DNA of 64,000 bases, from the NCBI GenBank assembly GCA_944391565.1, contig CALXUB010000028.1, forward strand, positions 30,738-94,737, written 5' to 3'. Source of the stretch: an uncultured Alphaproteobacteria bacterium. GTDB taxonomy: Bacteria > Pseudomonadota > Alphaproteobacteria > CAAHEQ01 > UBA3637. The position numbers were made by a program, and so were the translations under genes. Below the pieces are notes generated by a model. It searched no databases and was not told the DNA's origin. It was given only the letters and a program-made list of their open reading frames with translations. How positions within the stretch are numbered: the first letter of the stretch is position 1; each line of letters opens with the position of its first letter. Below, one piece after another: positions 1 to 64,000 of the stretch.

Positions 1-360
1 CATCATTGTGTGCATACATATCATCGGTACTCATAAAAGAAATATATTTCCCGTGTGCTTTTAGAATGCCTTTGTTATAGGGATCGAAAAAACCGATATC
101 CGGTTCGGAATAACATTTTACCCAGCCTTTATCAACGTATTCCTGAATAAGGTCTAACGTGCCGTCAGTCGAGGCACCGTCAATAATAATATGTTCGATA
201 TTTGTATATGTTTGAGCATGAATGGAATTCATGCTTTCTTTAAAAAGTTCTGCGCGTCCGGCTTTTATAATGTTCAGAGTCGCCGTAACGACGGTCACTA
301 GGGGGGGGGGGGGCAAAGTTTGCTGTTATTCAGTCCAGATGTCTCTTTGACCGTTTTCAT
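1..360 (-). CDS. GT2 glycosyltransferase, 5' part (continues beyond window start). ATG at 360-358 is followed by a 13-G (coding poly-C) tract; currently frame-shifted OFF, terminating after 20 codons.
   Basis: Minus-strand translation gives MKTVKETSGLNNSKLCPPPP* with 13 C; with 14 or 11 C it continues LVTVVTATLNIIKAGRAELFKESMNSIHAQTYTNIEHIIIDGASTDGT..., matching the N-termini of the paralogous GT2 genes at 684-1736 and 8886-9719. RBS AAGGAG lies 6 nt upstream of the ATG. Confidence 0.7.
301..313. repeat. Homopolymeric G13 tract (slipped-strand phase-variation switch) inside the 5' coding region of the GT2 gene
   Basis: 13 consecutive G read directly at 301-313, preceded by CACTA. Confidence 0.9.
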
Positions 361-691
361 TTTCTACTCCTTTGTCATACATCGCCAGCATTAGCGTTTC
401 TTCTAAATGTTTAAAGGTGTGTTTTACGCCTTTTTCTATGGCGAAGAAACTGTTTTCCGTAACGATTAAGTTTTCTGTTTTTCCATCTTTTTCCAAAGTA
501 ATATCAATTTTTCCTTGGACAATGTAAAAAGCTTCGCGATTTTCACGATGCAAATGCCCACCGCGAAAAATATTTTTTTTGGTATAAGACAGATTGACCT
601 GGGTCCAACCTTCATGGCATAACTGCCGAAGCCAGCCTCTATCATCATCAAATTCGAAATCAGGTTTTAAAAAAGTAATCATATCAGACAT
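326..691 (-). CDS. Cupin-fold sugar 3,4-ketoisomerase (FdtA/WxcM-like)
   Basis: 121 aa with cupin motifs (GGHLHRE...); sits in a glycosylation cluster; its 3' end overlaps the start of the phase-variable GT2. Confidence 0.55.
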   Translation of the reverse strand: MSDMITFLKPDFEFDDDRGWLRQLCHEGWTQVNLSYTKKNIFRGGHLHRENREAFYIVQGKIDITLEKDGKTENLIVTENSFFAIEKGVKHTFKHLEETLMLAMYDKGVENENGQRDIWTE

Positions 692-1736
692 TTTCTTTCC
701 TTTTTATTTTCAATAGAGGTAATCCCAAGACATATACGCGCGTTGTCTTTCCTTTTATTTTTGTTCTCCACAAAGGGAAACGCCATAAATAGGCGGTAGA
801 TTGAGCTCTGTAAGTTTTCTTATCCAAGCTTTCATTTCCGGATGAGATCGTCGGATAGACAGGGTCGAAATGGAATGTTTTATGAGAAAAATACGCTTGC
901 AACCAAATATCTTTTTTCAATTTTAATCCCAAGTTTGTAAAAGCGGCTCCTTCTAATTTAAACCAAAAGTCGTTGTTGTATAAGACACCGCATTCTGCAG
1001 GTGTCATTCCCCATGTTTTTCCAAAAAGCTCATAGAATGCTTTTGTATGACTTTTACGAATGGATGCTGTCATTTCTCGCGAGCTGCCTTTTCCGTTTTC
1101 TTTAAAAATAGCTGTGACGGAAGGAACTTTTACAGATTTATGATTGCCGGCAATCAATCTCATCATTAACTCATTATCTGCATTCGTCAACTGATCATGA
1201 AATAACCCAAGCTTACGCAAAACATCCGTTTTCGCAAAAATAGTTTGATGGCATGGGAAATAGCCAAAGGGAATATAGTCTAACACTCCTTTCCATAAAA
1301 TAATGTCTCCGGTTTTTGGGTTGTGTCGCCAAGTATCGGCATATGACCAGTCCGCATTTTCTTTTTCAAGCAAATCGACGTTTTCTGCAATAACACTTTT
1401 ATGCGCGAACATATCATCCGTTCCCAAAAATACAATGTACTTACCGGTTGCCTTTTGTATTCCTTTGTTATAAGCATCGTAAATACCTTTATCTTTTTCA
1501 GAATAAATCTTTGTCCGTTTGTCCATTGATAAGTTCTTTAGTAAAGTCAGTGTCCCGTCATTGGATGCGCCATCGATGATGATATGTTCAATATTCGGAT
1601 AGGTTTGAATTTGAACAGAGTTCAAACATTCTTTCAACGATTCTTCCCTTTGAGCTGCAAGCAAATTGAACGTTGCCGTGACAACAGTCACTTTGGGAAG
1701 TTTGGTTTCATGTTTAAAACGTTCAATTTTTACCAT
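684..1736 (-). CDS. Family 2 glycosyltransferase
   Basis: N-terminal VTVVTATFN...IIIDGASNDGT...DDMF pattern typical of GT2 (DxD). Confidence 0.75.
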   Translation of the reverse strand: MVKIERFKHETKLPKVTVVTATFNLLAAQREESLKECLNSVQIQTYPNIEHIIIDGASNDGTLTLLKNLSMDKRTKIYSEKDKGIYDAYNKGIQKATGKYIVFLGTDDMFAHKSVIAENVDLLEKENADWSYADTWRHNPKTGDIILWKGVLDYIPFGYFPCHQTIFAKTDVLRKLGLFHDQLTNADNELMMRLIAGNHKSVKVPSVTAIFKENGKGSSREMTASIRKSHTKAFYELFGKTWGMTPAECGVLYNNDFWFKLEGAAFTNLGLKLKKDIWLQAYFSHKTFHFDPVYPTISSGNESLDKKTYRAQSTAYLWRFPLWRTKIKGKTTRVYVLGLPLLKIKRKENV

Positions 1737-1746
1737 TAGAAAACCA

Positions 1747-2811
1747 TTATTTCTTTTTTATTGACACAAGTGGAAAGCCAAACATCTTTAAATGCATTTT
1801 TGACGGGGTTTCTTTCTCTGTCTTTAACAAAGGGATACCCAGTAAATAAAAACGTGTATTGTTTAATTTACGTTTAAAACCAAAAAGCGGAACGAAGTTA
1901 AAAAAGTAGAATGTCGTTTTTGATTTACGTGTACGAATTCGCAACAAAGGGATAATACCGGCGATACGAATATTCACACGGCTTTCTGACCTTTCTCGAA
2001 TAACTTTTTCCGTTGCTGAACAAGTTGGAAAAAGGAACTTGAGTGCGTAAGTGGTCAGCGCTTTTTTCTGAGGATAGTAAACAAAAAGATCTTTACATTT
2101 TGATGCCAATAAATCACACATGCCGCTGCGCAATGCATGCACTTGCCCGCAATGAAAACCCAAAGCAATCAGCTCTTCAATCGTTAAATCAATATTCGGA
2201 ACATCGGGTATCAAAAAAGATGGATTCAAAACATTTTGAATAACAACGAAGTTTTGCTTTGTCAGCATTTCAGCCGTTCTTTTCCAAAAGCTTACAGAAA
2301 GAGGAGCCAAAGAACTGGCCTCTGGCAATAAAAGAGCAATTTGTTTTAACGGAAAAGAGGTTATTGCTTTTAACTTCGTCTTAAGTTCTTTGGAAACAGT
2401 CGGCATTTGAATCGGTTCGAGCAATGGAGAGTCCTGCGGAATATCCAAAAACGTGGTATAATAAGTTCTGAAATCAAGCTCTCCATTTAACAAAGCAAAA
2501 TGCATATCCTTAAAGGCTGAATGATAGTAGGGATGGGCAACGTATATTTTACCTTTTTCCGGTCCTTTATCTGTCGGAAGCGTTAATGCATCACAGTCAA
2601 CATTTTTCAAAGATATGACTGTATAGTCATGAATTCCATACATCTTCATAATCAGTTCATGACTGGCTTTTATCAAAAAATGAATTTTTCCGCCGTGCTT
2701 TTTCTCCCAAGTCTTTTTAAAACCAGATAAAATCATGGTATCTCCCAAGCCGAAAGGAGATAAAAAATAATACCTGTCTCTTTTTAGTTTAAGAGCGTTG
2801 ATTTCCTGCAT
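1747..2811 (-). CDS. Glycosyltransferase-like protein with a repeated basic/amphipathic C-terminal motif (likely start at MQEINALK)
   Basis: Long ORF in the glycosylation cluster; C-terminus carries about four copies of xFYxxGxPLLKxKxK, a motif shared with the C-terminus of the adjacent GT2. Confidence 0.4.
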   Translation of the reverse strand: MQEINALKLKRDRYYFLSPFGLGDTMILSGFKKTWEKKHGGKIHFLIKASHELIMKMYGIHDYTVISLKNVDCDALTLPTDKGPEKGKIYVAHPYYHSAFKDMHFALLNGELDFRTYYTTFLDIPQDSPLLEPIQMPTVSKELKTKLKAITSFPLKQIALLLPEASSLAPLSVSFWKRTAEMLTKQNFVVIQNVLNPSFLIPDVPNIDLTIEELIALGFHCGQVHALRSGMCDLLASKCKDLFVYYPQKKALTTYALKFLFPTCSATEKVIRERSESRVNIRIAGIIPLLRIRTRKSKTTFYFFNFVPLFGFKRKLNNTRFYLLGIPLLKTEKETPSKMHLKMFGFPLVSIKKK

Positions 2812-2822
2812 TGTATCAGTCC

Positions 2823-4046
2823 TTAAAGCTTTTTCACAAACTGGATGGCTTCGAACATGGAAACATCCGCATTTTGATATTGCCACTGACCCCAACGACC
2901 GACACCGAACAAATGTTTGTCACGATAGTAATCCAAAACATTCTTAATTGCTCCGGCATGGCCGATAACTGGAATGGGGTAGGCTGCTTGTGTTTCAAAG
3001 TGAGCCAGAGCTTTTGTGCCCATAATCGGGTCGTCTCCATTGAAACGTTTTATATTTGTTTCCAGATAGATACCATTTTTCTTACTGTCAAATGCAAAGT
3101 TAGAAATATAAAATTCACGATGATACCGGCGATTGATATCCGGAACATAACGCCAATGCCAGTTAACGTTATACTCTTTTTCATACAAAGAAACGACAAT
3201 TCTGTTATATTGCATTTTAGCAAAATCATCTTTTAAAGCAGAAGGTTCGCCTAATGCTTTGAACAAATCAGGCCAGGGCGCCGTATTGATGACATTTTTT
3301 GCTTGATAGGTGTCATTAATGAGCCAGGAACCATCAGCCTGATATTGCATTTTCGTCACGGGTGTATTCAACACGACATTTTGAGCTTCATCTTTGTAAA
3401 TAGCGTCAAAAATCGCTTGGAAACCTCCTTGTTTCGGATAATAGAAACCAATGTGTGCCGGGAACTTTGTCACATCTTGTTTACGATCCAAACTATACTT
3501 TAAAACTTCTTCCACATTGACACGCGGGATTTTATACAGCCAATCCACATCCATTTCAGCTGGTGTGACACCCCATAATTTCGTATTGTAGGGTATCATA
3601 TAAGTATCACAGATTTTATCGCCTAATTTCCAGCGAATCCATTCTTCGTAATTTTTGGGTTCCGGTTTGCCCAAAGATTCCCCATTGCGAATAACAGAAA
3701 TTAAATAAGCGATTTGTTCATCCTGTGGCAGCTGCCATAAGTTGGATTCAATCGGATAATCAATTGTTGTTTCACCGATCAGCTGTTTTGAAACACGAGG
3801 AATAAAGTTAAAATGACTTTCGGGAATATGGCTGAAAATATAGTCATACACTTCTTGATGCTTTGTACCAAAAAAATGTCCGCCGCCAATATCCAACACA
3901 TGTCCGTCAATGATCTTTGTCGTGCAAAGCCCGCCGGCTTCTTTGGCTGCCTCTAAAACAACAACATTGTGAATTCCTTTTTCTTTCAGCTTTTTACATA
4001 ATGTGACACCAGTCACGCCGGCGCCGATAATGAGATAGTCATACAT
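2823..4046 (-). CDS. glf: UDP-galactopyranose mutase
   Basis: N-terminal FAD-binding MYDYLIIGAGVTG motif; length and conserved blocks match Glf. Confidence 0.7.
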   Translation of the reverse strand: MYDYLIIGAGVTGVTLCKKLKEKGIHNVVVLEAAKEAGGLCTTKIIDGHVLDIGGGHFFGTKHQEVYDYIFSHIPESHFNFIPRVSKQLIGETTIDYPIESNLWQLPQDEQIAYLISVIRNGESLGKPEPKNYEEWIRWKLGDKICDTYMIPYNTKLWGVTPAEMDVDWLYKIPRVNVEEVLKYSLDRKQDVTKFPAHIGFYYPKQGGFQAIFDAIYKDEAQNVVLNTPVTKMQYQADGSWLINDTYQAKNVINTAPWPDLFKALGEPSALKDDFAKMQYNRIVVSLYEKEYNVNWHWRYVPDINRRYHREFYISNFAFDSKKNGIYLETNIKRFNGDDPIMGTKALAHFETQAAYPIPVIGHAGAIKNVLDYYRDKHLFGVGRWGQWQYQNADVSMFEAIQFVKKL

Positions 4047-4058
4047 TCCCGTTTTCCT

Positions 4059-5117
4059 TTATAAAGATTGATACCATCGATAAAAGGCCGCAATTCCTTC
4101 TTCCAAAGAAATTTTCGGTTCCCAACCCAAAGCTTTGATCCGCGTTGCATCCATCATTTTTCTCGGAGTACCGTTCGGTTTTGTGTTGTCATACTCTATT
4201 TTACCTTGATAGCCGGTCAGACGTTTTGTTAATTCAAATAAATCTTTTAATTGAATGTCGTCTCCTTTGGTAATATTGACAAACTCACCGATTTCATCAT
4301 AATCCTTGTTATTCATCAGATAAATACAGGCGTCGGCCAAATCATCCGAACACATCATTTCACGATATACAGATCCATCTCCCCACATAACAACTTTGTC
4401 AGGATAGACACCGACTTTTTCCAACGCTTTTAGTAAGCTTTCCCGATCATCAAAAAGAAGCTGTTCATCTAAACCCCATCCTAACTTATATCTTTTTAAA
4501 TCAGTCTCGATGGCGTTCCAGTCATCATTCATCAATAATTTTGCCAAGTGAAAACGGCGCATGATAACCGGCAGTAGATGTCCGGTCTCCATATTAAAGT
4601 TATCACCTTGGCCGTATTGATTGGTGGGCATTACGGAGATAAAATTAGTTCCGTATTGTTTATTATAATACTGACAAAGCTTGATCGCTGAGATTTTTGC
4701 CAAGGCATAGGCTTCGTTGGTTTTTTCCAACTCACCGGTTAACAAAGCCTCTTCCTTCATTGGTTGAGGAGCCATACGGGGGTAGATGCAAGAAGAGCCT
4801 AAATTCAACAGTTTTTTGACACCGGTTTTATATGCGCTGTCAATCACGTTGCAGGCAATCATCAAATTTTGATAAATAAACTCGGCGGGATAGGTTGAAT
4901 TCGCCATAATGCCGCCAACTTTTGCGGCAGCCAGGATGACATAGTCCGGTTTTTCCTGTTCAAAAAAAGCCAGTGTTTGTGCTTGATTTGTCAGGTCTAA
5001 TTCAGCAAATGTCCGTGTAATGATATGATTAAATCCGGCGTTCTTTAAACCGCGATAAATCGCAGAACCGACTAATCCTGTATGTCCGGCAAGATAGATT
5101 TTTGCATCTTTTTCCAT
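4059..5117 (-). CDS. fcl: GDP-L-fucose synthase (GDP-4-keto-6-deoxymannose epimerase/reductase)
   Basis: SDR-fold with N-terminal GHTGLVGSA Rossmann motif; located downstream of gmd. Confidence 0.7.
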   Translation of the reverse strand: MEKDAKIYLAGHTGLVGSAIYRGLKNAGFNHIITRTFAELDLTNQAQTLAFFEQEKPDYVILAAAKVGGIMANSTYPAEFIYQNLMIACNVIDSAYKTGVKKLLNLGSSCIYPRMAPQPMKEEALLTGELEKTNEAYALAKISAIKLCQYYNKQYGTNFISVMPTNQYGQGDNFNMETGHLLPVIMRRFHLAKLLMNDDWNAIETDLKRYKLGWGLDEQLLFDDRESLLKALEKVGVYPDKVVMWGDGSVYREMMCSDDLADACIYLMNNKDYDEIGEFVNITKGDDIQLKDLFELTKRLTGYQGKIEYDNTKPNGTPRKMMDATRIKALGWEPKISLEEGIAAFYRWYQSL

Positions 5118-5123
5118 TTTTAT

Positions 5124-6218
5124 TTAAACCTCCTGTGGAATCAGAACCTTATATCCGTTTCCGGTCAAGAATTTTTCACGCATGGCTTCGCTCATGTCTG
5201 ATTCGACCATATCCTTTACCAACTCTTGTAAAGAATGTTCTGCTTTCCATCCCAGTTTCTGTTGAGCTTTACTCGGATCACCTAAAAGCAAGTCCACTTC
5301 AGCTGGACGGAAATACTTGGGATCGACTTCAATTAAGACTTTTCCTGTTTCAGCATCAATTCCTTTTTCATTGACGCCTTCACCTTCCCATTTTAACTGA
5401 TAACCTAACTCTTTAAAGACTAAATTACAAAAATCACGAATAGTCGTTGTTTGTCCGGTTGCCAAAACAAAATCTTCCGGTTTTTCTTGCTGCAGCATCA
5501 ACCACATGCCTTTTACATAATCTTTTGCATGTCCCCAATCCCGTTTGGAAGAAAGATTCCCTAAATACAGTTTGTCCTGCATACCCAAACGAATGCGAAC
5601 GGCGGCACGTGTGATTTTACGTGTGACAAATGTTTCACCGCGGCGCGGGCTTTCGTGGTTGAACAGAATGCCGTTGCAGGCATAAATGCCATAACTTTCA
5701 CGATAATTGACCGTAATCCAATAAGCATATAGCTTTGCGCAACCATAAGGGGACCGCGGATAAAAAGGTGTTGTTTCTTTTTGAGGCGTTTCTTGGACAA
5801 GGCCGAAAAGTTCAGATGTCGAAGCCTGATAGAATTTTGTTTTCTTTTCCAATCCCAGGATACGAATCGCCTCTAAGAAGCGTAAAGTGCCGATACCATC
5901 GGCATTGGCGGTATATTCAGGCACGTCAAAAGAAACCTTAACATGAGATTGTGCCGCTAAATTGTAAATCTCATCCGGTTGGATTTCCTGCAACAAGCGA
6001 ATAATGTTGCTGGTATCCGTCAAGTCAGCATAGTGAAGAAAGAAATGACGGTTTTCATTATGTGTGTCCTGATATAAATGATCAATACGGGCAGAGTTAA
6101 AAGAAGAAGCGCGTCTTTTCATGCCATGAACTTCATATCCTTTTTCTAACAATAATTCAGCTAAGTAAGAACCATCTTGCCCAGTGACGCCGGTAATTAA
6201 AGCTATTTTTTTAGTCAT
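5124..6218 (-). CDS. gmd: GDP-mannose 4,6-dehydratase (ORF track extends to 6254; likely start [10 protein letters not shown] at 6218)
   Basis: [19 protein letters not shown]... and conserved Gmd blocks. Confidence 0.8.
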
Positions 6219-6226
6219 TGTTTGTC

Positions 6227-6658
6227 CTATTTTTTCCAGTTGTTTAAAATCCACGAAGAGGAGTTCATTTTATTTTCTCCTCCGACACCGAAACGCATTT
6301 CAACTTGACACGTTTGGCACATCTCAATTTCCGGGATGTTTTCTTTTGTTCGATCTCCGCCATTGGCGAAAACCAACCGATCATTCGGATACTTTTGGCG
6401 CACGCGGCGAATGCCGTCATTTGCTGAATTGTCTGAATCATCGAAACAGATAACATCAACGACGCCTTTAATATTTTCACAAATGGTTTGTCGGGTTTTT
6501 TGACTCATAAAATTTTTCCCTTTTTTACGACATAGCCACTCATCCGAATTAAGTAATAAAATAACACCGTCCGATTCTTTTTGGGAAGCCTTGATCATCT
6601 CGATATGGCCTTCATGAATGGGGTCAAAGCCGCCACTGACAATATAATAAGTTTTCAT
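6227..6658 (-). CDS. Cytidylyltransferase-like nucleotidyltransferase (glycerol-3-P cytidylyltransferase / RfaE domain II-like)
   Basis: [10 protein letters not shown] (HxGH) nucleotidyltransferase motif near the N-terminus. Confidence 0.55.
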
Positions 6659-6794
6659 TGTAATCTCTTCTTAAGTTGAACGATGGAAGGCATTATAATC
6701 TATAAAAAACGAAAAGCAAGAGAAAAAATGTTTTTAACTTCAGCTTTTTATTCAGTTTTATTTTGGAACATAAATAGTGATAAAAAACGTCAAG

Positions 6795-7652
6795 TTATTT
6801 TTCAGACAGATGCCAACCTTTCTTCTTCGAATAAAAAATAATCTTATCTGTGTGAGTATATTTGTACTTTTCTTTTTTTCGCCAAAGATGTCGTTGGCGC
6901 CAGAAGTAAAAACGTTTTCTTAGAGAGTTTGTTTCGCTTCCGCTGAGTATCTCCATTTCTTTTCGATATTGATTTATTCTTTCGGATAACTGACCCGGTC
7001 TTGTTCGTGCTGCCGCCAGGAAGGTGTCAGCAATATAAAGAGATGTTTTATGAGCAAAAAACCACCACAAATAAAAATCTCCGGCCAATTTAAAAGAGGC
7101 AAATTGTTTATAATCAAAGTCATTCATTAACGAACGTCGCCAAAATGTTGTTTCTTGTTGAATAAAGGGAAGCTGTCGGCCGTAATATCCATTTAAAATC
7201 CCTTTGTTATCATATTCAAATGGTAATCGGTTGAAAACAATGTTTCCTTTTTCGTCGGTGGTACATTGTCGTCCGCAGAGCCATAAAACTTGTGGATATT
7301 TTTTAAAAATAGAAGCGACGAATTCAAAAGCATGTGGAAAATAAAAGTCATCTGCGTTCAGATATGCGATGATTTCTCCGGTAGCCATTTGAAAACCTTT
7401 TGTAATTCCTTCATACATGCCGTTATCTTTTTCGGATATGACTTTCATTTCAATGGAAGGATTTTCGCCATAACAGCCATGTTTTAGACGTTCTTCATGG
7501 GCCGAAATAATACGAAGGCTGTTATCTTCGGAGGCAGCGTCAATAATAATATACTCCAGTTCGAAGGAACCTTTTTGAGATAAAACACTTTCCAATGTTT
7601 CAGCAATATATTTCTCACAGTTAAAACAAGTTGTAATAATTGAAATTTTCAT
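6795..7652 (-). CDS. Family 2 glycosyltransferase
   Basis: MKISIITTCFN...IIIDAASEDNS...DDFY GT2 pattern. Confidence 0.7.
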   Translation of the reverse strand: MKISIITTCFNCEKYIAETLESVLSQKGSFELEYIIIDAASEDNSLRIISAHEERLKHGCYGENPSIEMKVISEKDNGMYEGITKGFQMATGEIIAYLNADDFYFPHAFEFVASIFKKYPQVLWLCGRQCTTDEKGNIVFNRLPFEYDNKGILNGYYGRQLPFIQQETTFWRRSLMNDFDYKQFASFKLAGDFYLWWFFAHKTSLYIADTFLAAARTRPGQLSERINQYRKEMEILSGSETNSLRKRFYFWRQRHLWRKKEKYKYTHTDKIIFYSKKKGWHLSEK

Positions 7653-7686
7653 CTTTATATAGAATCTTTTATTTTTTTAACCACTT

Positions 7687-8886
7687 TTAGTTTAATAATT
7701 TTTGAAGTAAAGTAAAGCTGTTTTTAGAAAAATTTTCGCGAGAGTAGCGTTTTGTAAAATAATGTTGCAAGAAACGAATATCGTTTTCAACTTCCTTCAT
7801 GTCTTTTTGAAAAAATATTTTCAGAGTTGCTTCGATTTCATCAATGGAACAATTTTCCAAATATATTCCTTTCCCTTTTGGCAAATCAACGCCGGCATCG
7901 TGGCTGATAATCGGATAAAGGCCGGCATTTAAAGCTGTAATGGCAGCCGTAGAGGTTGCTTCCGAAGCGGAAGCGTTGACAAAAGCAACGCATCGGGAAA
8001 GTATCTGTCGGAACAGATCGGAATCAGATGCGACAAGACCATAGCAATGAATATTTGGTGTATTGTGTATTTCCTGATAATATGCCTTTATAAAGTCTTT
8101 TTCAGAATATATTTTTCCTGCTATGTGCAGGTGCCATTCCGGGTGTTTGACAAAAACTTCCAAAAGACGATCTAATCCTTTTAAAATGACACCGGCACCA
8201 CCGAGCCAAAGAATCCCTCGGTCTTCAGATGGTGGAATAAAATGTTCTTTTTTGGCTGTGTGTGTTATATCAGATCCTGTCAGATCCAGTAAATGGATTT
8301 TAGGTTGCAGTGATTTCGGATATGTTTCGAGAGTATGTTTGTTTCCGACTAAAACTGCGCCATCGGCAGCTTTCAGAGAGTCCAAAAGAGCCTGCGGATT
8401 TTTGATAAGACGTTTGGGATGACAATGAACATTTCGACGTTTGTTAAGGGCTTCACAACGTTCGGTTTCTCTTTGATTTTGATAAAAAGGGTCGCTTGAC
8501 GTCAAATACTGAATTTTAATACAGGTCGATGGTAAATTCCAAAAATGAAAATGCGAACCCGAATCGATGACGGCATAATAGTTTTTTTGCGGTTTAAAAA
8601 AAGGATTTTGATAAAAAACGACATCAACATTATAACCCAGCTTCAGCAATGATTGGACGAGTTCTTTGTTTTCCCATCGATTGGAATGATATTGAAAAAG
8701 TTTTTGTTTTCGAGGTTCTGAAGCCCAATCGAACAAATAAGAGACAAGCACCCATGGCGCTTCCGTCCGACTGATAAAAGAAATGACGCTTTTGTTCAAA
8801 AGATAGGTCAAATAGAGTTTTGCTTTTCGACGTGTTTTTTTGTGAGGAATAAGGCAGGTGAAAGCTTTTATCAGAGCTTTTTTCAT
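7687..8886 (-). CDS. Glycosyltransferase (GT1/GT4-like) or polysaccharide polymerase-associated protein
   Basis: 399 aa in the glycosylation cluster; family assignment is tentative. Confidence 0.35.
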   Translation of the reverse strand: MKKALIKAFTCLIPHKKTRRKAKLYLTYLLNKSVISFISRTEAPWVLVSYLFDWASEPRKQKLFQYHSNRWENKELVQSLLKLGYNVDVVFYQNPFFKPQKNYYAVIDSGSHFHFWNLPSTCIKIQYLTSSDPFYQNQRETERCEALNKRRNVHCHPKRLIKNPQALLDSLKAADGAVLVGNKHTLETYPKSLQPKIHLLDLTGSDITHTAKKEHFIPPSEDRGILWLGGAGVILKGLDRLLEVFVKHPEWHLHIAGKIYSEKDFIKAYYQEIHNTPNIHCYGLVASDSDLFRQILSRCVAFVNASASEATSTAAITALNAGLYPIISHDAGVDLPKGKGIYLENCSIDEIEATLKIFFQKDMKEVENDIRFLQHYFTKRYSRENFSKNSFTLLQKLLN

Positions 8887-9719
8887 CAGATTTTCCCGAA
8901 AAGTTTTCTTTTAAGTGAGTTTAAACCAATCCACAGGCAAGACCTTTTAATTTCAGGTGAGGGACATTGATAAAGTGCTTTAAGCAACTTAAATGGAAAA
9001 ATATAAGTCTGCGCCATTTTTTCAAAATCAGCCGTTGGACAAAATTCGGCATAATTTTTGCGATAAAGATAAATTTTCTCCGAAGGATGCTGCTTTTCGT
9101 TTTGATCTGTCGCCCCGCCTCTGCGGAAAGTTGCCAATGTTTTATTTACCATTGTACCGCGATAATTGTGTAAATATAATCGTAAAATAAAATCATAATC
9201 TCCCATTAGTCTGAAATTCGTATCAAATCCGCCGATTTTTTGAAAAACGTCTTTAATCACGAACATTCCGGGGTGCGGAAAAGGCATATTTCTGAGCAGA
9301 CGGCCTAATTTTATTTTACCGACTTTTTGCATCTTTTTCTTTTCATCTAAATTGATGATGGGCGCATAAGAAAAATCATAGCCTTTGGATAAAGCTTTAA
9401 CAGAAAGTTCTATGGCTTTCGGGTTATGAAAGAAATCGTCCGAGTTTAAGAAAGTGACAATGCTGCCACAGCACAATTTCACTCCTTTGTTCATGGCGTC
9501 ATAGATGCCTTTATCTGGTTCTGAAACATATTTGATCCATCCTTTTTGGGCGTATTTTTTTAAAAGGTCGACTGTTCCGTCCGTTGAGCCGCCGTCGATA
9601 ATGATATGCTCAATATCCGAATATGTTTGGTGATGCACAGATTCCAGCGTTTGAAGAAAGGTTTTGTTTCGTTTCGCTTGAAATAAATTAAAAACCACAG
9701 TAATCACTGAAACTTTCAT
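8886..9719 (-). CDS. Family 2 glycosyltransferase
   Basis: MKVSVITVVFN...IIIDGGSTDGT...SDDFF. Confidence 0.75.
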   Translation of the reverse strand: MKVSVITVVFNLFQAKRNKTFLQTLESVHHQTYSDIEHIIIDGGSTDGTVDLLKKYAQKGWIKYVSEPDKGIYDAMNKGVKLCCGSIVTFLNSDDFFHNPKAIELSVKALSKGYDFSYAPIINLDEKKKMQKVGKIKLGRLLRNMPFPHPGMFVIKDVFQKIGGFDTNFRLMGDYDFILRLYLHNYRGTMVNKTLATFRRGGATDQNEKQHPSEKIYLYRKNYAEFCPTADFEKMAQTYIFPFKLLKALYQCPSPEIKRSCLWIGLNSLKRKLFGKI

Positions 9720-9856
9720 CTGTCTGTTCCTTTTTAAATCATTTTCTCTAAGATAAGAAAAAACAAGTTAAAAGTAAAGTTGTATTTAAAGGGGAAAGAT
9801 TTTGACTTTCTCTTTTAAAAAGTGTAAAATATGTTTATTTAAGAGAGGAAAATAAA

Positions 9857-12118
9857 ATGAAAGCGGAACTTTTGGCGCCGGCCGGAGATGTTGAGGCCGG
9901 TTATGCGGCTCTTTTTTATGGTGCTGATGCGGTTTATTTGGGGCTTCAGCAATTTTCGGCGCGGGCGACAGCCGTTAATTTTACACCGGAAACATTGGCT
10001 GATTTTACGGGCTATGCCCATTCATTAAAACGAAAACTTTATGTTGCCGTCAATACTTTGGTGCAGGAAACGGAATTATCCAGCTTGCTTCAAACATTGG
10101 AGGCTTGTCGAACAGCGCAAGCAGATGCGGTGATTTTACAAGATTTAGGGGTTGCTCGTGTCATTCGTGATTCTTTTCCGGAGCTTGAATTACATGCCAG
10201 CACGCAAATGGCCGTTCATAATAAAGAAGGAGCGCTGGCTTTACAGCGATTGGGCTTTACACGGGTTGTTTTGGCGCGTGAGTTGAGCTTGCCTGAAATA
10301 GAAGAAATCGCAGCTATTCCCGGTCTTGAAACCGAAGCCTTTATTCACGGCGCGTTGTGCTATTCTTACAGCGGATTATGTCTGTTTTCATCAATGGAAA
10401 CTGGGAAAAGCGCAAACCGTGGGAAATGTTCTTATCCGTGCCGGGCCTGTTTTCAGGGGCCGCTTGGAGCACGCCATTATTTTTCAATGAAAGATATGGC
10501 TTTATGCGAAGATGTTTTAAAAATGCCCGTCAGCAGCTTAAAAATAGAAGGACGTAAAAAAAGTGCTTTATATGTTGCGGCGGTGACGGATTTTTATCGA
10601 AGAATTTTGGATGGCAAGGGGGTCGATTCGAATCGTGCTGAGAATATTCGGCAGATTTTTTCAAGACCTTGGACAAAGTTTCATTTTTTGGGGAAAAATA
10701 AAGAAGTCGTTGATCCTGATTTTGTAGGGCATCGGGGCCTTGAAATCGGTCAGGTGGAGGTCGCTTTTCAAGGGAAACTTCTGTTTCGGACGAAACATGC
10801 ATTAGCTCGATATGACGGCTTGCAGATTGATGTCAAAGGGTTTGAAAAACCTTTTGGTTTCTCTTTGGAAAAAATGCGTGTTGCAGGTCAATCTGTTTTC
10901 GAGGCTAAGGCCGGTGATAAAGTAGAAGTGTCTTTACCGTCGAACGCGCCTTTTCTCCAAAAGGGTGAAAGAATTTACTTGGCTTCATCAACAGCCGTTA
11001 AAGGAGCTTATCCGTACCAAAAACCAAAAGCAGGAGCCTTTATGCCCAAAACGCCGTTATCTGTGCAACTGGAAATCAAGCCCGACTTATTAAAAGCGCA
11101 GGCAATGGGGCAAACATGTGAGATATTCGGTCAATTTGAAACGGCACAAAATCCGGGAAAAACAACAGCAGCTGCGCATCAAGCATTTGCTAAGACCGAT
11201 CGCGCTCCTTTTTATTTGTCTGATTTGAAGATAGAAAATCCGCAATCGCTGTTTGTTCCCGTTTCTGTATTAAACGATCTTCGTCGACGTTTGTATCAAG
11301 ACCTTGAACTCCCACCAAAAATAACTGCTTTGCCGCCGCTGCCGTCGGCTCTGAAAAACAGGAAAAAAGAGTTTGTTCTGAAAACGGATTCGGCAGCATT
11401 ATTGACCAAGTTGGATTTGACAAATATGACTGAAGTCATTTATTTGCTAAATCCGGAGACGGATGTGGGCTTGTTTAAGCTGCTTCCTAAAAATAAAGTG
11501 CGCTTGGCGCTGCCGACGGTTTGTCGTCGGCCAAAGTGCTTTGCACCGGTTGTTCAGAAGCTGTTGGAGCAAGGCTATCGAAAATGGGAAATCGGTCATG
11601 CGTGGGGATTAGCGCTTTTGCCGGAAAAAGGGATTGACCTGAGTTTTGATACACCGTTTTATATGATGAATACACAAGCTTTTGCCATGGCACAGGAAAT
11701 GGGAGCAACTCGTGCCTGTTTTGCAATTGAGGACACGTTGGAAAATATCCGACAACTAGCGTCAAAGCCGAGTATTGAGACGACATTTGTTATTTATCAG
11801 GATGTTCCTTTGTTTACAAGTGCTGTTTGTTTGCGCGCCAACAGCTGTCGAGAGTGTCCTAAAGATGAAAAATGGAGTCGTTTGCAAAAAGGTAAAGAAC
11901 AGTTTGATGTTCTATCCAAAAACTGTGGGACAACGGTATTTTCGGCTGAACCTTTGTGTTTGGCATCTGAAGCCGCTTCCGTTTCGGCTGATTACTATCG
12001 GATAGATTTCGTCGGAAAGGTGTATTCACCTGAAAAAGCGGCTTATTTGCTGGACCAGCTTTCCCATTTCAAAGACGTGCTCGGCAGCAGAAAAGGCAAT
12101 ATGCAACGGCGTCTTTAA
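9857..12118 (+). CDS. Peptidase U32 family protein (large form)
   Basis: N-terminal ELLAPAGD...ADAVY U32 signature; 753 aa. Confidence 0.65.
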   Translation: MKAELLAPAGDVEAGYAALFYGADAVYLGLQQFSARATAVNFTPETLADFTGYAHSLKRKLYVAVNTLVQETELSSLLQTLEACRTAQADAVILQDLGVARVIRDSFPELELHASTQMAVHNKEGALALQRLGFTRVVLARELSLPEIEEIAAIPGLETEAFIHGALCYSYSGLCLFSSMETGKSANRGKCSYPCRACFQGPLGARHYFSMKDMALCEDVLKMPVSSLKIEGRKKSALYVAAVTDFYRRILDGKGVDSNRAENIRQIFSRPWTKFHFLGKNKEVVDPDFVGHRGLEIGQVEVAFQGKLLFRTKHALARYDGLQIDVKGFEKPFGFSLEKMRVAGQSVFEAKAGDKVEVSLPSNAPFLQKGERIYLASSTAVKGAYPYQKPKAGAFMPKTPLSVQLEIKPDLLKAQAMGQTCEIFGQFETAQNPGKTTAAAHQAFAKTDRAPFYLSDLKIENPQSLFVPVSVLNDLRRRLYQDLELPPKITALPPLPSALKNRKKEFVLKTDSAALLTKLDLTNMTEVIYLLNPETDVGLFKLLPKNKVRLALPTVCRRPKCFAPVVQKLLEQGYRKWEIGHAWGLALLPEKGIDLSFDTPFYMMNTQAFAMAQEMGATRACFAIEDTLENIRQLASKPSIETTFVIYQDVPLFTSAVCLRANSCRECPKDEKWSRLQKGKEQFDVLSKNCGTTVFSAEPLCLASEAASVSADYYRIDFVGKVYSPEKAAYLLDQLSHFKDVLGSRKGNMQRRL

Positions 12119-13959
12119 CTCTTTTCGAGTTCATCACCCAACTTCAGCCACTTTTCTTCCAAAGAAGCAATTTGTTTATCCAGTTGAGCAAGTTCTTTTT
12201 GGAGGTTTGTTATTTCGCCGGGCGTTAAAGGTTCCATAAAACGGTTTTCAATTTGCTCTTTTTGCTGATTGAGGGCCTCCATTGTTTGTTCAAGACGTTG
12301 CATTTCCTTTTTTAAAGGAGCCAAGACGGCTCGTTTTTGCGCTTGAATCCGACGTTCTGTTTTGGCAGAAACATTTTCTTTTTTATCTTTGGCGGTCATT
12401 GCCGGATCTTCCAACAATAATTTTTTGTAATCTTCCAGGTCACCGTCAAAGGGGCGGCAGGTTTGATTTTGAACCAGCCAGAGCTTATCGGCGATTAACT
12501 CAATCAAGTGTAAATCATGCGTGATTAAAAGAACAGCCCCTTCATAAGCATTTAATGCTTCGATTAACGCATCTCGTGCATCCATATCTAAATGGTTAGT
12601 CGGTTCATCTAAAATAAACAGCGCAGGTGCTTCACGACTCATGGCCGCGAAAAGCAATCGCGCTTTTTCGCCACCGGACAGTCTTTTGATAAGTGTTAAA
12701 GCTTTTTCACCTTCCAACCCAAAGCGTGCCAAGTGTGATCGGACTTTTGTTTCGGTCGCGTCATTCATTAAACCGGACATAAACCCGAGTGCCGTTTTTT
12801 CCAGTGGCAGTTCTTCTGCCTGATGCTGAGCAAAATAACCGACGCTGATTTTTTTGGAATGAGAGATGGTTCCTTCCAAAGGTTTTAACCGTCCGGCCAA
12901 CAGTTTTGCGAGCGTTGATTTTCCGTTGCCGTTTGCACCTAAAAGAGCGATTCGATCATCGCTGTCAATTTGAAGTGTCAAATTTTTAAGAACTGCTTTT
13001 CCGTTATAACCGACAGCCGCTTTTTCAAGTGTGATCAGCGGGGGAGCCAAATGAACCGGTTGAGGAAAATCAAAACGAGCACCTCCTTCATCCGTTAAAA
13101 GAGGAATAGTTTCCATCTTTGCAAGCATTTTTAATCGGCTTTGCGCTTGTTTGGCCTTTGTGGCCTTGTAGCGAAAACGGTCAACGAAAGATTGCAGATG
13201 TTGTCTTTTTTGTTCCTGCTTCGCTGCCAACTTTTGCAAAAGTTCTTGTTTTTGCGTGCGTGTTTGCACAAAAGTGTCATAATTACCGCTATAAAGAGAC
13301 AGAGTTTGATGTTCCAGATGAAGGATTTGTGTGCATAATGCGTTTAAAACAGTTCGATCATGGCTGATTAACAAAAGAGTTCCACGATATTTTTGCAAAT
13401 GTGAAACAAACCATAAAACGGCTTCCAAATCCAAGTGATTGGTCGGTTCATCCAATAAAAGATAATCAGAAGGGGCAAACAATGTTCCGGCCAAGGCAAC
13501 CCGCATACGCCAACCTCCGGAAAACTCAGAAAGCGGACGATAAATATCTTTTTCTTGGAAACCGAGACCTGTTAAAATATGCGCAGCACGAGCAGGGGCT
13601 CCGTCTGCATCAATCATTGTCAGACGTTCATGAATATCTGCCAGTTCTTCTGCATCTGCCGTTTCCAGTCTTTTTAAAAGAACCATCCGTTCCGTATCTT
13701 TTTCTAAAACGTAATCCAACAGTGATAAAGAAAGATCGGATAATTCTTGTTCCATATAAGCTATTTTAGTGCGCGCCGGAAAAGAAACGGTTCCCGTTTC
13801 TGTACCGATTTCGCCGAGCAGAACACGAAATAAAGTTGATTTTCCGCATCCGTTTAATCCGACCAACCCGACTTTTTGTCGGTCAGAGATGTGTGCACTG
13901 GCATGAGAAAGCAAAACATGAGATCCCATGCGAACCGTAATGTCATTTATGTCAATCAT
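12115..13959 (-). CDS. ABC-F family ATPase (two ABC domains plus C-terminal coiled coil; Uup/EttA-like)
   Basis: Two Walker A sites (GLNGCGKST, GANGNGKST), LSGG signatures, coiled-coil tail; start taken at MIDINDIT. Confidence 0.75.
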   Translation of the reverse strand: MIDINDITVRMGSHVLLSHASAHISDRQKVGLVGLNGCGKSTLFRVLLGEIGTETGTVSFPARTKIAYMEQELSDLSLSLLDYVLEKDTERMVLLKRLETADAEELADIHERLTMIDADGAPARAAHILTGLGFQEKDIYRPLSEFSGGWRMRVALAGTLFAPSDYLLLDEPTNHLDLEAVLWFVSHLQKYRGTLLLISHDRTVLNALCTQILHLEHQTLSLYSGNYDTFVQTRTQKQELLQKLAAKQEQKRQHLQSFVDRFRYKATKAKQAQSRLKMLAKMETIPLLTDEGGARFDFPQPVHLAPPLITLEKAAVGYNGKAVLKNLTLQIDSDDRIALLGANGNGKSTLAKLLAGRLKPLEGTISHSKKISVGYFAQHQAEELPLEKTALGFMSGLMNDATETKVRSHLARFGLEGEKALTLIKRLSGGEKARLLFAAMSREAPALFILDEPTNHLDMDARDALIEALNAYEGAVLLITHDLHLIELIADKLWLVQNQTCRPFDGDLEDYKKLLLEDPAMTAKDKKENVSAKTERRIQAQKRAVLAPLKKEMQRLEQTMEALNQQKEQIENRFMEPLTPGEITNLQKELAQLDKQIASLEEKWLKLGDELEKS

Positions 13960-14060
13960 GTTGCTCAGCCTAACAAAAACAAACAAGATTGTAAAGTTTT
14001 TGATAAAACTCTTGAAAAAGAAAAGAAGAGTAGTCTATATTCAATAACAAAGGGGAGTAA

Positions 14061-15180
14061 GATGTTCTTTTTTATAACGACAATTTTAACGCTTTTAATG
14101 GCAGCCTACGTTATTAAATCAGTGGTTTTGCCGTTGTCAGTTGCCTTATGGATCAGGGTGGTGTTGGCTGTTTTGATTTTGATCGGTTCTCAGAAAATGG
14201 GAATTTATTGGTTTTTAGGGAATATATTTCCTTTTTTGCAAATGAGGGGTGTTATGATTTTTTTCGGAATTGCACAAGCTTGGATTTTGATGATGTTTCT
14301 GGGTGCTATTGTGCTGAATGTGCTCAGCCTATTTAAAGTTTTTATCCCGGCGGCTTTGCCGATTATGTTGATTGCCACTTTACTGATAGCTGTTTTTTCG
14401 GTGTGGCAAGCTTTGCGGGTACCGTCAGTTAAAAAGGTAAATGTTGCATTGAGCGGTCTGTCCCAATCATGGCAGCCGCTTCGTATCGTTCAGCTGTCAG
14501 ATTTGCACATCGGTTCCGGCTTTAATGGAAAATGGTTGTCTTTGGTTGTGGAAAAGACCAATGCCTTAAAACCTGATTTAATCCTGATTACGGGTGATTT
14601 GATTGATGGTTCGCCGACAAGCTTGATGCCTGAGCTGCAGCCGTTGAAGAAATTAAAAGCTCCTCAAGGTGTATTGATGGTTTATGGTAATCATGAGTAT
14701 TATTATGGCCCTGAACGATGGATGCCGGCTTTTAAAGAGTTAGGGCTGGACATTGTTATGAATGAAGCACGCGTTTTGGATAATGCCGGAACGCCTTTTG
14801 TCGTCGGAGGTTTACCGATGCCGGGAGCTAATCGATTTAGCCTGCCGGCGCCGCAATTATCTAAAACTTTTGAAAAAGTTGATAAAGACTTACCCCGTTT
14901 TTTAATGGCACATTATCCGTCACAAGTGCAGGATGCGGCAAAGCATCAGGTTCTTATGCAGTTTTCCGGTCATACCCATGGCGGTCAGCTGTTTTGGCCG
15001 TTGAACATTCCGGCGTCTTCCGCTAACAATGGTTTTTTAAAGGGTTTTTATCAAGTCGGTCCGACACGGCTTTATGTCAGCTCCGGAACAGGCTTGTGGG
15101 GTGGTTTTCCGGTCAGATTGGGAACAACACCCGAAATTACGCTTTTTACGATTGAAAGAGCGGAGAACCACGGCGCATAA
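14061..15180 (+). CDS. Membrane-anchored calcineurin-like metallophosphoesterase
   Basis: N-terminal TM helices, then LSDLHIG...GDLIDG...GNHEY...GHTHGGQ phosphoesterase motifs; RBS before the ATG at 14061. Confidence 0.65.
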
Positions 15181-15871
15181 TATCTTCAATTTCTATGCTG
15201 CGGGTTGTATTATCCTGGTGCAGGATAAAACCCGGGTGTAAAGAAAAAGATTTGCGAGAGCCGAGAGTTCCTTGTATTAAAACACGTTTCGGTTTTTTTC
15301 CGCTTCTCGGCCAAAACGGAACCAGTATCAGTCCCCCTAGTTTCGGATTAAGCAAAGACAGGATTTCGGGAACTCTTTCAGCTCTGTGAATGAGTGTTAA
15401 GGTTCCTTTTGGCTTAACTTTCTTGATGCAAAATGACAGCCAATCAGATAAAGGAACGTTCTCTTTATGTGCGATCGCCACGGTTTTATTCTGTCTTTGG
15501 GGTGTTTCGGTAAAATAGGGGGGATTCGTGACAACATGATCAAATGTTAAACCAGCCAAAACAGTTGGTGGATTGGCGACGTCGCCCTTCAAAAGGTGCA
15601 TTGAAACCTGATTGAGTTCTGCATTTTGCTTGGCAACTTCAATCATTTCATCCTGAATATCTATTCCTGTTATAGACAATCCTTTAACCCGCGCATTCAA
15701 ACATAAAGCAACAGCACCGGTGCCTATGCCGACGTCTAATACGCTTTGACCGGTTTTGGCAGGAACGGCGGCTGCCAATAAAACGGCATCGCTGGTTGCA
15801 CGATATCCTTCTTTGGGTTGTCTTAAACGAACAAGGCCGCCTAAGAAATCATCTGTGGTGTAGGCTTCCAT
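15146..15871 (-). CDS. SAM-dependent N6-adenine methyltransferase, tRNA m6A37 (TrmN6/YfiC)-like
   Basis: DVGIGTGAV SAM motif and NPPYF catalytic motif; about 240 aa. Confidence 0.55.
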   Translation of the reverse strand: MEAYTTDDFLGGLVRLRQPKEGYRATSDAVLLAAAVPAKTGQSVLDVGIGTGAVALCLNARVKGLSITGIDIQDEMIEVAKQNAELNQVSMHLLKGDVANPPTVLAGLTFDHVVTNPPYFTETPQRQNKTVAIAHKENVPLSDWLSFCIKKVKPKGTLTLIHRAERVPEILSLLNPKLGGLILVPFWPRSGKKPKRVLIQGTLGSRKSFSLHPGFILHQDNTTRSIEIEDIMRRGSPLFQS

Positions 15872-15892
15872 CAGCTTTTCCTTTGCCGATAA

Positions 15893-16345
15893 TCAACGGT
15901 CTTGGCCGCGATTAGCCGGGAAACGGCCAAAATTGCCAATCATTTCTTCCCAAACGCTTAAATCTTTTCCATAAGTTTTTGTTTTATCAGTGTCGTAAGG
16001 AACATCGATTCCGTCAGCCAATGTCAATTCTTGAATCTTTTCGACGACACCGTCTTGATTAAAGGTAATGACATCAACATTACGTTCAATTTCTTTTGCC
16101 GGCAGAAAAGCTCGCTGCTGTTCTTTCGAGGCAATATAAAGCCAAGATTCTTTTTCAAACAGCGTAATAGATGTAGGAGAGCCGATCAAACGGGTGACAT
16201 CTTCTTTGGTATGTTTGCCGGGTTTAATGGCATGCAGGCGAATTTCCGAAGGTGTATCGCCGACTTGAGTGACAGGAAGACTGCAAGCTGTCAGACTTAA
16301 GCAGCAGACCGCACAAAAAAATAAACTTATCTTGCTCATTTTCAT
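15893..16345 (-). CDS. Small outer-membrane lipoprotein (BamE/SmpA-like)
   Basis: Lipobox LTAC after the signal peptide; 150 aa. Confidence 0.4.
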   Translation of the reverse strand: MKMSKISLFFCAVCCLSLTACSLPVTQVGDTPSEIRLHAIKPGKHTKEDVTRLIGSPTSITLFEKESWLYIASKEQQRAFLPAKEIERNVDVITFNQDGVVEKIQELTLADGIDVPYDTDKTKTYGKDLSVWEEMIGNFGRFPANRGQDR

Positions 16346-16403
16346 CTTCTTTCCTATAATCTACCTAAGATATAATCGAAAAAATGAAAAAAGGAAAGAA
16401 AAA

Positions 16404-16940
16404 ATGCAACAATTTTCAGAGCTGCCTACTCTAATAGACGTATATAAAATCCCCGAAAAAGGAAAACGCGTAAAAATTACGGCGACCTTAGAACAGTGTC
16501 AAGCCATTGCGAAGCGGTTAAGAATTCCGGCAGTTTCATCTTTGTCGGCTTTCGTGGAAGTGACAAACGGTTCCTCCATTCGCGTGAAGGGACATTTCCG
16601 TGCCGAATTAAAGCAAACTTGTGTTATCACTTTAGAAACGATTGATACCCGGGTGCAGGGAGACTTTGAGGAATTTTTTACCTTGTCATCTGTTCCCCAT
16701 CATAAGAATGAAGTTCTTGATTTAGATCTGGAAGACAAGGATCCCCTTCCGCTGGAAGGGCATGAATTGGATGTCGGTGAGTTGGTGCTGGAACATTTAT
16801 CATTGGCCATGGATCCATATCCCAGAAAAAAAGGACTGCCGTCAGACTTTTTCTTCAAAGATGATGCGTTTGATTCGCCTCAAAGAGAAAATCCTTTTGC
16901 TAAACTGGCAGACTTCAAACCTAAGAAAACTTCTTCTTGA
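16404..16940 (+). CDS. yceD: YceD/DUF177 family protein
   Basis: Family-typical acidic protein with conserved blocks; RBS AAGGAAAG before the ATG at 16404. Confidence 0.45.
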   Translation: MQQFSELPTLIDVYKIPEKGKRVKITATLEQCQAIAKRLRIPAVSSLSAFVEVTNGSSIRVKGHFRAELKQTCVITLETIDTRVQGDFEEFFTLSSVPHHKNEVLDLDLEDKDPLPLEGHELDVGELVLEHLSLAMDPYPRKKGLPSDFFFKDDAFDSPQRENPFAKLADFKPKKTSS

Positions 16941-16991
16941 TTTTATATAAAAAAAATGCTAGATTGAAAATGTCAGTAAAAGGAGGCCGCT

Positions 16992-17654
16992 ATGGAAGAA
17001 GTGAAAAAAGTGAATGTGAAGCCGGTACAACAAACGAATCAGACTTTTAATCATAAAACAGTCAATTTAGACAAAGTCAACATTCGTAATATTCCGAGTT
17101 TTGATGAAAACACTCGAACGGCGGAAGTTTTCAATGAAATTACGGCGGATGGTAGAGTGACTCGAGAAGAGTTCGGTCAAATGCTGAAAGTGCATTCACA
17201 GATCATTCGTGACTTTTTAGTGGCACAGGAAACGGTGGCTCAGTTAGAAAGAAATCCCAAAGCAACTGCAGAAGAACTGGACGCTGCCCGTTTTATGCTT
17301 CAATGGCTGATGATTGAGCGGGATAAATCTTATCAATATACTTATCAGGCTTTCTTTTATAATCAGCTGCCTCAGGAAGAAATCAAAAAGCGTGAGATGC
17401 GTCGTCAGATCGGCGAGCATATCAAACTGGATATTAATCCGTATTTGATTTTCGGCATGGAAGGTTCGGCGCATAAGATTTTTGATTATGTCCGCGAAAA
17501 AGAGCAAAAAGTGATGATGACACCGGAAGAGTTGAAAAAAACACAGCAAAAAATCCAACAAAAGCTGGAAGAACTGGTCGAAGTTAAAAATCCTGAAGAA
17601 CGGAATTTAATGCTGCAACGTTTCTTGCAAGAAGAAAAACAACGCGTGGCTTAA
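16992..17654 (+). CDS. Hypothetical protein (220 aa), charged and helical
   Basis: Long ORF with good RBS (AAAGGAGG) and no recognisable motif. Confidence 0.4.
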   Translation: MEEVKKVNVKPVQQTNQTFNHKTVNLDKVNIRNIPSFDENTRTAEVFNEITADGRVTREEFGQMLKVHSQIIRDFLVAQETVAQLERNPKATAEELDAARFMLQWLMIERDKSYQYTYQAFFYNQLPQEEIKKREMRRQIGEHIKLDINPYLIFGMEGSAHKIFDYVREKEQKVMMTPEELKKTQQKIQQKLEELVEVKNPEERNLMLQRFLQEEKQRVA

Positions 17655-17746
17655 AAAAAGCTCTTGACAAGTATTTTAAAAACAGATATATAAGAAGCCT
17701 TCGTAATAGAAGAATGATTTTTAACAAATGAAACGGAGAAAAAGCC

Positions 17747-17881
17747 ATGAAACGTACATATCAACCTTCACAATTGGTTCGCTCTCGCCGTCATGGTTTC
17801 AGAAGCCGCATGGCAACGGTCGGTGGTCGCAAGGTGTTAAGTGCTCGTCGTCGTAAAGGCCGTAAGGTTTTAAGCGCCTAA
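17747..17881 (+). CDS. rpmH: 50S ribosomal protein L34
   Basis: [44 protein letters not shown]; absent from the ORF track because it is under 60 aa. Confidence 0.9.
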
Positions 17882-17898
17882 GACCTAGGGGTTCACCC

Positions 17899-18255
17899 AT
17901 GGGAGCTTTGGTGCGGTTGAAAAAACGCAGAGAGTTTGTCAAAATTGCCGAACAAGGGCAAAAATACGTGACTTCGGGTCTGATTTTGCAAGCCCTTTTT
18001 CGTTCAGAAGATACACGATTTCAAGATGCGATACGTGTTGGTTTCACGACAAGCCGAAAGGTGGGAAATGCCGTGAAACGCAACCGTGTCCGTCGTCGTT
18101 TACGCGAGGTTGCGCGTTTCGTGTTGCCTCAAATGGGACAGCCTGGCACCGACTATGTCATTATCGGTCGGACAAAAACAGCAGACAGACCGTTTGCCTG
18201 CCTTATCGAAGATTTGAAAGATGCACTGAAAAATACTAAAGGGACAGATTCATGA
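17899..18255 (+). CDS. rnpA: RNase P protein component
   Basis: Position after rpmH; basic 118-aa protein. Confidence 0.8.
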
Positions 18256-18503
18256 ATATTCTGCAGCAAATCGGAGTATTTCTGATTGATTGCTATCGCG
18301 CTTTAATTTCGCCTTTTAAAGTGCCTTGCTGTCGTTTTCAGCCGACCTGTTCCCAATATGCGAAAACGGCAATACAAAAACATGGATTTTTTAAAGGAAG
18401 TCTGCTAGCATGCAAACGACTCTTGAGATGTCACCCTTGGGGCGGCAGCGGTTATGATCCCGTCCCCGATAATTTAAAGGAAAAACATACGAATGAAAAA
18501 TGA
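18252..18503 (+). CDS. yidD: Membrane protein insertion efficiency factor
   Basis: 83 aa with conserved Cys pattern; sits between rnpA and yidC. Confidence 0.75.
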
Positions 18504-20166
18504 AAATAAAGGTATCCTGACAGCGGTTTTATTATCTTTGGTTGTTATTTTCGGAATGGAGCTGCTCTTTCCCACTCAAAAGCAAGCGCCGGCACCCGCC
18601 ACTTCTGTTCAGCCGATTTCCGTGGAAACGGTCGACACGGTTGCCGTACCGGAGGTTGTTCTTCCTGCTGAAGAAGAAGAGGGCCCTATCGTATCAATTC
18701 AAAGTGATACTTTGTCTGGTTCGATTCGCTTAAAAGGAGCTCGGTTCGATAATCTTGTTTTTTCGAAATATAAAGAAACGACGGCAGCCGACAGTCCGGA
18801 TGTTTCTTTTTTAACGTCCCGTTTTTTTGCTGATTTCTCTGTTGCTGTTTCGAATAAAGGAATAGACATACCGACGGCGGAAACAATATGGACAGCCAAT
18901 CAAACTGTTTTAACGCCGGAACAACCGATTACTTTGAAGTGGCAAAATGAACAAGGTTTTGTTTTTGAGCGTACAATTGCTTTAGATGAAGAGTATATGT
19001 TTACAATTACGGATCGGGTGACAAATCCAACAGAGCAGGCTGTTTCTTTTGCTTTCGGCGGTGTTATAACTCGGATTGACCCGCCCGAAAAAGGAACGGC
19101 AACCGTGCATGAAGGATTTGTCGGCGTCATGAACGAGACATTAGAAGAAGAAAAATATGCCGTTTTGAAAGATGACCGTGAAAAATCTTTTAAGACGACA
19201 GGCGGTTGGATTGGCCAAACCGATAAATACTGGTTGGCTGCAATGGCTTTTAATCAACAAACAGCTGGCGTTAAAGCTGATTACCTTTATCGTGATATTC
19301 AGGGGAAAAATGTTTTTCAAACACGCTTTGTGATGCCGCCGCTTCTTCTGAACAAAGGAGGAGTTCAGGAAAATAAGACTTTTTTCTTTGCCGGTCCGAA
19401 AGAATTGAAGATCATTACGGATTATATGGATCGATTGGGTATAGAAAAGTTTGATTTAGCTATTGATTTTGGTTGGTATTACTTTTTGACAAAGCCATTC
19501 CTTTATATTTTGGGATGGTTAAATCAACTTGTCGGCAACATGGGGATTGCGATTTTAATTTTTGCGACTTTGTTAAGAATTTTATTGCTGCCGATCGCCG
19601 GTAAATCTTTTGAAAGCATGGCTAAAATGCGCAAACTTCAACCAAAGATTCAAGAGATACAAGAACGCTTTAAACATGACAAGCTGCGTCAAAATCAAGA
19701 AACGATGGCCTTATATAAAAAGGCTCAGGTTAATCCGGCTGCCGGTTGTTTGCCTTTGTTTATTCAAATTCCGGTGTTCTTTTCTTTGTATAAGGTTTTG
19801 TCTGTTTCTATAGAGATGCGTCAGGCTCCGTTTTTCGGGTGGATACATGATTTATCCGCTCCAGATCCGTCTTCTGTTTTTACGTTGTTCGGTTATCTTC
19901 CTTGGCCGATTCCGGGGATTTTGAATATTGGCGTTTGGCCGGTTTTAATGGGCTTGACAATGTATCTGCAACAAAAGATGTCGTCACCTTCGACCGTGAA
20001 TGCTCAAGAAAATCCGGCGTTGTCCGCTATGAAATGGATGCCGCTGATATTCATGTTTATGATGGGCCATTTTGCTTCCGGTTTGGTGATTTACTGGACA
20101 TGGAGCAACATTTTGTCGATTGCTCAGCAACGTTATGTGATGCATAAATACGGTGTAGATAAATGA
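18493..20166 (+). CDS. yidC: Membrane protein insertase YidC
   Basis: 557 aa; large periplasmic domain plus C-terminal 5-TM core. Confidence 0.85.
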
Positions 20167-20795
20167 ACAAAAAAGAGGATTTCATCGAAGCCGGTCGTAT
20201 TTTGTTTCATCAACCTTGCACATTTGTGTTAGGTGTGGCTCAGCCTGAGCAAGTACCACCGGCGGATCGCCTTGAGATTGCTTTTGCGGGACGTTCTAAT
20301 GTAGGTAAGTCGAGTCTTATCAATGCTCTTGTTCGTCGTAAGGATTTGGCTCGAGCTTCCTCAACTCCGGGGCGGACTCAACAGCTAAACTATTTTAACT
20401 TAGCCGATTCGCTTTATTTGGTGGATCTGCCCGGTTATGGGTTCGCAAACGCACCTGAAAAAAATGTTAGGCTTTGGAATAGCTTGGTTTTTTCTTATTT
20501 GAAGGGACGTCCCTCTTTGCGTCGTGTTTTTTTGCTGATTGACAGTCGTCAAGGAATAACTAAAAAAGATTTGGAAGTGATGGAAATGTTGGATAAGGCA
20601 GCCGTTTCTTATCAAATTGTTTTAACAAAAGCAGATAAGTTAAAATCCATGACCTTGGAAAAAATAAAGAATGAAACCCAAGAGCAAATGAAGAATCATA
20701 CGGCTTGCTATCCAGACTTGATTGTGACCAGTTCTGAGAAAAATTTTGGTATTGAGGCTGTTCGAGCGGCTATTGCAGAATTGTTGGCCCATTAA
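20163..20795 (+). CDS. engB: Ribosome biogenesis GTP-binding protein YihA/EngB
   Basis: G1 motif GRSNVGKSS, DLPGYG, and TKADK (NKxD-type). Confidence 0.8.
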   Translation: MNKKEDFIEAGRILFHQPCTFVLGVAQPEQVPPADRLEIAFAGRSNVGKSSLINALVRRKDLARASSTPGRTQQLNYFNLADSLYLVDLPGYGFANAPEKNVRLWNSLVFSYLKGRPSLRRVFLLIDSRQGITKKDLEVMEMLDKAAVSYQIVLTKADKLKSMTLEKIKNETQEQMKNHTACYPDLIVTSSEKNFGIEAVRAAIAELLAH

Positions 20796-21159
20796 TTGCC
20801 CCTTTTAAATCGGGCGATCTTTTAATCATGACACACAAGTAAGACTATAGCCGAAATTTAATACTCTTAAAAATGAAACGCCTCTTTAATTATTTATTTA
20901 ATTAAATCATACTTTTTATCAAAGAGGACACACAGGAGTGCGTATTTAAGAGAGAATCGTCTTCTTTATTCACACTTTATTGTTTGTTGAAAGGGGATGA
21001 TTCAAGCTTTTTTTGTAAAAATAAAAGACTAAAAATATTTACGTATGTCATGAACATATTTACTTATTATTTTTTAAGTTTAACCTTAAAAAGGGATTGA
21101 TTTAATAATTTAATCTCTTTAAAGTTGACATTGTATTCATTCAAAGAAGGGAGATAAAA

Positions 21160-21771
21160 ATGTCGAATACAGTTATAAAACTATTGATGGTAAGTGCTGT
21201 ATGTTTTGGGACAACGGCAGTTTACGCAGATTGTGTTTGTGGTACACAAGGCTGTAAAGCCTGTGCAAACGCTGAAGAATTTTTGGAAGAACGTGGGGAA
21301 ATGATAACGGATCATGCCAAAAATTTAAAAAAGACGGCCTGGGGACTGAAGGATGCAAGTTCTTCAGCAAAAGTTGAATCGGCACGCGGACAGGGGGATT
21401 GCGTGACAGAAAATGTGGCTTTTTTCATGGAGCAGGCTGATGTTTTGGAAAAGAACGGACAAGTTGTTTTATGGTATGCTGATGTGATGGAAGATGATGT
21501 TTTGCCATTAAAAGCCAGTGATTATCCCAAAGCTAAAGCAGATGCACAGAACTTGGTTGCGACAGGTACGCAAATGAAGACAGATGCAGCAGCTAAAAAA
21601 GCGGCCTGTGCTGCTAAAACCGTTGAAATTGCAGCAATAGAAGATGATGTAATTGCAACGGCCATGAAAGGTCACCAAGAAGATGTGATCTCATATTTGG
21701 AAATTGTTGAACAAAACGGAGACGCTTTGATTGCCTCCGGAGAGATGATCGAAAGTAAATTATCTCCGTAA
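21160..21771 (+). CDS. Secreted hypothetical protein (203 aa)
   Basis: Signal peptide; no recognisable motif. Confidence 0.4.
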   Translation: MSNTVIKLLMVSAVCFGTTAVYADCVCGTQGCKACANAEEFLEERGEMITDHAKNLKKTAWGLKDASSSAKVESARGQGDCVTENVAFFMEQADVLEKNGQVVLWYADVMEDDVLPLKASDYPKAKADAQNLVATGTQMKTDAAAKKAACAAKTVEIAAIEDDVIATAMKGHQEDVISYLEIVEQNGDALIASGEMIESKLSP

Positions 21772-21822
21772 TGATTTGAAAGCCCTGTCGGTTATCGGCA
21801 GGGCTTTTTGAAAGGATAAAAA

Positions 21823-22299
21823 ATGAAAATTCAAAAAGCTTATTTTGCAGCCGGTTCTTTTTGGGAAGTTCAAGCGTCTTATGAAGAAATAGAAGGTGTA
21901 CTTGCAACGCGCGTAGGGTATATGGGCGGATTTATGCCTTATCCCAAGCATCAAGATGTAGTCAAGGGGTTTACAGGACACGCGCAAACCGTGGAAGTTC
22001 TTTTTAACGAAGATGAAGTTTCTTATCGTGAACTGGCCGATTATTTTTTTGAGATACATAATCCGACAACGCTGAATTGCCAAGGACCTGATGAAGGAAC
22101 GGCTTTTCGTTCTGTTTTATTTTATTTAAATTTGGAACAAAAAACACAAGCTCTTCTAGCAAAAGATTTCTTTGATGCAGAGAATATTTATCATAAACCG
22201 GCTGTCACGCATATTCGTCCGGCGGATAAATTCTATATAGCCGAAGAAGAACACCAGTATTTTGTCGAAAAACATCCGGAGTTGCTCAGTTTTGGTTAA
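21823..22299 (+). CDS. Peptide methionine sulfoxide reductase MsrA-like protein with Ser replacing the catalytic Cys (GSFW instead of GCFW)
   Basis: Matches MsrA blocks (VGYMGG, GHAQTVEV, QGPDEGTAFRS), but the codon at the active-site position is TCT (Ser). Confidence 0.65.
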   Translation: MKIQKAYFAAGSFWEVQASYEEIEGVLATRVGYMGGFMPYPKHQDVVKGFTGHAQTVEVLFNEDEVSYRELADYFFEIHNPTTLNCQGPDEGTAFRSVLFYLNLEQKTQALLAKDFFDAENIYHKPAVTHIRPADKFYIAEEEHQYFVEKHPELLSFG

Positions 22300-23570
22300 A
22301 GGCTTTTTTTGTTTTTGTTAATTAAGGCATCCATTCTGGCTCTGCTTTCTTGAAAGGCGTCGTTTGTCGTTTGCTGCAGGTTTTTTAACCGATCTTGGAT
22401 CGACATTTCCTTTGATTTTTTCTTACCTTCTAAGTACAGCCTTGCATCAGAGCCTTGATCAAAAGCGTTTTGGAGTGCTGTATGCCCGTGTTTGTCCAAA
22501 AGCTCCGGATCGGCCCCTTTTTCCAGCAGCAAAGGGATCCCTTCTGGATAATAATTAACGGCGACATGAAGCGGATATTGTCCCTTTTTATTCGGTTCAT
22601 TGATTTGAAAGCCCGGAACGCTGATAACAATGTTCATAAAATCCTGATTTTTGGTGTAAATTGCTTGATCAAGCAAACTTTCTCCATCAGGATCAAAAAA
22701 ATCCTGTGCTGCGCCGCGTCGCATCAAATCAGCGCCTTTTTCAAAGTAATTTTGCAGATTTTTTTCTCGATTATCAGGATTTTTATAAACATCATTAAAC
22801 GACATCACATGTTTTTTCATTTGTTTATTTAAGGCCTCTATTTCCGGAGGAACAGCAGGCTTCGGCGGTTCTTCAGAATGGGGTTGTTCTTGCTGTTCCG
22901 AGACAGGCTTTGTTGGCTGCCGTTTCGGGAATAAGTCAGCATTTCCGTATTTTTGCGCTAAATCAAAGGCATTTTCTCCCTTTGGGGTCAGCCAATCCGT
23001 GCGGGCTCCGTGTTGAAGCAAAAGCCAAATTGTGTCTCGTTCTTTATTTCGGATAGCTTCGTATAGCGGGGTCATTCCGAAACGATTGACAGCATTGATA
23101 TCAAAGCGTTTTGTGTTTAATAAGATATGTAAAGCTTCTGCTTGACCACAACGGGCAGCCAAATGAAGAGGCGTTTCTTTGTCCTTCGTCAGATTATTGG
23201 GATTTACAAGAGGTGCCAGTTCTTGAACAGCACGGGTGTGTCCGACTAAAGCCGCTTGATGAAGGAGGGTATATCCCGGATTCTTTTTAAAGAAGTCTTT
23301 CAATTTGGTTTGGGTTGACACGTTCGGATCCGCACCTTGACGAACAAAAGCGAGCGCTCTGTTAAAATAAGCATCTTTATCTGTGTACAGAAAATTCATA
23401 TCCGTTGATTGTTCCAACAGATCCTGGAGGGCTGATGTTTGTTTGGAATCGTTAACAGTCTTTCGGACTTGATGAAAAATATTTGTTATTTTCCCCAACA
23501 TGCTTTTATCCTCTTTTTGTTTTTTATGCTTCATTATAGCATGTTTTGTGTTGTTTTTCAATAAAAACAA
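22296..23570 (-). CDS. Ankyrin-repeat protein
   Basis: Several ANK repeats (TPLHLAARCGQAEALHILL, MTPLYEAIRNKERDTIWLLLQHGA, YPLHVAVNYYPEGIPLLLEKGADP); basic C-terminus. Confidence 0.7.
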   Translation of the reverse strand: MFLLKNNTKHAIMKHKKQKEDKSMLGKITNIFHQVRKTVNDSKQTSALQDLLEQSTDMNFLYTDKDAYFNRALAFVRQGADPNVSTQTKLKDFFKKNPGYTLLHQAALVGHTRAVQELAPLVNPNNLTKDKETPLHLAARCGQAEALHILLNTKRFDINAVNRFGMTPLYEAIRNKERDTIWLLLQHGARTDWLTPKGENAFDLAQKYGNADLFPKRQPTKPVSEQQEQPHSEEPPKPAVPPEIEALNKQMKKHVMSFNDVYKNPDNREKNLQNYFEKGADLMRRGAAQDFFDPDGESLLDQAIYTKNQDFMNIVISVPGFQINEPNKKGQYPLHVAVNYYPEGIPLLLEKGADPELLDKHGHTALQNAFDQGSDARLYLEGKKKSKEMSIQDRLKNLQQTTNDAFQESRARMDALINKNKKSL

Positions 23571-23590
23571 ATATCAAACTGAAAAGGGGA

Positions 23591-24565
23591 TTAAAAAGCA
23601 GCTTTGATTTCCGCTATTGTTTGTTTAATGGCGGCTTGTGCCGGGGTTGTTTGCGCCAGTCCGTCCAGCATCATAAAATCGTGAATTGTTCCTTTATAAC
23701 GGACGGCTGTCACGCTATTGCCCGCCTGCATAAGCTTATCCGCATAGGCTTCTCCTTCGTCTCGAAGAACATCATTTTCTGCTGTAATGACAAAGGCCGG
23801 GGGTAAACCTGCCAACTGTTCTGTCGATGCATTGATTGGAGAAGCGTAAATTTCTTGACGAACATTTGTGTTAGGTGCATAGGCATCCCAAAAATAAGCC
23901 ATCGCTTTTTGTGTTAACCACGGTCCGTTAGCAAAATCGCGATAAGACGGAGAACTCATGGAGGCATCCGTGACCGGGTAAAGTAAAATTTGTTTGCTGA
24001 GTGCTGGACCATGGCGTTCTTTTGACATTAAAGATAAAACAGCCGCCATATTGCCTCCAACAGAATCTCCGGCAACTAAAACTGCGTTCGGATTGACATG
24101 GTAATCCGCTGCATGATGGATTACGTATTCCAGGGCATCATACCCTTCTTCCAAGACATTCGGGTATTGTCCCTCTGGAGAAGACAAATAATTGACGAAA
24201 AGAATCGCACAGCCGCTTCCGATACAAAGTTCACGCATCAATCGTTCATGTGTTTTCTTATTTCCCATGACCCAGCCGCCGCCATGATAATATACAACCA
24301 ATGGCAGCACTTCATGGTTATTTTGCGGGCGATAAAATCTGACATCTACTCTGCCGTTGGGTCCTACCGGGAAAAGTGTGTCTTGGATGTCGCAGGTCAA
24401 ACGAGCTGTTATCTCTGTCTGATTTTGGGCCCCTAAAAGGACTTTGCGTGCTTCTTCATATGAAAGCGTGTCCAGCGGTGCAGCTTTTTGTTTGGCTAAT
24501 TCATCCAAAAATTGGCGCGTTTCGGTTGTCAAGTGCGGATTTTCTGAGTTTGGCTGTTGATACAT
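23591..24565 (-). CDS. Alpha/beta hydrolase, HSL-family esterase/lipase
   Basis: HGGGW oxyanion motif and GDSVGG nucleophile elbow; start taken at MYQQP, which has an RBS. Confidence 0.7.
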   Translation of the reverse strand: MYQQPNSENPHLTTETRQFLDELAKQKAAPLDTLSYEEARKVLLGAQNQTEITARLTCDIQDTLFPVGPNGRVDVRFYRPQNNHEVLPLVVYYHGGGWVMGNKKTHERLMRELCIGSGCAILFVNYLSSPEGQYPNVLEEGYDALEYVIHHAADYHVNPNAVLVAGDSVGGNMAAVLSLMSKERHGPALSKQILLYPVTDASMSSPSYRDFANGPWLTQKAMAYFWDAYAPNTNVRQEIYASPINASTEQLAGLPPAFVITAENDVLRDEGEAYADKLMQAGNSVTAVRYKGTIHDFMMLDGLAQTTPAQAAIKQTIAEIKAAF

Positions 24566-24766
24566 GTTTTCCCCCTTTATTAAAAATAAAATAAAGTTTT
24601 TTTCTGTCAAAACAAGCCATCCTAAAGAATAGAGTATGAAATAGGGATTGCAGACGAGAAAATCGGTTTTGAGAGAAATAGGCAACTATTTGAGAACATC
24701 AGGTCTTTATTATTTGTCATTTCGGCCTCATATCTGAAAAAAGATGCAATAAATTCGGAGGATAAA

Positions 24767-25813
24767 ATGAAAGGAATAATGATGAGTGCAATATTAGGAG
24801 CTGTTGTTTTGGGTGGTACTGAAAGTACACTTGCCGCAATGTCAAATCCTTATGGATTGGTTTATGAAAATGCAATTACGGAAAATACAGCAGGTGCTGT
24901 TCAAATCCATCCGGTCCAGTATCAATTACATGGCATCAATATCGCCGCTAATGTTTATACACCGGCCGGTTATAATGCCTCCCAAAAATATCCGGCTATT
25001 GTGGTAGCGCATCCGAACGGCGGTACGAAAGAGCAGGTTGCGGGTCTTTTTGCACAACGTTTAGCTGAAAACGGCTATATTACAATCACGGCAGATGCTG
25101 CTTTCCAAGGGGCCAGCGGCGGAGAACCTCGTCATACGGATAAGCCTTACTATCGTGAAGAAGATATTCATGGAATGGCTGATTATATTTCTGAATATCC
25201 GGGTGTTGACGCGGAAAAAATAGGTGTGTTGGGGATCTGTGGCGGTGGCGGTTATACACTTAAAGCAGCACAATCCGATAAAAGGCTGAAAGCCATAGCT
25301 ACCTTAAGTATGTTTAACTCAGGTCGTGTCCGTCGGAACGGCTATCAGGACTCTCAGTTGGATACCATTCAAGAACGTCTTTTAAAAGCAGCTGATGCGC
25401 GCTCTGAAGAAGTATTAACCGGAAAAATCAGGTTAGTCGGTCAAATGGATTTCAGTGATGAAGCGATCGCAAAATTACCCTATGATTTATATCGGGAAGG
25501 TGCGGTTTATTATGGTCGAACACATGCTCATCCGAATTCTACATTTGAATATACTGAAAGCAGTTTGATGGATTTGATGACTTGGGACGCGACAGATCAA
25601 ATCGAACTGATTAACCAGCCGTTGTTAATGATAGCCGGGGAAAAAGCCGATTCGCTTTATATGACGCAAGATGCTTTTGAAAAAGCAACAGGAACCAAAG
25701 ATAAAGAGCTGTTCCTTATTCCAAATGCGACCCATATTCAAACTTATTATGTTCCTGATTATGTTAATACGGCAGCAAATAAGCTGGTCCAATTTTATGG
25801 AAAAAAGCTTTAA
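24767..25813 (+). CDS. Secreted alpha/beta hydrolase (dienelactone hydrolase / peptidase S9-like)
   Basis: Signal peptide; GICGGGG nucleophile-elbow-like motif. Confidence 0.5.
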   Translation: MKGIMMSAILGAVVLGGTESTLAAMSNPYGLVYENAITENTAGAVQIHPVQYQLHGINIAANVYTPAGYNASQKYPAIVVAHPNGGTKEQVAGLFAQRLAENGYITITADAAFQGASGGEPRHTDKPYYREEDIHGMADYISEYPGVDAEKIGVLGICGGGGYTLKAAQSDKRLKAIATLSMFNSGRVRRNGYQDSQLDTIQERLLKAADARSEEVLTGKIRLVGQMDFSDEAIAKLPYDLYREGAVYYGRTHAHPNSTFEYTESSLMDLMTWDATDQIELINQPLLMIAGEKADSLYMTQDAFEKATGTKDKELFLIPNATHIQTYYVPDYVNTAANKLVQFYGKKL

Positions 25814-25825
25814 CAGGAGGTCAAA

Positions 25826-26881
25826 ATGAATAAACTTACTTTTACGCTGCTTGCCCTGCTGATGGTGTCGGCTTGTTCGGATAAAACCATAAAAATCGAA
25901 AAACAAGGGCATTTTTCTGTCGGTGGAACAACTGTGCAGCGGGAAGGTGCGTATGATAACAGTCAGTTTATCGGATGGGCTGAACAAAACGAAACCGGAC
26001 AAAGCTATCGTGGGGATCATGCCTTTGTTGAGTATCAAATCCCTGTTGGAGCGCATCCATATCCGTTGGTGTTCGTTCACGGTTATGGCGGTTCGGGTGT
26101 TTGTTGGCAAATGACCCCGGATAACCGAGATGGTTTTGCAACATTGATGTTGCGCAAAGGTTATTCAACATATGTCATGGATTTACCTGGCCGGGGACGG
26201 GCCGGTCGAACAACTGCTGAAAAGCAAATTAAGCCGGTGGCAGATGAAATGTTTTGGTTTGATATTTGGCGCATTGGTGTTTGGCCAACCTATAACAAGG
26301 GTGTTCAATTTTCCCAAGACCCAGTGTATTTGTCTCAGTTTTTCAGAGAGATGACACCTGATTTAAGTGATCATACTTTGGATGTGGGAGCTATTGATGC
26401 ATTGGTGAATAAAATTGGGAATTCCGTATTGGTCACACATTCTGCCGGTGGATTTCCGGGCTGGTTGGTTGCTATGCAAAATGATCGCGTAAAGGGGGTC
26501 GCGGCCTTTGAACCGGGTGGCTATGTTTTTCCGGAGGGCGAAGTGCCGAAACCTATGCCGAGTTTAACCGGAAGCTTAGAAGGCGTCCCCGTACCGTTGG
26601 AAAGTTTTTTGAAATTAACAAAAATGCCTATTGTTCTGTATTTTGGAGACTATATTCCAGAAGAATCAAGTTCTCGCTTGGGAGATGAAAATTGGCGAGT
26701 TCGTTTACAAATGGGACGAAAATTCGTTGAAACCGTGAATAAACATGGAGGTCAAGCCACACTTGTAGAACTGCCTAAAATCGGTATTTATGGGAATACT
26801 CATTTCTTGATGCAGGACTTAAACAATGACGTGATTGCCGATTTGTTTAACAAATGGCTGACGGAAAGCAATTTAAAATAA
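25826..26881 (+). CDS. Lipoprotein alpha/beta hydrolase
   Basis: Lipobox SAC; HSAGG nucleophile elbow. Confidence 0.5.
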   Translation: MNKLTFTLLALLMVSACSDKTIKIEKQGHFSVGGTTVQREGAYDNSQFIGWAEQNETGQSYRGDHAFVEYQIPVGAHPYPLVFVHGYGGSGVCWQMTPDNRDGFATLMLRKGYSTYVMDLPGRGRAGRTTAEKQIKPVADEMFWFDIWRIGVWPTYNKGVQFSQDPVYLSQFFREMTPDLSDHTLDVGAIDALVNKIGNSVLVTHSAGGFPGWLVAMQNDRVKGVAAFEPGGYVFPEGEVPKPMPSLTGSLEGVPVPLESFLKLTKMPIVLYFGDYIPEESSSRLGDENWRVRLQMGRKFVETVNKHGGQATLVELPKIGIYGNTHFLMQDLNNDVIADLFNKWLTESNLK

Positions 26882-26903
26882 GTATTTGAACCAAAGCCGT
26901 CAA

Positions 26904-27791
26904 TCAGATGTTTTTCATTTGATTGACGTTCGCTTTGGGGGGTAATCCGAACATGCGTTTATACTCGCGATTGAATTGGCTGGTGCTTTCATAACCAACT
27001 TGATAAGCTGCATTAGCCGCATCAATATTTTCAGCAAACATCAAGCGTTGTGCTTCGTATAAGCGTAGTCGTTTTTGATATTGAAGCGGACTTAAGCTGG
27101 TCACTTTGTTAAAATGGCGATAAAAAGAAGATTCGGCCATGTTGAATTTTTGCGCTAGTTGCTCAATGCGAAGTGTTTGACGATAATTCTCCTTCAACCA
27201 GGCAATTGCACCGGCAATTTGACTGTTTCTTGATCCTTTCATGTTGACAGAACGCAAAATGTCTCCCAGGGACGAAGTTAAAAGCAGATAATGAATTTCT
27301 CGAATAATCATGGGCGCCATGACTTTCTGTCGTTCCGGCTGCTCAACTAAAGATAATAGGCGATAAAAAGCATCCAGTAAAGGTTCATCCGCTTCAGCGA
27401 TTCCCATGGTTCGCGGAGGTGTTTGTTCCTGGACATAATGCTCTTCACTCAGTAGTTGTGAAATCAAATAGTTATCTAAATCTAAAATCAAGGTCATGAA
27501 AGGTTTTTCTTTAGAAGCTTCTGAAATACTGCTGACTGTCGGGATATCAATGGAGGTGACGACGAGTTGCTTTTCTTGGTAAGTAAAATCAGTGGAACCC
27601 AGAATTGCTTTTTTTTGACCCTGTAGAATAAGAATCACCATGGGATTATAAAAACAATGTTGATTAAATGTCGGCTCTGTTCGTAAAGAGGCCCTGAAGC
27701 CGTTAATGCCTGTTTGAAACATTCCGGGTTCGGGAAACAGAGATTGGAGTTTATTTTTTAACAAATCAAGTTTTTCAATCGAGTGACTCAT
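26904..27791 (-). CDS. AraC-family transcriptional regulator
   Basis: C-terminal HTH_AraC signature. Confidence 0.7.
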   Translation of the reverse strand: MSHSIEKLDLLKNKLQSLFPEPGMFQTGINGFRASLRTEPTFNQHCFYNPMVILILQGQKKAILGSTDFTYQEKQLVVTSIDIPTVSSISEASKEKPFMTLILDLDNYLISQLLSEEHYVQEQTPPRTMGIAEADEPLLDAFYRLLSLVEQPERQKVMAPMIIREIHYLLLTSSLGDILRSVNMKGSRNSQIAGAIAWLKENYRQTLRIEQLAQKFNMAESSFYRHFNKVTSLSPLQYQKRLRLYEAQRLMFAENIDAANAAYQVGYESTSQFNREYKRMFGLPPKANVNQMKNI

Positions 27792-27948
27792 TTTCCTATC
27801 TTTCCTTTCTTTTTTAATAATATAAGCTGGAATATAAAATGTAAATAAAAAATGATAGGATTAGGCAATTATTTGAGAGTATCTGCTCTGTTCATTTGCA
27901 TTTCATCTAACTAAAGTATAAAATAAGTGTTGGTTTTAAGGAGGAAAA

Positions 27949-28581
27949 ATGAAAGTATTATTGATTAACGGTTCACCTAATAAAAAAGGCTGCACTTACA
28001 CGGCATTAAAGGAAATTGCTGAACAGCTTGAAAAAGAAGGTATCGGTTCAGAGATCTACGATATCGGTACAGAAGCAATTCGTCCCTGTTTAGCTTGTCG
28101 GGCCTGCGCCAAACTGGGGAAGTGCGTTATCAACGATAAGGTCAATGAGTTTGTTGAAAAAGCGGCTGAATTTGACGGTTATATTATTGGATCACCTGTT
28201 CATTACGCTTCGGCCAGTGGAGTCGTTGTTCCGTTTATGGATCGCGCTTTCTTTTCCTCTTTTGTCGCAGGTAAGTTGATTTTTCGTCATAAACCGGGAT
28301 CTGCAATCGTCAGTGCTCGACGAGCCGGTACCACAGCAACGATTGATCAGCTGAATAAGTATTTTCAAATTGCTGAAATGCCGGTTATTTCAGGACGCTA
28401 TTGGAATATGGTTCACGGCAGCACGCCCGAAGAAGTGAAACAAGATAAAGAAGGCATGCAAAATATGCGTATTTTGGCTAAAAATATGGCTTATTTCCTG
28501 AAATGCCAAGATGCTGCACGTCAGGCCGGTATTACTCCACCGGCTCCGGAAAAAATTGAGTTTACGAATTTTATCAGATAA
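27949..28581 (+). CDS. Flavodoxin-like NAD(P)H-dependent FMN reductase / iron-sulfur flavoprotein
   Basis: NGSPNKKG flavodoxin-like fold start; CxxC pair. Confidence 0.5.
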   Translation: MKVLLINGSPNKKGCTYTALKEIAEQLEKEGIGSEIYDIGTEAIRPCLACRACAKLGKCVINDKVNEFVEKAAEFDGYIIGSPVHYASASGVVVPFMDRAFFSSFVAGKLIFRHKPGSAIVSARRAGTTATIDQLNKYFQIAEMPVISGRYWNMVHGSTPEEVKQDKEGMQNMRILAKNMAYFLKCQDAARQAGITPPAPEKIEFTNFIR

Positions 28582-28591
28582 AGGAGGAAAT

Positions 28592-29614
28592 ATGATTAAA
28601 AAGGTTTTATTTTCTTTTGTGTTGGGAATAGTTTTGTCTTTAGGAGGAACAGCTATGGCAGATGAAGTATTAACTGCAAAACAAAGATCAATTGCTGCTG
28701 CTGCATCTTATGCAGCCAGAGGAGATCAGATCGGTTTAAAACAATCTTTGATTGAGGGGCTGGATGCTGGTGTGACGGTCAATGAATTTAAGGAGATTTT
28801 GGTTCAGGTTTATGCGTATTGCGGTTTTCCGCGTAGTTTAAATGCCTTGAATACGTTGATGCAAGTTGTTGAAGAGCGTGGTTATCAAGATGAGGAGGGG
28901 CGATTGCCCGGTGCGCTTCCGTCAGGCAGTAGCTTGGTTTATGGAACGGCTAATCAGACACGGCTGGTCGGCGGACCTGTTCAAGGTAAACTGTATGAGT
29001 TTGCACCAGCGATTGACACCTTCCTGAAAGCTCATTTGTTCGGGGATATTTTCGCCCGTGATAATGTGGATTGGCAAACCCGCGAGCTTGCAACAATTGC
29101 TATGCTGGCTTCTTTAAGTCAGGTTGACAGTCAGCTTAACAGTCACATTAACATTGGTAAACACAACGGATTAACTGATGAGCAGGTTGATGCGATTTTA
29201 AAAGTTGCTTCCGAAACGGGAGCTAAGGACGTTTTGTTCGGTTTTGGAAATGAAAATACGGGATTTGCTCAATATTTCAGCGGTAAAAGTTATTTACAGC
29301 CCTTAACGCAAGGGGACATAAACGCGGCAAATGTCACTTTTGAACCCGGTGTGCGGAATAATTGGCATGTTCATCATAAGACAGGGCAAACATTGTTGGT
29401 TGTCTCGGGACGTGGTTATTATCAAGAATGGGGAAAACCGGCTCAGGAGTTAAAACCGGGTGATACTGTTTCTATTCCTGAGGGCGTTAAACATTGGCAC
29501 GGAGCAGCAAAAGACAGCTGGTTTACGCATATTGCGCTTTCCGTTCCGGTAGAGGGTGCTTCTACCGAGTGGCTGGAGCCTGTTTCTGAGACTGAGTATC
29601 GTCAACTGAAGTAA
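28592..29614 (+). CDS. Secreted carboxymuconolactone-decarboxylase-like plus cupin-domain protein
   Basis: Signal peptide; C-terminal cupin; strong RBS AAGGAGG before the ATG at 28592. Confidence 0.45.
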   Translation: MIKKVLFSFVLGIVLSLGGTAMADEVLTAKQRSIAAAASYAARGDQIGLKQSLIEGLDAGVTVNEFKEILVQVYAYCGFPRSLNALNTLMQVVEERGYQDEEGRLPGALPSGSSLVYGTANQTRLVGGPVQGKLYEFAPAIDTFLKAHLFGDIFARDNVDWQTRELATIAMLASLSQVDSQLNSHINIGKHNGLTDEQVDAILKVASETGAKDVLFGFGNENTGFAQYFSGKSYLQPLTQGDINAANVTFEPGVRNNWHVHHKTGQTLLVVSGRGYYQEWGKPAQELKPGDTVSIPEGVKHWHGAAKDSWFTHIALSVPVEGASTEWLEPVSETEYRQLK

Positions 29615-30091
29615 AGTTCGGTTGTTTCTTGTTGTCGATTGCCGTTTTGTTTGGAAGTTCACGGCGAAATAAAGAGATAATTAAGTTTTGTCAGTGAGCT
29701 TCAACAAACGGTGCGGGTTGGTGTACGGTTGTCGGCTATTTGGTTTTGTATATTCAATCTTACCCAAGAAATTTCTTTGCAGATACAAAAAAGTTTTATC
29801 GATTTTTTTGGCTTTGAAAAAAATCGGCATAATAAAAGAAAATTTTTATAGTAAAATTAAAAGTCCGATGGATTATGGAAAATTAAAACACAAAAATCGG
29901 ACCGGACAGGGAAGTTGATTTTTGGGGGATAAAAAAATTTGAAAGGGGCATTTTCAAAATGGTGCGCGATACTATGCAGTTATCGGACTAAAAACTATGA
30001 GGATTTTAAGGAATTAAAAAAGAAATTAAAAAAAATCTTGTAACTTTTTTACTACAAATATAATATATCATTAGAGGTGAGAGTTTAGAAA

Positions 30092-30847
30092 ATGATTAAA
30101 GATGAAATAACAGATAAAATAATTTGTGGTGATTGTTTGGAGATAATGAAAACCATCCCTTCAGAGTTTTGTGATTTGGTAGTTACATCTCCACCATATA
30201 ATTTGAAAAACTCCACAGGAAATGGTATGAAAGACGGAAGAGGTGGAAAATGGCAAAATGCCGCTTTAGTAAACGGATACCAAAATTATGATGACAATAT
30301 GCCCCATGAAGAATATGTATCATGGCAAAGACAATGTTTAACGGAAATGATGAGGATTATAAATGATAAAGGAGCAATCTTTTATAATCATAAATGGCGT
30401 GTACAGAATGGATTATTACAAGATCGACAAGATATTGTATCTGGTTTTCCGGTTAGGCAAATTATTATATGGAAGAGAAAGGGAGGTATTAACTTTAATC
30501 CTGGTTACTTTCTTCCAACGTATGAAGTTATTTACGTGATAGCAAAGCCAAATTTCAAACTTCGGCGAGGAGCAAATGCTCTTGGTGACGTTTGGGAATT
30601 TACTCAAGAAATGAACAACAATCATCCAGCCCCCTTTCCTGTAGCTCTTATTGATAGAATTATATCTTCAACAGACGCTAATATCATTTTAGACCCTTTT
30701 ATGGGAAGCGGAACAACTGCAATTGCGGCTATAAAAAATGGAAGGCACTATATAGGCATAGAGATATCACAAGAATATGTAAATTCTGCAAATGAACGGA
30801 TAGAAAATGAATTACTAAGATATACACCTTTATTAAAGTTTGGATAA
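30092..30847 (+). CDS. Type II DNA methyltransferase (SPPY motif; N4-cytosine or N6-adenine, beta class)
   Basis: DLVVTSPPYN catalytic motif and FMGSGTT SAM motif; AT-rich cassette. Confidence 0.75.
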   Translation: MIKDEITDKIICGDCLEIMKTIPSEFCDLVVTSPPYNLKNSTGNGMKDGRGGKWQNAALVNGYQNYDDNMPHEEYVSWQRQCLTEMMRIINDKGAIFYNHKWRVQNGLLQDRQDIVSGFPVRQIIIWKRKGGINFNPGYFLPTYEVIYVIAKPNFKLRRGANALGDVWEFTQEMNNNHPAPFPVALIDRIISSTDANIILDPFMGSGTTAIAAIKNGRHYIGIEISQEYVNSANERIENELLRYTPLLKFG

Positions 30848-31646
30848 AGTAATGATGAACGTACCAATTTACACAAAAGAAAAACTAATAGAAAAGCTGT
30901 TAGAAATAAAACAGTTGGGCTGGATTGTGGGTGGCCGCCCTGGAAATGATGGTAGTGTTGGTAATACTTTAGAAGATTTGTTAGGAATAAAAGAAAATAA
31001 TCTTCCCATACCAAATGCTGCGGAATGGGAATTGAAATGTCAAAGACTACAAGGCTGTTCCAGAACAACAGGATTTCATATAGAGCCATCACCCCGAGCA
31101 TTACATCTTGTTCCGAATTTATTATTAAAAAGTTATGGCTGGCCTCATAAAGAAGCAGGCAAAAAATATCCATCATCTGAGATGAGTTTCAGAATGACAA
31201 TGAATGCTTTGAGTAGAACTGACAGGGGATTTGGAATAGTAATTAATGATGCAGAAAGGAAAATTGAGGTATCTTTTGATGCCGAATCTGTTCATCCACG
31301 ACATAAGGAATGGTTAGAAAGTGTGGATAAAAGGATCGGATTAAAAGAACTAAATCCTCAACCATATTGGGGATTTGATGATTTATTCCATAAAGTTGGT
31401 AATAAATTGCATAACTGTTTTTATATCCTTGCAGATTGTAAACAAGAAAATGGGATTGAATATTTTCAATATAATAAGATATTTAAGCTATCTACTTTTG
31501 ATGAAACCAAATTAATAGATGCGATTAGAAACGGCGTATTAATTGCAGAATTTGATGCAAGAACCGGTCATAATCATGGCACGAAATTTAGGTTTAAAAA
31601 AGGCGATTTACCAAAATTGTATAAATACGTTGAAATAATCGAATAA
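30840..31646 (+). CDS. Putative type II restriction endonuclease, MvaI/BcnI-like, cognate to the upstream methyltransferase
   Basis: Overlaps the methyltransferase stop; size and partner type fit MvaI/BcnI-like systems; family assignment rests on weak recall. Confidence 0.4.
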   Translation: MDKVMMNVPIYTKEKLIEKLLEIKQLGWIVGGRPGNDGSVGNTLEDLLGIKENNLPIPNAAEWELKCQRLQGCSRTTGFHIEPSPRALHLVPNLLLKSYGWPHKEAGKKYPSSEMSFRMTMNALSRTDRGFGIVINDAERKIEVSFDAESVHPRHKEWLESVDKRIGLKELNPQPYWGFDDLFHKVGNKLHNCFYILADCKQENGIEYFQYNKIFKLSTFDETKLIDAIRNGVLIAEFDARTGHNHGTKFRFKKGDLPKLYKYVEIIE

Positions 31647-31764
31647 GCTAATAAAAAGTCCGATAAATTGTTAAAATTTACCTTTTTCAAAATTATGTAA
31701 ATCGGACTAAATAAGTAATTGTTTAAAAACAAAAAATCCGCCACTTGGGCGGAAATATCAAAAA

Positions 31765-31839
31765 TGGTGCCGCTGGTGAGAATCGGACTCACGACCTCTC
31801 CCTTACCAAGGGAACGCTCTACCACTGAGCCACAGCGGC
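31765..31839 (-). tRNA. tRNA-Thr (anticodon GGT)
   Basis: Cloverleaf read by eye: acceptor GCCGCTG/CAGCGGC, T-arm GTGAG-TCCGATT-CTCAC, anticodon loop TTGGTAA, encoded CCA; minus-strand terminator hairpin at 31735-31764. Confidence 0.8.
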
Positions 31840-31890
31840 ACAAATAACGGATATGCCATCCGAGAACGTTGAAGTTCATCTTACGATGAA

Positions 31891-31920
31891 AGGGAACGCT
31901 CTATCCCTTCGCCACAGCGG
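31891..31920 (-). pseudogene. Partial duplicate of the tRNA-Thr 5' half (tRNA fragment / att-like scar)
   Basis: AGGGAACGCTCTA...CCACAGCGGCA matches 31808-31840 in 24 of 32 positions. Confidence 0.6.
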
Positions 31921-32046
31921 CAAAAGATGTTTTTCCTTTTAAAAGATTTTCCTCTCCCTGTCAAGAGAAAAGATACATATTTAAAAATCTCTTGTCATAC
32001 TGGAAATCTTATTTTATCATACATTCCATTCAATAAGAGGGAAAAC

Positions 32047-34719
32047 ATGGAAAACAAAAATTATTTTGCGCAACAAACAGATGTTGTTTTGGAAGCTTTT
32101 CATTCGAATTCGCAACACGGTTTAACAACAGCTCAGGCAACTCAGGCGCTTCAGAAATATGGGCTCAATGTGATTTCACCTAAAAAGGGAAAAAGTGCGT
32201 TGCTGCGCTTTTGGCTTCAGATACATCAGCCTCTCATTTATGTTTTGCTTTTTTCGGCAACGTTTGCTCTGTTTTTGGGAGAATATGTAGATTCTTCAGT
32301 AATTTATGGGGTTGTTTTGATAAATGCGATTATGGGTTTTCTTCAGGAAGACAAAGCATTGAAAGCTTTGGATTCGCTTTCCAGAAGTATCACCATCAAG
32401 ACACAGGTCCTACGTAATGGTGAGACAGAGCAAATTGAGGCTCAAGGTTTAGTTCCAGGTGACATTATTATTTTACATTCAGGGGATAAAGTACCGGCAG
32501 ATGTGCGGTTATTGGAGGTTCATGATTTAAAGGTTGATGAATCCGCTTTAACGGGTGAGTCTGTGCCGGTTGAAAAAAAAGCAGACGTTTTAGAGGAAGA
32601 AACCGTTTTGGCAGATCGTTTAAATATGGCATATGCTTCCACGCTTGTGACGTTCGGTAGTGCAAAAGCTTTGGTTGTCGAAACTGGAGATCATACGGAA
32701 ATCGGTAAGATTTCAAAGTTAATAGCAGATGCTAAAGAGCTTAAAACACCCCTGACAAAAAAAATAGATGCTTTCAGTAATAAGTTGTTGTGGTTGATTG
32801 TTGCAATGTCTGTCGTGTCCTTTGCGGTTGGTGTTTATAAAGGGCTAAAGTTTGCCGACACATTTATGGCAGCTGTTGCGATGGCGGTTGCCGCTATTCC
32901 GGAAGGATTGCCTGCGGCGTTAACGATTATTTTGGCTATCGGCGTCAGTCGAATGTTGAAACGAAATGCGATTGTCCGCAAGCTGCCGGCTGTTGAGACT
33001 TTGGGCAGTACAACGATTATTTGTTCGGATAAAACAGGTACTCTGACGGAAAACAAAATGACCGTTCAAAAAATATATGTTGCCGGTCAAGAATATTCGG
33101 TTTCAGGTAGTGGATATTCCTTAAAAGGCAACTTCGTACCTGATGAAATGAACGAGGCTTTGCGTCAATGTTTGTTGGGTGGTGTTTTATGCAGCGACGC
33201 AGCATTGAAAAATGCAGAAGGCAAAATTAAACCATCCGGAGATCCGACCGAAATTGCTTTGTTGGTTTCAGCAGCTAAGAAGGGACTGAATGCATGGGAT
33301 GTTCGGCCGGAAAATCCTTGTGTAGATGAAATTCCTTTTGAATCGGATTATCAATACATGGCTTGTTTGCGTGCTGATAAAAGTTTATATGTCAAAGGAG
33401 CGGCGGAAGCTATTTTGCCGTATTGCACTCAGCAAATGAATGCGGACGGCAGTTTGTCCGGCTTGGATCAATCGGTTATTTTATCTCAAATAGAAAGTTT
33501 TGCGAAACAGGGATTGCGTGTTTTGGGGTTTGCGGTTCGTCAACATTTTCCCAAGAAAACAATTACCCACGAAGATGTTCATGAAAAACTGGTTTTCATC
33601 GGTTTGCAGGCCATGATCGACCCGCCGCGGGCTGAAGCTGTTCGAGCAATCGCAGCTTGTCATACGGCTGGTATCCGTATTAAAATGATTACGGGAGATC
33701 ATGTTATTACGGCTCGGGCGATTGCAGCTGCCATGAATTTACATGGTGCCGGAGAAACAAAGGAACCTGTTGTAATCAACGGAACGGAAATTGCTCGATT
33801 AACGGATGGTGAGTTGAAGAAGGTTGCAGAAACAACTGACGTTTTCGCGCGTGTGACGCCGGAGGATAAATTGCGTTTAGTGAGGGCTTTGCAAAAAACG
33901 CATAATATTGTTGCTATGACGGGTGACGGGGTTAATGATGCGCCGGCATTGAAACAAGCGAATATCGGCATAGCTATGGGACAAAACGGAACAGATGTGG
34001 CAAAAGAAGCTGCTGCCATTGTTTTATTGGATGATAACTTTGCGACCATAGAAAAGGCTGTTGAACAAGGCCGGGGTGTTTTTGATAATTTAGTGAAGTT
34101 TATTTTGTGGACACTGCCGGTCAGTTTTGCCGAAGCTTTGATTGTTATGTTGGCGATTTTCTTTAATTTACAGGTGCCGATTTCTCCTGTGCAGATTTTG
34201 TGGATTAACATGGTGACGACAATTCTGTTGGGGGCAATGTTCTCGTTTGAACCGGTAGAAAAAGATATTATGCAGCGACCGCCCAGAAAACCTGATGCGC
34301 CGATTGTCACGCGTCCGGCATTGTTTCGGATGGTGGCGGTTATGGGTTTGATAACTGCTTTATGTTTTGCGGCTTTTGAGATGACAGAGGGCACATATTC
34401 TTATCGTTTGTCACAAACAGTCATCGTTAATTTGATTGTTTTTTGCGGTATCGTTTATATGTTCTCCTGCCGTTCGTTTAAAAAGTCTGTTTTTCAAATG
34501 AAGTTATTCGGCAACAAGTGGATGGTTTGGGGAGCTTTGGGAATGGTCCTATTGCAGCTTTTATTTACATATACCCCTTTATTTGCTTACTTGTTTAAAA
34601 CAGAACCGTTAAACGGCGAAAATTGGCTGGTTGTTTTAGGAGGCGGCTTTGTCTTGTTGTTATATCTGGAACTTGAAAAGCTTTTTTGGCGGATTTTCGG
34701 CAAAAATACGATGGTGTAA
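32047..34719 (+). CDS. Cation-transporting P-type ATPase (Ca2+/Mg2+-type, P2)
   Basis: CSDKTGTLTEN phosphorylation motif, MITGD, GDGVNDAPAL; RBS before the ATG at 32047. Confidence 0.8.
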   Translation: MENKNYFAQQTDVVLEAFHSNSQHGLTTAQATQALQKYGLNVISPKKGKSALLRFWLQIHQPLIYVLLFSATFALFLGEYVDSSVIYGVVLINAIMGFLQEDKALKALDSLSRSITIKTQVLRNGETEQIEAQGLVPGDIIILHSGDKVPADVRLLEVHDLKVDESALTGESVPVEKKADVLEEETVLADRLNMAYASTLVTFGSAKALVVETGDHTEIGKISKLIADAKELKTPLTKKIDAFSNKLLWLIVAMSVVSFAVGVYKGLKFADTFMAAVAMAVAAIPEGLPAALTIILAIGVSRMLKRNAIVRKLPAVETLGSTTIICSDKTGTLTENKMTVQKIYVAGQEYSVSGSGYSLKGNFVPDEMNEALRQCLLGGVLCSDAALKNAEGKIKPSGDPTEIALLVSAAKKGLNAWDVRPENPCVDEIPFESDYQYMACLRADKSLYVKGAAEAILPYCTQQMNADGSLSGLDQSVILSQIESFAKQGLRVLGFAVRQHFPKKTITHEDVHEKLVFIGLQAMIDPPRAEAVRAIAACHTAGIRIKMITGDHVITARAIAAAMNLHGAGETKEPVVINGTEIARLTDGELKKVAETTDVFARVTPEDKLRLVRALQKTHNIVAMTGDGVNDAPALKQANIGIAMGQNGTDVAKEAAAIVLLDDNFATIEKAVEQGRGVFDNLVKFILWTLPVSFAEALIVMLAIFFNLQVPISPVQILWINMVTTILLGAMFSFEPVEKDIMQRPPRKPDAPIVTRPALFRMVAVMGLITALCFAAFEMTEGTYSYRLSQTVIVNLIVFCGIVYMFSCRSFKKSVFQMKLFGNKWMVWGALGMVLLQLLFTYTPLFAYLFKTEPLNGENWLVVLGGGFVLLLYLELEKLFWRIFGKNTMV

Positions 34720-34730
34720 GGAATTCCTTT

Positions 34731-35375
34731 TTACTTTTTCCGATGTTTGGAAACACCAGTCCCTTTTCGCGTTTTTAATCGAATAGGGGATTGAGGTTTA
34801 TAGCACGGGGCCGGCTTTTTCCCTTCGACAGAAAAACCGAATTTTCCGAGTTTGCGCCCCAACGTGAAGTAAAAACCGTGTACATAGACCAGCAGACCGG
34901 CTTTTTCAAGCAAAAGAGCGCCTTTATCATCCAATAAAGAGTCATCAACCGAAACGCCTTTAATTTCTGCCAAAAACATATCATGTGTCTTGAAATGTCG
35001 GACATCGATGACTTTGCATTCAAGAGACAAGGGGGCTTCCAATACTTGAGGTGCCGAAATGTGTACGCTCTCAGCCGGTGTTATGCCGCAGGTTTTAAAC
35101 TTATCAATTTTTCTGCCGGATTTAACACCACACCAATCTGTGATGGCTGCTAAAGGCAGATGAGGCAGATTAATGACAAACTCTCCGCTGTGTGTAATCA
35201 GTTCGTGAGAGTATCTGGAAGGGCGAATGGAAACATATGTCAGAGGGGGATCAGAATTGATGATGCCTGTCCAAGCTGCTGTCATCACATTTGGTTTTTC
35301 AAATGTTCCGCATGAAATCAGTGCCGGCGGAACGGGAGCCAATAATGTTCCTGCTTTCCAATGAATTTTAGTCAT
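34731..35375 (-). CDS. Flavin reductase-like (DIM6/NTAB) domain protein
   Basis: Family blocks; start taken at MTKIHWK, which has a GAGAGG RBS. Confidence 0.55.
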   Translation of the reverse strand: MTKIHWKAGTLLAPVPPALISCGTFEKPNVMTAAWTGIINSDPPLTYVSIRPSRYSHELITHSGEFVINLPHLPLAAITDWCGVKSGRKIDKFKTCGITPAESVHISAPQVLEAPLSLECKVIDVRHFKTHDMFLAEIKGVSVDDSLLDDKGALLLEKAGLLVYVHGFYFTLGRKLGKFGFSVEGKKPAPCYKPQSPIRLKTRKGTGVSKHRKK

Positions 35376-35386
35376 TTTGCCTCTCT

Positions 35387-36172
35387 TTAAAAAACAGTTT
35401 TTATTTGAACGCGGAGGGTGTGTCCGTCGCCGTGTGCATTGTTTTTCCCATTGTCTTGAAAAGTATAGGAATATCCGCCGCCGACAGCCAACCAATCCGT
35501 CACAAATGTATATAAGTCAGCAGTTGCATATAGCTTTTTAGATTTCCATAACTTGTCATAGTTATAGTGAAATGTTGCATCCACAGCGATCAGTTGATTA
35601 AGACTTTTATAAAGTCCTGCCATGATGTCGTATTTTGGGTTGTTATCAGCAAACTTATGTTGAAAAAGCGGTAATTCGGCGCTTGCTCCGATATAGGGCA
35701 GAACAAATTTCAGATCATATCCGGCTCTTGCATGTAAATTAAAGGCTTTGTAAGCGCCACCTGCATGGTGTGTTTCTTTTTGTAAATAAGCAAGGCGCGT
35801 TTGAACATAGGTTGTTTCTGTTTTATATAAGTCATAAGTAGCACCTAATTGCCAGTCGATGTTTGTATCTTCTCCATCCGTCACATTTGTTCCATCGTAC
35901 TTCAACCGATTCCAAGCATTGGAAATAACCGCGTCAATAGCAACCTTGGGTGCAACACCATAACTGAAAGCCTGAGCAGCAATGATGTCACGTGTTCGAT
36001 AGTTCTGATAACCGTTTATCATGTCTTTAACATGAAACTTTTCCCAAGCAAAGGTTGTTGTGGAGGTCAGTGTTTTTTCGGGAGACAGATAAAAGGGATG
36101 TGTTATTTCCAGAGCTTGGGCAGCAAACGGCAAGCAAACGGCAAGTAAGCTGAAGCAAAACAGTTTTTTCAT
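35387..36172 (-). CDS. Outer-membrane beta-barrel protein (OmpV/MipA-like)
   Basis: Signal peptide; alternating amphipathic strands; C-terminal Phe. Confidence 0.5.
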   Translation of the reverse strand: MKKLFCFSLLAVCLPFAAQALEITHPFYLSPEKTLTSTTTFAWEKFHVKDMINGYQNYRTRDIIAAQAFSYGVAPKVAIDAVISNAWNRLKYDGTNVTDGEDTNIDWQLGATYDLYKTETTYVQTRLAYLQKETHHAGGAYKAFNLHARAGYDLKFVLPYIGASAELPLFQHKFADNNPKYDIMAGLYKSLNQLIAVDATFHYNYDKLWKSKKLYATADLYTFVTDWLAVGGGYSYTFQDNGKNNAHGDGHTLRVQIKTVF

Positions 36173-36321
36173 AATTCCTCCTTTTTTGACTAAGCCTAAA
36201 AGAGAATGTCCAAAAAATCAATCAAAACTTTATCGGAATAAAAATTAGCTTTGGAATGTATGCTTTTGGCGGATTGTTTTTTCTTTGTTTCTTTCTATGA
36301 TTAAAAAGAAAGGAACATTTC

Positions 36322-36759
36322 ATGAACAAGGAAGTCAAAATCTATTCAGCAGAGCTTCATGCTTTTTGTGCTCTGCCTTTTGCGGATAAAGGAATTCGGG
36401 CCGGTTTTCCAAGCCCGGCGCAAGATTATATTGAAAAGAGTCTGGATTTAAATGAAGCTTTAATCAAACATCCGGCCAGTACTTTTTTCGGGCGTGTTGT
36501 CGGCGATAGTATGAAGGATTGCGGATTGGAGGAAGGAGACATTTTGGTTATTGATAAATCTTTGACGGTTTATGACGGGGCAATGGCTGTTTGTTTCATT
36601 GATGGAGAGTTTACGATTAAGTTTATTAAAAAGAAAGCGGGCGGTCTATGGCTAATGCCTGCTAATTCAGCTTATTTACCGATTCAGGTGACTTCTGAAA
36701 ATGATTTTATGGTTTGGGGTATTGTGACGTACTCTATCAAAAACAGGCATAAGAGGTAA
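36322..36759 (+). CDS. umuD: Error-prone repair protein UmuD (S24 LexA-like peptidase)
   Basis: GDSM Ser motif and downstream Lys; 145 aa; followed by umuC. Confidence 0.75.
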   Translation: MNKEVKIYSAELHAFCALPFADKGIRAGFPSPAQDYIEKSLDLNEALIKHPASTFFGRVVGDSMKDCGLEEGDILVIDKSLTVYDGAMAVCFIDGEFTIKFIKKKAGGLWLMPANSAYLPIQVTSENDFMVWGIVTYSIKNRHKR

Positions 36760-36761
36760 AG

Positions 36762-38018
36762 ATGTTCGGATTGCTGGATTGTAATAATTTTTATGTCAGT
36801 TGCGAGCGTGTTTTTAATCCTGCTTTATGTCAAAAGCCTGTTTTGGTGCTTAGTAATAATGACGGTTGTGTGATTGCCCGTTCGAATGAAGCAAAAGCGC
36901 TGGGTATTCAAATGGGAACCCCTGCTTATCAGTTGAAGAGGGTGATCGAAAGAGAAAAAATACATGTTTTTTCTTCTAATTATGCATTATACGCTGATAT
37001 GTCCGGTCGTGTGATGCAGCTTTTGGAAAGTTGTGTGCCGGCAATGGAAGTTTATTCAATAGACGAAGCTTTCTTGGATTTGACAGGCATAACACAACTT
37101 ACTTCCTTCGGTAGAAAAATAATTCAGATGGTGATGCGCGGAACAGGCATTCCTGTTTCGTTGGGGATAGCTTCTACGAAAACTTTGGCAAAAGTTGCCA
37201 ATAAATTTGCAAAGAAATATCAATCTTATCAGCATGTGTGTTTAATAGATACACAAGAAAAACGTGAAAAAGCTCTGCGATTAACGAATATCAGCGATGT
37301 GTGGGGAATTGGACATCGTCTGACGGAAAAACTGCATCAGGAAGGTGTGAAAACAGCCTATGATTTTACCTGTCTGCCGCGTGCGTGGGTCAGACAAAAT
37401 CTGCATCTGGGCGGATTATGTGTTTGGCAAGAGCTGCAAGGAGAAAAATGTCTTGACTTAGAACAAGAAGAAATGGAGAAAAAACAAATTTGCACTTCCC
37501 GTAGTTTTGGCGAAATGGTGACAGAATTGTCAGTGTTGAAAGAAGCCATTGCAACACATGCAGCCAGGTGTGCGGCTAAATTAAGAAAACAAAACGGCTG
37601 TGTTGTTTCGTTGGTCGTTTTTATCTCTACAAACGTTCATCGGACGGATTTACCTCAATACTGGAAAAGCCAACTTGTTTCCTTATTGGTTCCGTCAGAT
37701 GATACACGTGAAATTGTGACAGCGGCCTTGCATGGGTTGGAACAGATTTACAAACAAGGATATAATTATAAAAAAGCAGGTGTGATTTTGACGGAAATTG
37801 TCGCTAAGGTGCCTTTTCAGCAGGATTTATTTGATGAAAAGAATCATGAAAAGGCTTTTCGGTTAATGCAAGCCATAGATCAAATAAACGGTTTTTATCA
37901 TGAATGTAAAATTCGTTTGGCTGTCGAAGGAACCGGTCGTCGGTGGCGATTAAAACAGGAAAAACGTTCATTATGTTATACAACAAACTGGCGGGAGTTA
38001 ATTCGCATTCGAACATAA
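36762..38018 (+). CDS. umuC: DNA polymerase V subunit UmuC (Y-family)
   Basis: N-terminal LDCNNFYVSCE Y-family motif. Confidence 0.8.
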   Translation: MFGLLDCNNFYVSCERVFNPALCQKPVLVLSNNDGCVIARSNEAKALGIQMGTPAYQLKRVIEREKIHVFSSNYALYADMSGRVMQLLESCVPAMEVYSIDEAFLDLTGITQLTSFGRKIIQMVMRGTGIPVSLGIASTKTLAKVANKFAKKYQSYQHVCLIDTQEKREKALRLTNISDVWGIGHRLTEKLHQEGVKTAYDFTCLPRAWVRQNLHLGGLCVWQELQGEKCLDLEQEEMEKKQICTSRSFGEMVTELSVLKEAIATHAARCAAKLRKQNGCVVSLVVFISTNVHRTDLPQYWKSQLVSLLVPSDDTREIVTAALHGLEQIYKQGYNYKKAGVILTEIVAKVPFQQDLFDEKNHEKAFRLMQAIDQINGFYHECKIRLAVEGTGRRWRLKQEKRSLCYTTNWRELIRIRT

Positions 38019-38087
38019 AAAGTATTCTCTTAAAGCCTCTTTCCCTGATTGAACAAAATGTTTTGTTTTTAAATAGGAAAATAATCC

Positions 38088-38120
38088 TTGACTTTAAATA
38101 AAGAAAAGAGTATATTTTAT
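38088..38120 (+). promoter_or_regulatory. Sigma70-like promoter (TTGACT-N17-TATATT) for the island operon
   Basis: Hexamers and spacing read directly. Confidence 0.4.
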
Positions 38121-38177
38121 AATGTTAAAAGCTCGACGTGTGTTCGGGCTTTTTTTTATGTCTGAAAGGAGAAGAAA

Positions 38178-38351
38178 GTGAAAGAGCGTTTATTAGCATA
38201 TTTGAAGGAAAATAAAAAGAAGGTCGTTGCATTTGTCGTTGCTGGTATAATCGCAGCATTGGGATTGACTGTCTCACAAGAGGCAGCTGATGGGATTGTC
38301 AGTGTTTTAGATAGTCTATCAACCGCGTTGTTTGAAACGGCAGTCGCATGA
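38178..38351 (+). CDS. Small single-TM protein (57 aa, GTG start)
   Basis: RBS AGGAGA before the GTG; stop overlaps the next ORF's start (ATGA). Confidence 0.35.
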   Translation: MKERLLAYLKENKKKVVAFVVAGIIAALGLTVSQEAADGIVSVLDSLSTALFETAVA

Positions 38352-38542
38352 CAAATCCGGTCGTTTGGCTCTTGAGTGCCCTTGCAGGGGCACTCTTTTT
38401 TTATAAGTGGGGTAAGAAAGCAGGGCAATATGACGAGCAGAAAAAGACGCAGGAAAAAGTTTTGGCTGCATTGGAGCAATCTTATCATTTTGATTCTTTG
38501 GATGATGTTGAGCTTGACAGGCTGCCATCAAAATATGACTGA
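38348..38542 (+). CDS. Small single-TM protein (64 aa)
   Basis: Translationally coupled to the preceding small ORF; N-terminal TM helix and charged C-terminus. Confidence 0.4.
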   Translation: MTNPVVWLLSALAGALFFYKWGKKAGQYDEQKKTQEKVLAALEQSYHFDSLDDVELDRLPSKYD

Positions 38543-38653
38543 TGCTCCGTTTTGTTTTATTTATCGGCCAGTCGCAGGAACAGGAGATATTCAACCTGAA
38601 CCACAGCGATTGGCAGTAAAAAGGAATAACTTAAAATATGAGGAGTTATGTGA

Positions 38654-39241
38654 ATGATGACGATTTTAATGATGATTTTTGAATCCTGGTGGCGGCGGTG
38701 GTTTGGCGGCGGCTTTATTGGCGGGGACAAGTGGGAAAATAAATGGTTTAATCGCCGGGGGACACAACATATTGTCAACTGTCTGATAATGGCCTTGTTT
38801 TTGGGCATATATTGTAAAATAAATATTTGGATAACAATATATTGTATCGCAGTGATTGAAGGCTTATTTTGGTCGCCGGGACATGGACCTGGCTTTGATA
38901 TGTCACGTGCCGGCGTGCCGGATGATACAAGCCGATATGAGGAAAAGTGGTGGAATAAAATTTGTCAATTCCTTGTTCCACGTGAACAATGGTATTCATT
39001 TGGATACGACTGGCTGTGGATGATGCTGCGCTATACAAGCCCTTGTGTTTTGCTCGTCCCCGTTTTTGGCTGGGAGATTTTGTTTATGGGCTTGTCGGTT
39101 GCACCTGTCTATGGCTTTTGTGCTTCGTTTTATGAAAAAGTGGATACGTCGCGTTGGCCGTCATGGTTAGACCGTGCCAACAAGTTAGCCGAAATTATTG
39201 TCGGCGGAATTGTGGGGTTGCTTTTGGGAGTGTTGGCATGA
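38654..39241 (+). CDS. Trp-rich polytopic membrane protein (195 aa), hypothetical
   Basis: Several hydrophobic segments; RBS AGGAG upstream. Confidence 0.45.
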   Translation: MMTILMMIFESWWRRWFGGGFIGGDKWENKWFNRRGTQHIVNCLIMALFLGIYCKINIWITIYCIAVIEGLFWSPGHGPGFDMSRAGVPDDTSRYEEKWWNKICQFLVPREQWYSFGYDWLWMMLRYTSPCVLLVPVFGWEILFMGLSVAPVYGFCASFYEKVDTSRWPSWLDRANKLAEIIVGGIVGLLLGVLA

Positions 39242-39408
39242 GGAAGTATGATAATGTGAAACCATTATTGAAAGATGAGGAACGACAAGCTGTCGAATGT
39301 TGGATGCGTGTGATGGGGTATTTTCGTCCTGTGTCTGGTTTTAATAAAGGTAAGCTCTCTGAATACAAAGAACGAAAATGGTTTCATGAAAGAAAAATTA
39401 AACTCTGA
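39238..39408 (+). CDS. 56-aa stand-alone NrdD-type glycyl-radical C-terminal domain-like protein
   Basis: RVMGYFRPVSGFNKGKLSEYKERK resembles the class III RNR C-terminus (RVCGYLG...FNAGKQEE..RR, as recalled for the E. coli NrdD C-terminus; approximate, from memory); ATGA overlap with the upstream ORF; GGAG RBS. Confidence 0.45.
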   Translation: MRKYDNVKPLLKDEERQAVECWMRVMGYFRPVSGFNKGKLSEYKERKWFHERKIKL

Positions 39409-39577
39409 AAAGTCTTCGAGCTGTTTTGGTCCGACAGTTTATTTTGACAGGTTTCACCGATTCTAAAACAGACTGTCTTGATAAAGGAGGGGCAAGAAAA
39501 CAGCATAGAGCATAAAAATATAAATAACTCTTGCAAACCATTTTAATTTTGTGTTTAATTACCGTAGTAGGTTAAAT

Positions 39578-40720
39578 ATGACAGCACAAAGACATTTGAA
39601 CTTTATTGATACAATAAACTTTGGAAGTTATTATACACCACCCGATCTTGTTGATATAGTATATAATATGGTTCAAAAAAATGAACCAAATTGGTATAAT
39701 TTTAGGATTATTGACACGTCGTGCGGGTATGGGAATTTTTTGCGTATTCCGCATTCAATTGGCGCGGATTATGATGAAAAAGCCATACAGGAAGCTTGTA
39801 AGCAAACTAAGAACTGTCATTTCTATTGCCACAATAGTTTAATGAATGTAAATAGAAGGCAGTATGGTTTATCGGATAATGATAAAATAATTATTGTGGG
39901 TAATCCCCCATATAATGATACAACATCTATTATACGTAATGATATTAAATCGGAAATATGCAAGATAGACGAGGATATAAAGCATAGGGATATGGGTGTA
40001 TCGTTTTTGCTCTCGTATGAAAAACTGAAAGCGGATTATATTTGTGTTTTGCATCCTTTATCATATCTTATAAAAAAAGCTAATTTTAACAGCCTCAATA
40101 AATTTAAGGATAATTACATTTTAATTGACTCTGTGATTGTAAGTAGCGGGGCGTTTCATGATACTTCTAAAACAACTCATTTCCCGATTATCATTGCACT
40201 CTACAAAAGAAGCAGCAGGGGAATGGACTATCCTTTTATCCAGAATTATACATTTAAGACAAAGGATAACAAAGCGTTTAAGATCGGTGATTTTGATAAA
40301 CTTTGCAATTATATTACCAAATATCCTAACCATAAATATTTATCATTGAAGGATTCTGTCGCTTTTTTTTGGACAATGCGGGATATCAATGCCTTAAAAA
40401 GGACGAAAACTTTTATAGAACGGGAAGTTTATAATTCTATCAGAATTCCAAAAGAAAAATTATCATTATATTGTTATGCGGATGTGTTTAAAGAATATAT
40501 TTCTTATGTACCGTATTATTTTGGTAATAGCGATATAATGATAGATTTAGATTCTTTTAAACGTATAGAGAAGTCTTTCTTACGTAAAAGTCTTTCTAAG
40601 TATTCTTTTTTAAGGGGCCTGCTGCAGGGAGAAGATGTATCAGAGAATGATCTTTATAATATAAATACTTACTTTCACGATTTGCTGGGAGAACATTATG
40701 TGGATAAAGGAATTGGATGA
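39578..40720 (+). CDS. N6-adenine DNA methyltransferase, gamma class (Eco57I/TaqI-like), apparently orphan
   Basis: Motif I IIDTSCGYGNFL and motif IV IIVGNPPYN. Confidence 0.7.
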   Translation: MTAQRHLNFIDTINFGSYYTPPDLVDIVYNMVQKNEPNWYNFRIIDTSCGYGNFLRIPHSIGADYDEKAIQEACKQTKNCHFYCHNSLMNVNRRQYGLSDNDKIIIVGNPPYNDTTSIIRNDIKSEICKIDEDIKHRDMGVSFLLSYEKLKADYICVLHPLSYLIKKANFNSLNKFKDNYILIDSVIVSSGAFHDTSKTTHFPIIIALYKRSSRGMDYPFIQNYTFKTKDNKAFKIGDFDKLCNYITKYPNHKYLSLKDSVAFFWTMRDINALKRTKTFIEREVYNSIRIPKEKLSLYCYADVFKEYISYVPYYFGNSDIMIDLDSFKRIEKSFLRKSLSKYSFLRGLLQGEDVSENDLYNINTYFHDLLGEHYVDKGIG

Positions 40721-41207
40721 ACAAAATAAAAAAATAATTGTTGAAATTCCTTTAACAAAAGGAACAGATAAGACAAGAATCAAAAAAAGAAGTTGTTTTA
40801 ATGAGTACGGAATCCCTGTCTCAACGAAATCCGAAAGTTTTTCTCAAGCCTGCTATGTTGAGTGGCAAATTGGATATGATGTTGTGACCTCCGATAAAGA
40901 AAAGTTAGAACGAACAACAATGAAAGATTTTGTGTTTAACGGAGCAAATGGAAAAGAAAAAACAATTTACGAGTTGTCAGAGTACATTTTTTATTTTTAT
41001 AAATGGAATGTTATTTCTAAGAATAAATTACTTGAAATAAAATCTTTTTTGGAGGCTTGTTCTGAAAATGATTTTGTCGACAATCCTCGTAATTTTGCCA
41101 TAGAACGGAGTCATCCGGTAAAAAAACAGGTTTTGGGAATAAATTTCTTTTATACGCAAGTAAAAACCCAATGCTTGTTCATAGATTCGAGCAGTATGAA
41201 ATTTTAA
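40698..41207 (+). CDS. Hypothetical protein overlapping the methyltransferase 3' end; possible restriction endonuclease fragment
   Basis: ORF overlaps by 23 nt; no motif recognised. Confidence 0.3.
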   Translation: MWIKELDEQNKKIIVEIPLTKGTDKTRIKKRSCFNEYGIPVSTKSESFSQACYVEWQIGYDVVTSDKEKLERTTMKDFVFNGANGKEKTIYELSEYIFYFYKWNVISKNKLLEIKSFLEACSENDFVDNPRNFAIERSHPVKKQVLGINFFYTQVKTQCLFIDSSSMKF

Positions 41208-41458
41208 CGGAAATTAAAATAACGGAAAAACAATATGCGATCGGTGTTCAGCCTATGCTTTATCTGTGTTTCCCCATAATGGAGCTAAAGTCTTCACAAC
41301 CTTTAATCGGACGAACTGCCATAACAAAAGAAACAGCAGATTTTGAAATCAATTCCAGTAATATATCTATTTTTTTAGAAATGTTAAAAATATTTGGTAT
41401 TTTAAGTAAGAATCATAACAAAGATATCATAACCATCATTGATAAAATAGTAAGCTGA
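41171..41458 (+). CDS. Hypothetical protein, possibly a frameshifted continuation of the preceding ORF
   Basis: Overlaps the previous ORF by 37 nt in another frame. Confidence 0.25.
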   Translation: MLVHRFEQYEILTEIKITEKQYAIGVQPMLYLCFPIMELKSSQPLIGRTAITKETADFEINSSNISIFLEMLKIFGILSKNHNKDIITIIDKIVS

Positions 41459-41647
41459 TTATTTCACAGTATCTGAAATTCAATTCATCTTGAATGATAC
41501 AATAAATCTGTTTGTTAATATAAAGCGATTACAGGTTTTTATTTTCCGATGGATATATATGCTAAAAGCTTTTTATATAAGCATATTCCGTTTTGATGAC
41601 AACAGAAAGAAAGTTGGAAAAACGCCATTTGGTATTTATTTGACATT

Positions 41648-41726
41648 TGGTCGGAGTGGCGGGATTTGAACCCACGACCCCTACGTCCCGAACGTAGTGC
41701 TCTACCAGACTGAGCCACACTCCGAC
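41648..41726 (-). tRNA. tRNA-Pro (anticodon CGG)
   Basis: Cloverleaf read from the reverse complement: GTCGGAGTGTGGCTCAGTCTGGTAGAGCACTACGTTCGGGACGTAG...CCA. Confidence 0.8.
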
Positions 41727-41898
41727 TAAGAATGTCCTCTTTATATACCACTTCAAAATAAAATTCAACATCTTTTTTTATATTTTGATGTCTTTCTTAA
41801 CTTATCTTTACAAAACCACCTTTTACTGAAGAGCATTTTTGAAATTTTTCTTGTTTTTTCCATTGCTCTGTTTTAAAACTGAAATAAAGGAGAAAAAA

Positions 41899-42312
41899 AT
41901 GAATGAATACGAAGAACAAGTTTTAGAATGCCATAAAGCATTCGGTGTTGCAGAGCATAAACCTTTTACCAAAGATTTACTGACACTCCGTAAAACTTTG
42001 ATTGCCGAAGAAACAAAAGAGCTTTTCGATGAAATTGACTCTGCTATTTCGGAGGTTGAAACAGGTGCTGTGGTTTCTCACGAAACATTTGAACGATTGA
42101 TGAAAGAAATTGCTGACTTGCAATATGTATTATCGGGGATGGTTGTCACATTCGGATTACCGATGCAGGAAGCGTTTCGGCGCGTGCATCAAAGTAATAT
42201 GTCCAAGTTGGGGCCGGACGGAAAGCCGATTTTTCGTGAAGACGGCAAGTACATTAAAGGACCTAATTACAAGAAACCGAATTTGTCAGACTTATCGCAG
42301 GATATTTTATAA
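41899..42312 (+). CDS. MazG-like all-alpha nucleoside triphosphate pyrophosphohydrolase (tentative)
   Basis: EE..E..DE acidic helix motifs; 138 aa; RBS AAGGAG. Confidence 0.35.
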   Translation: MNEYEEQVLECHKAFGVAEHKPFTKDLLTLRKTLIAEETKELFDEIDSAISEVETGAVVSHETFERLMKEIADLQYVLSGMVVTFGLPMQEAFRRVHQSNMSKLGPDGKPIFREDGKYIKGPNYKKPNLSDLSQDIL

Positions 42313-43053
42313 ATGGAAAAATTTGTCAAACAATATGATGTTCGAAGTTATGAATGTGATAAGGACAGCCGTTTAAGACTGTTGACAATTTTTAATTTGA
42401 TGCAGGATATGGCGGATACGCATGCCGATTTGATGGGGGTGGGATATGATGCTTGCTTTCAAAAGGGAATCGGTTGGGTCGGGGGCAACTATCATCTTCG
42501 GATTCATAAACTGCCGAAATGGCGAGAAAAAATTATTTTAAAAACATGGCCGACTGCAAAAACTTTTGTGACGGGAATTCGGGACTTTGAAGCGCTTAAT
42601 GAAACCGGTTCTATCCTGTTTCAAGCTTCCAGTCAATGGGTTCTGATTGATTTGACCAAAGGACGACCTGTAGCGGTTGCTAAAAACTTAGGAAACTATG
42701 AGCTTTTGCCGGAAAGAGCAATTGAAACACAGTTTTCAACGCCTCCGTTGCCTGAACGAACGGATTTTGAAAAAAAGTTTTTTGTCCGTTATGATGACAT
42801 TGATATGAATAATCATGTTAACAATGCCGTTTATCCGGTATGGGCGGCAGAAGCTGTCCCGCCGGCTTTTAAGGCATGTCATGATGTGGCTGAGTTGGAA
42901 GTTTCTTTCAAAAAGCCGGCTTTGTCAGGGGATGTGGTTTTAATCGAAACGCAAATAGATGATAAAACAACCCGTCATTTAATCAAAAGCGAGACGAACG
43001 GAACAGTTTTTGCTCAGGTTGCCATTCAATGGACAGTTCATTCTGAAGACTGA
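42313..43053 (+). CDS. Acyl-ACP thioesterase (FatA/B-like hotdog pair)
   Basis: Family blocks (YDVRSYECD..., NNHVNN). Confidence 0.55.
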   Translation: MEKFVKQYDVRSYECDKDSRLRLLTIFNLMQDMADTHADLMGVGYDACFQKGIGWVGGNYHLRIHKLPKWREKIILKTWPTAKTFVTGIRDFEALNETGSILFQASSQWVLIDLTKGRPVAVAKNLGNYELLPERAIETQFSTPPLPERTDFEKKFFVRYDDIDMNNHVNNAVYPVWAAEAVPPAFKACHDVAELEVSFKKPALSGDVVLIETQIDDKTTRHLIKSETNGTVFAQVAIQWTVHSED

Positions 43054-46000
43054 GCTTTTCTTTTGGGATGAAAACGATAAAATATAACGGGTGTCACCAA
43101 TAGATTTAAAATGGTAGATGTTAACAATCCGAAAGCAATGACAACTGCTGCCGGATAAAGGATTTCTTTCCCGGCGGTGTTGCCTGCAACGATCAACGGC
43201 ACAAATCCGATAATAGAGGTTAAAGTTGTCATCATAACGGGTTCTAAACGCTCCTTTGTCGTATTAATCAATTCTTTTATTGTCAGTCTTTTTCCTTTCT
43301 CGGCTTCTTTATGCAAATATAACTCCATTAGCAAAATGCCGTTACGAATGGCAATGCCTACCAAAGCAATTAAACCGACAATACTGGCGATTGAAATGAC
43401 GCGAGAGGTTAGAAATAATCCGATTACGGCTCCCATTAAAGAAAGCGGAAGAGTAATCATCAACTGCAAGGCCAAATTTAAACTTTTAAAGTTAATGTAA
43501 AGAGCGCCGAACATAATCGTCAAGGACAGCAAAGCCAAAATAAAAATATGACGAGCTGCTGTTTGTTGGCTTTCAAATTGGCCGTCTATTTTCCAAAAAG
43601 TATTTTCAGGGAACGATATTTCATTCTCGATACGTTTTTCAATGTTTTGTGCTGTTTTTACTAAGTCTCGTCCAATAATATTTGCTTGAATAACCAAGCG
43701 ACGACTGCCGTTTTCTCGAGCAATTTCACTCGGACTTTTGGTTAAGTAAATTTCACTGATAGTCGATAGAGGAACAAAATAGCCTTTAACCGTTTCAACA
43801 GGGAGTTGTCCTAAAACGTCAGGTGTGATGTTAAGAGCATCTTTGAACATTAAAACAAGATCATAACTTCGTTCATCTTCCTGGATTTGTGCGATTTTTC
43901 GACCAGCCAAGGCTGTCTCGATGCTGTTAACGGCTGTGCCGGTCTGCACACCATGACGAGCTGCTTTGTCTCGATCAATTTGAATGTGTATTTCGGGGAT
44001 CAAAATTTGCATGTCTTGTGTGATGTCTGTTATCTCCGGCATTTCTTTTAAAATGTGTTCGATTTGCTCTGCCGTTTTACGAAGAGCTTCGGTGTCAGAT
44101 CCGAATAATTTGATAGCTAATTGAGACTGTGATCCAGAAATAATAAAATCGATCCGGTGTGAAATGGGTTGCCCGATGTTGACAAAAATACCGGGAATAT
44201 TCAGTTTTTCTCGAATTTCTGACATTAGTTCTTCTTTGGTTTTCTGTGTTTTTGGTTTAAGCTCAACTTCAATTTCACTGATGTGAACGCCTAGCGCATG
44301 TTCATCCAAATCTGCTCTGCCTGTTTTTCGTCCGGTTGAAACAATATCAGGAATGGAAAGTAGAGCCTTTTCTGCCAGTTGTCCAATCCGATTGCTTTCT
44401 GTCAGGTTTGTTCCGGGAGCCGAAGCTACAGCTATATTAAAACTGCCTTCGTTAAAAGGAGGCAGAAATTCACGTCCCATTTCGAGTGCCGCACAAACAA
44501 GAAGCACAAAAAATATTCCTAAAGCAATCAAAACACCTTTTGTGTGATAAAAACAAAAACGCAATCCTTTGTCTTGTGCTTTTTTGAGAATACGGACAAT
44601 CCATGCATCATGAGGACGGCCTAAGGATTTTAACGAAGGCAGCAGGTAAGCTGATAAAGCCGGTGTTAAAGTCAATGCGACAACGGTTGACATCGTCATG
44701 GACAGAATAAAGGCAATCGCTAACGGTGTAAAGATTTTTCCTTCAATCCCTGATAGAGCAAAAAGCGGAATAAAAACTAAGAAAACCAAAACAGTAGAAA
44801 AAATAATGGAGTTGCGAACTTCTTTTGATGCTTCAAAAACAACCTGCCAAACAGGGCGCGGGGTTTGACTGTGTTTATTTTCTTTAAGGCGTTTGTAGAT
44901 GTTTGTCACATCAACAATTGCATCGTCAACAAGCGAACCGATTGCCATAGCTAAACCGCCCAGCGTCATTGTGTTGATATTTAAACCGAATACGTCAAAG
45001 ACAATGGCCGTCATGATGAAAGAGGTCGGAATAACAGTTAAAATAATGGCGGTTGATCGAAAATTGACAAGAAATAAAAACAAGATAACGGCAATTAAAA
45101 TAGAACCACTCCATAAAGCTTCCGTGATGTTGTCAATGGCGCGCTGAATGAAGCGACTTTGTTTAAAAATATCTGCCGTCAAAATAACATTTTCAGGTAA
45201 GATTTTTTGTATTCTGCTCAATTCTATTTCCAACTGACGAGTCAGTGATAATGTATCTATACCGGGTTGCTTGGCAATACTGATTAAAACACCCGGATTA
45301 GCATTGATGCCGGCATCTCCGCGTTTGTTTATTTCAGGTGCTTCCCGAATATCGGCAATTTGTTCCAACGTAATACCAGGAGCATCTTTTCGAATTTCTT
45401 TAGCCAACACGATTTTTTTTAAGTCAGCGATTGTTTCCGGTCGTCCCAGGATACGAATTTGCTTTTCTGTCCAAGTTTCTTGTAAAAAGCCGGCCGTAGA
45501 GTTTAATCCGCTGTTTTGAAGGGATTGAATGACATCAGAAAGAGAGATGTTCATCAGTTGCATTTGGATAGGATCCAGCATAATTTGGTATTGCTTGATG
45601 TCTCCGCCAATCGTTGAAACGTTAGAAACGCCGGGAATACCCAACAACCGCTTTCGTATTAAATTATCTGCAATACTGCGTAGCTGCATGGAGGAAAAAG
45701 CATTATTTGACGAAAAAAGGCCCGCAATCATAACTTCTCCCATAATGGACGAAACAGGTCCCATCGCTATGCGTGTTCCGTCAGGTAAGGATTGTTGAAG
45801 AGTGCTCAATCGTTCATTGATAATTTGACGCGCTTTGAAAATGTCTGTATCCCAATTAAACTCGGCTTTAACTATGCCATAACCAACGTTAGCGGAAGAA
45901 GTCAGACGTGTGATGCCAGATGCTCCGTTGACAGCATTTTCAACGGGAATTAAAATCTGTTTTTCTATTTCCTCAACAGCTAGTCCTTCTGTTTCAATAA

Positions 46001-46148
46001 TCAAAGAAACGGTCGGTTTATTCAGATCCGGGAATACATCAACGGATAAATGAGCAGCCTTGTTATATCCGTAAAAAAACAATAACAAGTATGCACACAC
46101 AATAATGAGTTTGTATCTTAAAGAAAATTGAATAATTCGATCAAACAT
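43038..46148 (-). CDS. czcA: RND heavy-metal efflux pump, CzcA/CusA family
   Basis: 1036 aa, 12-TM RND architecture, N-terminal family signature. Confidence 0.8.
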   Translation of the reverse strand: MFDRIIQFSLRYKLIIVCAYLLLFFYGYNKAAHLSVDVFPDLNKPTVSLIIETEGLAVEEIEKQILIPVENAVNGASGITRLTSSANVGYGIVKAEFNWDTDIFKARQIINERLSTLQQSLPDGTRIAMGPVSSIMGEVMIAGLFSSNNAFSSMQLRSIADNLIRKRLLGIPGVSNVSTIGGDIKQYQIMLDPIQMQLMNISLSDVIQSLQNSGLNSTAGFLQETWTEKQIRILGRPETIADLKKIVLAKEIRKDAPGITLEQIADIREAPEINKRGDAGINANPGVLISIAKQPGIDTLSLTRQLEIELSRIQKILPENVILTADIFKQSRFIQRAIDNITEALWSGSILIAVILFLFLVNFRSTAIILTVIPTSFIMTAIVFDVFGLNINTMTLGGLAMAIGSLVDDAIVDVTNIYKRLKENKHSQTPRPVWQVVFEASKEVRNSIIFSTVLVFLVFIPLFALSGIEGKIFTPLAIAFILSMTMSTVVALTLTPALSAYLLPSLKSLGRPHDAWIVRILKKAQDKGLRFCFYHTKGVLIALGIFFVLLVCAALEMGREFLPPFNEGSFNIAVASAPGTNLTESNRIGQLAEKALLSIPDIVSTGRKTGRADLDEHALGVHISEIEVELKPKTQKTKEELMSEIREKLNIPGIFVNIGQPISHRIDFIISGSQSQLAIKLFGSDTEALRKTAEQIEHILKEMPEITDITQDMQILIPEIHIQIDRDKAARHGVQTGTAVNSIETALAGRKIAQIQEDERSYDLVLMFKDALNITPDVLGQLPVETVKGYFVPLSTISEIYLTKSPSEIARENGSRRLVIQANIIGRDLVKTAQNIEKRIENEISFPENTFWKIDGQFESQQTAARHIFILALLSLTIMFGALYINFKSLNLALQLMITLPLSLMGAVIGLFLTSRVISIASIVGLIALVGIAIRNGILLMELYLHKEAEKGKRLTIKELINTTKERLEPVMMTTLTSIIGFVPLIVAGNTAGKEILYPAAVVIAFGLLTSTILNLLVTPVIFYRFHPKRKAQSSE

Positions 46149-46867
46149 TACTCTATCTCCTCTTTTTGTGTCTGTCTATTGGTCGATGTTGTCACAAATT
46201 GTAATTGGTGAGCTCCTTGAGTGATAACTTTTTCGCCTTCTGATAAACCATGTATGATTTCAATAAGATCGCCTGATACGTGTCCGATGGCTACCGGTCG
46301 ACGTTCAAAATGATTTTCTTTTCGGATAAAAACATAGAAATTTCCTGCTTCTCCTTGAACTGCTTTTTGAGAAACCGCCAAGGCGTTTTCTTCTTCATCT
46401 AGCAAAATTGTCATTTCTCCTTTTAATCCTACGAAAGAAAAAGGGGGTGAGGTATTAAAGTTTGAATAAATGCTGAACATTCTGTTAGTTGTGTCAATTT
46501 CTTCATCTATTTCATAAACTTTTCCCGAGAGTGTTTTGTCTGGAGAAACATCTAATTTTATGATGGTATTCATTCCTTTTTCTATGATAAAAAGTTCTTT
46601 TCCCTCCATAATAAAACCTTGAGCAATTAGCTGTTCTGTTAATGGTGCATGTCGCAGTGTCATCGGAATAGTTATGGTTTTATATAAAGTATGTTTTTTG
46701 ACTTCTTCTTCTTTCAGTTGCAGATTGTGGATTTGAATATCTGTCAGATCAAATGAGGTACTGACTTGATTTCCGACAAAAGCAGAATCACCATGATCAT
46801 GTCCATTATGAGCTAAAGCAGGTATTGCCAAATAAATCAATGTGCATAAAATAAACAGTATTTTCAT
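46148..46867 (-). CDS. Short periplasmic adaptor (MFP/CzcB-like) with N-terminal His-rich segment
   Basis: Signal peptide, HNGHDHGDS, beta-barrel-like C-terminus; operon position. Confidence 0.55.
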   Translation of the reverse strand: MKILFILCTLIYLAIPALAHNGHDHGDSAFVGNQVSTSFDLTDIQIHNLQLKEEEVKKHTLYKTITIPMTLRHAPLTEQLIAQGFIMEGKELFIIEKGMNTIIKLDVSPDKTLSGKVYEIDEEIDTTNRMFSIYSNFNTSPPFSFVGLKGEMTILLDEEENALAVSQKAVQGEAGNFYVFIRKENHFERRPVAIGHVSGDLIEIIHGLSEGEKVITQGAHQLQFVTTSTNRQTQKEEIE

Positions 46868-48072
46868 TGAATATCCTCCAATCTTGAACCGATGTAAATT
46901 TCCAAAACCGCTTTTGCTTCATAAGCTTCTTTTAAAGCAAGCAATGCGGCCGTTTGAGCCGAAGTCCATTTTTCTTTGGCTTGCCAAACCACTAAAACAG
47001 AAGCTTCGCCTTTGTTGAAAGCTTCTTCTGTTTCAGCAATGCTTTTTTCGTAAAGCGGTAATATTTCCTTAAAATAAGTCTCAGCTCTTTGGGAGAGGCG
47101 TTGTGCTGTTTGATAATGATTTTTTATCAGTGTCTCAAAACCGACTTTTTCTAAGTTTCTCTGCTGCGTTTTTATCCATGCTTCTTCGGCTTTTAATGCT
47201 TTTATGCGGCCGTTGCTGTGATTCCACAGAGGAATTGTCAGCGTCAGTCCGGCTTGCCAACTATCTTGGTTTTCTTCATTGTCATACCCATATTTGATTT
47301 TAGGTTCTAAAATTGGGAAATAAGCATCTTGTTTGGCAATGGACAGCTTTTTGGCGGCTTGTTGTTCCTGTAAGTTTAACATATATTGGTAAGAGGGTTG
47401 GTTTTGTGCTGTTTCAAGGACTTGTTTAAGCGTAGCTTTTATCTGGATACGTGGCGGTGGTTCAAGGGTTAATTCATCATTTGAAAGCCCGATCTGTTGT
47501 CCAAAATCCAAAAATATTTTTTGCTTGTGCCATTTTTGAGCAGCAGCTTCTTCACGGACAGCCATTGTATCAGCCTTTAACAGAGCGGCTTCTGTTTTGG
47601 AAATACCATTACGGTTTAAAGAACGTGTCACGGTTTCATTAGCTTTCTCCAAATAGGCTTGATTGAGAAGAGTGTATTTTAATTCTTCTTGAGCCAAAAA
47701 AGTTTCGCAATAAAGCAGTGTTATCCGGTGATAAAGACGCAAAGCATCCAAGCGTTCCTCTTGCCTGTTCATTGTTTCTAATAGCTTTTTATAGTCAAAG
47801 CGGGTCAAGGTCAGATCTGATAAACGCAAAGGCTGTGTGAAGCTGATGTCTGACGAATGACTGTCAACATCATATTCCCACTCAAGCTCGGGACTGAGCA
47901 GTGCTGTATCGTCTGTCTCGGCGCCAAAGGTATTCAGTCTGTTTTTCTGTAATTCAGAGACGAACGGACTATGGATAAAAGCCGACGCCAAAGCTTTGTC
48001 AAGTGTTAATGTTTCGGCACAGATACCGAAAGGGAGGCTGCAAAACAGCCCTAAGATTATAAAAAAACGCAT
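46864..48072 (-). CDS. Outer membrane efflux protein (CzcC/TolC-like)
   Basis: 402 aa; signal peptide; OEP repeats. Confidence 0.65.
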   Translation of the reverse strand: MRFFIILGLFCSLPFGICAETLTLDKALASAFIHSPFVSELQKNRLNTFGAETDDTALLSPELEWEYDVDSHSSDISFTQPLRLSDLTLTRFDYKKLLETMNRQEERLDALRLYHRITLLYCETFLAQEELKYTLLNQAYLEKANETVTRSLNRNGISKTEAALLKADTMAVREEAAAQKWHKQKIFLDFGQQIGLSNDELTLEPPPRIQIKATLKQVLETAQNQPSYQYMLNLQEQQAAKKLSIAKQDAYFPILEPKIKYGYDNEENQDSWQAGLTLTIPLWNHSNGRIKALKAEEAWIKTQQRNLEKVGFETLIKNHYQTAQRLSQRAETYFKEILPLYEKSIAETEEAFNKGEASVLVVWQAKEKWTSAQTAALLALKEAYEAKAVLEIYIGSRLEDIQ

Positions 48073-48105
48073 TTTTTCCTCTTTCTTTAAGTGTATGAAT
48101 AAAGC

Positions 48106-48432
48106 TTAAAGAAAAGAACGAGGTGGTTTTTTTATTTTATAAATAAATGATAAAGAAAAAGATTTTACTTTCGGAGGCCGTTTAAAAATACTTACCGAAG
48201 CCTCAAAACGCTCTTGAATACTGGAAGTGGGCAAGAATGAAAAAGCATGGGTACAGAGGGAACAATCTTCGCAACAGCAAGTATGGTGTTGCTGATGCGG
48301 ACAGTCCGAAGGTGCAGTTATGGACAGAACAGTTGTCGGTTGAGTCGAATGAATATGTGTTAAGACGGACATTCCTAAAAAGGATGTCACAAAAGCCAAC
48401 AAAAACAAAAAAGATACAACAGCTTTTTTCAT
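48106..48432 (-). CDS. Small secreted Cys/His-rich protein (CzcI-like metal-binding/regulatory protein)
   Basis: CPHQQHHTCCCEDCSLCTH cluster; first gene of the efflux operon. Confidence 0.45.
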   Translation of the reverse strand: MKKAVVSFLFLLAFVTSFLGMSVLTHIHSTQPTTVLSITAPSDCPHQQHHTCCCEDCSLCTHAFSFLPTSSIQERFEASVSIFKRPPKVKSFSLSFIYKIKKPPRSFL

Positions 48433-48610
48433 AAAAGACATCTTAGCAATGATGGACTTCTTTTGTCAATATCAAAAAAGAGACTTTTAGATGATAATAA
48501 AAATGTTTTTATTGATTACTTGTAAACAGGTAAAAAATGTAAAAAAATAATATTTTTATTGCAATTTTTTATGAAATGTTTTAGGAAGAAGAAAAAGAGG
48601 AGATACGATC

Positions 48611-48927
48611 ATGCACGTCAGAAAGAAACAAGCTTGTATAAGTGCTTTCATCCCACTAGGGGGGAGGGGGGTCAATTTGGTCGCACATTATTAGAGACAT
48701 TGTCAGTTTTAGCCTTGTCAGGAATGCTGACATCGTTAGCATTAGCCGGGTTTGTTTACGCGCGAGCTAAGGTTGCGGCCAATCATATTTTAACGGATGT
48801 TTCATTAGCGTATGCCGAAGCGTTGCCCGAGACGCGGGAGAGCAATCGGTTTTATGAAATTTCTTTTACGACAGATTCACATTTAACGATACACACGGTC
48901 CGGACGGAAAGTTTTCTGACGGAATGA
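48611..48927 (+). pseudogene. Type IV pilin-like gene with interrupted G-tract (G6-A-G6). The ATG+RBS at 48611 is out of frame with the pilin-like body (ON with one fewer G).
   Basis: RBS GAGGAG 8 nt before the ATG at 48611; with the current tract the reading stops after 28 codons, while the next frame encodes ...GGQFGRTLLETLSVLALSGMLTSLALAGFVYARAKVAAN (pilin-like N-helix). Confidence 0.5.
48659..48671. repeat. G6-A-G6 tract preceded by CACTA (same flank as the G13 tract at 301-313)
   Basis: Read directly. Confidence 0.9.
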
Positions 48928-48933
48928 GCGGAT

Positions 48934-49776
48934 TTGGTTATTGTTGAGGATGTTCCCGAGCGTATTTGCCGGATATTGTTTGGGATGAACGGCGTGAACG
49001 GTCTGAGTCTTTTGTCAGAATCAGACGAGACATATGTTCCGTTTCCCGGGTGTGAGACTGGTTTGAACCGGATGATATTTTCTTTGAACGGAGAGGGGTC
49101 ATGTGATTGTCCTGCGCATGCGTCTTGTGAGCTGGACACGGGGTGTCATTGTGATTTCGGGTATGAAATATCTTCTGACGGGAGTTGTCAGGAGAAGAAC
49201 TGTCCTTCTGTTAAAGAGATTACGGAGATCACGGAAGAATATTGTTGTGAGAAGGCGAAAGGTGTTTGGGACGGTATAGTAGGTTGTGTTTGTCCCGAGG
49301 AAAGTTATTTTAATGGAACGTCCTGTGTTGCGTCGCAGGGTTTTTGTGTTTACAGTTATGAAGGACCGAGCGGCGGCGGATATTATTCAAATTGTTCATA
49401 TACCTTCAGTGAAACGGATGGCACGGCTTCGGTCGTTTCACGGGAAAGCTGTCCGTCTGGACAATATTGTATTTTAAAGTGGACGGACACGGATTGCGGC
49501 AGTGAGATCGAAGCCTCCGGCGCTTCGGTGATTTACGGTCGTTGTGCAACGCTGTCGACACATTACAGCCAATGTCGTCAATATGATGAAAATCTTGTTC
49601 CGACGGTTTCGGCCCTTCAAGGCTGCGGTTCAGACGAATATTGCCGATTAACTTGGTCGAGCGATACCTGCGACACGTTATCGGCCGAAGGAGCAGCTTT
49701 TATTTACGGAGTCTGCTTGGAACTCGCCAAGTCTTCTCCTATAACATGCCCGGTGGAAAAAGAAGAAGGAGTTTAA
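48934..49776 (+). CDS. Cys-rich EGF-like repeat protein, in frame with the upstream pilin-like ORF and separated from it by a single TGA
   Basis: 32 Cys in recurring CxC/CxxC spacing; no signal peptide of its own. Confidence 0.45.
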   Translation: MVIVEDVPERICRILFGMNGVNGLSLLSESDETYVPFPGCETGLNRMIFSLNGEGSCDCPAHASCELDTGCHCDFGYEISSDGSCQEKNCPSVKEITEITEEYCCEKAKGVWDGIVGCVCPEESYFNGTSCVASQGFCVYSYEGPSGGGYYSNCSYTFSETDGTASVVSRESCPSGQYCILKWTDTDCGSEIEASGASVIYGRCATLSTHYSQCRQYDENLVPTVSALQGCGSDEYCRLTWSSDTCDTLSAEGAAFIYGVCLELAKSSPITCPVEKEEGV

Positions 49777-49777
49777 G

Positions 49778-50164
49778 ATGAAAAAAATTTTTTTAATATT
49801 GTTTTTATTATTTTCGCTGAATGCCTATGGAGTTTGTAAAGAAGGGACAGAAATCACGGGTAAGAACGGTCATGTTTATTGTATGAGCAATGTCATTATG
49901 AACTGGTATACGGCATTTGCATGGTGTGATACGCAGGGGCGGACATTGGCGACGATGGAACAGATATGCGACATTGATGAAACGGAACGTTGGGATGGGA
50001 ATACTGGAGAAGGGAAGTGCTTGAACATGGTTGGAGCAGGTCTAAGTCGATGGGCTTGGTCGTCCATTCCCTCCGGCTCCACTTCCGCATTCCTCGTCAC
50101 TCTATCAACTGGAAATGTGACCAGCAGCATTCGTTCAAATACGTACAACGCCATCTGTTGGTAG
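49778..50164 (+). CDS. Secreted C-type-lectin-like small protein
   Basis: Signal peptide; WCDTQGRTLATMEQ and terminal CW resemble the CTLD fold; strong RBS. Confidence 0.4.
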   Translation: MKKIFLILFLLFSLNAYGVCKEGTEITGKNGHVYCMSNVIMNWYTAFAWCDTQGRTLATMEQICDIDETERWDGNTGEGKCLNMVGAGLSRWAWSSIPSGSTSAFLVTLSTGNVTSSIRSNTYNAICW

Positions 50165-50356
50165 GTTGTTTCCCAGCTTTTATTTTGACTCCAATCCGTC
50201 CTTAAATGGACGGATTGGGACTTGACGGACTGCATTTAAAGCAGTCCGTCCCGGGGTGCCGGGCTGCAACAGGGGCTTTATCGGAGCAGATACCGCTGTT
50301 TTTTTTTGATTATTTCGGTTTAAAGCCGGAAGAAAAAGAAAACCGTATTTTTTTAT

Positions 50357-50390
50357 TGACAAGGAAAATAAATCCCGATAGGATACCCGC
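50357..50390 (+). promoter_or_regulatory. Promoter of tRNA-Val (TTGACA-N17-TAGGAT)
   Basis: Read directly; 6-7 nt to the tRNA 5' end. Confidence 0.5.
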
Positions 50391-50395
50391 ATATC

Positions 50396-50472
50396 GGGCG
50401 GTTAGCTCAGCTGGCTAGAGCATCTCGTTTACACCGAGAGGGTCAGGAGTTCGAATCTCTTACCGCCTACCA
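50396..50472 (+). tRNA. tRNA-Val (anticodon TAC)
   Basis: GGGCGGTTAGCTCAGCTGGCTAGAGCATCTCGTTTACACCGAGAGGGTCAGGAGTTCGAATCTCTTACCGCCTACCA. Confidence 0.8.
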
Positions 50473-50674
50473 AACAGGGCCGTATGGCCCTTTTTTGATG
50501 TTTCTATCGGCCCACCTTCCATCTTTCCCGGTTGTTTGTTTCTTTGGAGGGCAAACTGCACCATCCGGCATTGCTTACACGGTTCAAAAAGATAATTTGC
50601 AACCAGGGGGATGAACCAATAAACATAAAAAGGGCGACAATTTGCCGCCCTTTATAAAACGAAAGTCAACAAAC

Positions 50675-50950
50675 TTATTTGTTGACAGCGTCTTTCAAAC
50701 CTTTACCAGCACGGAATTTGGGTTGTTTCGATGCAGCGATTTTGATTTTTGCACCTGTGCGCGGGTTGCGGCCTTCAGAAGCAGCACGTTTCGTCACAGC
50801 AAATGTACCAAAACCAACCAAACGAACTTCATCACCTTTCTTCAAAGCTCCGGTCACGGAAGCAATGAACGCATCCACAGCTTTAGCAGCATCTGTTTTG
50901 GACAAGCCAGCTTTTTTTGCAACATCTGCAATCAAATCATTCTTATTCAC
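50675..50950 (-). CDS. hupB: DNA-binding protein HU (GTG start)
   Basis: [28 protein letters not shown]...; RBS AAGGAG. Confidence 0.85.
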
Positions 50951-51531
50951 GATAGGACTCCTTATTATAAAGTTAATACATAGTCTCCAATTTTGGCTCT
51001 TTTGAGCCACAATTAGATGTTAAGACGCTTTTGAAAGGATTGTCAAACAAAAATCTCATTTTTTCGTGATTTTCCTTTATTTTTGTGAAGTTTTATCGCT
51101 CAAGTAGAAGGAAAAAAGTAAAATATGCCACTTTTGGATGTAAAACATCAATATATCCAGGAAATCCAAGGCTTTCATGCTTTCTTAAACAAAAATAAAA
51201 ACGATTCGTTTTAACTCTTTCGGAAAATGATTCGATAAAATGGCAGTTCACATTTTTCCCTGGTCAGAAAAAACGTTTTCAGTTATCCTCATAACGACTC
51301 GATTCGTTTTTCGTTTTTAATAAAAAAAATCGTTTGTCTTAAAATGGAATAACCTAATAGGCGATTTTATTTAAAATATTTTCTATTTATAGATTATAAT
51401 TATCAATTAAAAAGTGTATCTAAATAAAAAACTTTAAAAATATTCAAAAAAATGTAATCTAAAGATTGTGTTCTTTAAAACTTTTACATATAATACATGT
51501 GTGTTTAAAAAACGATGAAAGGAGGTAGAAA

Positions 51532-51753
51532 ATGCTTTCAACTGAACAAGTTTTCATTAAAAGTGAAAACGTTAAAGTTCCTTTAAATAAGGAAGTTTGC
51601 GCTGCTCTGAATGATATTTGTCAAAAGGAGAAGATTAATTTTGGAAATCTCTGCTCTATGATTGATCAAAGAAAAGGAAAGACCTGTCTGACATTGGCGC
51701 TTTATTTGTTTACTTTGATTTATTATCGGCGAGCAGCGCTGGTTCAAAAATAA
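51532..51753 (+). CDS. Small hypothetical protein (73 aa) with C-terminal hydrophobic segment
   Basis: Very strong RBS AAAGGAGG. Confidence 0.35.
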   Translation: MLSTEQVFIKSENVKVPLNKEVCAALNDICQKEKINFGNLCSMIDQRKGKTCLTLALYLFTLIYYRRAALVQK

Positions 51754-51776
51754 TGATTTTTTCATTCCTCTGTTAA

Positions 51777-51802
51777 AAAAAAGCCCCCGAAAGGGGGCTT
51801 TT
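51777..51802. terminator. Bidirectional rho-independent terminator (GCCCCCGAAAGGGGGC flanked by A and T runs)
   Basis: Read directly. Confidence 0.75.
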
Positions 51803-51812
51803 GGTTAAGAAC

Positions 51813-54236
51813 TTAATTAACGGCAACCGTTGTTTGTGGACCGGGTGCCTCACAAGGCGGTAAGTCGTTTGGCAAAGGGGTCAAAGGTTGGATTAAGGCC
51901 TTTTCCAAAACTTCGCGCACATAAGTGACAGGAATAATTTGAAGACCTTCTTTAACGTTGGCCGGTATTTCCTCCAAATCTTTGACATTTTCCGAGGGAA
52001 TCAGAACGGTTTTTAAACCGGCTCGCAGAGCTGCCAACAATTTTTCCTTTAACCCACCGATCGGCAGAACACGACCACGCAACGTAATTTCTCCCGTCAT
52101 GGCAATGTCTTTCCGAACCGGAATACCGGTCAGAGCGGAAACCAAAGACGTACACATGGTAATACCGGCTGACGGTCCGTCTTTCGGTGTGGCTCCTTCG
52201 GGAACATGAACATGAAGATCATTCTTTTCAAATAAAGAGGAGGGAATACCAAAAGCAACATGGTGCGAACGAATGTAAGAACGAGCTGCTTCCACAGATT
52301 CTTTCATTACATCTCCCAGCGATCCCGTTAAGATGATATTGCCTTTTCCGGGCATCGTGACTGCTTCGATGGATAGAATTTCCCCCCCCACTTCTGTCCA
52401 AGCTAAACCGGTTGTCACACCGACTTGGTCTTCCTGTTCCGCAACCCCGAAACTATAACGTGGCACACCGGCATATTTTGACAAGTTTTCTTTTGTCACT
52501 TCCACCGTTTTTTGTTCACCCATCATGATTTCTTTGACGGCTTTTCGCGTCAGATTGGCAATTTCACGCTCTAAGTTGCGCACACCTGCCTCACGCGTAT
52601 ATAAACGGATTAAATCGCGGATAGCATCTTCCGTCACTTTAAATTCTTTTTCGGTCAATCCGGCGGCTTTCATTTGTTTGGCAATCAAATGACGCTTTGC
52701 TATTTCGACTTTTTCGTCTTCTGTATAGCCGGATAATTGAATAATTTCCATTCGATCTAACAAAGGACGCGGCATTTTCAGCGTGTTAGCCGTTGTGACA
52801 AACATCACGTCGGATAAGTTATAATCAATCTCCAAATAATGGTCGTTGAAGGTTGCATTTTGTTCAGGATCCAGCACTTCCAGCAAAGCAGAAGAAGGAT
52901 CTCCGCGCCAGTCAGCTCCTAATTTATCAATTTCATCCAACAGGAACAATGTGTTTAGCGTTTTGGCTTTTTTCATGCCCTGAATAATTTTGCCGGGCAT
53001 GGAACCGATATAGGTACGTCTGTGTCCGCGGATTTCTGCTTCATCCCGCATGCCGCCTAATGAGGCGCGGACGAAATGTCGTCCTGTTGCTTTGGCAATA
53101 GACTGTCCCAAAGATGTCTTGCCGACACCCGGCGGACCGACCAAACATAGAATCGGACCCTTAATTCCGTTCGACTTCTTTTGAACAGCTAAATATTCAA
53201 TGATGCGTTCTTTGACTTTTTCCAAACCGTAATGATCTTTATCCAGGATTTCCTGAGCTTTTTTTAAATCAATTTGGTTTCGTCCCGGATGCTTCCACGG
53301 CAAAGATAAAATCCAATCTAAATAATTGCGAATGACACCGGCTTCGGCCGACATAGGACCCATCATGCGCAGTTTCCTGAGCTCTCCAAGGGCTTTTTCT
53401 TTTGCTTCTTTGGGCAAATGTGCTTTTTCAATTCTTTTTTGAAACTCAAGCAATTCACTGCCTTCTTCTTCATCTCCCAGCTCTTTTTGAATGGCTTTCA
53501 TCTGCTCATTCAGATAGTATTCTTTTTGACTTTTTTCCATTTGATGTTTCACGCGCTTGCGGATTTTCTTTTCAACTTGCAAGACGCTGATTTCCTTTTC
53601 CATGAAAGTAAACAATTCTTCCATGCGTTTCAAAAGGGATTTTGTTTCCAAAAGCTTTTGTTTGTCAGCAATTTTAAGCGTTAAATGAGATGAAACGGCA
53701 TCTGCCAACTTGGCCGGATCTTGTATTTGAGAAACGGCGACCCATGCTTCCGGCGGAATGCGTTTATTCAGGCTGACATATCGTTCAAATTGTCCCATAA
53801 TGGAACGGGTGAGGGCATCCAATTCTTCGGATGGTTCATCTTCATCTTTAACTTGTTCGGCACGAACTTCCATAAAAGGATCTTCTTGAATGAAGGCTTT
53901 AATTTCAGCTCGTTGTGTTCCTTCCACCAAGACTTTGACGGTTCCGTCCGGCAGACGAAGCAGCTGCAAAACGGTTGCCAGTGTTCCCAGTGTATTCATA
54001 TCTTCGGCTTTGGGATCATCCACGGTCGGATCTTTTTGCGTGACAAGCAAAATTTGCTTATTTTCGGACATAATGCTATCCAAAGCACGGACTGACTTTT
54101 CGCGGCCGACAAACAAAGGCACAACCATGTGCGGAAAGACAACAATATCTCGTAACGGCAACAGCGGATAAACATCCTTCGGTCCGTTGTCGGCAGGAAT
54201 AATATTTTCAAAGTTTTTTAAATCTTCTGACGGCAT
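51813..54236 (-). CDS. lon: ATP-dependent Lon protease
   Basis: 807 aa; Walker [10 protein letters not shown]; catalytic Ser context DGPSAG. Confidence 0.95.
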
Positions 54237-54238
54237 TT

Positions 54239-55534
54239 TTAACTCGCATTTTCTTGTTTTTCATCAGCGTAAACCAGCATCGGAGCAGCTTCGCCATTAA
54301 CAACTTTTTCATTGATGATGACACCTGTTAAATCTTTAATGGTTGACAAATCAAACATCAAATCCAACAACAGATTTTCCATGATAGAACGTAAGCCTCT
54401 GGCCCCTGTTTTGCGGTCAAGAGCTTTCTGTGCAATGGCTTTGCAGGCATCTTTCGTAAAAGTCAAATCAACATTTTCCATCTTAAAGAGGCTTTGATAT
54501 TGCTTGATAAGCGCATTTTTAGGTTCAGTTAAAATCTTAACCAAAGCCTTTTCATCCAAATCATCCAATGTTGCAATGACTGGCAAACGTCCCACAAACT
54601 CCGGAATAAGGCCAAACTTCAATAAATCTTCAGGTTCCAGTTGAGCCAAAAGTTCTCCGGTTGTCTTTTCATCTTTGTCATGAACGGTTGCGCCAAAGCC
54701 GATAGAGGATTTTTCGGTTCGACGTTCAATCATTTTTTCCAAACCGGCAAAAGCTCCGCCGCAAATAAAAAGAATATTGGACGTATCCACCTGAATAAAC
54801 TCTTGCTGCGGATGTTTACGTCCGCCCTGTGGTGGAACGGCTGCTACCGTTCCTTCCATTAGTTTTAAAAGAGCTTGTTGCACTCCTTCACCGGATACAT
54901 CACGTGTGATGGAGGGGCCATCGTTCTTACGAGAGATTTTATCTATTTCATCAATATAAACAATTCCTTTTTGAGCCTTTTCAACATTATAATTAGCCGC
55001 TTGCAGCAATTTCAAAATGATGTTCTCAACGTCTTCACCGACATAACCGGCTTCTGTCAAAGTTGTCGCATCGGCAATAGCAAAAGGAACATTCAGGATT
55101 TTAGCCAAAGTCCGTGCTAAATATGTTTTACCGCATCCTGTGGCACCGACCAATAAGATGTTGGATTTGTTGATTTCTACATCATCTTTCTTTTCACTTG
55201 AGAGGCGTTTATAATGATTGTAAACAGCAACGGAAAGAACTTTCTTGGCTTTTTCCTGTCCGATGACATATTGATCCAAAAAAGCTTTAATCTCATGAGG
55301 GGAGGTTAGTTTTAATTCATCATCACTCATCTCGGTTTTGGCATTAGAGGCTTCTTCCGCAATGATTTTAGCACATAAATCAACGCACTCGTCACAGATG
55401 AAAACCGTTTGACCTTGGCCTTCGCCCATGGAAAGCGTGCGTCCGGCAATCAACTTGCGAACTTCGTTCTGCGTTTTATTGCAAAAAGAACAAACGAGTG
55501 TGTTTTTGTTATTTTCGTGCGTTTTATCAGTCAT
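54239..55534 (-). CDS. clpX: ClpX ATPase subunit
   Basis: Zinc-finger CSFCNK...CDEC and GPTGCGKT. Confidence 0.95.
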
Positions 55535-55727
55535 TTCATTCCCTCTTTATCATAGATATGTATATATAGGAAGAGGGGGATCTTTTTGCAAGCCCCTTCT
55601 TTGGTCTGCCATCTTTTTGATATATGTCTGGCCATCCTGTCCTTATCTTGCCTAACTCATATTAAACTGATAACAGTTTATCTGCTTTCGGCTAAAAAGC
55701 AAGCAAAAAAGCAAACAATTTTAGGGA

Positions 55728-56348
55728 TTATTTTTCCGGTGTTCTTGTTGTAATGATTTCATCAATCAAGCCAAATTTTTTGGCATCCTCGGGCGTCATG
55801 AAGTTATCACGTTCCATGGCTTTTTCAACAACATCCAATGATTTTCCCGTTTGTTGGACGTAAATCTGATTTAATCGCGCTTTTAAATCCAAAATCTCTT
55901 TTGCATGAATTTCAATATCGGTCGCTTGTCCTTGAAATCCGCCGGACGGTTGATGAATCATGATGCGCGAATGAGGTAGTGCAAACCGTCTTCCTTTCGC
56001 ACCACAGCATAAGAGTAAGGAACCCATAGAAGCTGCTTGTCCCATGACAATCGTTGAAACAGGACATTTAATATAGTTCATGGTATCCATAATGGCCAAA
56101 CCGGAAGTGACAACACCGCCGGGGGAGTTGATATAAAAAGAAATTTCTTTTTTAGGATCTTCTGCCTCCAGGAACAAAAGCTGGGCGCAGATAAGGCTGG
56201 ATACATTATCTTCGACAGGTCCGGTCAAAAAGATAATTCGTTCTTTTAACAGACGCGAATAAATATCGAAAGCTCTTTCCCCGCGGCCGGTTTGTTCAAC
56301 AACCGTCGGAACCAGATATTCCATTTTCATTTGACCGAACTCTGTCAT
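55728..56348 (-). CDS. clpP: ClpP protease subunit
   Basis: Family blocks including [15 protein letters not shown] and GQAASMGS. Confidence 0.95.
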
Positions 56349-56360
56349 GTGATATGTCCT

Positions 56361-57713
56361 TTATTTGTTTTTCTTATTGTCTTTTGCATCCGGATCGTAG
56401 GCATACAATTCGGCAACCGTCAATTGTTTTTCATTGACTTTAATATTGTCTGCTACGAAGTCAATGACTTTTTCTTCAAAAAGCGGCGCACGCAGGGTAT
56501 CCAAAGCGCGTTCGTTTTTGGCATAGAAGTCAAAGACTTTTTGTTCTTGTCCCGGATAACGGCGAGCTTCAGCCATGATTGCCTTTGTTAAATCATCCTG
56601 TGACAGGGTGATTTTGTTCAAGTTTGCAATTTCGGCAAGCAGCAAGCCGAGTTTAACCCGACGTTCCGCAATACCTTTATATTCTTTTTTCAGATCTTCT
56701 TCTTTGGCGTTTTTCTCATCTTCATCCAGTTCGCCGCGGGCTTTAGCCGCTTCATACTGTTTCCAGATAGCGTCAAATTCCATATCGACCATGCTTTGCG
56801 GCGCTTCAAAATCGCACAAAGGAGCTAACGCATCCAAAATAGCGCGTTTCAAATGAATATGAGAGACATTCGCATATTCTTTAGCAAGCTCGTCTTTCAC
56901 CAATTCTTTTAATGCATCCAATGTATCTTTTCCGAATAACTTGGCAAAGTCATCGTTCATTTCAACATCTTTGACTTTACGCAATTCTTTGATATCTACA
57001 TCAAACAGAGCTTGTTTGCCTGCCAGTTCTTTAACATGATAATTGGCCGGAAAAGCAACGTTGACAAGGGTTTTTTCTCCGATTTTCTTGCCTGTCAGCT
57101 GATCTTCGAAACCTGGGATAAAGGTGTTGGAACCCAGTTCCAGGTAATAATCCTTGCCTTTTCCGCCTTTGAATTCTTTTCCGTCAATGGAGCCCACGAA
57201 GTCGATCACGATAATATCGCCGGTTTTTGTCGGGCGGTCTTCGTTTAAAACCTCTGTTTCGCGGCGGCTTTGAGCCAAACGTTTTAAGGCTTCGTCAATT
57301 TCTTTTTGGGTCACTTCAGCCGTTAATTTTTGGACTTCTACTTTTGTTAAGTCGACCGGTTTGATTTCCGGTAAAACTTCGGCTTCCACCGTGAATTCGA
57401 AATCTTTTCCGTCTTCAAAAGCGCCAATGTCCACTTTCGGTGTGTTGGCTGCTTTTAACTTATTTTCTTCAAAAGCCTGGCGAGAGCCTTGTTGAACCAA
57501 AGCTTCGGCGGCTTCGCCTTTTACGGCTTGACCATATTTTTGTTCAACGACATTCATCGGAACTTTGCCCGGACGGAACCCGGGAAGTTTGACTTTTGTC
57601 GCAATGTCTTGAAGCCTTTTTTGGACTTCAGCTTCGAATTCATCGGCGGGAACGACAACTTTAAATGTGTGTGTCAATCCTTTTTTATTTGTTTCAGTAA
57701 TTTTCATAGACAT
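56361..57713 (-). CDS. tig: Trigger factor
   Basis: 450 aa; family blocks. Confidence 0.9.
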   Translation of the reverse strand: MSMKITETNKKGLTHTFKVVVPADEFEAEVQKRLQDIATKVKLPGFRPGKVPMNVVEQKYGQAVKGEAAEALVQQGSRQAFEENKLKAANTPKVDIGAFEDGKDFEFTVEAEVLPEIKPVDLTKVEVQKLTAEVTQKEIDEALKRLAQSRRETEVLNEDRPTKTGDIIVIDFVGSIDGKEFKGGKGKDYYLELGSNTFIPGFEDQLTGKKIGEKTLVNVAFPANYHVKELAGKQALFDVDIKELRKVKDVEMNDDFAKLFGKDTLDALKELVKDELAKEYANVSHIHLKRAILDALAPLCDFEAPQSMVDMEFDAIWKQYEAAKARGELDEDEKNAKEEDLKKEYKGIAERRVKLGLLLAEIANLNKITLSQDDLTKAIMAEARRYPGQEQKVFDFYAKNERALDTLRAPLFEEKVIDFVADNIKVNEKQLTVAELYAYDPDAKDNKKNK

Positions 57714-57744
57714 ATCCTATCATTTTTTTAACGGTGTCCTTTTG

Positions 57745-57829
57745 TGGTGCGGGCGGAGGGACTTGAACCCCCATGAGTTTCCTCATCGGAACCTAAATCC
57801 GACGCGTCTACCAGTTTCGCCACGCCCGC
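57745..57829 (-). tRNA. tRNA-Leu (anticodon TAG)
   Basis: Reverse-complement cloverleaf with long variable arm and encoded CCA. Confidence 0.8.
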
Positions 57830-57975
57830 AAAACTCGGGACAGACAATCATAAAACAAATTGCAAAATAGACGAAAAGTCACGTTTTTGCAACTCTTTTT
57901 TACGCTTGAGGCTCATCTTGTCACAAAAAAAACGGAAAATCAAGCAGATTTCTTCATAAAAAAGGAACAAAGCAT

Positions 57976-58066
57976 GAAAAAAGGGAAAGCATAACTTTCC
58001 CTTCTCATTTTGTGGAATAATCCTTATTAACGGAAAGACCACACTCTTTTATCTGCTATAAAAGAT
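57976..58066 (-). ncRNA. Predicted tracrRNA: anti-repeat, AAUAAGG / AAAUGAGAA region and intrinsic terminator (GGGAAAGUUAUGCUUUCCC-U6)
   Basis: The + strand at 58027-58062 is 27/36 identical to the crRNA-sense repeat, so the minus strand pairs with it; minus-strand terminator hairpin at 58001-57983 plus T6; candidate -10 TATAAT on the minus strand at 58075-58070. Confidence 0.6.
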
Positions 58067-58137
58067 ACAATTATATTGCAATATTATCTAAACTCTGTCA
58101 ATATATTTTTTATTCTAATATGAAAAAAGAGGTCACT

Positions 58138-61100
58138 ATGAGCTATACGTTAGGATTGGACTTAGGAAATACATCTATCGGATGGGTACTTTTAAAAACA
58201 AACGATGCGGAAATAACGGGAATTGAAGCCATGGGCGTCCGTATTTTCCCGGATGGTCGTGAAGCTCAGTCTAAAGAGCCTTTAGCTGTCGCACGCAGGA
58301 TGGCCCGTTCGATGCGCCGTTCTTTGGACAGACGTCTGCTGCGTCAGGAAAAACTGATGCGCTTTTTGATTGAGAACGGCCTTTACCCTGCAAATGAAGC
58401 AGATAGTAAGAAATTGGTTCAATTAAATCCCTATGCCTGTCGTGATAAAGCTTCCCGTGAAGAAGTTAATCCTTTTGAAGTGGGGCGAGCATTATACCAT
58501 ATTTGTCTTCGTCGCGGTTTTCTCAGCAACAGAAAAACAGACAAAAAAGACAAAGAAAGCGGCAGCATGAAAACAGCCATTCATGTATTGGAAGAAAAAA
58601 TAGCTCAATCAGGAGCGCAAACGCTGGGGCAATATCTGTATTTGCTTCAGCTTCAGGATGATCATGCGCAGCTGCGTGTCAGTGCGCAGACGGCGGGAAC
58701 AAAAAACGTATACAATTTCTATCCCTCTCGAGCCATGTATGAGCGGGAGGTTGATCAAATTTTAATGCATCAATCATATTTGTCGGCGGCCCAGAAAAAT
58801 GAAATAAAAGAAATTATTTTCTATCAACGGCCCTTGAAAAAGCCTCAAGTTGGCTTTTGCACTTTAGAAGAAAAAGAACGTCGGGCGCCCAAATCCAGTA
58901 TTTTGTTTCAATATTTCAGGTTGTTGCAAAAACTGAATGATTTAGAATATGTTTTCTTGGATACAGGGGAATGTTTAACAGATGAAAACCGTCAAGTTAT
59001 TAAAGAAATGCTGTTGAAATCAAAAGAAGTTTCTTTTGAAACGATTCGTAAAAAATTAGGCGTTTCGTATCGTTTTTCGCATGAAGACGAAAAAACATCC
59101 AAACTGACGGGACATGAAATCAATGCGAAAATGAGTTCTAAAAAGGCTTTCGGATCTGCTTGGTTTGAACTGTCCGGACGGGAACAAGAACACCTTGTCA
59201 TGCTTTTGTCCAATCTGGAGAAAGAAGATGTTCTTGAAAAATATTTAAAACAGACTTATCCGGATTTAAGCGATGAGCAAGTCGAATATCTGCTAGGACT
59301 TTCTTTTCCAGAAGGATATGGCCATTTAAGTCGACGAGCAATGTTAAAAATAATTCCGTTTATGGAAAAAGGCTTATCTTATTATGATGCTTGTGAAGCG
59401 GCCGGTTATCACGAAACGGAACAGCCGCACGGAGAGCTGTTGCCTTATTATGGGGAGATTTTGTATAAAAAATTATTGGGCGGAAGTTTTAATCCATCCG
59501 ATCAAAATACACCGGAGCTTTATTATGGAAAAATTAATAATCCGACAGTTCATATCGGTCTGAACCAACTTCGTTTGCTTGTCAATGAACTAATAGCCCA
59601 ATATGGGAAGCCGACACAAATTGTGGTAGAACTGGCGCGTGAATTAAAGATGTCTCAAAAAGACTTGAATGAACTGAATCGAAGACAAACGGCCGATAGA
59701 AAGGAAAACGAGAAAATCAATCTTTTTCTGAAAGAACAAGGATTGCCTGAAAGCTATGAAAATCGAATGCGGTATAAATTGTGGACGGATTTGGCTGAAA
59801 ATCCCTTGGAGCGCTGTTGTCCTTTCTGCGGTCGCACAATCGGTGAAGGGGATATTTTCTCGCCGGCTTTTGAAACAGAACATTTACTGCCATTTTCTCG
59901 TTCATTTAATGACGGACGGAATAATAAGGTTTTAGCTTGTAAGGAATGCAATAACTTTAAGAAAAACCAAACACCTTGGGAGGCATTTCATACTCATGTG
60001 GGAGATAAATATGATTGGGAAAATATCTTGGCCCGCGTTTCAAAAATGAATAACAGAAAAGCATGGCATTTTACGAAAGAAGCTGCCGAAAGTTTGGATG
60101 AAAACACGGTCTTAAATCGTTTTTTGAATGATACAAAGTATTTGTCCAAAATGGCAAAAGCTTATTTGGAATATATTTGTCCGGTTCGAACAATTCCGGG
60201 ACAATTAACCTCTAAAATGCGCAAGATTTGGCAATTTAATGACTTGATCGGCGAAACGGATGAAAAAGATCGCACGGAGCATCGACATCATGCGATTGAT
60301 GCCTTAACGGTGGCATGCACGACACGCAGTACACTACAGGCTTTTTCAACACATTCAAAAGAAAGCTATGAACGACAGCATAAAATTTTGGCCGGCAGTT
60401 TAGTTCCTTTTAAGGCTTTTAATCGGGCAGAAATGAAACAACTTTTGGAAAATATGGTGATTTCCTATAAACCTAATCATAAAGATGCTCAAAAAGCTGT
60501 TTCCCAAGGCAAAACGGCAGGGGCTTTGCATGATGAAACAAACTACGGAAAAGTGATGCATTTAAACGATGACGGTTCTGTTGAAAGCCGCTATGTGGTT
60601 CGAAAGCCGCTAATCAGTTTAATTGAAGATAAAAATATTGAAGAAATCGGTGATCGAAAAATCCGTCATGAACTGCAGACATTGCTTGCCGGCAAAAGTA
60701 AAGAGGAACGTAAAAAATTATTGGAGGCCTACAGCGAGGAAAAGAATATCAGAACGGTTCGCGTCCATATCATTAAAAAAGATGATGCTATGATCGGCAT
60801 TTGTCGGAAGGGACAGGAAAAACCCTATCGTTATGTCGCCAGCGGTAATAATTATTGTATGGATATTTATTGTCCGAATCGAGGGAAAAATAAAGGGGTT
60901 TGGTGTGGAGAAGTCATCTCTAATTATGAGGCTCATCAAAAAGGTTTCCAGCCTCAGTGGCGGCAAAAAGAGCCGGAGGCAAAACTGATTATGCGTCTGT
61001 TTATCGACGATATGGTCGCATATGAGGAAAACGGACAAACGGAAATCCGACGCGTGAAAAAAATGGATAAAAGTGTTAAAGTTTATCTGCGTTCTCATTT

Positions 61101-61227
61101 GATAGCAGCAGAAGAAGCAGATAAATTATCTTGGGCAGCTTCTCCGCGACAGCTTCAGTTAAAAAATGCCCGGAAAATAAAAGTTGATGTTTTGGGACGG
61201 GTTTTTGACCCGAAAAGTTCCAAATGA
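58138..61227 (+). CDS. cas9: Cas9, type II-C, about 1029 aa (ORF track begins at 58120; the ATG at 58138 has an AAGAGG RBS)
   Basis: RuvC-I LGLDLGNTSIGW; Arg-rich bridge helix RRMARSMRRSLDRRLLRQ; HNH ETEHLLPFSRSFNDGRNNKVLACKECNNFKKNQTP; RuvC-III HHAIDAL. Confidence 0.92.
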   Translation: MSYTLGLDLGNTSIGWVLLKTNDAEITGIEAMGVRIFPDGREAQSKEPLAVARRMARSMRRSLDRRLLRQEKLMRFLIENGLYPANEADSKKLVQLNPYACRDKASREEVNPFEVGRALYHICLRRGFLSNRKTDKKDKESGSMKTAIHVLEEKIAQSGAQTLGQYLYLLQLQDDHAQLRVSAQTAGTKNVYNFYPSRAMYEREVDQILMHQSYLSAAQKNEIKEIIFYQRPLKKPQVGFCTLEEKERRAPKSSILFQYFRLLQKLNDLEYVFLDTGECLTDENRQVIKEMLLKSKEVSFETIRKKLGVSYRFSHEDEKTSKLTGHEINAKMSSKKAFGSAWFELSGREQEHLVMLLSNLEKEDVLEKYLKQTYPDLSDEQVEYLLGLSFPEGYGHLSRRAMLKIIPFMEKGLSYYDACEAAGYHETEQPHGELLPYYGEILYKKLLGGSFNPSDQNTPELYYGKINNPTVHIGLNQLRLLVNELIAQYGKPTQIVVELARELKMSQKDLNELNRRQTADRKENEKINLFLKEQGLPESYENRMRYKLWTDLAENPLERCCPFCGRTIGEGDIFSPAFETEHLLPFSRSFNDGRNNKVLACKECNNFKKNQTPWEAFHTHVGDKYDWENILARVSKMNNRKAWHFTKEAAESLDENTVLNRFLNDTKYLSKMAKAYLEYICPVRTIPGQLTSKMRKIWQFNDLIGETDEKDRTEHRHHAIDALTVACTTRSTLQAFSTHSKESYERQHKILAGSLVPFKAFNRAEMKQLLENMVISYKPNHKDAQKAVSQGKTAGALHDETNYGKVMHLNDDGSVESRYVVRKPLISLIEDKNIEEIGDRKIRHELQTLLAGKSKEERKKLLEAYSEEKNIRTVRVHIIKKDDAMIGICRKGQEKPYRYVASGNNYCMDIYCPNRGKNKGVWCGEVISNYEAHQKGFQPQWRQKEPEAKLIMRLFIDDMVAYEENGQTEIRRVKKMDKSVKVYLRSHLIAAEEADKLSWAASPRQLQLKNARKIKVDVLGRVFDPKSSK

Positions 61228-62150
61228 CCGGACAGATTTTGGAAATAGCAACAGATAATAAGCATTTGTCCGCCAAAGACGGATTTATCGTCATTTCGGA
61301 AGGACAGGTCGAGTTGGGCCGTATTCCGATTGACGCCGTTGAAGCCGTAGTTGTTTCTGCGCATGGCATCACTTACAGTCATTCTTTTTTGGTGCGCTTG
61401 TCAGAGAATAACATTCCGTTTGTGGCTTGCAATCAAAAGCACTTTCCCGTTTCTTATCTGCTTCCTTTAGAGGGACATTATAAGCAAGGCTCTGTGATGG
61501 ATGCTCAGCTTCAAGCAAATCTACCGCTTAATAAAAGGTTGTGGCGAGACTTAGTGAAAGCAAAAATTGCTATGCAAATCAGCGTTTTAACACATTATCA
61601 GAAGCCTGTGCAACGTTTAGAGTATTTATTGAAATCCGTCAAATCGGATGATAGTGAAAATGCAGAAGGTCAGGCAGCCCGTTTTTACTTTCAAGCATTG
61701 TTCGGAGACAATTTTATACGCGATCGTGAGGCGGATGGTATCAATGCCATGCTCAATTACGGATATACGGTTCTGAGGGCCTTTATCGCGCGTTATTCGA
61801 CGGCTGCCGGTTTGCATCCGACAATGGGGATTCATCATCGGAACGCTTTGAACGGATTTCGCTTAGCCGACGATTTGATGGAACCTTTTCGGCCGATTGT
61901 TGACTTTGCTGTTTATGAGATGATAACAAAGGGAGAAACGGCACTGACTTCAACCGTGAAGCAAAGCTTGGTTAATGTATTTTCAGGAAATATACCCGCT
62001 TTTTTGGGACAAACTCAAATAACAATCTGTATGCAGAATCTGTGTATTTCTTTGGCTAAAGTATATTTAAAAGAACGGGAGGAACTTGATTTGCCATATT
62101 CACCGCAACCATGGGATTGGGAGGCTTTAAATGCCTTCATCGCCGTATAA
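61224..62150 (+). CDS. cas1: Cas1
   Basis: 308 aa; overlaps the cas9 stop (ATGA); position. Confidence 0.85.
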   Translation: MTGQILEIATDNKHLSAKDGFIVISEGQVELGRIPIDAVEAVVVSAHGITYSHSFLVRLSENNIPFVACNQKHFPVSYLLPLEGHYKQGSVMDAQLQANLPLNKRLWRDLVKAKIAMQISVLTHYQKPVQRLEYLLKSVKSDDSENAEGQAARFYFQALFGDNFIRDREADGINAMLNYGYTVLRAFIARYSTAAGLHPTMGIHHRNALNGFRLADDLMEPFRPIVDFAVYEMITKGETALTSTVKQSLVNVFSGNIPAFLGQTQITICMQNLCISLAKVYLKEREELDLPYSPQPWDWEALNAFIAV

Positions 62151-62460
62151 TCAAATGTGGATGATGGTTATGTTTGATTTGCCGGTCGGAACGGCAAAAG
62201 AGCGTAAAAAAGCCACGGCTTTTCGAAAGGGACTCTTGGATCTTGGCTTCGAAATGTCACAATTTTCAGTTTATGTACGTTTTTGCGGCGACAGGCAGAA
62301 AACAGAACCTTATGTTCGAAAAATTAAGACGTTAATTCCGGAAAATGGGAGCGTCACGTTATTATTTTTTACGGATCGACAATTCTCCGATATTATTAAC
62401 TTTTCGAATCGAAAACGTAAAAAATTAAAGGAAAATCCGGCTCAGTTATCTCTGTTCTAG
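62131..62460 (+). CDS. cas2: Cas2
   Basis: 109 aa; overlaps cas1; MWMMVMFDLP start typical of Cas2. Confidence 0.85.
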   Translation: MPSSPYNQMWMMVMFDLPVGTAKERKKATAFRKGLLDLGFEMSQFSVYVRFCGDRQKTEPYVRKIKTLIPENGSVTLLFFTDRQFSDIINFSNRKRKKLKENPAQLSLF

Positions 62461-62468
62461 AGAGCTTT

Positions 62469-62497
62469 TGGGAGGATATTTTCTTATATCCTCCTTT
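62469..62497 (+). terminator. Rho-independent terminator after cas2 (GGGAGGATAT-TTTCTT-ATATCCTCC-TTTT)
   Basis: Read directly. Confidence 0.65.
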
Positions 62498-62521
62498 TAA
62501 AACAACGACTTAACTCAGTGA

Positions 62522-63020
62522 GATTATAGCAGATTAAAGAGTATGGTCAAGCCGTAACAATTCGTTGTCTACATAATTTTTTACTTCTATTATAGCAGAT
62601 TAAAGAGTATGGTCAAGCCGTAACACTATAATTTCAAAGTATTGGGATTTTGCTATTATAGCAGATTAAAGAGTATGGTCAAGCCGTAACTTATCAATGT
62701 GTTTATTTACATCAACATTAATTATAGCAGATTAAAGAGTATGGTCAAGCCGTAACTTGTTTATCCCTGTTGTTATATAGCTTTTTATTATAGCAGATTA
62801 AAGAGTATGGTCAAGCCGTAACATCACCTAAAATAATATTGAAAGCTTTTTTATTATAGCAGATTAAAGAGTATGGTCAAGCCGTAACTTTTCAAAACCG
62901 TCAAATTCAAGCCGAGAAATTATAGCAGATTAAAGAGTATGGTCAAGCCGCAACGCAACACGCGAGATCATTGACATCGTACAGATTATAGCAGATGAAG
63001 GAATATCTTGTTGACGAAAG
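62522..63020 (-). CRISPR. CRISPR array: 36-bp repeat (+ strand ATTATAGCAGATTAAAGAGTATGGTCAAGCCGTAAC), 7 spacers of 30-31 bp, repeat 7 variant (GCCGCAAC), degenerate 8th repeat at 62985. The crRNA-sense repeat is the reverse complement and ends in an extended -10 TGCTATAAT.
   Basis: Repeat starts 62522, 62589, 62655, 62721, 62787, 62853, 62919, 62985 counted directly. Confidence 0.95.
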
Positions 63021-63040
63021 CTGATTTTTCCTGTAAAATC
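63011..63040 (+). promoter_or_regulatory. Sigma70-like promoter TTGACG-N17-TAAAAT overlapping the degenerate terminal repeat
   Basis: Read directly. Confidence 0.4.
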
Positions 63041-63059
63041 AAAGCCAAAAGAAAAAACA

Positions 63060-63326
63060 ATGAAACAAAAAACGCCAAAAACCATTTTAAAAGAATACAA
63101 AGAAGCATATAATGCCCTTTTGGATCAAGTGTTGGAGATATCGGCTTTTGTGCTTTTTTGGCCTTTCTTTTATCTCTTTATCGAAACGGATATAACGGTC
63201 TTTAAAGCATTTCTGTATTACTTTCTGTCCTCCGTTTTTTCAGCTTTTTTCATCATGAAAATAATTGAATATTTCGTTTTAAAAAATGCTCTTAAAAGTG
63301 TTTCTGGTTTAAATAAAAGACTGTAA
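63060..63326 (+). CDS. Small membrane protein (88 aa), hypothetical
   Basis: Two hydrophobic helices. Confidence 0.35.
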   Translation: MKQKTPKTILKEYKEAYNALLDQVLEISAFVLFWPFFYLFIETDITVFKAFLYYFLSSVFSAFFIMKIIEYFVLKNALKSVSGLNKRL

Positions 63327-63412
63327 ACAAGGCTTCTGTTTTATATTCTTTTTATGAAAACACTGGACTTTTAGGGCGCAATCGGTTATGAAAAGAGCAA
63401 AAGGGAAAAAAG

Positions 63413-64000
63413 ATGACTTACGATAAACAAGATATTATTACAAAAAGGCGCACTTTCGCGATTATTTCTCACCCGGATGCCGGTAAAACAACTTTGACCG
63501 AAAAGCTGTTGTTGTTCGGTGGTGCGATTGCTATGGCCGGGGCTGTTAAAGCAAAGCGAGAACAACGTGCGGCGCATTCGGATTGGATGAAAGTGGAACA
63601 AGAGCGCGGTATTTCAGTGGCATCTTCTGTTATGACGTTTGATTATGCCGGTTGTACGTTTAATCTTTTGGATACGCCGGGACATGAAGACTTTTCGGAA
63701 GATACTTATCGTGTTTTAACGGCGGTCGATAGTGCGGTGATGGTGATTGACTGTGCAAAGGGGATTGAGGCTCAAACATTGAAATTGTTTGAAGTTTGTC
63801 GTCTTCGGGATATTCCGATTATTACCTTTATCAATAAATTGGACAGGGAAGGACAAGATTCGTTTGCTTTGTTGGAAGAAATCGAGCAGTCTTTGGCATT
63901 GGATGTTTGTCCGGCCAGTTGGCCTATTGGTATGGGACGTTCTTTTAAAGGCTGCTATGACTTATTGAATGATCGATTGAATTTAATTGATCGTTCTGCG
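63413..64000 (+). CDS. prfC: Peptide chain release factor 3 (N-terminal part; continues beyond the window)
   Basis: [19 protein letters not shown]1 motif and DTPGHEDF; RBS before the ATG at 63413. Confidence 0.85.

Follow-up and report, generated by a model that had tools for sequence, protein, structure and literature searches.

A length-variable homopolymeric tract as a putative on/off switch of a surface-glycan glycosyltransferase gene in an uncultured alphaproteobacterium

In the first few hundred bases of a 64,000-nucleotide stretch of metagenomic DNA (hereafter the window), a run of 13 identical bases lies in the 5' part of a glycosyltransferase gene and raises the question of whether the length of this run decides if the enzyme is made. 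The run occupies positions 301-313, as G13 on the plus strand and thus as C13 on the minus strand, which is the coding strand and in which it would be translated as a poly-proline stretch. In a homopolymer scan of the 64-kb window, the composition of which is 40% G+C, no other G/C run exceeds 8 nt, and an i.i.d. model with the composition of the window predicts approximately 1e-4 runs of 13 or more where one is seen. With 13 nt the tract is longer than the about 8-9 nt from which a G/C homopolymer counts as a hypermutable repeat. The second-longest G/C run of the window is C8 on the plus strand at 52382-52389; it lies in the gene of the Lon protease (51813-54236), whose coding strand, the minus strand, reads G8 there.

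The signals for translation are closely interleaved with the tract. On the minus strand a Shine-Dalgarno sequence, AAGGAG (367-372), is followed after a 6-nt spacer by an ATG (358-360, hereafter ATG360), the start of the full-length 351-aa glycosyltransferase, which is located inside the 3' end of the upstream cupin gene but in another frame. The cupin ORF (326-691) ends with a TAA at 328-326, and its overlap with the ATG360 reading frame amounts to 35 nt, stop included. Counted from ATG360, the tract begins within codon 16 (TGC). In the C13 allele present in the window the ATG360 frame is a 20-codon leader ORF, MKTVKETSGLNNSKLCPPPP, ended by a TAG at 300-298 directly past the tract. Addition of one C to the tract, or removal of two, changes the ATG360 frame to ...CPPPPLVTVVTATLN..., joined to the glycosyltransferase, and the next frame past the tract (VTVVTATLNIIKAGR...) is open to the window edge. 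Located in the 5' part of the ORF, the tract thus leaves ATG360 in frame at C14, while C13 and C15 lead to an early stop. Two further candidate start codons are found on the same strand. A TTG (316-314), directly before the tract and 9 nt past the cupin stop, would give a protein beginning MPPPPLVTVV..., and a GTG (298-296) is in frame with the body of the enzyme whatever the tract length. In the C13 allele the glycosyltransferase frame is also the cupin frame, with both TTG and GTG in frame; for the TTG this holds only at C13 (or 10, 16). The leader TAG (300-298) and the GTG share one base (TAGTG). A sequence-only reading of this DNA had described the tract, the AAGGAG, ATG360 and the TAG, and its coordinates and geometry proved correct when the window was re-read, although the frame shared with the cupin at C13, the TTG and GTG in that frame and the TAG-GTG overlap had escaped it; its proposal that one extra C, or two fewer, restores the glycosyltransferase frame is borne out by the CPPPPLVTVVTATLN reading.

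The tract-bearing gene encodes a glycosyltransferase of the GT2 family. The window holds the N-terminal part of its body (1-298, minus strand; PF00535), only the first 99 codons past the tract, and the rest lies beyond the window start; the full gene comprises 993 nt from the GTG. The fragment 2-298 matches the Pfam family PF00535 (Glycos_transf_2) with an E-value of 9.5e-14 and 52.1 bits, against a cut-off of 23.3, and the full-length protein, taken from a second assembly of the same species (L001), matches solved GT2 structures (9omh etc.) with an E-value of 2e-13. The best NCBIfam match is WcaE-like and falls below the cut-off of that family. The sequence includes IIIDGASTDGT and STDD (within FMSTDDMY), which are candidates for the nucleotide-sugar-binding and DxD-type motifs of GT2 enzymes.

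The surrounding genes form a minus-strand glycan operon of the GDP-6-deoxyhexose/O-antigen type, and the tract-bearing GT2 gene is its second-to-last member. Preceding it on the minus strand are the cupin gene, encoding 121 aa with weak WbuC/FdtA-like matches; a GT2 paralogue of 350 aa (684-1736), 46% identical to the tract-bearing GT2 and without a tract; a protein of unknown family, 354/382 aa (1747-2895); a flavoprotein (2823-4046) weakly similar to UDP-galactopyranose mutase; a GDP-fucose-synthase-like (Fcl-like) epimerase/reductase (4059-5117); and a GDP-mannose 4,6-dehydratase (Gmd, 5124-6254). Further glycosyltransferases are encoded at 6795-9719, and an RmlD-like reductase, beyond the window start, begins 2 nt past the GT2 stop. 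The operon is tightly packed, with genes overlapping (by 8 nt in the case of the paralogue and the cupin). This setting fits the sequence-only reading, which had placed the tract in a multi-GT2 polysaccharide cluster.

Several other features of the cluster were recorded. The two GT2 paralogues share a basic C-terminal motif, (V/L)(F/L)GLP(L/V)LK(I/L)K(R/K) (window 684-790; L001:7300-7387), approximately three tandem copies of which are found at the C-terminus of the unknown-family protein (window 1747-2000). The N-terminal part of the latter protein (YFLSPFGLGDTMILSGF...) is also the N-terminus of two GT2 homologues of 589-596 aa, P0064 and P0085, an arrangement that suggests a fusion; a shared membrane-anchoring or partner module may be represented here. 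In two assemblies (L006:3507-4560 and L008:4955-6008, corresponding to window 684-1736) the GT2 paralogue is split into ORFs of 259 and 107 aa. A second repeat switch was ruled out as the cause of this split, which is an ordinary 1-bp insertion (GGGGAATG to GGGGAAATG) with no repeat. Genes of the glycan cluster are therefore also lost through plain frameshifts, as exemplified by the paralogue in the L006/L008 lineage.

Assemblies from many independent samples were gathered by exact-protein look-ups with the cupin and the GT2 variants as queries, and the exact proteins were found only in metagenome contigs and in one NCBI MAG, GCA_964311715.1. These assemblies are 99.3-99.9% identical, and the tract is the sole indel in most 12-kb pairwise comparisons. 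Seventeen independent assemblies of one species, this window counted, span the tract, with lengths of 13, 14, 15 and 16 that represent the assembly consensus of short-read metagenomes, in which G/C runs of 13-14 are error-prone. C14, the commonest state (9/17: L001, L003, L005, L092, L095, L096, L097, L105, and L106), sets ATG360 in frame for a protein of 351 aa, as does GGG+C14 in L004, here for 352 aa. Five assemblies carry C13 (the window, L002, L006, L098, and L110), with the stop at the TAG past the tract. One assembly (L102) has C15, for which the stop occurs about 20 codons further on, and one (L100) has C16 and is out of frame; the L100 contig begins 17 nt before the tract and its flank is corrupted at the contig end. 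Within the limits of consensus calls from short-read metagenomes, near-identical strains thus carry both in-frame and out-of-frame lengths. Six more contigs or scaffolds break inside or directly past the tract (L007-L010 and L109, together with L111, which has an N-gap); such breaks, found in at least six assemblies, hint at within-sample mixtures but are ambiguous.

The distribution of the tract states among strains is informative as well. In a neighbour-joining tree built from 2.6 kb on the flanks of the tract, which included three C13 strains, these strains fall in three separate clades, each beside C14 strains, and the C15 strain is found in another. L106 (C14) and L110 (C13), which have near-adjacent accession numbers, differ over 760 nt solely at the tract. 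Since the tract states are scattered on the tree and almost no other change accompanies them, tract length has changed repeatedly. Two assemblies depart from the common arrangement in other ways. At L004:6360-6400, AAACTTTG is replaced by ACACTTTGGGG directly before C14, adding one codon and keeping the frame (352 aa, ...STLWGPPPPL...); the resulting G4C14 junction may be genuine or may have arisen in assembly. P0149 (L103:1362-1473) is a 330-aa form of the GT2 with another N-terminus (MAAAKLLSIITICKNE...), lacking both the tract and the upstream cupin, and its junction with the usual sequence falls precisely on the conserved IIDGASTDGT motif. P0149 most likely represents a chimera created in scaffolding or else a recombinant allele no longer subject to the switch, and for this reason it was not counted as a tract state.

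The most probable reading of the locus, and one held with good if incomplete confidence, is that of a simple-sequence-repeat contingency locus in which tract length gates the GT2. Slipped-strand mispairing at replication would add or remove a base in the 13-14 nt G/C run, and the resulting length would decide whether ribosomes starting at ATG360 read into the enzyme or stop early. C14 (or 11, 17) would give the 351-aa enzyme and an ON state, C13 would end translation at the TAG directly past the tract, and C15 would end it about 20 codons later. The C13 allele of the window would accordingly be OFF or strongly reduced at the level of protein. Switching would be expected to add or remove one sugar of a surface polysaccharide in a fraction of the cells, probably reversibly within a clone, and the untranslated GT2 message might lower expression of the downstream RmlD-like reductase. 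The slipped-strand on/off interpretation had been advanced from the sequence of a single allele, and it is supported by the lengths of 13, 14, 15 and 16 with 14 the commonest, by the scatter of states, by an ORF that stays intact, and by a Shine-Dalgarno sequence found only at ATG360.

The ranking of the candidate start codons bears directly on this reading. ATG360 has a duplex energy with the anti-Shine-Dalgarno sequence of -8.2 kcal/mol, as compared with -3.0 kcal/mol for the TTG at 316-314 and +2.2 kcal/mol for the GTG at 298-296, the upstream side of which is occupied by the tract itself. Reference energies are a median of -5.6 kcal/mol for gene starts of the window and a mean of -1.3 kcal/mol for random sites. 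ATG360 is the sole candidate start with a real ribosome-binding site, and a true start at the GTG or the TTG is disfavoured by these values. The homologues have a common N-terminus, M-x(1-20)-(K/P)-P-L-V-T-V-V-T. The last CCC of the tract together with CTA-GTG encodes the conserved Pro-Leu-Val of this N-terminus, and therefore the tract lies inside the coding sequence; the same conservation argues against GTG298 as the native start.

An alternative is that, whatever the phase of the tract, the enzyme is produced from GTG298 or, at C13, from TTG316, via coupling to translation of the cupin or the leader, with the tract tuning the level or the N-terminus of the product. This is considered unlikely, though several features of the locus are compatible with it. 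C13 places the TTG, four CCC codons, CTA and the GTG in the frame of the cupin, the TAG and GTG overlap, and the operon is tightly packed with overlapping genes, the cupin and the paralogue among them. In some homologues the N-terminus is very short (MSVVTAVYN, MRASIITATYN), beginning 1-3 residues ahead of the first beta-strand, and by this comparison a GTG-initiated protein of 330 aa could be active. Gene callers in fact annotate this 330-aa protein from GTG298 in the C13, C15 and C16 assemblies, and the 351-aa protein from ATG360 in the C14 assemblies. On the other side, neither the TTG nor the GTG has a Shine-Dalgarno sequence to set against that of the ATG, a start at the GTG drops the P-L conserved before V-T-V-V, and the commonest length among the assemblies is the one that puts ATG360 in frame. 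At C15 the stop of the leader ORF is reached only some 60 nt beyond the GTG, and coupling would therefore fail there.

The contingency-locus reading can itself accommodate some translation in the out-of-frame states. The window allele had been called currently OFF, a description that stands insofar as C13 is out of frame from ATG360; it may be too absolute in that OFF may be leaky, because the TTG and GTG are in frame at C13 and the leader TAG overlaps the GTG. Residual expression at C13 is possible through re-initiation at the GTG, through the in-frame TTG, or through transcriptional slippage. A more speculative extension, to which only a small probability is assigned, is a three-state device in which C14 gives high expression, C13 gives low expression, either of an N-terminally shortened enzyme via TAGTG re-initiation or from the TTG (MPPPPL...), and C15 is off and possibly polar on the RmlD-like reductase. 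Were this so, one homopolymer would set high, low or zero glycan modification; to our knowledge no repeat-set high/low/zero variation of a surface glycan has been described in alphaproteobacteria. Programmed ribosomal frameshifting or stop read-through, leading to a cupin-GT2 fusion at C13, was also considered, but no supporting signal was found.

Variation in the tract could also be a technical artefact, the true tract being a fixed C14 that encodes a poly-proline linker, with the lengths of 13, 15 and 16 arising from PCR stutter, Illumina poly-G, or low-coverage consensus errors. Several of the contigs do have low coverage (cov 3.5-8 in the record names), many break exactly at the tract, as is typical of unreliable reads, and the commonest minority call is C13, as predicted for contraction-biased stutter; the single C16 call comes from L100 with its corrupted flank. 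Nonetheless, 7/17 independent consensus calls, from various assemblers and projects, differ from 14, which is high for consensus error, and 12 kb of the same contigs show no other indel. In every case measured, the mutation rate of G/C runs of 13-14 nt in contingency loci has been of the order of 1e-4 to 1e-2 per generation, and at such rates real variation is expected regardless. An artefact is accordingly regarded as a rather improbable explanation of the length differences.

The coding sequence downstream of the tract has been maintained. The GT2 body (993 nt) is intact in 13/13 spanning alleles with a complete gene, in any tract state, and the variable codons among these 13 alleles comprise 7 synonymous and 1 nonsynonymous, a ratio drawn from few sites. 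The GT2 ORF is under purifying selection, and it is kept open despite the frequency of OFF alleles (13 alleles; small number of sites). It is therefore very improbable that the gene is a pseudogene in the window strain and its frameshift a one-way loss, as the out-of-frame window allele and the 1-bp insertion in the neighbouring paralogue of L006/L008, a sign that cluster genes can be lost, might suggest, given that the C13, C15 and C16 alleles are all free of secondary lesions, that synonymous codons predominate, and that the out-of-frame alleles are dispersed over the tree with in-frame alleles as their sisters.

The tract appears to be restricted to this species. No run of P or G is present in the first 60 residues of any of the 119 other GT2 homologues listed, and a comparable tract at the DNA level is absent from all of the homologue loci examined (6/6). 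In the loci of P0026, P0078 and P0003 all G/C runs are shorter than 7 and all A/T runs shorter than 9. Since the homologues are without a comparable tract, it looks like a species-specific acquisition, and the comparison of homologous sequences provides no evidence for a conserved design. Searched with the full-length GT2, the GTDB representative genomes yielded no relative, and the tract with its exact flank had 0 matches in the JGI metagenome contigs scanned. An apparent 5' truncation of the DegT gene in L114 was noted in the course of these comparisons and rejected, as it is merely an N-gap.

Switches of comparable design are well known in mucosal pathogens, examples being lgtA, lgtC, lgtD and lgtG of Neisseria and cgtA and wlaN of Campylobacter jejuni, which act on LOS or capsule. 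In these genes, as here, the 5' part of the ORF of a surface-glycan glycosyltransferase contains a G/C homopolymer (about 8-17 nt), translation is cut short by the frameshift that a one-base change causes, and tract length varies between strains. Intragenic poly-G/C switching of surface-glycan glycosyltransferases is treated in three published accounts (PMC5953494, PMC8437040, PMC5084427). The likeness drawn here between the WcaE-like GT2 and the lgt and cgt genes concerns tract design. Unlike the Neisseria and Campylobacter genes, the gene described here has its start embedded in the upstream gene and an OFF stop that overlaps an in-frame GTG, and its switch is putative. The hosts differ too, Neisseria and Campylobacter being beta- and epsilonproteobacterial pathogens and the host here being an alphaproteobacterium that is apparently a gut commensal.

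Poly-C tracts also turn surface-glycan epitopes on and off in Helicobacter pylori, in which futA, futB and futC underlie Lewis-antigen phase variation. As here, the coding strand carries the poly-C in the 5' region of the glycosyltransferase gene; the fut enzymes are fucosyltransferases, a different family from GT2. The cluster described here would also make a GDP-6-deoxyhexose, on the evidence of Gmd and the Fcl-like enzyme, which adds to the likeness with the fut setting. Lewis-type phase variation in H. pylori is touched on in a published account (PMC2211851). For Pasteurella multocida, a gammaproteobacterial pathogen and in this respect unlike the present host, another account describes glycosyltransferase genes of the LPS locus that are phase-variable between outbreak isolates (PMC9176279). 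A precedent within the Alphaproteobacteria is badE of Bartonella krasnovii, an experimentally shown contingency locus with A9 and G9 mononucleotide repeats and ON/OFF states among natural isolates (PMC11466379). The badE repeats resemble the tract described here in being frameshifting mononucleotide runs in an alphaproteobacterial host; they differ in their shorter length (9 nt), in belonging to a trimeric autotransporter adhesin, and in that Bartonella is a blood-borne pathogen.

The affiliation of the host was judged from two housekeeping proteins, Lon and ClpX. Across the 80 matches kept from GTDB representatives, the Lon protein of the window shows 64-71% identity, and almost all of these carry alphaproteobacterial or unspecific Proteobacteria titles, with 2/80 titled as non-alphaproteobacterial. 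The two highest-ranking Lon matches come from a rumen MAG and from one titled uncultured Rhodospirillaceae bacterium. The adjacent ClpX reaches up to 70% identity and is present in 67 of the 80 Lon-match loci. On these sequence comparisons the host is classed as an alphaproteobacterium not close to any representative returned, and the sample labels suggest that the samples are from the human gut. It had been remarked that such a switch would be unusual in an alphaproteobacterium. Lon and ClpX place the host in that class; the switch would not be unprecedented there, as Bartonella badE demonstrates (PMC11466379).

Elsewhere in the window a type II CRISPR-Cas locus extends over 58120-63020, consisting of a Cas9 of 1035 aa (58120-61227; TIGR01865, E=2e-186), a further ORF after Cas9 (61224-62150), and a CRISPR array of at least seven units with a 66-nt period (62523-63020). 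The exact sequence of this Cas9 is absent from a collection of 15 billion proteins. A UmuC-like subunit of error-prone polymerase V is encoded at 36762-38018 (NF002955, E=1e-125, just under the cut-off); this gene adjoins tRNA genes and stretches low in GC (31-34% at 30-32 kb and at 40-42 kb), which may be mobile or island DNA.

The present analysis extends slipped-strand glycan variation, in its putative form, to an uncultured alphaproteobacterium and documents a metagenome-wide polymorphism of tract length. There are practical consequences, as the gene is annotated inconsistently (with 351 or with 330 aa) and contigs are interrupted at the tract; in metagenomic time series the locus might be used as a natural marker to follow population dynamics within hosts. 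Among gut commensals, most of the switches known work by promoter inversion. If the switch is real, an alphaproteobacterium known only from metagenomes, apparently of the human gut, uses the stochastic glycan switching classically tied to mucosal pathogens such as Neisseria, Campylobacter, Helicobacter and Haemophilus, which would point to selection by host antibody, or by phages that use the glycan as a receptor.

What the first reader, a model, noticed from the sequence alone, without database searches (positions are those of the whole stretch)
38654..39408. Stand-alone 56-aa NrdD-type glycyl-radical domain, translationally coupled to a Trp-rich membrane protein
RVMGYFRPVSGFNKGKLSEYKERK reproduces the glycyl-radical loop and the following FNxGKxxE..R block of class III ribonucleotide reductase C-termini, but without the Zn-ribbon cysteines and without the 600-aa catalytic body. 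It has a GGAG RBS and an ATGA overlap with the upstream ORF, so it looks expressed rather than a random remnant. It could be a spare-part radical domain for an oxygen-damaged NrdD, analogous to GrcA/YfiD for PFL, which to my knowledge has not been described for class III RNR. Alternatively it is a phage-derived fragment.
Basis: partly seen in the sequence, partly recalled or inferred. Interest (0 to 1): 0.6.

Follow-up and report, generated by a model that had tools for sequence, protein, structure and literature searches.

The report
Orphan glycyl-radical tail of split RNR
The 56-residue gene is a real, conserved, free-standing copy of the radical-carrying tail of the anaerobic ribonucleotide reductase, which many bacteria naturally encode as a separate small protein, and this copy sits alone in a phage-derived stretch of DNA.

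Summary
Window 39238-39408 (+) encodes a 56-aa protein that matches only the last ~30 positions of Pfam NRDD, above the curated cut-off. It has a GGGAG ribosome-binding site and an ATGA overlap with a 195-aa membrane ORF. It is not a pseudogene: the 64 kb window holds no NrdD body and no nrdG.

In relatives, nrdD is naturally split into three genes: a ~686-aa body ending after the Zn ribbon, a ~60-aa ORF with its own Shine-Dalgarno site carrying RVMGY, and nrdG. I found 39 such loci among the 80 best genome hits, and also in Cupriavidus necator H16, Ralstonia solanacearum and Paracoccus.

Another 37 loci are orphan copies like this one. They lie at conserved chromosomal sites or at the lysis/integrase end of temperate phages. 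Six MAGs carry both an operon and an orphan. Orphans are as constrained as operon copies.

Best reading: an extra, phage-derived copy of the detachable radical subunit of a split class III RNR. This resembles GrcA in function, but it is not a GrcA homologue. The biochemistry is inferred, and whether this genome has an nrdD body is unknown. The literature I could search describes neither a split class III RNR nor a spare part for it.

The parts
39238..39408 (+). Orphan 56-aa NrdD glycyl-radical-domain gene ('mini-NrdD'). The RVMGY motif is at 39307-39321 and the putative radical glycine G27 at 39316-39318. An alternative GTG start lies at 39256.
   Evidence: ORF and sequence. Pfam NRDD 31.3 bits, above the gathering score. 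Short homologues P0001-P0012. 83% identical to the small ORF of the split nrdD operon in L014.
39226..39230 (+). GGGAG Shine-Dalgarno-like site 7 nt upstream of the ATG. ATGA stop/start overlap at 39238-39241.
   Evidence: Read directly from the sequence.
38654..39241 (+). 195-aa Trp-rich, multi-helix membrane protein ('p195'). It belongs to an uncharacterised phage membrane-protein family.
   Evidence: No Pfam, NCBIfam, PHROG or PADLOC hit. AF2 model all-helical, pLDDT 64.5. Foldseek BFVD hit to an uncharacterised Myoviridae protein, E 4e-7. Homologues lie upstream of mini genes in L050, L012, L100, L107, L109 and L126, next to endolysins.
38610..38637 (+). Promoter-like site (TTGGCA-16-TAAAAT) just upstream of p195. 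It is a possible promoter of a p195/mini bicistron.
   Evidence: Consensus scan only; the number of sites in the region equals the shuffle expectation.
38178..38542 (+). Two small hydrophobic ORFs of 57 aa and 64 aa. They are possible leftovers of a phage lysis cassette. A strong terminator-like hairpin at 38374-38395 lies inside the second ORF.
   Evidence: Weak PHROG holin and spanin-like hits (E 0.01-0.09, not significant). Hairpin. Both ORFs are conserved in L001 and L002.
39578..41207 (+). Type II restriction-modification pair directly downstream. The MTase is intact. The REase is truncated (169 aa here against 253 aa in L001/L002).
   Evidence: PADLOC MTase_II 3.6e-89 and REase_II 4.6e-9. 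RE_R_Pab1 in L001/L002. Length comparison.
41648..41724 (-). tRNA-Pro(CGG). It is the possible former integration site bounding the accessory segment.
   Evidence: ARAGORN. No flanking att-like direct repeat was found, so the boundary is an inference.
36322..38018 (+). umuD-umuC pair. It lies between the conserved outer-membrane-protein gene (35387-36172, minus strand) and the phage-like segment, and is part of the accessory block.
   Evidence: Peptidase_S24 and IMS families in L001/L002. Homologues of the 261-aa OMP sit directly next to orphan mini genes in 8 other MAG loci.

Best explanation
The 56-aa protein is an extra ('orphan') copy of the detachable glycyl-radical subunit of a split class III ribonucleotide reductase.

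In the lineage this window resembles, and in several cultured Proteobacteria and Acidobacteria, nrdD is encoded as two cistrons. The first is a ~686-aa catalytic body that ends just after the Zn ribbon. The second is a ~60-aa polypeptide carrying ERQxxExWTRVMGYFRP..FNxGKxSE.

Inferred mechanism: the activase NrdG puts the radical on the glycine of the small polypeptide, which docks its Gly hairpin into the barrel of the body. Because the radical-bearing, oxygen-cleavable part is a separate 6-7 kDa protein, it can be replaced without remaking the body. Orphan copies add to that supply. They occur at conserved chromosomal loci and at the lysis/integrase end of temperate phages, the position where phages commonly carry accessory ('moron') genes.

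The window copy is of the phage type. It follows a phage membrane protein, lies in an accessory block next to tRNA-Pro, and its closest relatives are a phage copy (L013) and operon copies (L014, L018, L019).

Shown: homology, family size, the split architecture, orphan contexts, co-occurrence in MAGs, and purifying selection. Inferred: activation by NrdG, docking, exchange after oxygen damage, and that this genome has an nrdD body at all.
For: 1. Domain identity.

2. Split architecture. Of the 80 best genome loci, 39 have an NrdD body, a stop codon, a spacer that is 10-66 nt in most loci (range -4 to 197 nt) with an AGGAG-type site, an ATG small ORF and then nrdG. All three stop codons and all three frame offsets occur, so this is not recoding. 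Four loci are fused.

3. The same split is annotated in cultured bacteria:
- C. necator H16 pHG1: 676-aa body, a 66-aa ORF named 'nrdD', then nrdG.
- R. solanacearum: 58-aa 'hypothetical protein'.
- Paracoccus ferrooxidans: 60-aa 'hypothetical protein'.
- C. metallidurans CH34, where I read the small ORF directly from the DNA.
A genome paper reports that the pHG1 nrdDG locus is needed for anaerobic growth on nitrate.

4. Orphans. 37 of the 80 loci have no body within 8 kb upstream where the sequence allows a check. Six MAGs carry both a split operon and an orphan.

5. Selection. pN/pS is 0.10-0.24 in orphans and 0.25 in operon copies, with synonymous sites saturated. Per-column entropy correlates at r=0.96, and 18 of 19 near-invariant columns are shared.

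6. Regulation. NrdR-box-like palindromes lie about 100 nt upstream of 11 operon bodies. They also lie upstream of orphans L031 (a tandem pair 30 nt apart), L061, L067 and L069.

7. Phage origin. 54 of the 80 best viral loci carry short mini ORFs. 45 of these have no body or nrdG within 6 kb. They are typically flanked by endolysins of four PHROG families and by an integrase.

8. The AF2 model of the mini places G27 at the tip of a beta-hairpin, at low confidence.
Against: - Neither an nrdD body nor nrdG lies in the 64 kb window. The rest of the genome could not be reached, so the partner is unproven for this organism.
- No biochemical evidence exists for trans-activation or docking.
- The window allele has M where the family has a near-invariant T (CWMRVMGY). 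T. maritima NrdD also has M there, and the allele occurs on 7-9 contigs.
- The neighbourhood looks partly decayed: the REase is truncated, and there is no endolysin or integrase. The copy could therefore be dispensable.
- The Cys position (VECW versus CEVW) of rnhA-type orphans differs from that of the operon copy in three MAGs.
- AF2 confidence for the isolated peptide is poor (pLDDT 52).
Confidence: 0.6

Rival explanations
1. A strict GrcA/YfiD analogue. The host has an ordinary fused NrdD, and the small protein is used only after oxygen has cleaved the enzyme's own C-terminus, replacing the lost radical loop.
For: The protein is a stand-alone radical domain with every motif residue kept. 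Phage T4 carries the PFL spare part Y06I, as cited in the review read. Some orphan carriers show no split operon among the loci retrieved. The fused NrdDs of L034 and L077 have a nearly identical tail.
Against: The nearest relatives of the window copy are small ORFs of split operons. All six MAGs in which both loci were seen have the split form. No case of an orphan together with a fused NrdD in one genome was found, although the sampling could not test this properly.
Confidence: 0.15
2. A decaying passenger. The gene arrived with a prophage, the prophage has eroded, and in this genome the small ORF no longer does anything.
For: The REase next door is truncated. No endolysin, integrase or att repeat is present. 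The window allele carries a T-to-M change at a near-invariant position.
Against: The ORF is intact and has an RBS. The same or a nearly identical protein occurs on dozens of contigs (28 for P0001, 7-9 for the window allele). The variants P0002-P0005 keep the whole core while their tails diverge. M at that position is natural in T. maritima NrdD.
Confidence: 0.12
3. A phage-encoded decoy. The peptide soaks up NrdG or occupies the NrdD body unproductively, modulating host anaerobic dNTP synthesis or acting in phage-host conflict.
For: Frequent position in temperate-phage accessory regions. The gene sits next to an RM system here.
Against: The conservation pattern is the same as in operon copies, including the glycine and its flanks. 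Orphans also sit at housekeeping loci (upstream of rnhA-infC), and some have NrdR-like boxes. There is no PADLOC hit.
Confidence: 0.08
4. A functional pair with the 195-aa membrane protein, for example a lysis-timing or membrane-linked role unrelated to nucleotide reduction.
For: ATGA coupling here and in L050. p195 homologues occur near mini genes in six other loci, always in lysis regions.
Against: Most mini genes, about 90% of the loci examined, have no p195 homologue nearby. In some phages an endolysin separates the two, and the p195 relative P0019 has no mini next to it. The mini has no membrane segment.
Confidence: 0.05

Closest known systems
GrcA/YfiD of E. coli and Y06I of phage T4 (autonomous glycyl radical cofactors for pyruvate formate-lyase)
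   Same: A small stand-alone protein that is essentially the C-terminal glycyl-radical domain of a large glycyl radical enzyme. It is encoded away from that enzyme, and phage-borne versions exist. The proposed use in trans is also the same.
   Different: Different homology group: NRDD tail, not PF01228. It is half the size (56 aa against 127 aa). In related genomes the parent enzyme itself lacks the radical domain, so trans-action would be constitutive and not only a repair. No biochemistry exists.
C-terminal glycyl-radical domain of fused class III RNR (NrdD; T4 1H7A, T. maritima 4COI/4U3E)
   Same: The sequence is 62-68% identical to the last 41-45 residues of fused NrdDs from Chthoniobacteraceae and Ozemobacteraceae. 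The RVxGY loop and the FNxGK block are present.
   Different: It has no catalytic barrel, no ATP cone and no Zn ribbon. It is a separate gene with its own RBS.
Small ORF of split nrdD operons (e.g. C. necator H16 H16_RS32675/WP_011154154.1, T. bradus WP_420238858.1, 'hypothetical protein' in R. solanacearum and Paracoccus)
   Same: The same family, length and invariant residues. The window protein is 83% identical to the operon copy in L014.
   Different: The window copy is not next to an nrdD body or nrdG. Those ORFs carry automatic names only; I found no paper describing them.
Split class II RNR NrdJa/NrdJb (Pseudomonas aeruginosa)
   Same: It is a precedent for an RNR catalytic chain encoded as two polypeptides, with the C-terminal Zn-finger part on the second chain.
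   Different: A different RNR class and a different split point. NrdJb carries no radical site, and no orphan or phage copies are known.

Membership tests
Class III RNR NrdD (Pfam PF13597 / TIGR02487) | Significant profile match | tested here: met
   PF13597 scores 31.3 bits against a gathering score of 26.2, E 1.1e-7, but only for profile positions 531-561 of 562. NCBIfam equivalog cut-offs (326-585 bits) are far from met, at 17-24 bits.
Class III RNR NrdD (Pfam PF13597 / TIGR02487) | Glycyl-radical loop RVxGY followed by the FNxGK..E..R block | tested here: met
   RVMGYFRPVSGFNKGKLSEYKERK at residues 24-47. It aligns to T. maritima NrdD residues 613-645.
Class III RNR NrdD (Pfam PF13597 / TIGR02487) | Ten-stranded catalytic barrel with the thiyl-radical cysteine loop | tested here: not met
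   The protein is 56 aa. No NrdD body similarity exists anywhere in the 64 kb window.
Class III RNR NrdD (Pfam PF13597 / TIGR02487) | Zn ribbon (CxxH/C ... CxxC) before the Gly loop | tested here: not met
   Absent from the mini. In split operons it stays on the body (SICPKHGY...FCPxCD).
Class III RNR NrdD (Pfam PF13597 / TIGR02487) | Adjacent activase gene nrdG | tested here: not met
   No nrdG in the window. nrdG follows the mini in most of the split-operon loci.
Detached radical subunit of split nrdD operons (uncharacterised family defined here) | Homology to the ~60-aa ORF encoded between the nrdD body and nrdG | tested here: met
   125 bits against the family HMM. 83% identity to L014. 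The invariant columns are shared.
Detached radical subunit of split nrdD operons (uncharacterised family defined here) | A partner nrdD body lacking its own Gly loop in the same genome | not testable with these tools
   Only 64 kb of the genome is available. Attempts to extend the contig failed or added nothing relevant. The feature is met in six related MAGs.
GrcA/YfiD autonomous glycyl radical cofactor | Homology to the PFL C-terminal domain (Pfam Gly_radical PF01228) | tested here: not met
   No PF01228 hit at E<=1.
GrcA/YfiD autonomous glycyl radical cofactor | Stand-alone radical domain encoded apart from the parent enzyme | tested here: met
   Orphan context in the window and in 37 genome loci.
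GrcA/YfiD autonomous glycyl radical cofactor | Activated by the parent enzyme's activase and restores activity to the oxygen-cleaved enzyme | not testable with these tools
   Requires anaerobic biochemistry.
Temperate-phage accessory (moron) gene | Position at the lysis/integrase end of the phage genome | tested here: inconclusive
   True for many viral homologues: endolysin PHROGs 7, 894, 465 and 938, and integrase PHROG 1. In the window, only the phage membrane protein p195 and two small hydrophobic ORFs remain; there is no endolysin, integrase or att repeat.

The most novel reading that the evidence does not exclude
Class III ribonucleotide reductase exists in a widespread two-polypeptide form in which the glycyl radical sits on a separate ~60-residue protein. 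Bacteria and their temperate phages carry extra copies of that protein as replaceable radical cartridges. This would be the first spare-part system for a glycyl radical enzyme other than PFL, and the smallest known phage auxiliary metabolic gene for dNTP synthesis.
Probability: 0.45. Interest if true: 0.8.

Novelty: new variant of a known kind. Interest (0 to 1): 0.68.

Why it matters
Glycyl radical enzymes are destroyed by oxygen through cleavage at the radical glycine. Only PFL is known to have a spare part (GrcA), and a 2026 review lists as open whether other glycyl radical enzymes do.

A class III RNR whose radical domain is natively a separate small protein, with extra chromosomal and phage-borne copies, would make that question directly testable. 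Culturable, genetically tractable bacteria already carry the split operon: C. necator H16, Paracoccus and R. solanacearum.

It would also change how nrdD is annotated. Bodies lacking the Gly loop are currently called complete, and the small ORFs are called hypothetical or are missed. Finally, it would add a new, very small class of phage metabolic gene in gut and rumen Alphaproteobacteria.

Tried and rejected
- **Pseudogene remnant:** rejected. tblastn with two full-length NrdDs finds nothing but the 45-residue tail in the window.
- **Recoding (selenocysteine, readthrough or frameshift) at split junctions:** rejected. TAA, TAG and TGA all occur, all three frame offsets occur, and gaps reach 197 nt with their own SD and ATG.
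- **AF2 of the mini alone:** pLDDT 52. It served only for the hairpin remark, and I ran no fold search on it.
- **PDB sequence search with the family profile:** nothing at E<=0.01, and only T. maritima NrdD at about 0.01.
- **Cultured phages (INPHARED, tblastn):** only four full-length NrdD hits and no mini.
- **PADLOC:** no hit for the mini or p195.
- **afdb50 fold library:** unavailable.
- **att-like direct repeats around tRNA-Pro:** none found.
- **Extending the contig beyond the window to look for nrdD:** three look-ups were not on record. One returned other strains' contigs with no nrd genes.
- **Organism name from exact protein look-ups:** none given.
- **Linking host and phages through three CRISPR spacers:** no exact matches in viral contigs or in the fetched loci.
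- **Siedow et al. 1999 (A. eutrophus nrdDG):** not held, so I could not check whether the split was noticed then.
- **VECW/CEVW cysteine position as a co-evolution test between orphan and body:** mixed result, probably phylogenetic.

Full report
**1. What is in the window**

The finding spans two overlapping ORFs on the + strand. ORF 38654-39241 encodes a 195-aa Trp-rich protein. ORF 39238-39408 encodes MRKYDNVKPLLKDEERQAVECWMRVMGYFRPVSGFNKGKLSEYKERKWFHERKIKL. GGGAG at 39226-39230 lies 7 nt before the ATG, and the ATG overlaps the upstream TGA to give ATGA. An in-frame GTG at 39256, preceded by GAGGA, is a possible alternative start.

The 56-mer hits Pfam NRDD at E 1.1e-7 and 31.3 bits, above the gathering score of 26.2. 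Only residues 16-48 match, against profile positions 531-561 of 562. Five NCBIfam NrdD models also match with their last ~30 positions only. The family profile aligns to T. maritima NrdD (4COI/4U3E) at 613-645, 'VDEYMRIVGYLVPVSAFNK'.

**2. It is not a decayed nrdD**

tblastn with two full-length NrdDs and an NrdG against the whole window finds only 39265-39399. That stretch is 62-68% identical to the last 41-45 residues of the NrdDs. No other hit scores better than E 0.4. The rest of the window is ordinary chromosome: YidC, Lon, ClpXP, trigger factor, an RND pump and a Cas9 system.

**3. The family**

A word-indexed search found 12 clusters, all 56-77 aa and all carrying the NRDD tail. An exhaustive HMM search of 1.84 billion 50%-identity representatives gave 4250 hits at E<=1e-3 and 884 at E<=1e-10. 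Every one of the best 150 is 54-153 aa long. The invariant residues are L-K-D-x-E-R-Q..E.W.RVMGYFRP..FN.GK.SE...R..F.

**4. The key turn: nrdD is naturally split in relatives**

A scan of one genome per species returned at least 581 relatives. The best 80 (L014-L093) are mostly gut and rumen Alphaproteobacteria MAGs. Others come from Acidobacteria (including the complete genome of Telmatobacter bradus DSM 23630), Sumerlaeota, Francisellaceae and Holosporales.

Four loci are ordinary fused NrdDs of 730-803 aa. Their tail reads ...HCPTCD-linker-LKDENRQICEVWTRVMGYFRPVSQFNAGKKSEY, so the mini equals the part after the Zn ribbon.

In 39 loci the arrangement is as follows:
- A ~686-aa NrdD body ends just after the Zn ribbon (SICPKHGY...FCPxCDxE...).
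- A stop codon follows.
- A spacer follows, 10-66 nt in most loci (range -4 to 197 nt), carrying an AAGGAG-type site.
- An ATG opens a ~62-aa ORF.
- A ~230-aa radical-SAM protein with CPWRCPFCYN follows. tblastn with it hits the gene next to fused phage NrdDs at about 40% identity, so I read it as NrdG.

TAA, TAG and TGA all occur at the junction, and so do all three frame relations. This excludes selenocysteine, readthrough or a single programmed frameshift.

The same three-gene layout is annotated in cultured bacteria:
- C. necator H16 pHG1: a 676-aa 'ribonucleoside triphosphate reductase', a 66-aa 'nrdD' and the activase.
- R. solanacearum: a 58-aa 'hypothetical protein'.
- Paracoccus ferrooxidans: a 60-aa 'hypothetical protein'.
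- C. metallidurans CH34, where I read it directly from the DNA.

In all, 163 plasmid or megaplasmid records match the tail, fused nrdD genes included. NCBI names the T. bradus 58-mer 'anaerobic ribonucleoside-triphosphate reductase'. The CH34 genome paper cites work showing that the pHG1 nrdDG locus is needed for anaerobic growth on nitrate. The split enzyme therefore works in vivo.

**5. Orphan copies**

37 of the 80 genome loci have the mini without a body upstream. A few are too close to a contig end to judge. The contexts recur:
- mini, RNase HI, an unrelated gene, then infC: 9-12 loci.
- An outer-membrane-protein gene on the minus strand, then the mini, then a transglutaminase-like gene: 8 loci. 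The window's 261-aa ORF at 35387-36172 is a 31-34% homologue of that OMP.
- A prophage-like block that occurs twice on one contig.
- A position after a ~2000-aa protein.

Six MAGs carry both a split operon and an orphan.

Orphans are under the same constraint as operon copies. pN/pS is 0.10-0.24 for orphans and 0.25 for operon copies, with synonymous sites saturated. Per-column entropy correlates at r=0.96, and 18 of 19 near-invariant columns are shared.

NrdR-box-like palindromes (ACACAATATATAGTAT) sit about 100 nt upstream of 11 operon bodies. They also sit upstream of orphans L031 (two boxes 30 nt apart, best score 19.9), L061, L067 and L069. That is 4 of 40 orphans, against about 0.7 expected.

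**6. Phage connection**

In IMG/VR, 94 stretches encode relatives. Among the best 80:
- 54 have short mini ORFs.
- 45 of those have no NrdD body or nrdG within 6 kb.
- 9 have split bodies, most of them interrupted by inserts.
- 26 are fused ~600-aa NrdDs (some cut by a contig end), each followed by nrdG.

The stand-alone phage copies sit beside endolysins of four PHROG families (7, 894, 465, 938), small hydrophobic ORFs and often a divergent integrase (PHROG 1). This is the typical accessory-gene position of temperate phages.

The window's 195-aa partner belongs to an uncharacterised phage membrane family:
- Homologues at 24-34% identity lie upstream of mini genes in L050 (also overlapping the mini), L012, L100, L107, L109 and L126.
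- Its AF2 model (pLDDT 64.5) matches an uncharacterised Myoviridae protein at E 4e-7.

Most mini genes have no such neighbour, and a 49%-identical relative (P0019) has no mini next to it. I therefore read the ATGA coupling as inherited phage synteny and not as evidence of a functional pair.

**7. The window copy specifically**

Its core is closest to a phage copy (L013) and to operon copies of the 'VECW' subtype (L014 at 83%, then L018 and L019). It is not closest to the OMP-type orphans, despite the shared OMP neighbour.

It lies in an accessory block: umuDC, two small hydrophobic ORFs, p195, the mini, a type II MTase, a truncated REase and tRNA-Pro. No integrase, endolysin or att repeat remains. 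The most economical reading is an eroded prophage end that kept its accessory gene.

The exact protein occurs on 7-9 contigs, and a T23 variant on 28. The window allele's M23 replaces a near-invariant T, but T. maritima NrdD has M at that position.

**8. Mechanism**

Shown: the small protein is the NrdD radical loop; in related genomes it is the only radical loop available to the body; extra copies are conserved.

Inferred: NrdG activates the glycine on the small chain. The Gly hairpin docks into the body; AF2 puts G27 at a hairpin tip, though at low confidence. After oxygen cleavage only the small chain needs replacing, and orphan or phage copies add supply.

This works like GrcA for PFL, but the protein is not a GrcA family member. 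I put 0.6 on this explanation. The main gap is that I could not see whether this genome has an nrdD body and nrdG.

**9. Novelty**

- A 2026 review of glycyl radical enzymes says that spare parts are known only for formate lyases, and that it is undetermined whether they exist elsewhere.
- RNR family surveys describe split class II (NrdJa/NrdJb) and describe the class III radical domain as the C-terminus of NrdD. None mentions a split class III.
- Further searches found nothing.
- Subscription papers, notably Siedow et al. 1999 on A. eutrophus nrdDG, could not be read. From memory, that paper gives NrdD as 76.2 kDa, which equals the body alone.

The small ORFs are present in databases under automatic names, so the sequences are not new. 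The architecture and the orphan and phage copies appear undescribed. I rate this a new variant of a known kind.

Noticed in passing
window 58120-63020: A type II CRISPR-Cas locus: Cas9 (1035 aa), Cas1 and Cas2, followed by an array of about 8 repeats of 36 nt (ATTATAGCAGATTAAAGAGTATGGTCAAGCCGTAAC) with 30-nt spacers. Three spacers had no exact match in viral contigs.
   Followed up: partly
window 40698-41207: The type II restriction endonuclease (RE_R_Pab1-like) next to an intact methyltransferase is cut short: 169 aa here against 253 aa in near-identical contigs L001 and L002. The MTase may therefore be orphaned in this strain.
   Followed up: partly
window 38374-38395: A strong terminator-like hairpin (9 bp, 6 GC, then a T run) lies inside the 64-aa ORF 38348-38542. 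Either that ORF is not real or the hairpin is coding sequence.
   Followed up: no
window 38762 and 38832: Two NrdR-box-like palindromes (ACACAACATATTGTCA and TAACAATATATTGTAT) lie inside the p195 ORF, about 400-480 nt upstream of the mini gene. Only one other site in the 64 kb reaches the same score. The significance is borderline and the 70-nt spacing is atypical.
   Followed up: partly
L113-L116, L124, L142, L145, L147 (viral contigs of 17-108 kb): Split NrdD bodies of 673-1360 aa. All but L116 are interrupted by one or more inserts that look like inteins (...SRWG|CVLPST...VFLSGQ|TQTPFTNLTF). Each is followed by the mini ORF and, further downstream, by genes with a CxxxCxxC motif.
   Followed up: no
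L175-L178 (C. metallidurans CH34, Paracoccus ferrooxidans, R. solanacearum, C. necator H16 pHG1): Well-studied denitrifiers encode nrdD as a body plus a 58-66-aa ORF plus nrdG. The small ORF is annotated 'hypothetical protein' or 'nrdD', or is not listed at all. Current annotation treats a body without a radical glycine as the complete enzyme.
   Followed up: partly
window 35387-36172 (-) and L029, L031, L035, L038, L040, L045, L057, L061: A 261-aa outer-membrane-type protein with no Pfam family is the immediate divergent neighbour of orphan mini genes in eight MAGs. It also lies 3 kb from the window's mini, although that mini is of a different subtype. The reason for this recurring adjacency is unexplained.
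   Followed up: partly
mini family alignment (L014-L093): The single conserved cysteine sits at one of two positions two residues apart (PCEVW or PVECW; PCECW in L037, L050 and L079). In operon loci this tracks a body motif (TPTFS versus TPV[FY]S). It could be a contact between the chains or just clade history.
   Followed up: partly

Follow-up and report, generated by a model that had tools for sequence, protein, structure and literature searches.

A tract of guanines interrupted by a single adenine (G6-A-G6, positions 48659 to 48671, plus strand) lies at the 5′ end of a pilin-like gene, here called gene A, in a 64,000-nucleotide stretch of DNA from an uncultured Alphaproteobacteria bacterium (the window). 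The tract is probably the stabilised, interrupted descendant of a contingency-type G repeat, frozen in the phase that connects the gene body to the ATG at 48571. It is proposed that the ancestral gene was one open reading frame (ORF) of about 400 amino acids, encoding a short basic leader, the motif G|RTLLE, a hydrophobic α1 helix, a pilin-type sheet and a Cys-rich repeat domain. Uninterrupted tracts would change length by slipped-strand mispairing, shifting the frame of the leader relative to the body. The G16 at the gene A locus, the G15 at a paralogue and the C13 to C15 runs in a glycosyltransferase gene would be examples of such slippage. The G-to-A substitution would have split the run into two G6 halves, strongly lowering slippage and freezing the frame. 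In this fixed phase (13 or, equivalently, 16), the body would be joined to the ATG at 48571 and not to the ATG at 48611, which follows a Shine–Dalgarno-like sequence. The most likely state of the gene would be “fixed on from 48571”, with the protein of the window strain additionally truncated by a TGA at 48925. The scheme presumes that slippage produced the length differences, that the interruption stabilises the tract and that translation starts at 48571.

The tract is preceded by CACTA (48654 to 48658, plus strand), a 5-nt left flank common to the G13 tract at 296 to 313, and it encodes R-G-E-G-G in the frame of the ATG at 48571. The sequence around it reads ...CATCCCACTA GGGGGGAGGGGGG TCAATTTGGTCGCACATTATTAGAG.... 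A preliminary description, made from the letters of the window, had pointed to a recurrence of CACTA and a 13-nt run with the middle guanine replaced by adenine, and comparison of 48654 to 48671 with 296 to 313 bears this out. The window contains exactly two copies each of GGGGGGNGGGGGG and CACTAGGGGGG, against none in 100 dinucleotide-preserving shuffles. The pattern G6NG6 likewise has two matches in the window against none in 100 shuffles. As they are absent from the shuffled sequences, the homopolymers G6AG6 and G13 are not chance products. A sequencing or assembly artefact was rejected, since the same tracts and flanks lie inside contigs from about ten independent studies. A G-quadruplex of the kind found at Neisseria pilE was rejected on inspection, as the tract at 48659 to 48671 has just two G runs. 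The IMH-type GC stretch of a retroelement was also rejected, the tract being 1.4 kb from the variable repeat and at the opposite end of the cassette.

A weak candidate sigma-70-like promoter (TAAACA, a 17-nt spacer and AATAAT; 9 of 12 positions match) is located at 48523 to 48551 on the plus strand. The regional count of promoter-like sites as good as this one is no higher than in shuffles. The sequence GAGGAG (48597 to 48602, plus strand) is Shine–Dalgarno-like and stands 8 nt before the ATG at 48611. As the preliminary description had it, the frame from this ATG reads only briefly: it yields MHVRKKQACISAFIPLGGRGVNLVAHY and ends in a TAG at 48692 to 48694, giving a short out-of-frame ORF of 27 codons (48611 to 48694, plus strand). 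The pilin-like N-terminal helix said to lie in the next frame over was also found there (...GQFGRTLLETLSVLALSG...). The two frames had been thought to join at 12 guanines, and this was wrong. Translation at tract lengths of 11 to 14, in which the frame relation shifts with each base added, puts the body in frame with the ATG at 48611 when the tract has 11 or 14 bases, and out of frame when it has 12 or 13.

At 13 bases, the ATG at 48571 is already continuous with the body. This gives the gene A ORF of the window (48571 to 48927, plus strand), which crosses the tract, continues into the pilin-like body and stops at a TGA. The product is 118 amino acids long from the ATG at 48571 and 122 from a TTG at 48559, back to which the frame is open. 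This upstream opening of the body frame had previously been overlooked. No Shine–Dalgarno sequence was found before the ATG at 48571, which is not disqualifying, as approximately half of the long genes in the window also lack an obvious one. Gene callers pick the equivalent ATG in three other contigs (L018, L023 and L024), resulting in a 164-amino acid product. The leader from 48571 is 37 amino acids long, compared with 6 to 20 in relatives.

It has to be considered whether the ATG at 48611 is the real start. In that case the on phases would be 11 and 14, and the 13-nt interrupted tract would have locked the gene off, leaving it as a decaying gene or a silent recombination donor. This is thought rather unlikely but deserves to be taken seriously, the frozen 48571 phase being held about twice as probable. 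The strength of GAGGAG 8 nt before the ATG speaks for a start at 48611. So does the leader, MHVRKKQ..., which resembles the basic leaders of relatives (MKHYQKHQSG, MRKEQIG) in style, and codon usage upstream of the tract, with a non-coding look in the frames of both 48571 and 48611, gives the former no support. However, the Shine–Dalgarno-like purines can also be explained as Lys/Arg codons of a basic leader, as in the 48571 frame they form part of the codons AAG AGG AGA. Gene A, used as a protein query in its present form and in a hypothetical G14 “on” form, retrieved only one 5-member cluster. The lack of an MHVRKKQ... protein in the database is uninformative, since the database also lacks the 164-amino acid products seen on contigs.

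Tract alleles of other strains bear more directly on the phase. Contigs were gathered by exact look-ups of neighbouring proteins and came from about ten independent metagenomes and from the NCBI MAG GCA_964311715.1. Samples with the locus include ERR13995370, SRR25477699, ERR10125360, ERR14205591 and ERR13284035. A human-gut habitat is taken from the sample names only, and in the analysis an alphaproteobacterial origin was read from the gene order tig-clpP-clpX-lon-hupB only. The tract lengths are assembly-derived, and short-read lengths of 13 to 16 may be wrong by one; read in this way, G6AG6 is present in 9 of 11 assemblies (the window and eight others), an uninterrupted G16 in one (L019) and G5AG6 in one (L020). 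Length alleles of the sort that an alignment of related strains was expected to reveal do exist, and the paralogue adds a G15. The lengths 13 and 16 are the same phase and join the ATG at 48571 to the body in 10 of the 11 assemblies. The 11/14 phase that the ATG at 48611 needs occurs in none of the 11, the freely slippery G16 included, and this argues against a gene locked off. Being identical by descent, the nine G6AG6 alleles do not constitute independent evidence for the phase. As a control, the G8 run of lon did not vary across 12 assemblies, which indicates that homopolymers are not simply scrambled by assembly.

The earlier suggestion that the G-to-A change locked a switch stands in part. 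The interrupted allele is widespread and apparently stable, but a lock in the off state is doubtful given the prevalence of the 48571 phase. It had also been held that the idea would fail if relatives all carried the same interrupted tract with an alternative start. The relatives come close to this, with gene callers using the ATG at 48571, but the G16 and G5AG6 alleles depart from it. The locus combines several of the features by which contingency loci are recognised, namely a homopolymer beyond chance expectation, a 5′ coding position in which length alters the frame, and length polymorphism among strains. Since its repeat is interrupted, the window allele is a derivative and not an active contingency locus, and its rate of slippage is expected to be low.

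The position of the tract within the protein can be judged from its relatives. The sequence TCAATTTGGT (48672 to 48681, plus strand) together with the last two guanines of the tract encodes G-Q-F-G, the end of the leader with a cleavage-site-type glycine. It is also the left edge of the segment common to the window and a paralogous copy. The Q-F-G after the tract corresponds to Q-[ST]-G in relatives, which places the tract within the part of the gene that encodes the leader, three codons ahead of the cleavage-type glycine. The pilin-like body follows at 48682 to 48924 (plus strand), where RTLLETLSVLALSGMLTSLALAGFVYA represents a hydrophobic α1-type helix with Glu at +5, and then the start of a globular part. 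Gene B (48934 to 49776, plus strand) encodes the Cys-rich repeat domain in the same frame as gene A, with a possible restart at an ATG at 49072. Homologues of gene B with 46–56% identity are single proteins of 365 to 442 amino acids that cover both ORFs, gene B being homologous to their C-terminal two thirds.

The N-termini of these relatives include MKHYQKHQSG|RTLLEQLAVLAI..., MRKEQIG|RSMIEMLAVLAL... and MQNQKG|RSMIE.... Their common pattern is a short basic leader, an invariant glycine, R-[ST]-[LM]-[LI]-E and a hydrophobic helix. Two homologues, P0007 and P0009, are truncated at the N-terminus, and out-of-phase tracts could be concealed there. Ten homologues conserve the motif G-R-T-L-L-E and the 14 allowed residues after it, with Arg, not a hydrophobic residue, at +1; in one allele (P0005), Asp replaces the cleavage-type glycine. 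The NCBIfam model of the prepilin-type N-terminal domain, TIGR02532, is passed by the family member P0018 (18.8 against a cut-off of 16.3) and missed by 0.2 bits by P0013 (16.1). The gene A protein of the window has only weak GspH/ComGE matches (E about 0.04). Pfam gave no match for gene A, gene B or the downstream gene C of the window. Its model N_methyl scored below the cut-off. A predicted model of a family protein has type IV pilins as its best matches and displays the long N-terminal α1 helix on an antiparallel sheet that defines the pilin fold. On the basis of these motifs and of the predicted model, gene A appears to be truly pilin-like. No prepilin peptidase or pilus assembly machinery was found among the ORFs scanned in the 64-kb window and its short flanks.

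The body of the gene is disrupted in several strains. The ancestral single gene is split in the window allele by a nonsense codon, TGA (48925 to 48927, plus strand), which alone separates ORFs A and B, both in the same frame. The codon at 48925 is TGG (Trp) in the six other assemblies that cover it (L002, L018, L021, L023, L024 and L025) and aligns with Trp in some relatives, which identifies the TGA as a nonsense mutation private to the window allele. Recoding of TGA was rejected, as the standard code yields long ORFs for the window's other genes. A guanine at an indel site (49014, plus strand) is kept in the window and in L004 and deleted in most other alleles (L002, L018, L021, L023, L024, L160 and L161). 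This deletion results in a frameshift, a product of 131 or 164 amino acids and a restart at the equivalent of the ATG at 49072. L021 has a further extra T. The three independent disruptions, namely the TGA of the window, the 1-nt deletion in most alleles and the extra T of L021, suggest relaxed constraint and, falling as they do in different strains, favour a gene that is locked off.

Two observations weigh against this. The MAG GCA_964311715.1 (L025 and L004) has G6AG6, TGG and the guanine at 49014 all present. Its assembled sequence would fit an uninterrupted ORF of some 400 codons in the 13 phase, 30 nt between the two contigs being unseen, so that at least one strain appears to retain the whole gene. 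The second is the pattern of substitution. Segregating sites in gene A are 8 to 9 synonymous against 3 non-synonymous (Fisher p about 3e-4 to 9e-4), and dN/dS of gene B is 0.04 to 0.18 against other alleles and the paralogue. Between the window and L018, both of which carry G6AG6, gene B has 16.5 synonymous and 3.5 non-synonymous differences (dN/dS 0.055, p about 3e-8). By these ratios, the body is under purifying selection among these alleles. Owing to the synonymous excess in the body, locking on from 48571 is no less likely than locking off. Polymorphisms are common to the paralogous copies, and given this sharing the low dN/dS could have been imported by gene conversion from other, expressed copies. 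Such conversion could maintain the sequence even of a silent gene, which would again suit a start at 48611.

A further reading keeps the start at 48611 and lets a −1 shift on the G run carry translation into the body frame. The gene would then be constitutive, with low expression at 13 or 16 bases. The shift could come about if tRNA-Gly slipped in the P site, on GGG GGG ahead of the rare codon AGG, or if the polymerase slipped. The body frame is indeed −1 relative to that of 48611, re-pairing on GGG would be perfect, and the shift would put GAG GGG GGT CAA in frame. It would reconcile the strong Shine–Dalgarno sequence with the 13/16 phase and with purifying selection. However, the 48611 frame contains no canonical X XXY YYZ heptamer, and G6 is short for transcriptional slippage. 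The mechanism has no precedent in the organism and is purely inferential, and it is considered the least probable of the accounts discussed here, the frozen phase that begins at 48571 being preferred.

The second tract of the window offers an independent view of homopolymers in this organism. It consists of CACTA (296 to 300) and G13 (301 to 313) on the plus strand, read on the minus strand as C13 followed by TAGTG. This tract lies at the 5′ end of a minus-strand family-2 glycosyltransferase gene within a polysaccharide cluster. The C13 state creates a short ORF, MKTVKETSGLNNSKLCPPPP-stop (298 to 360, minus strand), whose TAG (300 to 298) overlaps the GTG (298 to 296) that opens the glycosyltransferase body. 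Four assemblies have C14, three have C13 and one has C15, and contigs that end within the tract give minimum lengths of 16 and 19. C14 alone fuses the short upstream ORF with the body, resulting in a 351-amino acid glycosyltransferase. In the assembled sequences, the tract demonstrably toggles the ORF between fused and split among strains. The “off” state at C13 may be leaky, given that the stop codon overlaps the GTG. Judged by these alleles, the organism does have genuine length-variable homopolymers in genes for surface structures.

The common flank of the two tracts had been called odd. The flank itself is real, in the sequence as well as against shuffles, but no explanation for it was found. 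CACTA is rare, with 22 occurrences in the window counting both strands, and CACTAG is absent from the 64-kb window beyond the two tract sites. The chance that two tracts share five bases is approximately 0.001 to 0.002 per side. The right flanks are loosely similar (CAAAGTTTG and TCAATTTGG). As the two genes are on opposite strands, no constraint at the level of the protein accounts for the shared CACTA. In the glycosyltransferase gene it provides the TAG that overlaps the GTG start, and it has no such role in the pilin-like gene. The left flank of the paralogue L160 differs, being TTGACA. A scan of genome contigs for CACTAG9 gave at least 120 matches, and those listed came only from unrelated phyla. 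The shared flank is possibly a coincidence noticed post hoc.

Gene A heads a three-gene cassette of 1.5 kb, A-B-C, which is present in at least two copies per genome. Gene C (49778 to 50164, plus strand) encodes a 128-amino acid secreted protein, the C-terminus of which is a retroelement variable region in sibling strains. The variable-region sequence (50066 to 50181, plus strand) spans the last 100 nt or so of gene C and about 17 nt past its stop codon, and it is 88–91% identical to the template repeat in L003, L004, L005 and L007. In these four siblings, bAvd (PF22296), a template repeat and a reverse transcriptase (RVT_1) separate gene B from gene C. Where the two repeats of L004 differ, the changes are concentrated at template adenines. 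By its gene content and its repeats, the sibling-strain element is a diversity-generating retroelement. No reverse transcriptase or bAvd was found in the window by tblastn, and only the target bearing the variable repeat, at 49778 to 50164, is there. Four other contigs (L008 to L010 and L013) have a deletion that joins the template and variable repeats.

The second A-B-C copy lies on L160 between an HD-domain gene and a tRNA synthetase gene. This contig comes from the same sample and has the same coverage as a contig of the first copy. Its similarity to the window extends from the tract to 3 nt past the gene C stop codon and amounts to 86% overall and 97–99% in gene A. The 5′ end reads ...GTTCTTGACA-G15-TCAATTTGGCCGC..., where TTGACA directly abuts an uninterrupted G15. 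No ATG was found upstream of the L160 tract, and there is no obvious start signal; the TTG within TTGACA would need G14 or G17 to be in frame, and the run is G15. A third variant of the 5′ end, on L002, L161 and L162, has G7 to G9 at the contig end and then TATGTTAAAAAG, 108 nt in total. It has a Shine–Dalgarno sequence and ATG GAA CGG GGC | CGC, encoding MERG|RTLLE with the short leader typical of the family. The contigs of this variant break at the G run, and the last bases of L161 match the context of L160, not that of the window. The third variant may be another allele of the second copy, with a TTGACA-Gn-TATGTT promoter in which the G run would serve as spacer. A search of metagenome contigs for G7TATGTTAAAAAG gave 11 chance matches with unrelated downstream sequence.

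These copies raise the question of whether the tract was ever a switch. It might be a Gly-coding stretch that serves as a recombination patch between paralogous cassettes, with lengths that are neutral or assembly noise. The similarity of the window and L160 starts exactly at the tract, the variant of L002 and L161 starts with a G run at the contig end, and contigs often break at the tracts. However, G runs of 13 to 16 are not expected by chance, the glycosyltransferase tract of the same genome toggles an ORF between fused and split, and the G8 control is constant. Contingency repeats, furthermore, classically sit where this tract does, in the leader region of a surface protein gene, at its 5′ end. 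A tract that had never acted as a switch is accordingly regarded as very unlikely, and a former switch that has been frozen in the 48571 phase is the preferred origin.

A more elaborate and speculative scheme would combine portable tracts, slippage and the retroelement in a three-layer variation system. It is judged unlikely, though somewhat less so than a tract that was never a switch. The poly-G run would be the portable left-hand joint of a 1.5-kb pilin-like adhesin cassette. Three 5′ modules would meet the same body at or just past the run: a promoter with a long leader ending in CACTA, TTGACA placed directly at G15, and a G run with TATGTT after it and a 108-nt leader that has a Shine–Dalgarno ATG of its own. 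Homopolymer-anchored recombination would swap these expression modules between copies. Slippage would set the frame, and with it on and off states, in one module and the promoter spacing TTGACA-Gn-TATGTT in another, while the retroelement would generate diversity at the ligand-binding end of gene C. All of this would act on one pilus-tip complex of a probably gut-dwelling host, and the shared CACTA-Gn flank would reflect sequence-directed seeding or copying of tracts.

Homopolymeric repeats that turn genes on and off are long familiar from Neisseria, Haemophilus, Campylobacter and Helicobacter. To our knowledge, they are essentially undescribed in uncultured bacteria from gut metagenomes. The mechanism proposed here, a classical contingency repeat, is already known. 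What is new is the host, which is uncultured and seen in metagenomes only, and a protein family that joins a pilin-like N-terminus to a Cys-rich domain and is without a Pfam family. New also are the stabilisation by a G-to-A change, apparently caught in the act, and the co-location of a contingency-type tract with a retroelement target. Within 64 kb, one tract toggles a glycosyltransferase ORF among strains and one would have been frozen by a point mutation, providing a natural example of a contingency locus losing its switch function. With a slippage repeat at the head of the cassette and a retroelement-diversified tail in siblings, two unrelated mechanisms of hypervariation may act on one surface structure. 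In practical terms, such tracts break assemblies and mislead gene callers; starts, split genes and “pseudogenes” at these loci vary by assembly.

Several known systems invite comparison. Poly-G/C tracts are found in glycosyltransferase genes including lgtA, lgtC and lgtD of Neisseria, wlaN, cgtA and capsule genes of Campylobacter jejuni, and fucosyltransferase genes of Helicobacter pylori. The tract at 296 to 313 resembles the runs of Neisseria lgt, Campylobacter and Helicobacter, with C13 to C15 near the 5′ end of a glycosyltransferase gene, a polysaccharide cluster and on/off alleles. It differs from them in belonging to a different phylum-level lineage that is uncultured and known from metagenomes only, and in that the “off” state may be leaky. 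Reviews and examples of such tracts in surface-glycan loci are available (PMC3417653, PMC2823697, PMC5084427).

The likeness of gene A to type IVb minor pilins (CofB, TcpB) and to type II secretion pseudopilins is limited to the N-terminal motif. Compared with these proteins, the family has Arg at +1 instead of a hydrophobic residue and a C-terminal Cys-rich repeat without a Pfam match, and no pilus machinery was found among the ORFs examined around gene A. In Neisseria, pilE is altered by gene conversion from pilS copies, which are without the conserved N-terminal helix. The loci described here are similar in that several near-identical pilin-like copies have different 5′ ends and shared polymorphisms, with L160 having no obvious start. 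Unlike pilE/pilS, the cassette copies include the conserved N-terminal helix and have no G4-type element, and directed high-frequency conversion is not evidenced.

The sibling strains share bAvd, a template repeat and a reverse transcriptase with diversity-generating retroelements that have C-type-lectin-fold targets, such as Mtd of Bordetella phage BPP-1. In contrast to known retroelement loci, the window strain has lost the retroelement core or never had it. Type V pilus adhesins of Bacteroides have been described as retroelement targets (doi 10.1101/2024.11.15.621889), and the association of a retroelement with a pilus-type adhesin gene echoes that work. The pilin-like partner is type IV-like here, as against type V in Bacteroides. 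In the text of the Bacteroides study (doi 10.1101/2024.11.15.621889), the term phase variation has no occurrences, and no homopolymeric repeat at the cassette head is mentioned.

The closest analogue of the tract at 48659 to 48671 is found in pilC1 and pilC2 of Neisseria, where a G run lies in the leader or signal-peptide region of a gene for a pilus-associated surface protein. Work by Jonsson and colleagues from 1991 reportedly described frameshifts in this run, in the signal-peptide-coding region of the adhesin genes. Unlike PilC, the protein of the window is itself pilin-like, with a class III type of signal. The window allele also differs from pilC in being interrupted and apparently fixed, in its ambiguous start, and in being known here from sequence alone. 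In both cases, changes in the length of the run shift the frame between the start codon and the mature protein.

The cassette of the pilin-like gene A (48571-48927), the Cys-rich gene B (48934-49776) and the secreted-protein gene C (49778-50164) also occurs as a second copy at a different genomic site, represented by L160 (9919-11439), a locus from another assembly. Gene A of this copy shares 97-99% identity with that of the window, whereas genes B and C are far more diverged, with dS values of 0.43 and about 0.8, respectively. The L160 cassette starts with TTGACA-G15-TCAATTT, and neither an ATG nor a Shine–Dalgarno sequence is present upstream of this start. A third 5′ module is found in L002 (1-117) and L161 (1-118), two contigs that begin within a G run (G7-G9), and the module is known only rightward from this run. 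The run is followed by TATGTT, a possible -10 hexamer, and then by a leader of approximately 95 nt, a Shine–Dalgarno sequence and an ATG that opens the reading MERG|RTLLE.

In sibling strains, a diversity-generating retroelement comprising bAvd, a template repeat and a reverse transcriptase resides between genes B and C (L003, 11431-13732; L004, 11171-13489). The reverse transcriptase is split into ORFs of 139 and 290 amino acids in all four assemblies that have the retroelement (L004, 11586-12908); it may be inactivated or may require a frameshift. The window contains no more of the retroelement than its target gene, including the variable repeat (49778-50181); neither the reverse transcriptase nor bAvd was found there. 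The B-C junction of the window (49762-49810) is a clean Shine–Dalgarno-ATG junction rather than a simple deletion scar. The locus takes a third structural form in L008, L009, L010 and L013, in which the template repeat runs straight into the DNA that follows the variable repeat (e.g., L008, 12368-12493), and the reverse transcriptase is lost together with most of gene C. This form looks like the product of recombination between the template and variable repeats.

The variable cassette is bounded by an RND efflux operon on one side and by a tRNA gene (50396-50469) on the other, the tRNA gene lying between the cassette and hupB. Just upstream of the efflux operon is an ORF of 111 amino acids (48106-48441, minus strand), whose N-terminus is signal-like and which has a stretch rich in Cys and His, HQQHHTCCCEDCSLC. 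Its sole match is a weak one to DUF6769, and it may encode a metal-binding accessory protein.

The family-2 glycosyltransferase gene at the start of the window (296-360, minus strand) has its own homopolymeric tract. At C13, the TAG of a short ORF (300-298) overlaps the GTG (298-296) at the head of the glycosyltransferase body; because of this overlap, the “off” state could be leaky through termination-reinitiation. C14 yields a fused glycosyltransferase of 351 amino acids and C15 a 40-amino acid dead end. As a control for homopolymer assembly, a C8 run inside lon (52382-52389; G8 on the coding strand) was used, and it is invariant in 12 assemblies.

Elsewhere in the window, a 145-amino acid ORF precedes a UmuC-type Y-family polymerase gene with IMS domains (36322-38018). 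This error-prone polymerase pair shares the window with the hypervariable loci. Adjoining tig (58120-63020) is a type II system of Cas9 (1035 amino acids), Cas1, Cas2 and a CRISPR array of at least seven repeats spaced at 66 nt; the entire system is absent at the corresponding position in L003, L004, L005 and L007, with prfC-side genes there instead.

Among the matches listed by a genome scan for CACTAG9 were loci from other genomes. Several, in unrelated low-GC MAGs, carry the G run in the spacer of perfect sigma-70 promoters: L082, L098, L132 and L142 read TTGACA-N4-CACTA-G10-TATAAT, the records for L082 and L098 bearing the title uncultured Bacilli. These loci look like cases of promoter-spacer phase variation. 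A Candidatus Gastranaerophilaceae MAG carries CACTA-G11/G13-CAATTG at two loci of one genome (L104 and L115), a flank pattern that, in loci surfaced solely through the CACTAG9 query, is reminiscent of that of the window.

Follow-up and report, generated by a model that had tools for sequence, protein, structure and literature searches.

Several type IV minor pilins form pairs with a small Sec-exported protein that acts together with the pilus, such as CofB–CofJ of ETEC and TcpB–TcpF of Vibrio cholerae. Homopolymer tracts in promoter spacers are known from the porA (poly-G) and opc (poly-C) genes of Neisseria meningitidis and from fim2 and fim3 (poly-C) of Bordetella pertussis, and many contingency genes of Neisseria and Campylobacter carry tracts in the 5' coding region; lectin-fold domains are classic targets of diversity-generating retroelements. 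The modular type IV pilins include PilB (vWA module) and PilC (lectin module) of Streptococcus sanguinis, CofB of ETEC and TcpB of V. cholerae, and binding is expected to be the task of proteins of this kind, present as low-abundance subunits or at the tip (PMC8179133). The class III signal consists of a hydrophilic leader, whose last residue is Gly or Ala, and of a stretch of some 21 residues after it, most of them hydrophobic and the one at position +5 being Glu (PMC8179133).

The present work concerns positions 48571–50164 of a 64-kb stretch of DNA (hereinafter, the window), where all features described below lie on the + strand. The best explanation, to which as a whole a probability of roughly 70% can be assigned, is that this region is a two-gene cassette, consisting of an ancestrally single gene 1 and of ORF3 as gene 2, and that the window copy is a decayed member of a multi-copy family of modular pilin adhesins of uncultured gut Alphaproteobacteria.

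Organisation of the locus and the interrupted gene 1

The sequence and the list of ORFs show that the ORFs 48559–48927 and 48934–49776 share one frame and are parted only by a TGA codon (48925–48927) and two sense codons; the second of them, encoding 280 aa, ends with TAA (49774–49776), and the ATG of ORF3 (49778), which encodes a protein with a signal peptide, is located one nucleotide further. This layout is as the sequence-only reading had described it, as is the lack of a signal peptide in the cysteine-rich part, since a hydrophobic stretch is absent from the N-terminus of the 280-aa ORF. Searching with the fusion of both ORFs revealed 17 homologues, the full-length ones (365–568 aa) being single proteins that span 91–94% of the fusion. 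At the site of the TGA, all five near-identical metagenome contigs (L002, L010, L011, L012 and L013) carry TGG (Trp); their identity to the window gene 1 is 97–100% in the 5' two-thirds and 65–90% in the 3' repeats. In homologues that are more distant, this column is occupied by R, Q or W, never Cys, and none of the relatives compared keeps two genes with the stop here. The single-protein homologues, together with the TGG in five close relatives, thus argue that the two ORFs represent one ancestral gene; the split is, as the comparison of relatives indicates, one G-to-A transition, from TGG to TGA, specific to one strain. The earlier proposal had been a fusion, arising either from a nonsense pseudogene or from readthrough, and it is the former that the relatives favour, not the latter.

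The product of an intact gene 1 would comprise a leader, G↓RTLLE (the arrow marks the predicted cleavage site) with a hydrophobic α1 helix, a small disulfide-bonded pilin head and a grafted cysteine-rich module, where an EGF-like segment would be followed by short Tyr/Gly repeats and then by two four-Cys repeats. The nonsense codon truncates the gene 81 residues past the predicted cleavage site, which deprives the cysteine-rich part of an export signal. The window copy of gene 1 has most likely lost its function and is a pseudogene; ORF3 is intact.

The pilin-like N-terminal module

The pilin-like module (48679–49053), broken by the stop, includes a class III signal (G↓RTLLE), the predicted hydrophobic α1 helix and a predicted α/β head. 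The signal reads ...GGQFG↓RTLLETLSVLALSGMLTSLALAGF, and both Gly(−1) (48679–48681) and Glu(+5) (48694–48696) are present in all full-length homologues; the conserved Cys residues of the head are encoded at 48967–48969 and 49051–49053. The residue at +1 is Arg, which is atypical for prepilins, where Phe or Met is usual. The family profile showed similarity to solved pilins, including Geopilin 9egp (E = 6e-4), 7tgg (E = 1.4e-3) and PilA 8tj2 (E = 0.026), the matches covering the N-terminal helix only and aligning G(−1) and E(+5). The Pfam family N_methyl (PF07963/IPR012902) gave no match at E ≤ 1 in the window protein, and scores below the threshold were obtained for relatives, namely the homologue P0015 (19.7 bits vs. 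a cut-off of 21.2) and L008b (15.6 bits). A profile of the N-terminal module retrieved more than 5,000 proteins, many of which begin with G↓RSM(I/V)EMLGVLAIIGVLS and some of which carry the Pfam domains N_methyl, Bundlin or PilS_N; pilin-sized relatives (130–240 aa) with the same N-terminus are numerous, and Bundlin or PilS_N domains were found in some of them. The Geopilin/PilA profile match, the sub-threshold N_methyl scores and the composition of this superfamily bear out the pilin-like nature of the N-terminal domain that had been suggested earlier.

AlphaFold2 modelling was carried out for the intact relative P0025, which is 90% identical to the fused window protein, using a 20-sequence alignment; the predicted structure contained a helix at residues 2–50, followed by a β-sheet, with a pLDDT of about 50–84. 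A Foldseek search with the whole low-confidence model revealed no significant match to pilins.

A Pfam scan of 30 window ORFs (about a dozen other ORFs of at least 100 aa were left out of the scan) and a reading by eye of the flanking housekeeping genes revealed no machinery of type IV pili or type II secretion; likewise, neither a prepilin peptidase nor an assembly ATPase or a secretin was present in the 30 scanned ORFs or next to related loci. A small tandem pilin pair in a related MAG is surrounded only by cell-division and ATP-synthase genes and a gene for a TPR/GT41 protein, with no filament machinery. Literature searches on RF32 gut Alphaproteobacteria revealed nothing relevant to pilins of this lineage. 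The absence of filament machinery near any copy examined suits the alternative that the N-terminus is an uncleaved signal-anchor and that these are periplasmic or cell-envelope proteins tethered to the inner membrane instead of filament subunits, as do the atypical Arg at +1, the N_methyl scores below the threshold and the size of 365–568 aa, large for pilins. However, Gly(−1) and Glu(+5), both invariant, are hallmarks of pilins, as are the long α1 helix, the β-sheet head and the disulfide pair that are predicted here, the N-terminus is shared with many proteins of pilin size, some of them Bundlin or PilS_N, and minor pilins of large, modular build have ample precedent (PMC8179133); the signal-anchor alternative is considered unlikely. 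If these proteins are pilins, as preferred here, the intact copies would be cleaved by a prepilin peptidase and may be displayed as minor or tip subunits of a type IV filament.

The TGA codon and the decay of gene 1

TGA is the stop codon of 9 of the 40 confident window genes, and Trp encoded by TGG occurs at a normal 1.1%, so TGA is an ordinary stop here. An alternative genetic code, in which TGA would stand for Trp or Gly, was rejected on the same nine genes and on ORFs of up to 1,036 aa that are free of TGA.

Gene 1 has also been disrupted in sister strains. Near window position 49015, one nucleotide is deleted in L002, L010 and many P0004-cluster members; L013 has a T6-to-T7 insertion near 48915, and P0016 carries a later, separate frameshift; only 2 of the 15 P0004-cluster members listed are full length. 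These lesions indicate that gene 1 is being lost in this lineage, not recoded. The repeated independent inactivation across human samples hints at selection against expression or at relaxed selection after locking of the tract in the leader.

An error of sequencing or assembly, with an intact gene (TGG) in the organism itself, would account for the presence of TGG in every related contig and for the TGA being known from one assembly, with no second independent assembly found to carry it; the 280-aa product is not on record either, and the similar 280-aa protein P0024 arises from the T7 frameshift. Substitution errors are rare in consensus assemblies, though, and with three other lesions across many samples the gene is so commonly disrupted in the lineage that a real nonsense allele is unsurprising, which makes an error improbable. 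Still less can be said for programmed recoding, where Trp (by readthrough) or selenocysteine would be inserted at the TGA, yielding full-length protein in a regulated amount. The ancestral codon is that of Trp, near-cognate Trp-tRNA reads through UGA at a low level in bacteria, and the frame after the TGA is fully open to the normal C-terminus; against this, no relative keeps the TGA, which is a normal stop of nine of the 40 genes, relatives have Trp, Arg or Gln at this place but in no case Cys, the sister strains have plain frameshifts in the same gene, and the context is TGA-G, without a conserved downstream element, so that recoding appears very improbable. A functional split, with a short pilin as one product and a cysteine-rich protein, begun at TTG 48934 and retained in the cytoplasm, as the other, is hardly credible: reinitiation at this TTG, 7 nt past the stop, is conceivable, but the truncation would remove half of the pilin head together with both conserved Cys, folding in the cytoplasm is unlikely for a repeat protein that has 24 Cys and no export signal, and no relative keeps this arrangement. 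What might have been a recoding event is best regarded as an ordinary nonsense allele.

The cysteine-rich module

The PROSITE pattern EGF_2 includes six Cys residues with C-x-C-x2-[GP]-[FYW]-x4-8-C. The segment CDCPAHASCELDTGCHCDFGYEISSDGSCQEKNC, encoded at 49102–49203, is EGF-like at the level of this pattern only: it contains the six Cys in the form CHCDFGYEISSDGSC, and C-x-C-D-F-G-Y is invariant in the family. Pfam EGF families gave no match at E ≤ 1 in the window protein or in four homologues, and a PDB profile search with the segment revealed nothing at E ≤ 10. The protein L008:1421-3052, a neighbouring pilin-like protein, has genuine EGF repeats according to Pfam, and hhalign of the segment with these EGF_Teneurin repeats gave a probability of 79% over 21 columns. 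In the P0025 model, the pLDDT is about 50–60 over the EGF-like segment and below 40 from residue 180 onward, and the Foldseek matches of the cysteine-rich module are meaningless (kinases and the like, E > 0.4). The EGF-like assignment made earlier thus holds weakly, by the cysteine pattern and the hhalign comparison, and finds no backing in the Pfam and PDB profiles or in the poor structure model.

The segment is followed by a cysteine-rich middle part (49204–49449) with one Y-E-x-P-S-G-x-G-Y-Y-x-x-C-x-Y-T repeat, of which homologues have one to four copies, and by two four-Cys repeats of about 50 aa (49450–49776; CPSGQYCILKW...IYGRC and CGSDEYCRLTW...IYGVC), then by the C-terminal CPVE and the stop codon TAA. 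The four-Cys repeat is present in two to five copies in homologues, and 49450–49776 is the part of gene 1 most divergent between strains, with a nucleotide identity of 70–85%. No tandem DNA repeats of note were found inside gene 1, and the protein repeats have diverged to 42% identity. AlphaFold2 gave no usable structure for the cysteine-rich module, so any function given to it is a guess; the module and the lectin-fold partner may mediate binding.

The lectin-fold partner ORF3

ORF3 (49778–50164) is intact and encodes a secreted protein of 128 aa, with its own ribosome-binding site (Shine-Dalgarno AAGGAG, 49766–49771). The N-terminus, MKKIFLILFLLFSLNAYG↓VCKEG, is a plausible Sec signal peptide (residues 1–18), and a compact C-type-lectin-like domain (CTLD) follows. 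The structure model (pLDDT 89.5) indicates that ORF3 has the α/β fold of the CTLD, and all 50 matches listed by the Foldseek search of the PDB are C-type-lectin-like domains, in agreement with the CTLD that the sequence-only reading had seen in the residue pattern. Its further suggestion of eukaryote-like domains and host interaction is not supported as stated, the nearest structures being domains of bacterial adhesins. ORF3 has no Pfam match, Lectin_C included, and the sole related family match, to NCBIfam LIC_10572_fam (E = 1e-5), is far under the cut-off. Neither EPN or QPD nor WND motifs of Ca2+ and sugar binding were seen in the ORF3 sequence and alignment; membership in the CTLD fold does not imply sugar binding.

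All related loci with downstream sequence have an ORF3 homologue directly 3' of their pilin-like gene. The exact ORF3 sequence is on record only in a 938-bp contig.

The C-terminal half of ORF3 is hypervariable, and its variable residues are mostly of the NNY-codon kind. A diversity-generating retroelement acting on this half was considered and rejected, as the window contains no template repeat and the substitutions are not A-restricted. Neither ORF3 nor gene 1 has a second copy of its 3' end within the window, and inter-strain differences show no restriction to particular bases or codon positions.

Start codons and homopolymer tracts

The probable ancestral start of gene 1 is ATG 48611, the position from which the sequence-only reading counted its finding, preceded by the Shine-Dalgarno sequence GAGGAG at 48597–48602 (48597–48613 as a whole), and family members have comparable ribosome-binding sites. 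In the present state of the leader tract this ATG is out of the pilin frame, opening a 27-aa ORF that ends with TAG (48692–48694), and it joins the pilin frame only through the gain of one G or the loss of two. The lone inter-strain SNP 5' of the tract is synonymous in the frame of ATG 48611 and non-synonymous in frame 1. An alternative ATG without a ribosome-binding site (48571–48573) lies in the pilin frame and is the gene-caller start in sister contigs (P0026, P0030); if it is the start, the tract is in frame and the TGA is the sole inactivating lesion.

The tract itself, GGGGGGAGGGGGG (48659–48671), is an interrupted homopolymer G6-A-G6 in the leader-coding region and probably a decayed G13 contingency tract. 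Runs of G or C of at least six bases number six in the 64-kb window, and two of these are the adjacent runs of the tract, so a decayed G13 fits better than chance. No uninterrupted homopolymer of about eight or more bases is present at this place, and three strains, those of the window, L010 and L012, share G6AG6 with no length polymorphism among them. Probably a G13 in the past, the leader tract in its G6AG6 form puts the sole start codon with a ribosome-binding site out of the pilin frame.

In the paralogue L004:6221, an uninterrupted G12 occupies the equivalent position in an in-frame leader. Tracts of G10–G13 were also found upstream of family genes in five contigs (three loci), between TTGACA and a −10-like hexamer: the putative promoter of L003 reads TTGACA-N6-G11-TAGAGT and that of L004 TTGACA-N6-G11-TATCAT, the same locus having N7-G13 in L014 and L015, and in L005 a G12 lies between TTGACT and a −10-like hexamer. 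The tract lengths of L004 and of L014/L015 differ between strains, as do the neighbouring non-G bases of the spacer. In many copies the tract lies exactly between the −35 and −10 boxes, so that its length sets the spacer, 16–20 nt, and poly-G slippage in promoter spacers or leaders would switch single paralogues on and off. The proposal that the locus is gated by a slipped-strand tract is therefore consistent with the G10–G13 of the paralogues and not with the window tract, interrupted and the same in three strains.

Discussion

The cassettes appear undescribed, having no Pfam family and no names in the sources searched, and they combine a pilin-type anchor with Arg at +1, cysteine-rich modules of variable repeat number and an always-linked lectin-fold protein. 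A wider and tentative reading, rather doubtful, is that a surface-variation system of many copies exists in uncultured human-gut Alphaproteobacteria. Every cassette would encode a pilin-anchored cysteine-rich adhesin and its own secreted lectin-fold partner; poly-G in the promoter spacer or leader would switch each cassette independently; recombination around the conserved junction of genes 1 and 2 would reshuffle alleles; and the partner might be presented or released at the filament tip, like CofJ and TcpF, the window cassette being one that is being lost. Should the features of the cassettes be confirmed, a little-known lineage of commensals would possess contingency loci of the Neisseria/Bordetella type, and the modular pilins would gain a new architecture.

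The G10–G13 tracts of the paralogues resemble those of porA, opc, fim2 and fim3 in their position in the −35/−10 spacer, and the second type of paralogue carries it within the 5' coding part, as do many contingency genes of Neisseria and Campylobacter; unlike in Neisseria and Bordetella, the host is an uncultured gut alphaproteobacterium, the window tract is decayed and the switching is predicted from sequence. ORF3 shares only 13–21% identity with the fibre tip of Bdellovibrio Bd2740 (8oks), the C-terminal domain of Legionella Lcl (8q4e), intimin and invasin, and it is a free-standing secreted protein of 110 aa, whereas those adhesin domains tip a fibre or an autotransporter-like adhesin.

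Compared with PilB, PilC, CofB and TcpB, cleavage and filament assembly of the family products are putative, the window copy is broken, and the graft is a cysteine-rich repeat array without a Pfam signature, behind a signal with Arg at +1; the general plan, a small pilin module with a bulky non-pilin C-terminal graft, is the same. The partner differs from CofJ and TcpF in being C-type-lectin-like and in being encoded immediately downstream in every paralogous cassette, the pairing being read from gene order, and, as in CofB–CofJ and TcpB–TcpF, the gene of a large, here putative, minor pilin is linked to that of a small Sec-exported protein.

A Single Gene Interrupted by TGA

The window sequence and ORF list contain a 122-aa ORF (48559–48927) and, in the same frame, a 280-aa ORF without a signal peptide (48934–49776), separated by an in-frame TGA (48925–48927); 1 nt past the TAA of the latter, at 49778, begins the 128-aa ORF3, which has an upstream AAGGAG ribosome-binding site and a typical N-terminal Sec signal, MKKIFLILFLLFSLNAYG. 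The layout described in the sequence-only reading (two same-frame ORFs, the TGA and an adjoining signal-peptide gene) was found in full. A sequence search revealed 17 homologues of the fused translation, the full-length ones (365–568 aa) each being one protein that spans 91–94% of the fusion; the alignment column of the stop contains Arg, Gln or Trp. Five metagenome contigs of close relatives were compared (L002, L010, L011, L012 and L013); they are 97–100% identical to the window in the 5′ two-thirds of the gene and 65–90% identical in its 3′ repeats. All five have TGG in place of the window TGA, and therefore the window stop is either a single G-to-A transition in one strain or an error of the window assembly. 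Judging from these comparisons, the two ORFs are one gene (gene 1), and the fusion suspected earlier holds as a nonsense pseudogene, given the single-protein homologues and the TGG of the relatives. There is no sign of TGA recoding: TGA is a normal terminal stop in nine of the 40 confident window genes (TAA 31, TGA 9, TAG 0), where Trp from TGG stands at 1.1%.

Decay of Gene 1

The tract GGGGGGAGGGGGG (48659–48671) comprises two adjacent runs, out of six G or C runs of at least 6 nt in the whole window. A strong ribosome-binding site precedes ATG 48611, the frame of which differs from that of the pilin body; the gain of one G or the loss of two in the tract would join them; ATG 48571 is in the pilin-body frame and has no ribosome-binding site. 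The G6AG6 tract is unchanged across the window, L010 and L012. The sole SNP upstream of it, a single data point, is silent in the frame of ATG 48611 and changes the amino acid in the other, which, together with the ribosome-binding site, suggests ATG 48611 as the original start.

A 1-nt deletion near 49015 is carried by L002, L010 and most members of the 43-sequence P0004 cluster, where the deletion alleles appear as N-terminal (131/164 aa) and C-terminal (234/269 aa) fragments; L013 has a T6-to-T7 insertion near 48915, and the relative P0016 has one more frameshift. Among the 15 listed cluster members, two are full-length, namely P0026 (401 aa, called from the in-frame ATG) and P0025 (368 aa, from contig L011). 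L011 has a wholly different 5′ region with a short leader, MERG|RTLLE; its positions 1–110 differ completely from window 48500–48680 as far as the Gly|Arg cleavage site, the remainder being 97–100% identical, and the contig begins with GGG+TATGTT, as though broken at a promoter poly-G. The identical 1-nt deletion occurs under both 5′ types (P0018, P0030), which suggests either that the alleles are recombinant or that gene conversion has homogenised two loci. As read from these alleles, gene 1 is decaying in the lineage of the window strain. The suggested order is that translation would originally have begun at 48611, a G-to-A interruption would have fixed the tract at an out-of-frame length, and the silenced gene would then have accumulated lesions.

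Genomic Context

The cassette of gene 1 and ORF3 (48571–50164) is flanked by an RND efflux operon (43038–48072, minus strand) and by tRNA-Val (50396–50472), followed by HU, Lon, ClpX and ClpP. A Pfam scan that covered 30 window ORFs, with about a dozen others of at least 100 aa (mostly of the glycosyltransferase cluster) outside it, revealed no filament machinery. The efflux operon is headed, divergently from the cassette, by a 111-aa Cys/His-rich signal-peptide ORF (48106–48441, minus strand) with a weak DUF6769 match, possibly a metal-binding periplasmic component.

At 301–316 (minus strand), a family-2 glycosyltransferase ORF that runs past the window start has a 13-G run (C13 on the minus strand) immediately behind its TTG start and is in frame at the present tract length (LPPPPLVTVVTATLN...); by its sequence, it looks like a phase-variable glycosyltransferase within a polysaccharide cluster that includes several GT2 genes (684–9719). 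A restriction-modification pair (30092–31646; N6_N4 methylase and MvaI/BcnI-family endonuclease), located in a low-GC stretch (0.33–0.36) adjoining tRNA-Thr, is probably a small mobile insertion. At 58030–63020, a type II CRISPR-Cas locus includes a tracrRNA-like anti-repeat (58030–58065), Cas9 (58120–61227), Cas1 (61224–62150), a probable Cas2 assigned by position and size only (62131–62460) and an array of at least seven repeats with a 66-nt period (62523–63020).

Conserved Cassette and Poly-G Tracts

Wherever a related locus includes downstream sequence, the pilin-like gene is followed by an ORF3 homologue. The relatives are uncultured Alphaproteobacteria MAGs with 2–4 cassette copies each, which occupy separate genomic sites and often lie at the end of a contig. 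Poly-G tracts lie between promoter-like elements in TTGACA-N6-G11-TAGAGT (L003) and TTGACA-N6-G11-TATCAT (L004), both with a 17-nt spacer, in TTGACA-N7-G13-TATCAT (L014 and L015, same locus as L004; 20 nt) and in TTGACA-N6-G10-TAGAGT of another pilin-like gene (L008; 16 nt). L005, as well as L008 upstream of an ankyrin gene, has TTGACT-N2-G12-TATGGT, with a spacer of 14 nt, or 19 nt to the overlapping TATACT/TATAAT; in L007, G13 is directly followed by TATAGC, and the spacer is not canonical. A second pilin-like gene of L004 has a coding tract, G12 within the in-frame leader. The counterpart of the window tract is L004:6221. In its sequence, the poly-G arrangement of the family loci is a classic contingency-locus design; the slipped-strand gating proposed earlier would apply to family loci with G10–G13 tracts, but not to the decayed window copy (G6AG6).

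The L008 ankyrin-repeat gene (3248–4277) is preceded by TTGACT-ct-G12-tatggTATAAT, and therefore the poly-G promoters of this lineage are not confined to pilin-like genes; in the window itself, the ankyrin gene (22296–23570, minus strand) lacks such a tract. Between strains, identity is a mosaic, reaching 97–100% in the 5′ two-thirds of gene 1 and at its junction with ORF3 and falling to 65–85% in the 3′ repeats of gene 1 and the 3′ half of ORF3, which suggests recombination among alleles or paralogues.

ORF3 Product

ORF3 has 53 homologues of 125–140 aa, none with a Pfam domain; in their alignment, six Cys and the N-terminal half are conserved, and the C-terminal third varies strongly. A lectin fold is supported, in line with the C-type-lectin-like assignment made before, but the calcium-sugar motifs EPN/QPD and WND are absent, sugar binding is not implied and the label "eukaryote-like" is unneeded as an explanation.

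Pilin-like Module and Repeats of Gene 1

Pfam gave no match for the gene 1 product, and NCBIfam gave weak GspH and ComGE hints only. The motif Q-x-G|R-(T/S)-(L/M)-(L/I)-E, with a hydrophobic helix after it, is common to all full-length homologues; the family profile matched solved type IV pilins at their N-termini, with Gly(-1) and Glu(+5) aligned (Geopilin, E=6e-4; PilA, E=0.026), and the AlphaFold2 model of P0025 contains, at moderate confidence, a helix (residues 2–50) followed by strands. The motif and the profile matches support the pilin-like N-domain of the sequence-only reading. A profile of the N-terminal module matched >5,000 proteins, many of them pilin-sized and starting with G|RSM(I/V)EMLGVLAIIGVLS, and Arg +1 thus characterises a large group of pilins that has been little studied; a few of the matches have Pfam N_methyl, Bundlin or PilS_N, while a PulG pseudopilin is the name given by one source to its match.

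The G|RSM(I/V)EML N-terminus recurs in more pilin-like genes that adjoin cassettes (L008 1421–3052, L006 1666–2508, L004 6180–6700), and one of these other than the L008 gene has weak, sub-threshold Pfam matches to furin-like and lustrin-like Cys repeats. Another related MAG locus (L016 10001–12523) contains a tandem pair of 135-aa pilin genes (G|RSMIEML), followed by a TPR/GT41 (O-GlcNAc-transferase-like) gene, the product of which may glycosylate pilins.

Behind the pilin head, with its Cys pair conserved in the family, lie an EGF-like Cys segment, a short Tyr/Gly-rich repeat (1–4 copies among homologues) and a repeat of about 50 aa with four Cys (2–5 copies among homologues; the two of the window are 42% identical). 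The Cys segment fits C-x-C-x2-G-Y-x7-C, a signature kept across the family, and hhalign aligned it at 79% probability with the EGF repeats of a neighbouring pilin-like protein in a related MAG (L008:1421–3052), where genuine Pfam EGF_Teneurin and EGF_2 domains follow a Gly/Ser linker. Pfam and PDB profile searches gave no match, however, and the P0025 model is poor over it, with pLDDT <40 for nearly all of the following module; the EGF assignment proposed earlier is plausible but unproven.

The layout of gene 1, a pilin module with C-terminal modules, fits the "modular pilin" design described for CofB and for PilB and PilC of S. sanguinis (PMC8179133); the family would join two known kinds, a modular pilin adhesin and a homopolymer-switched promoter.
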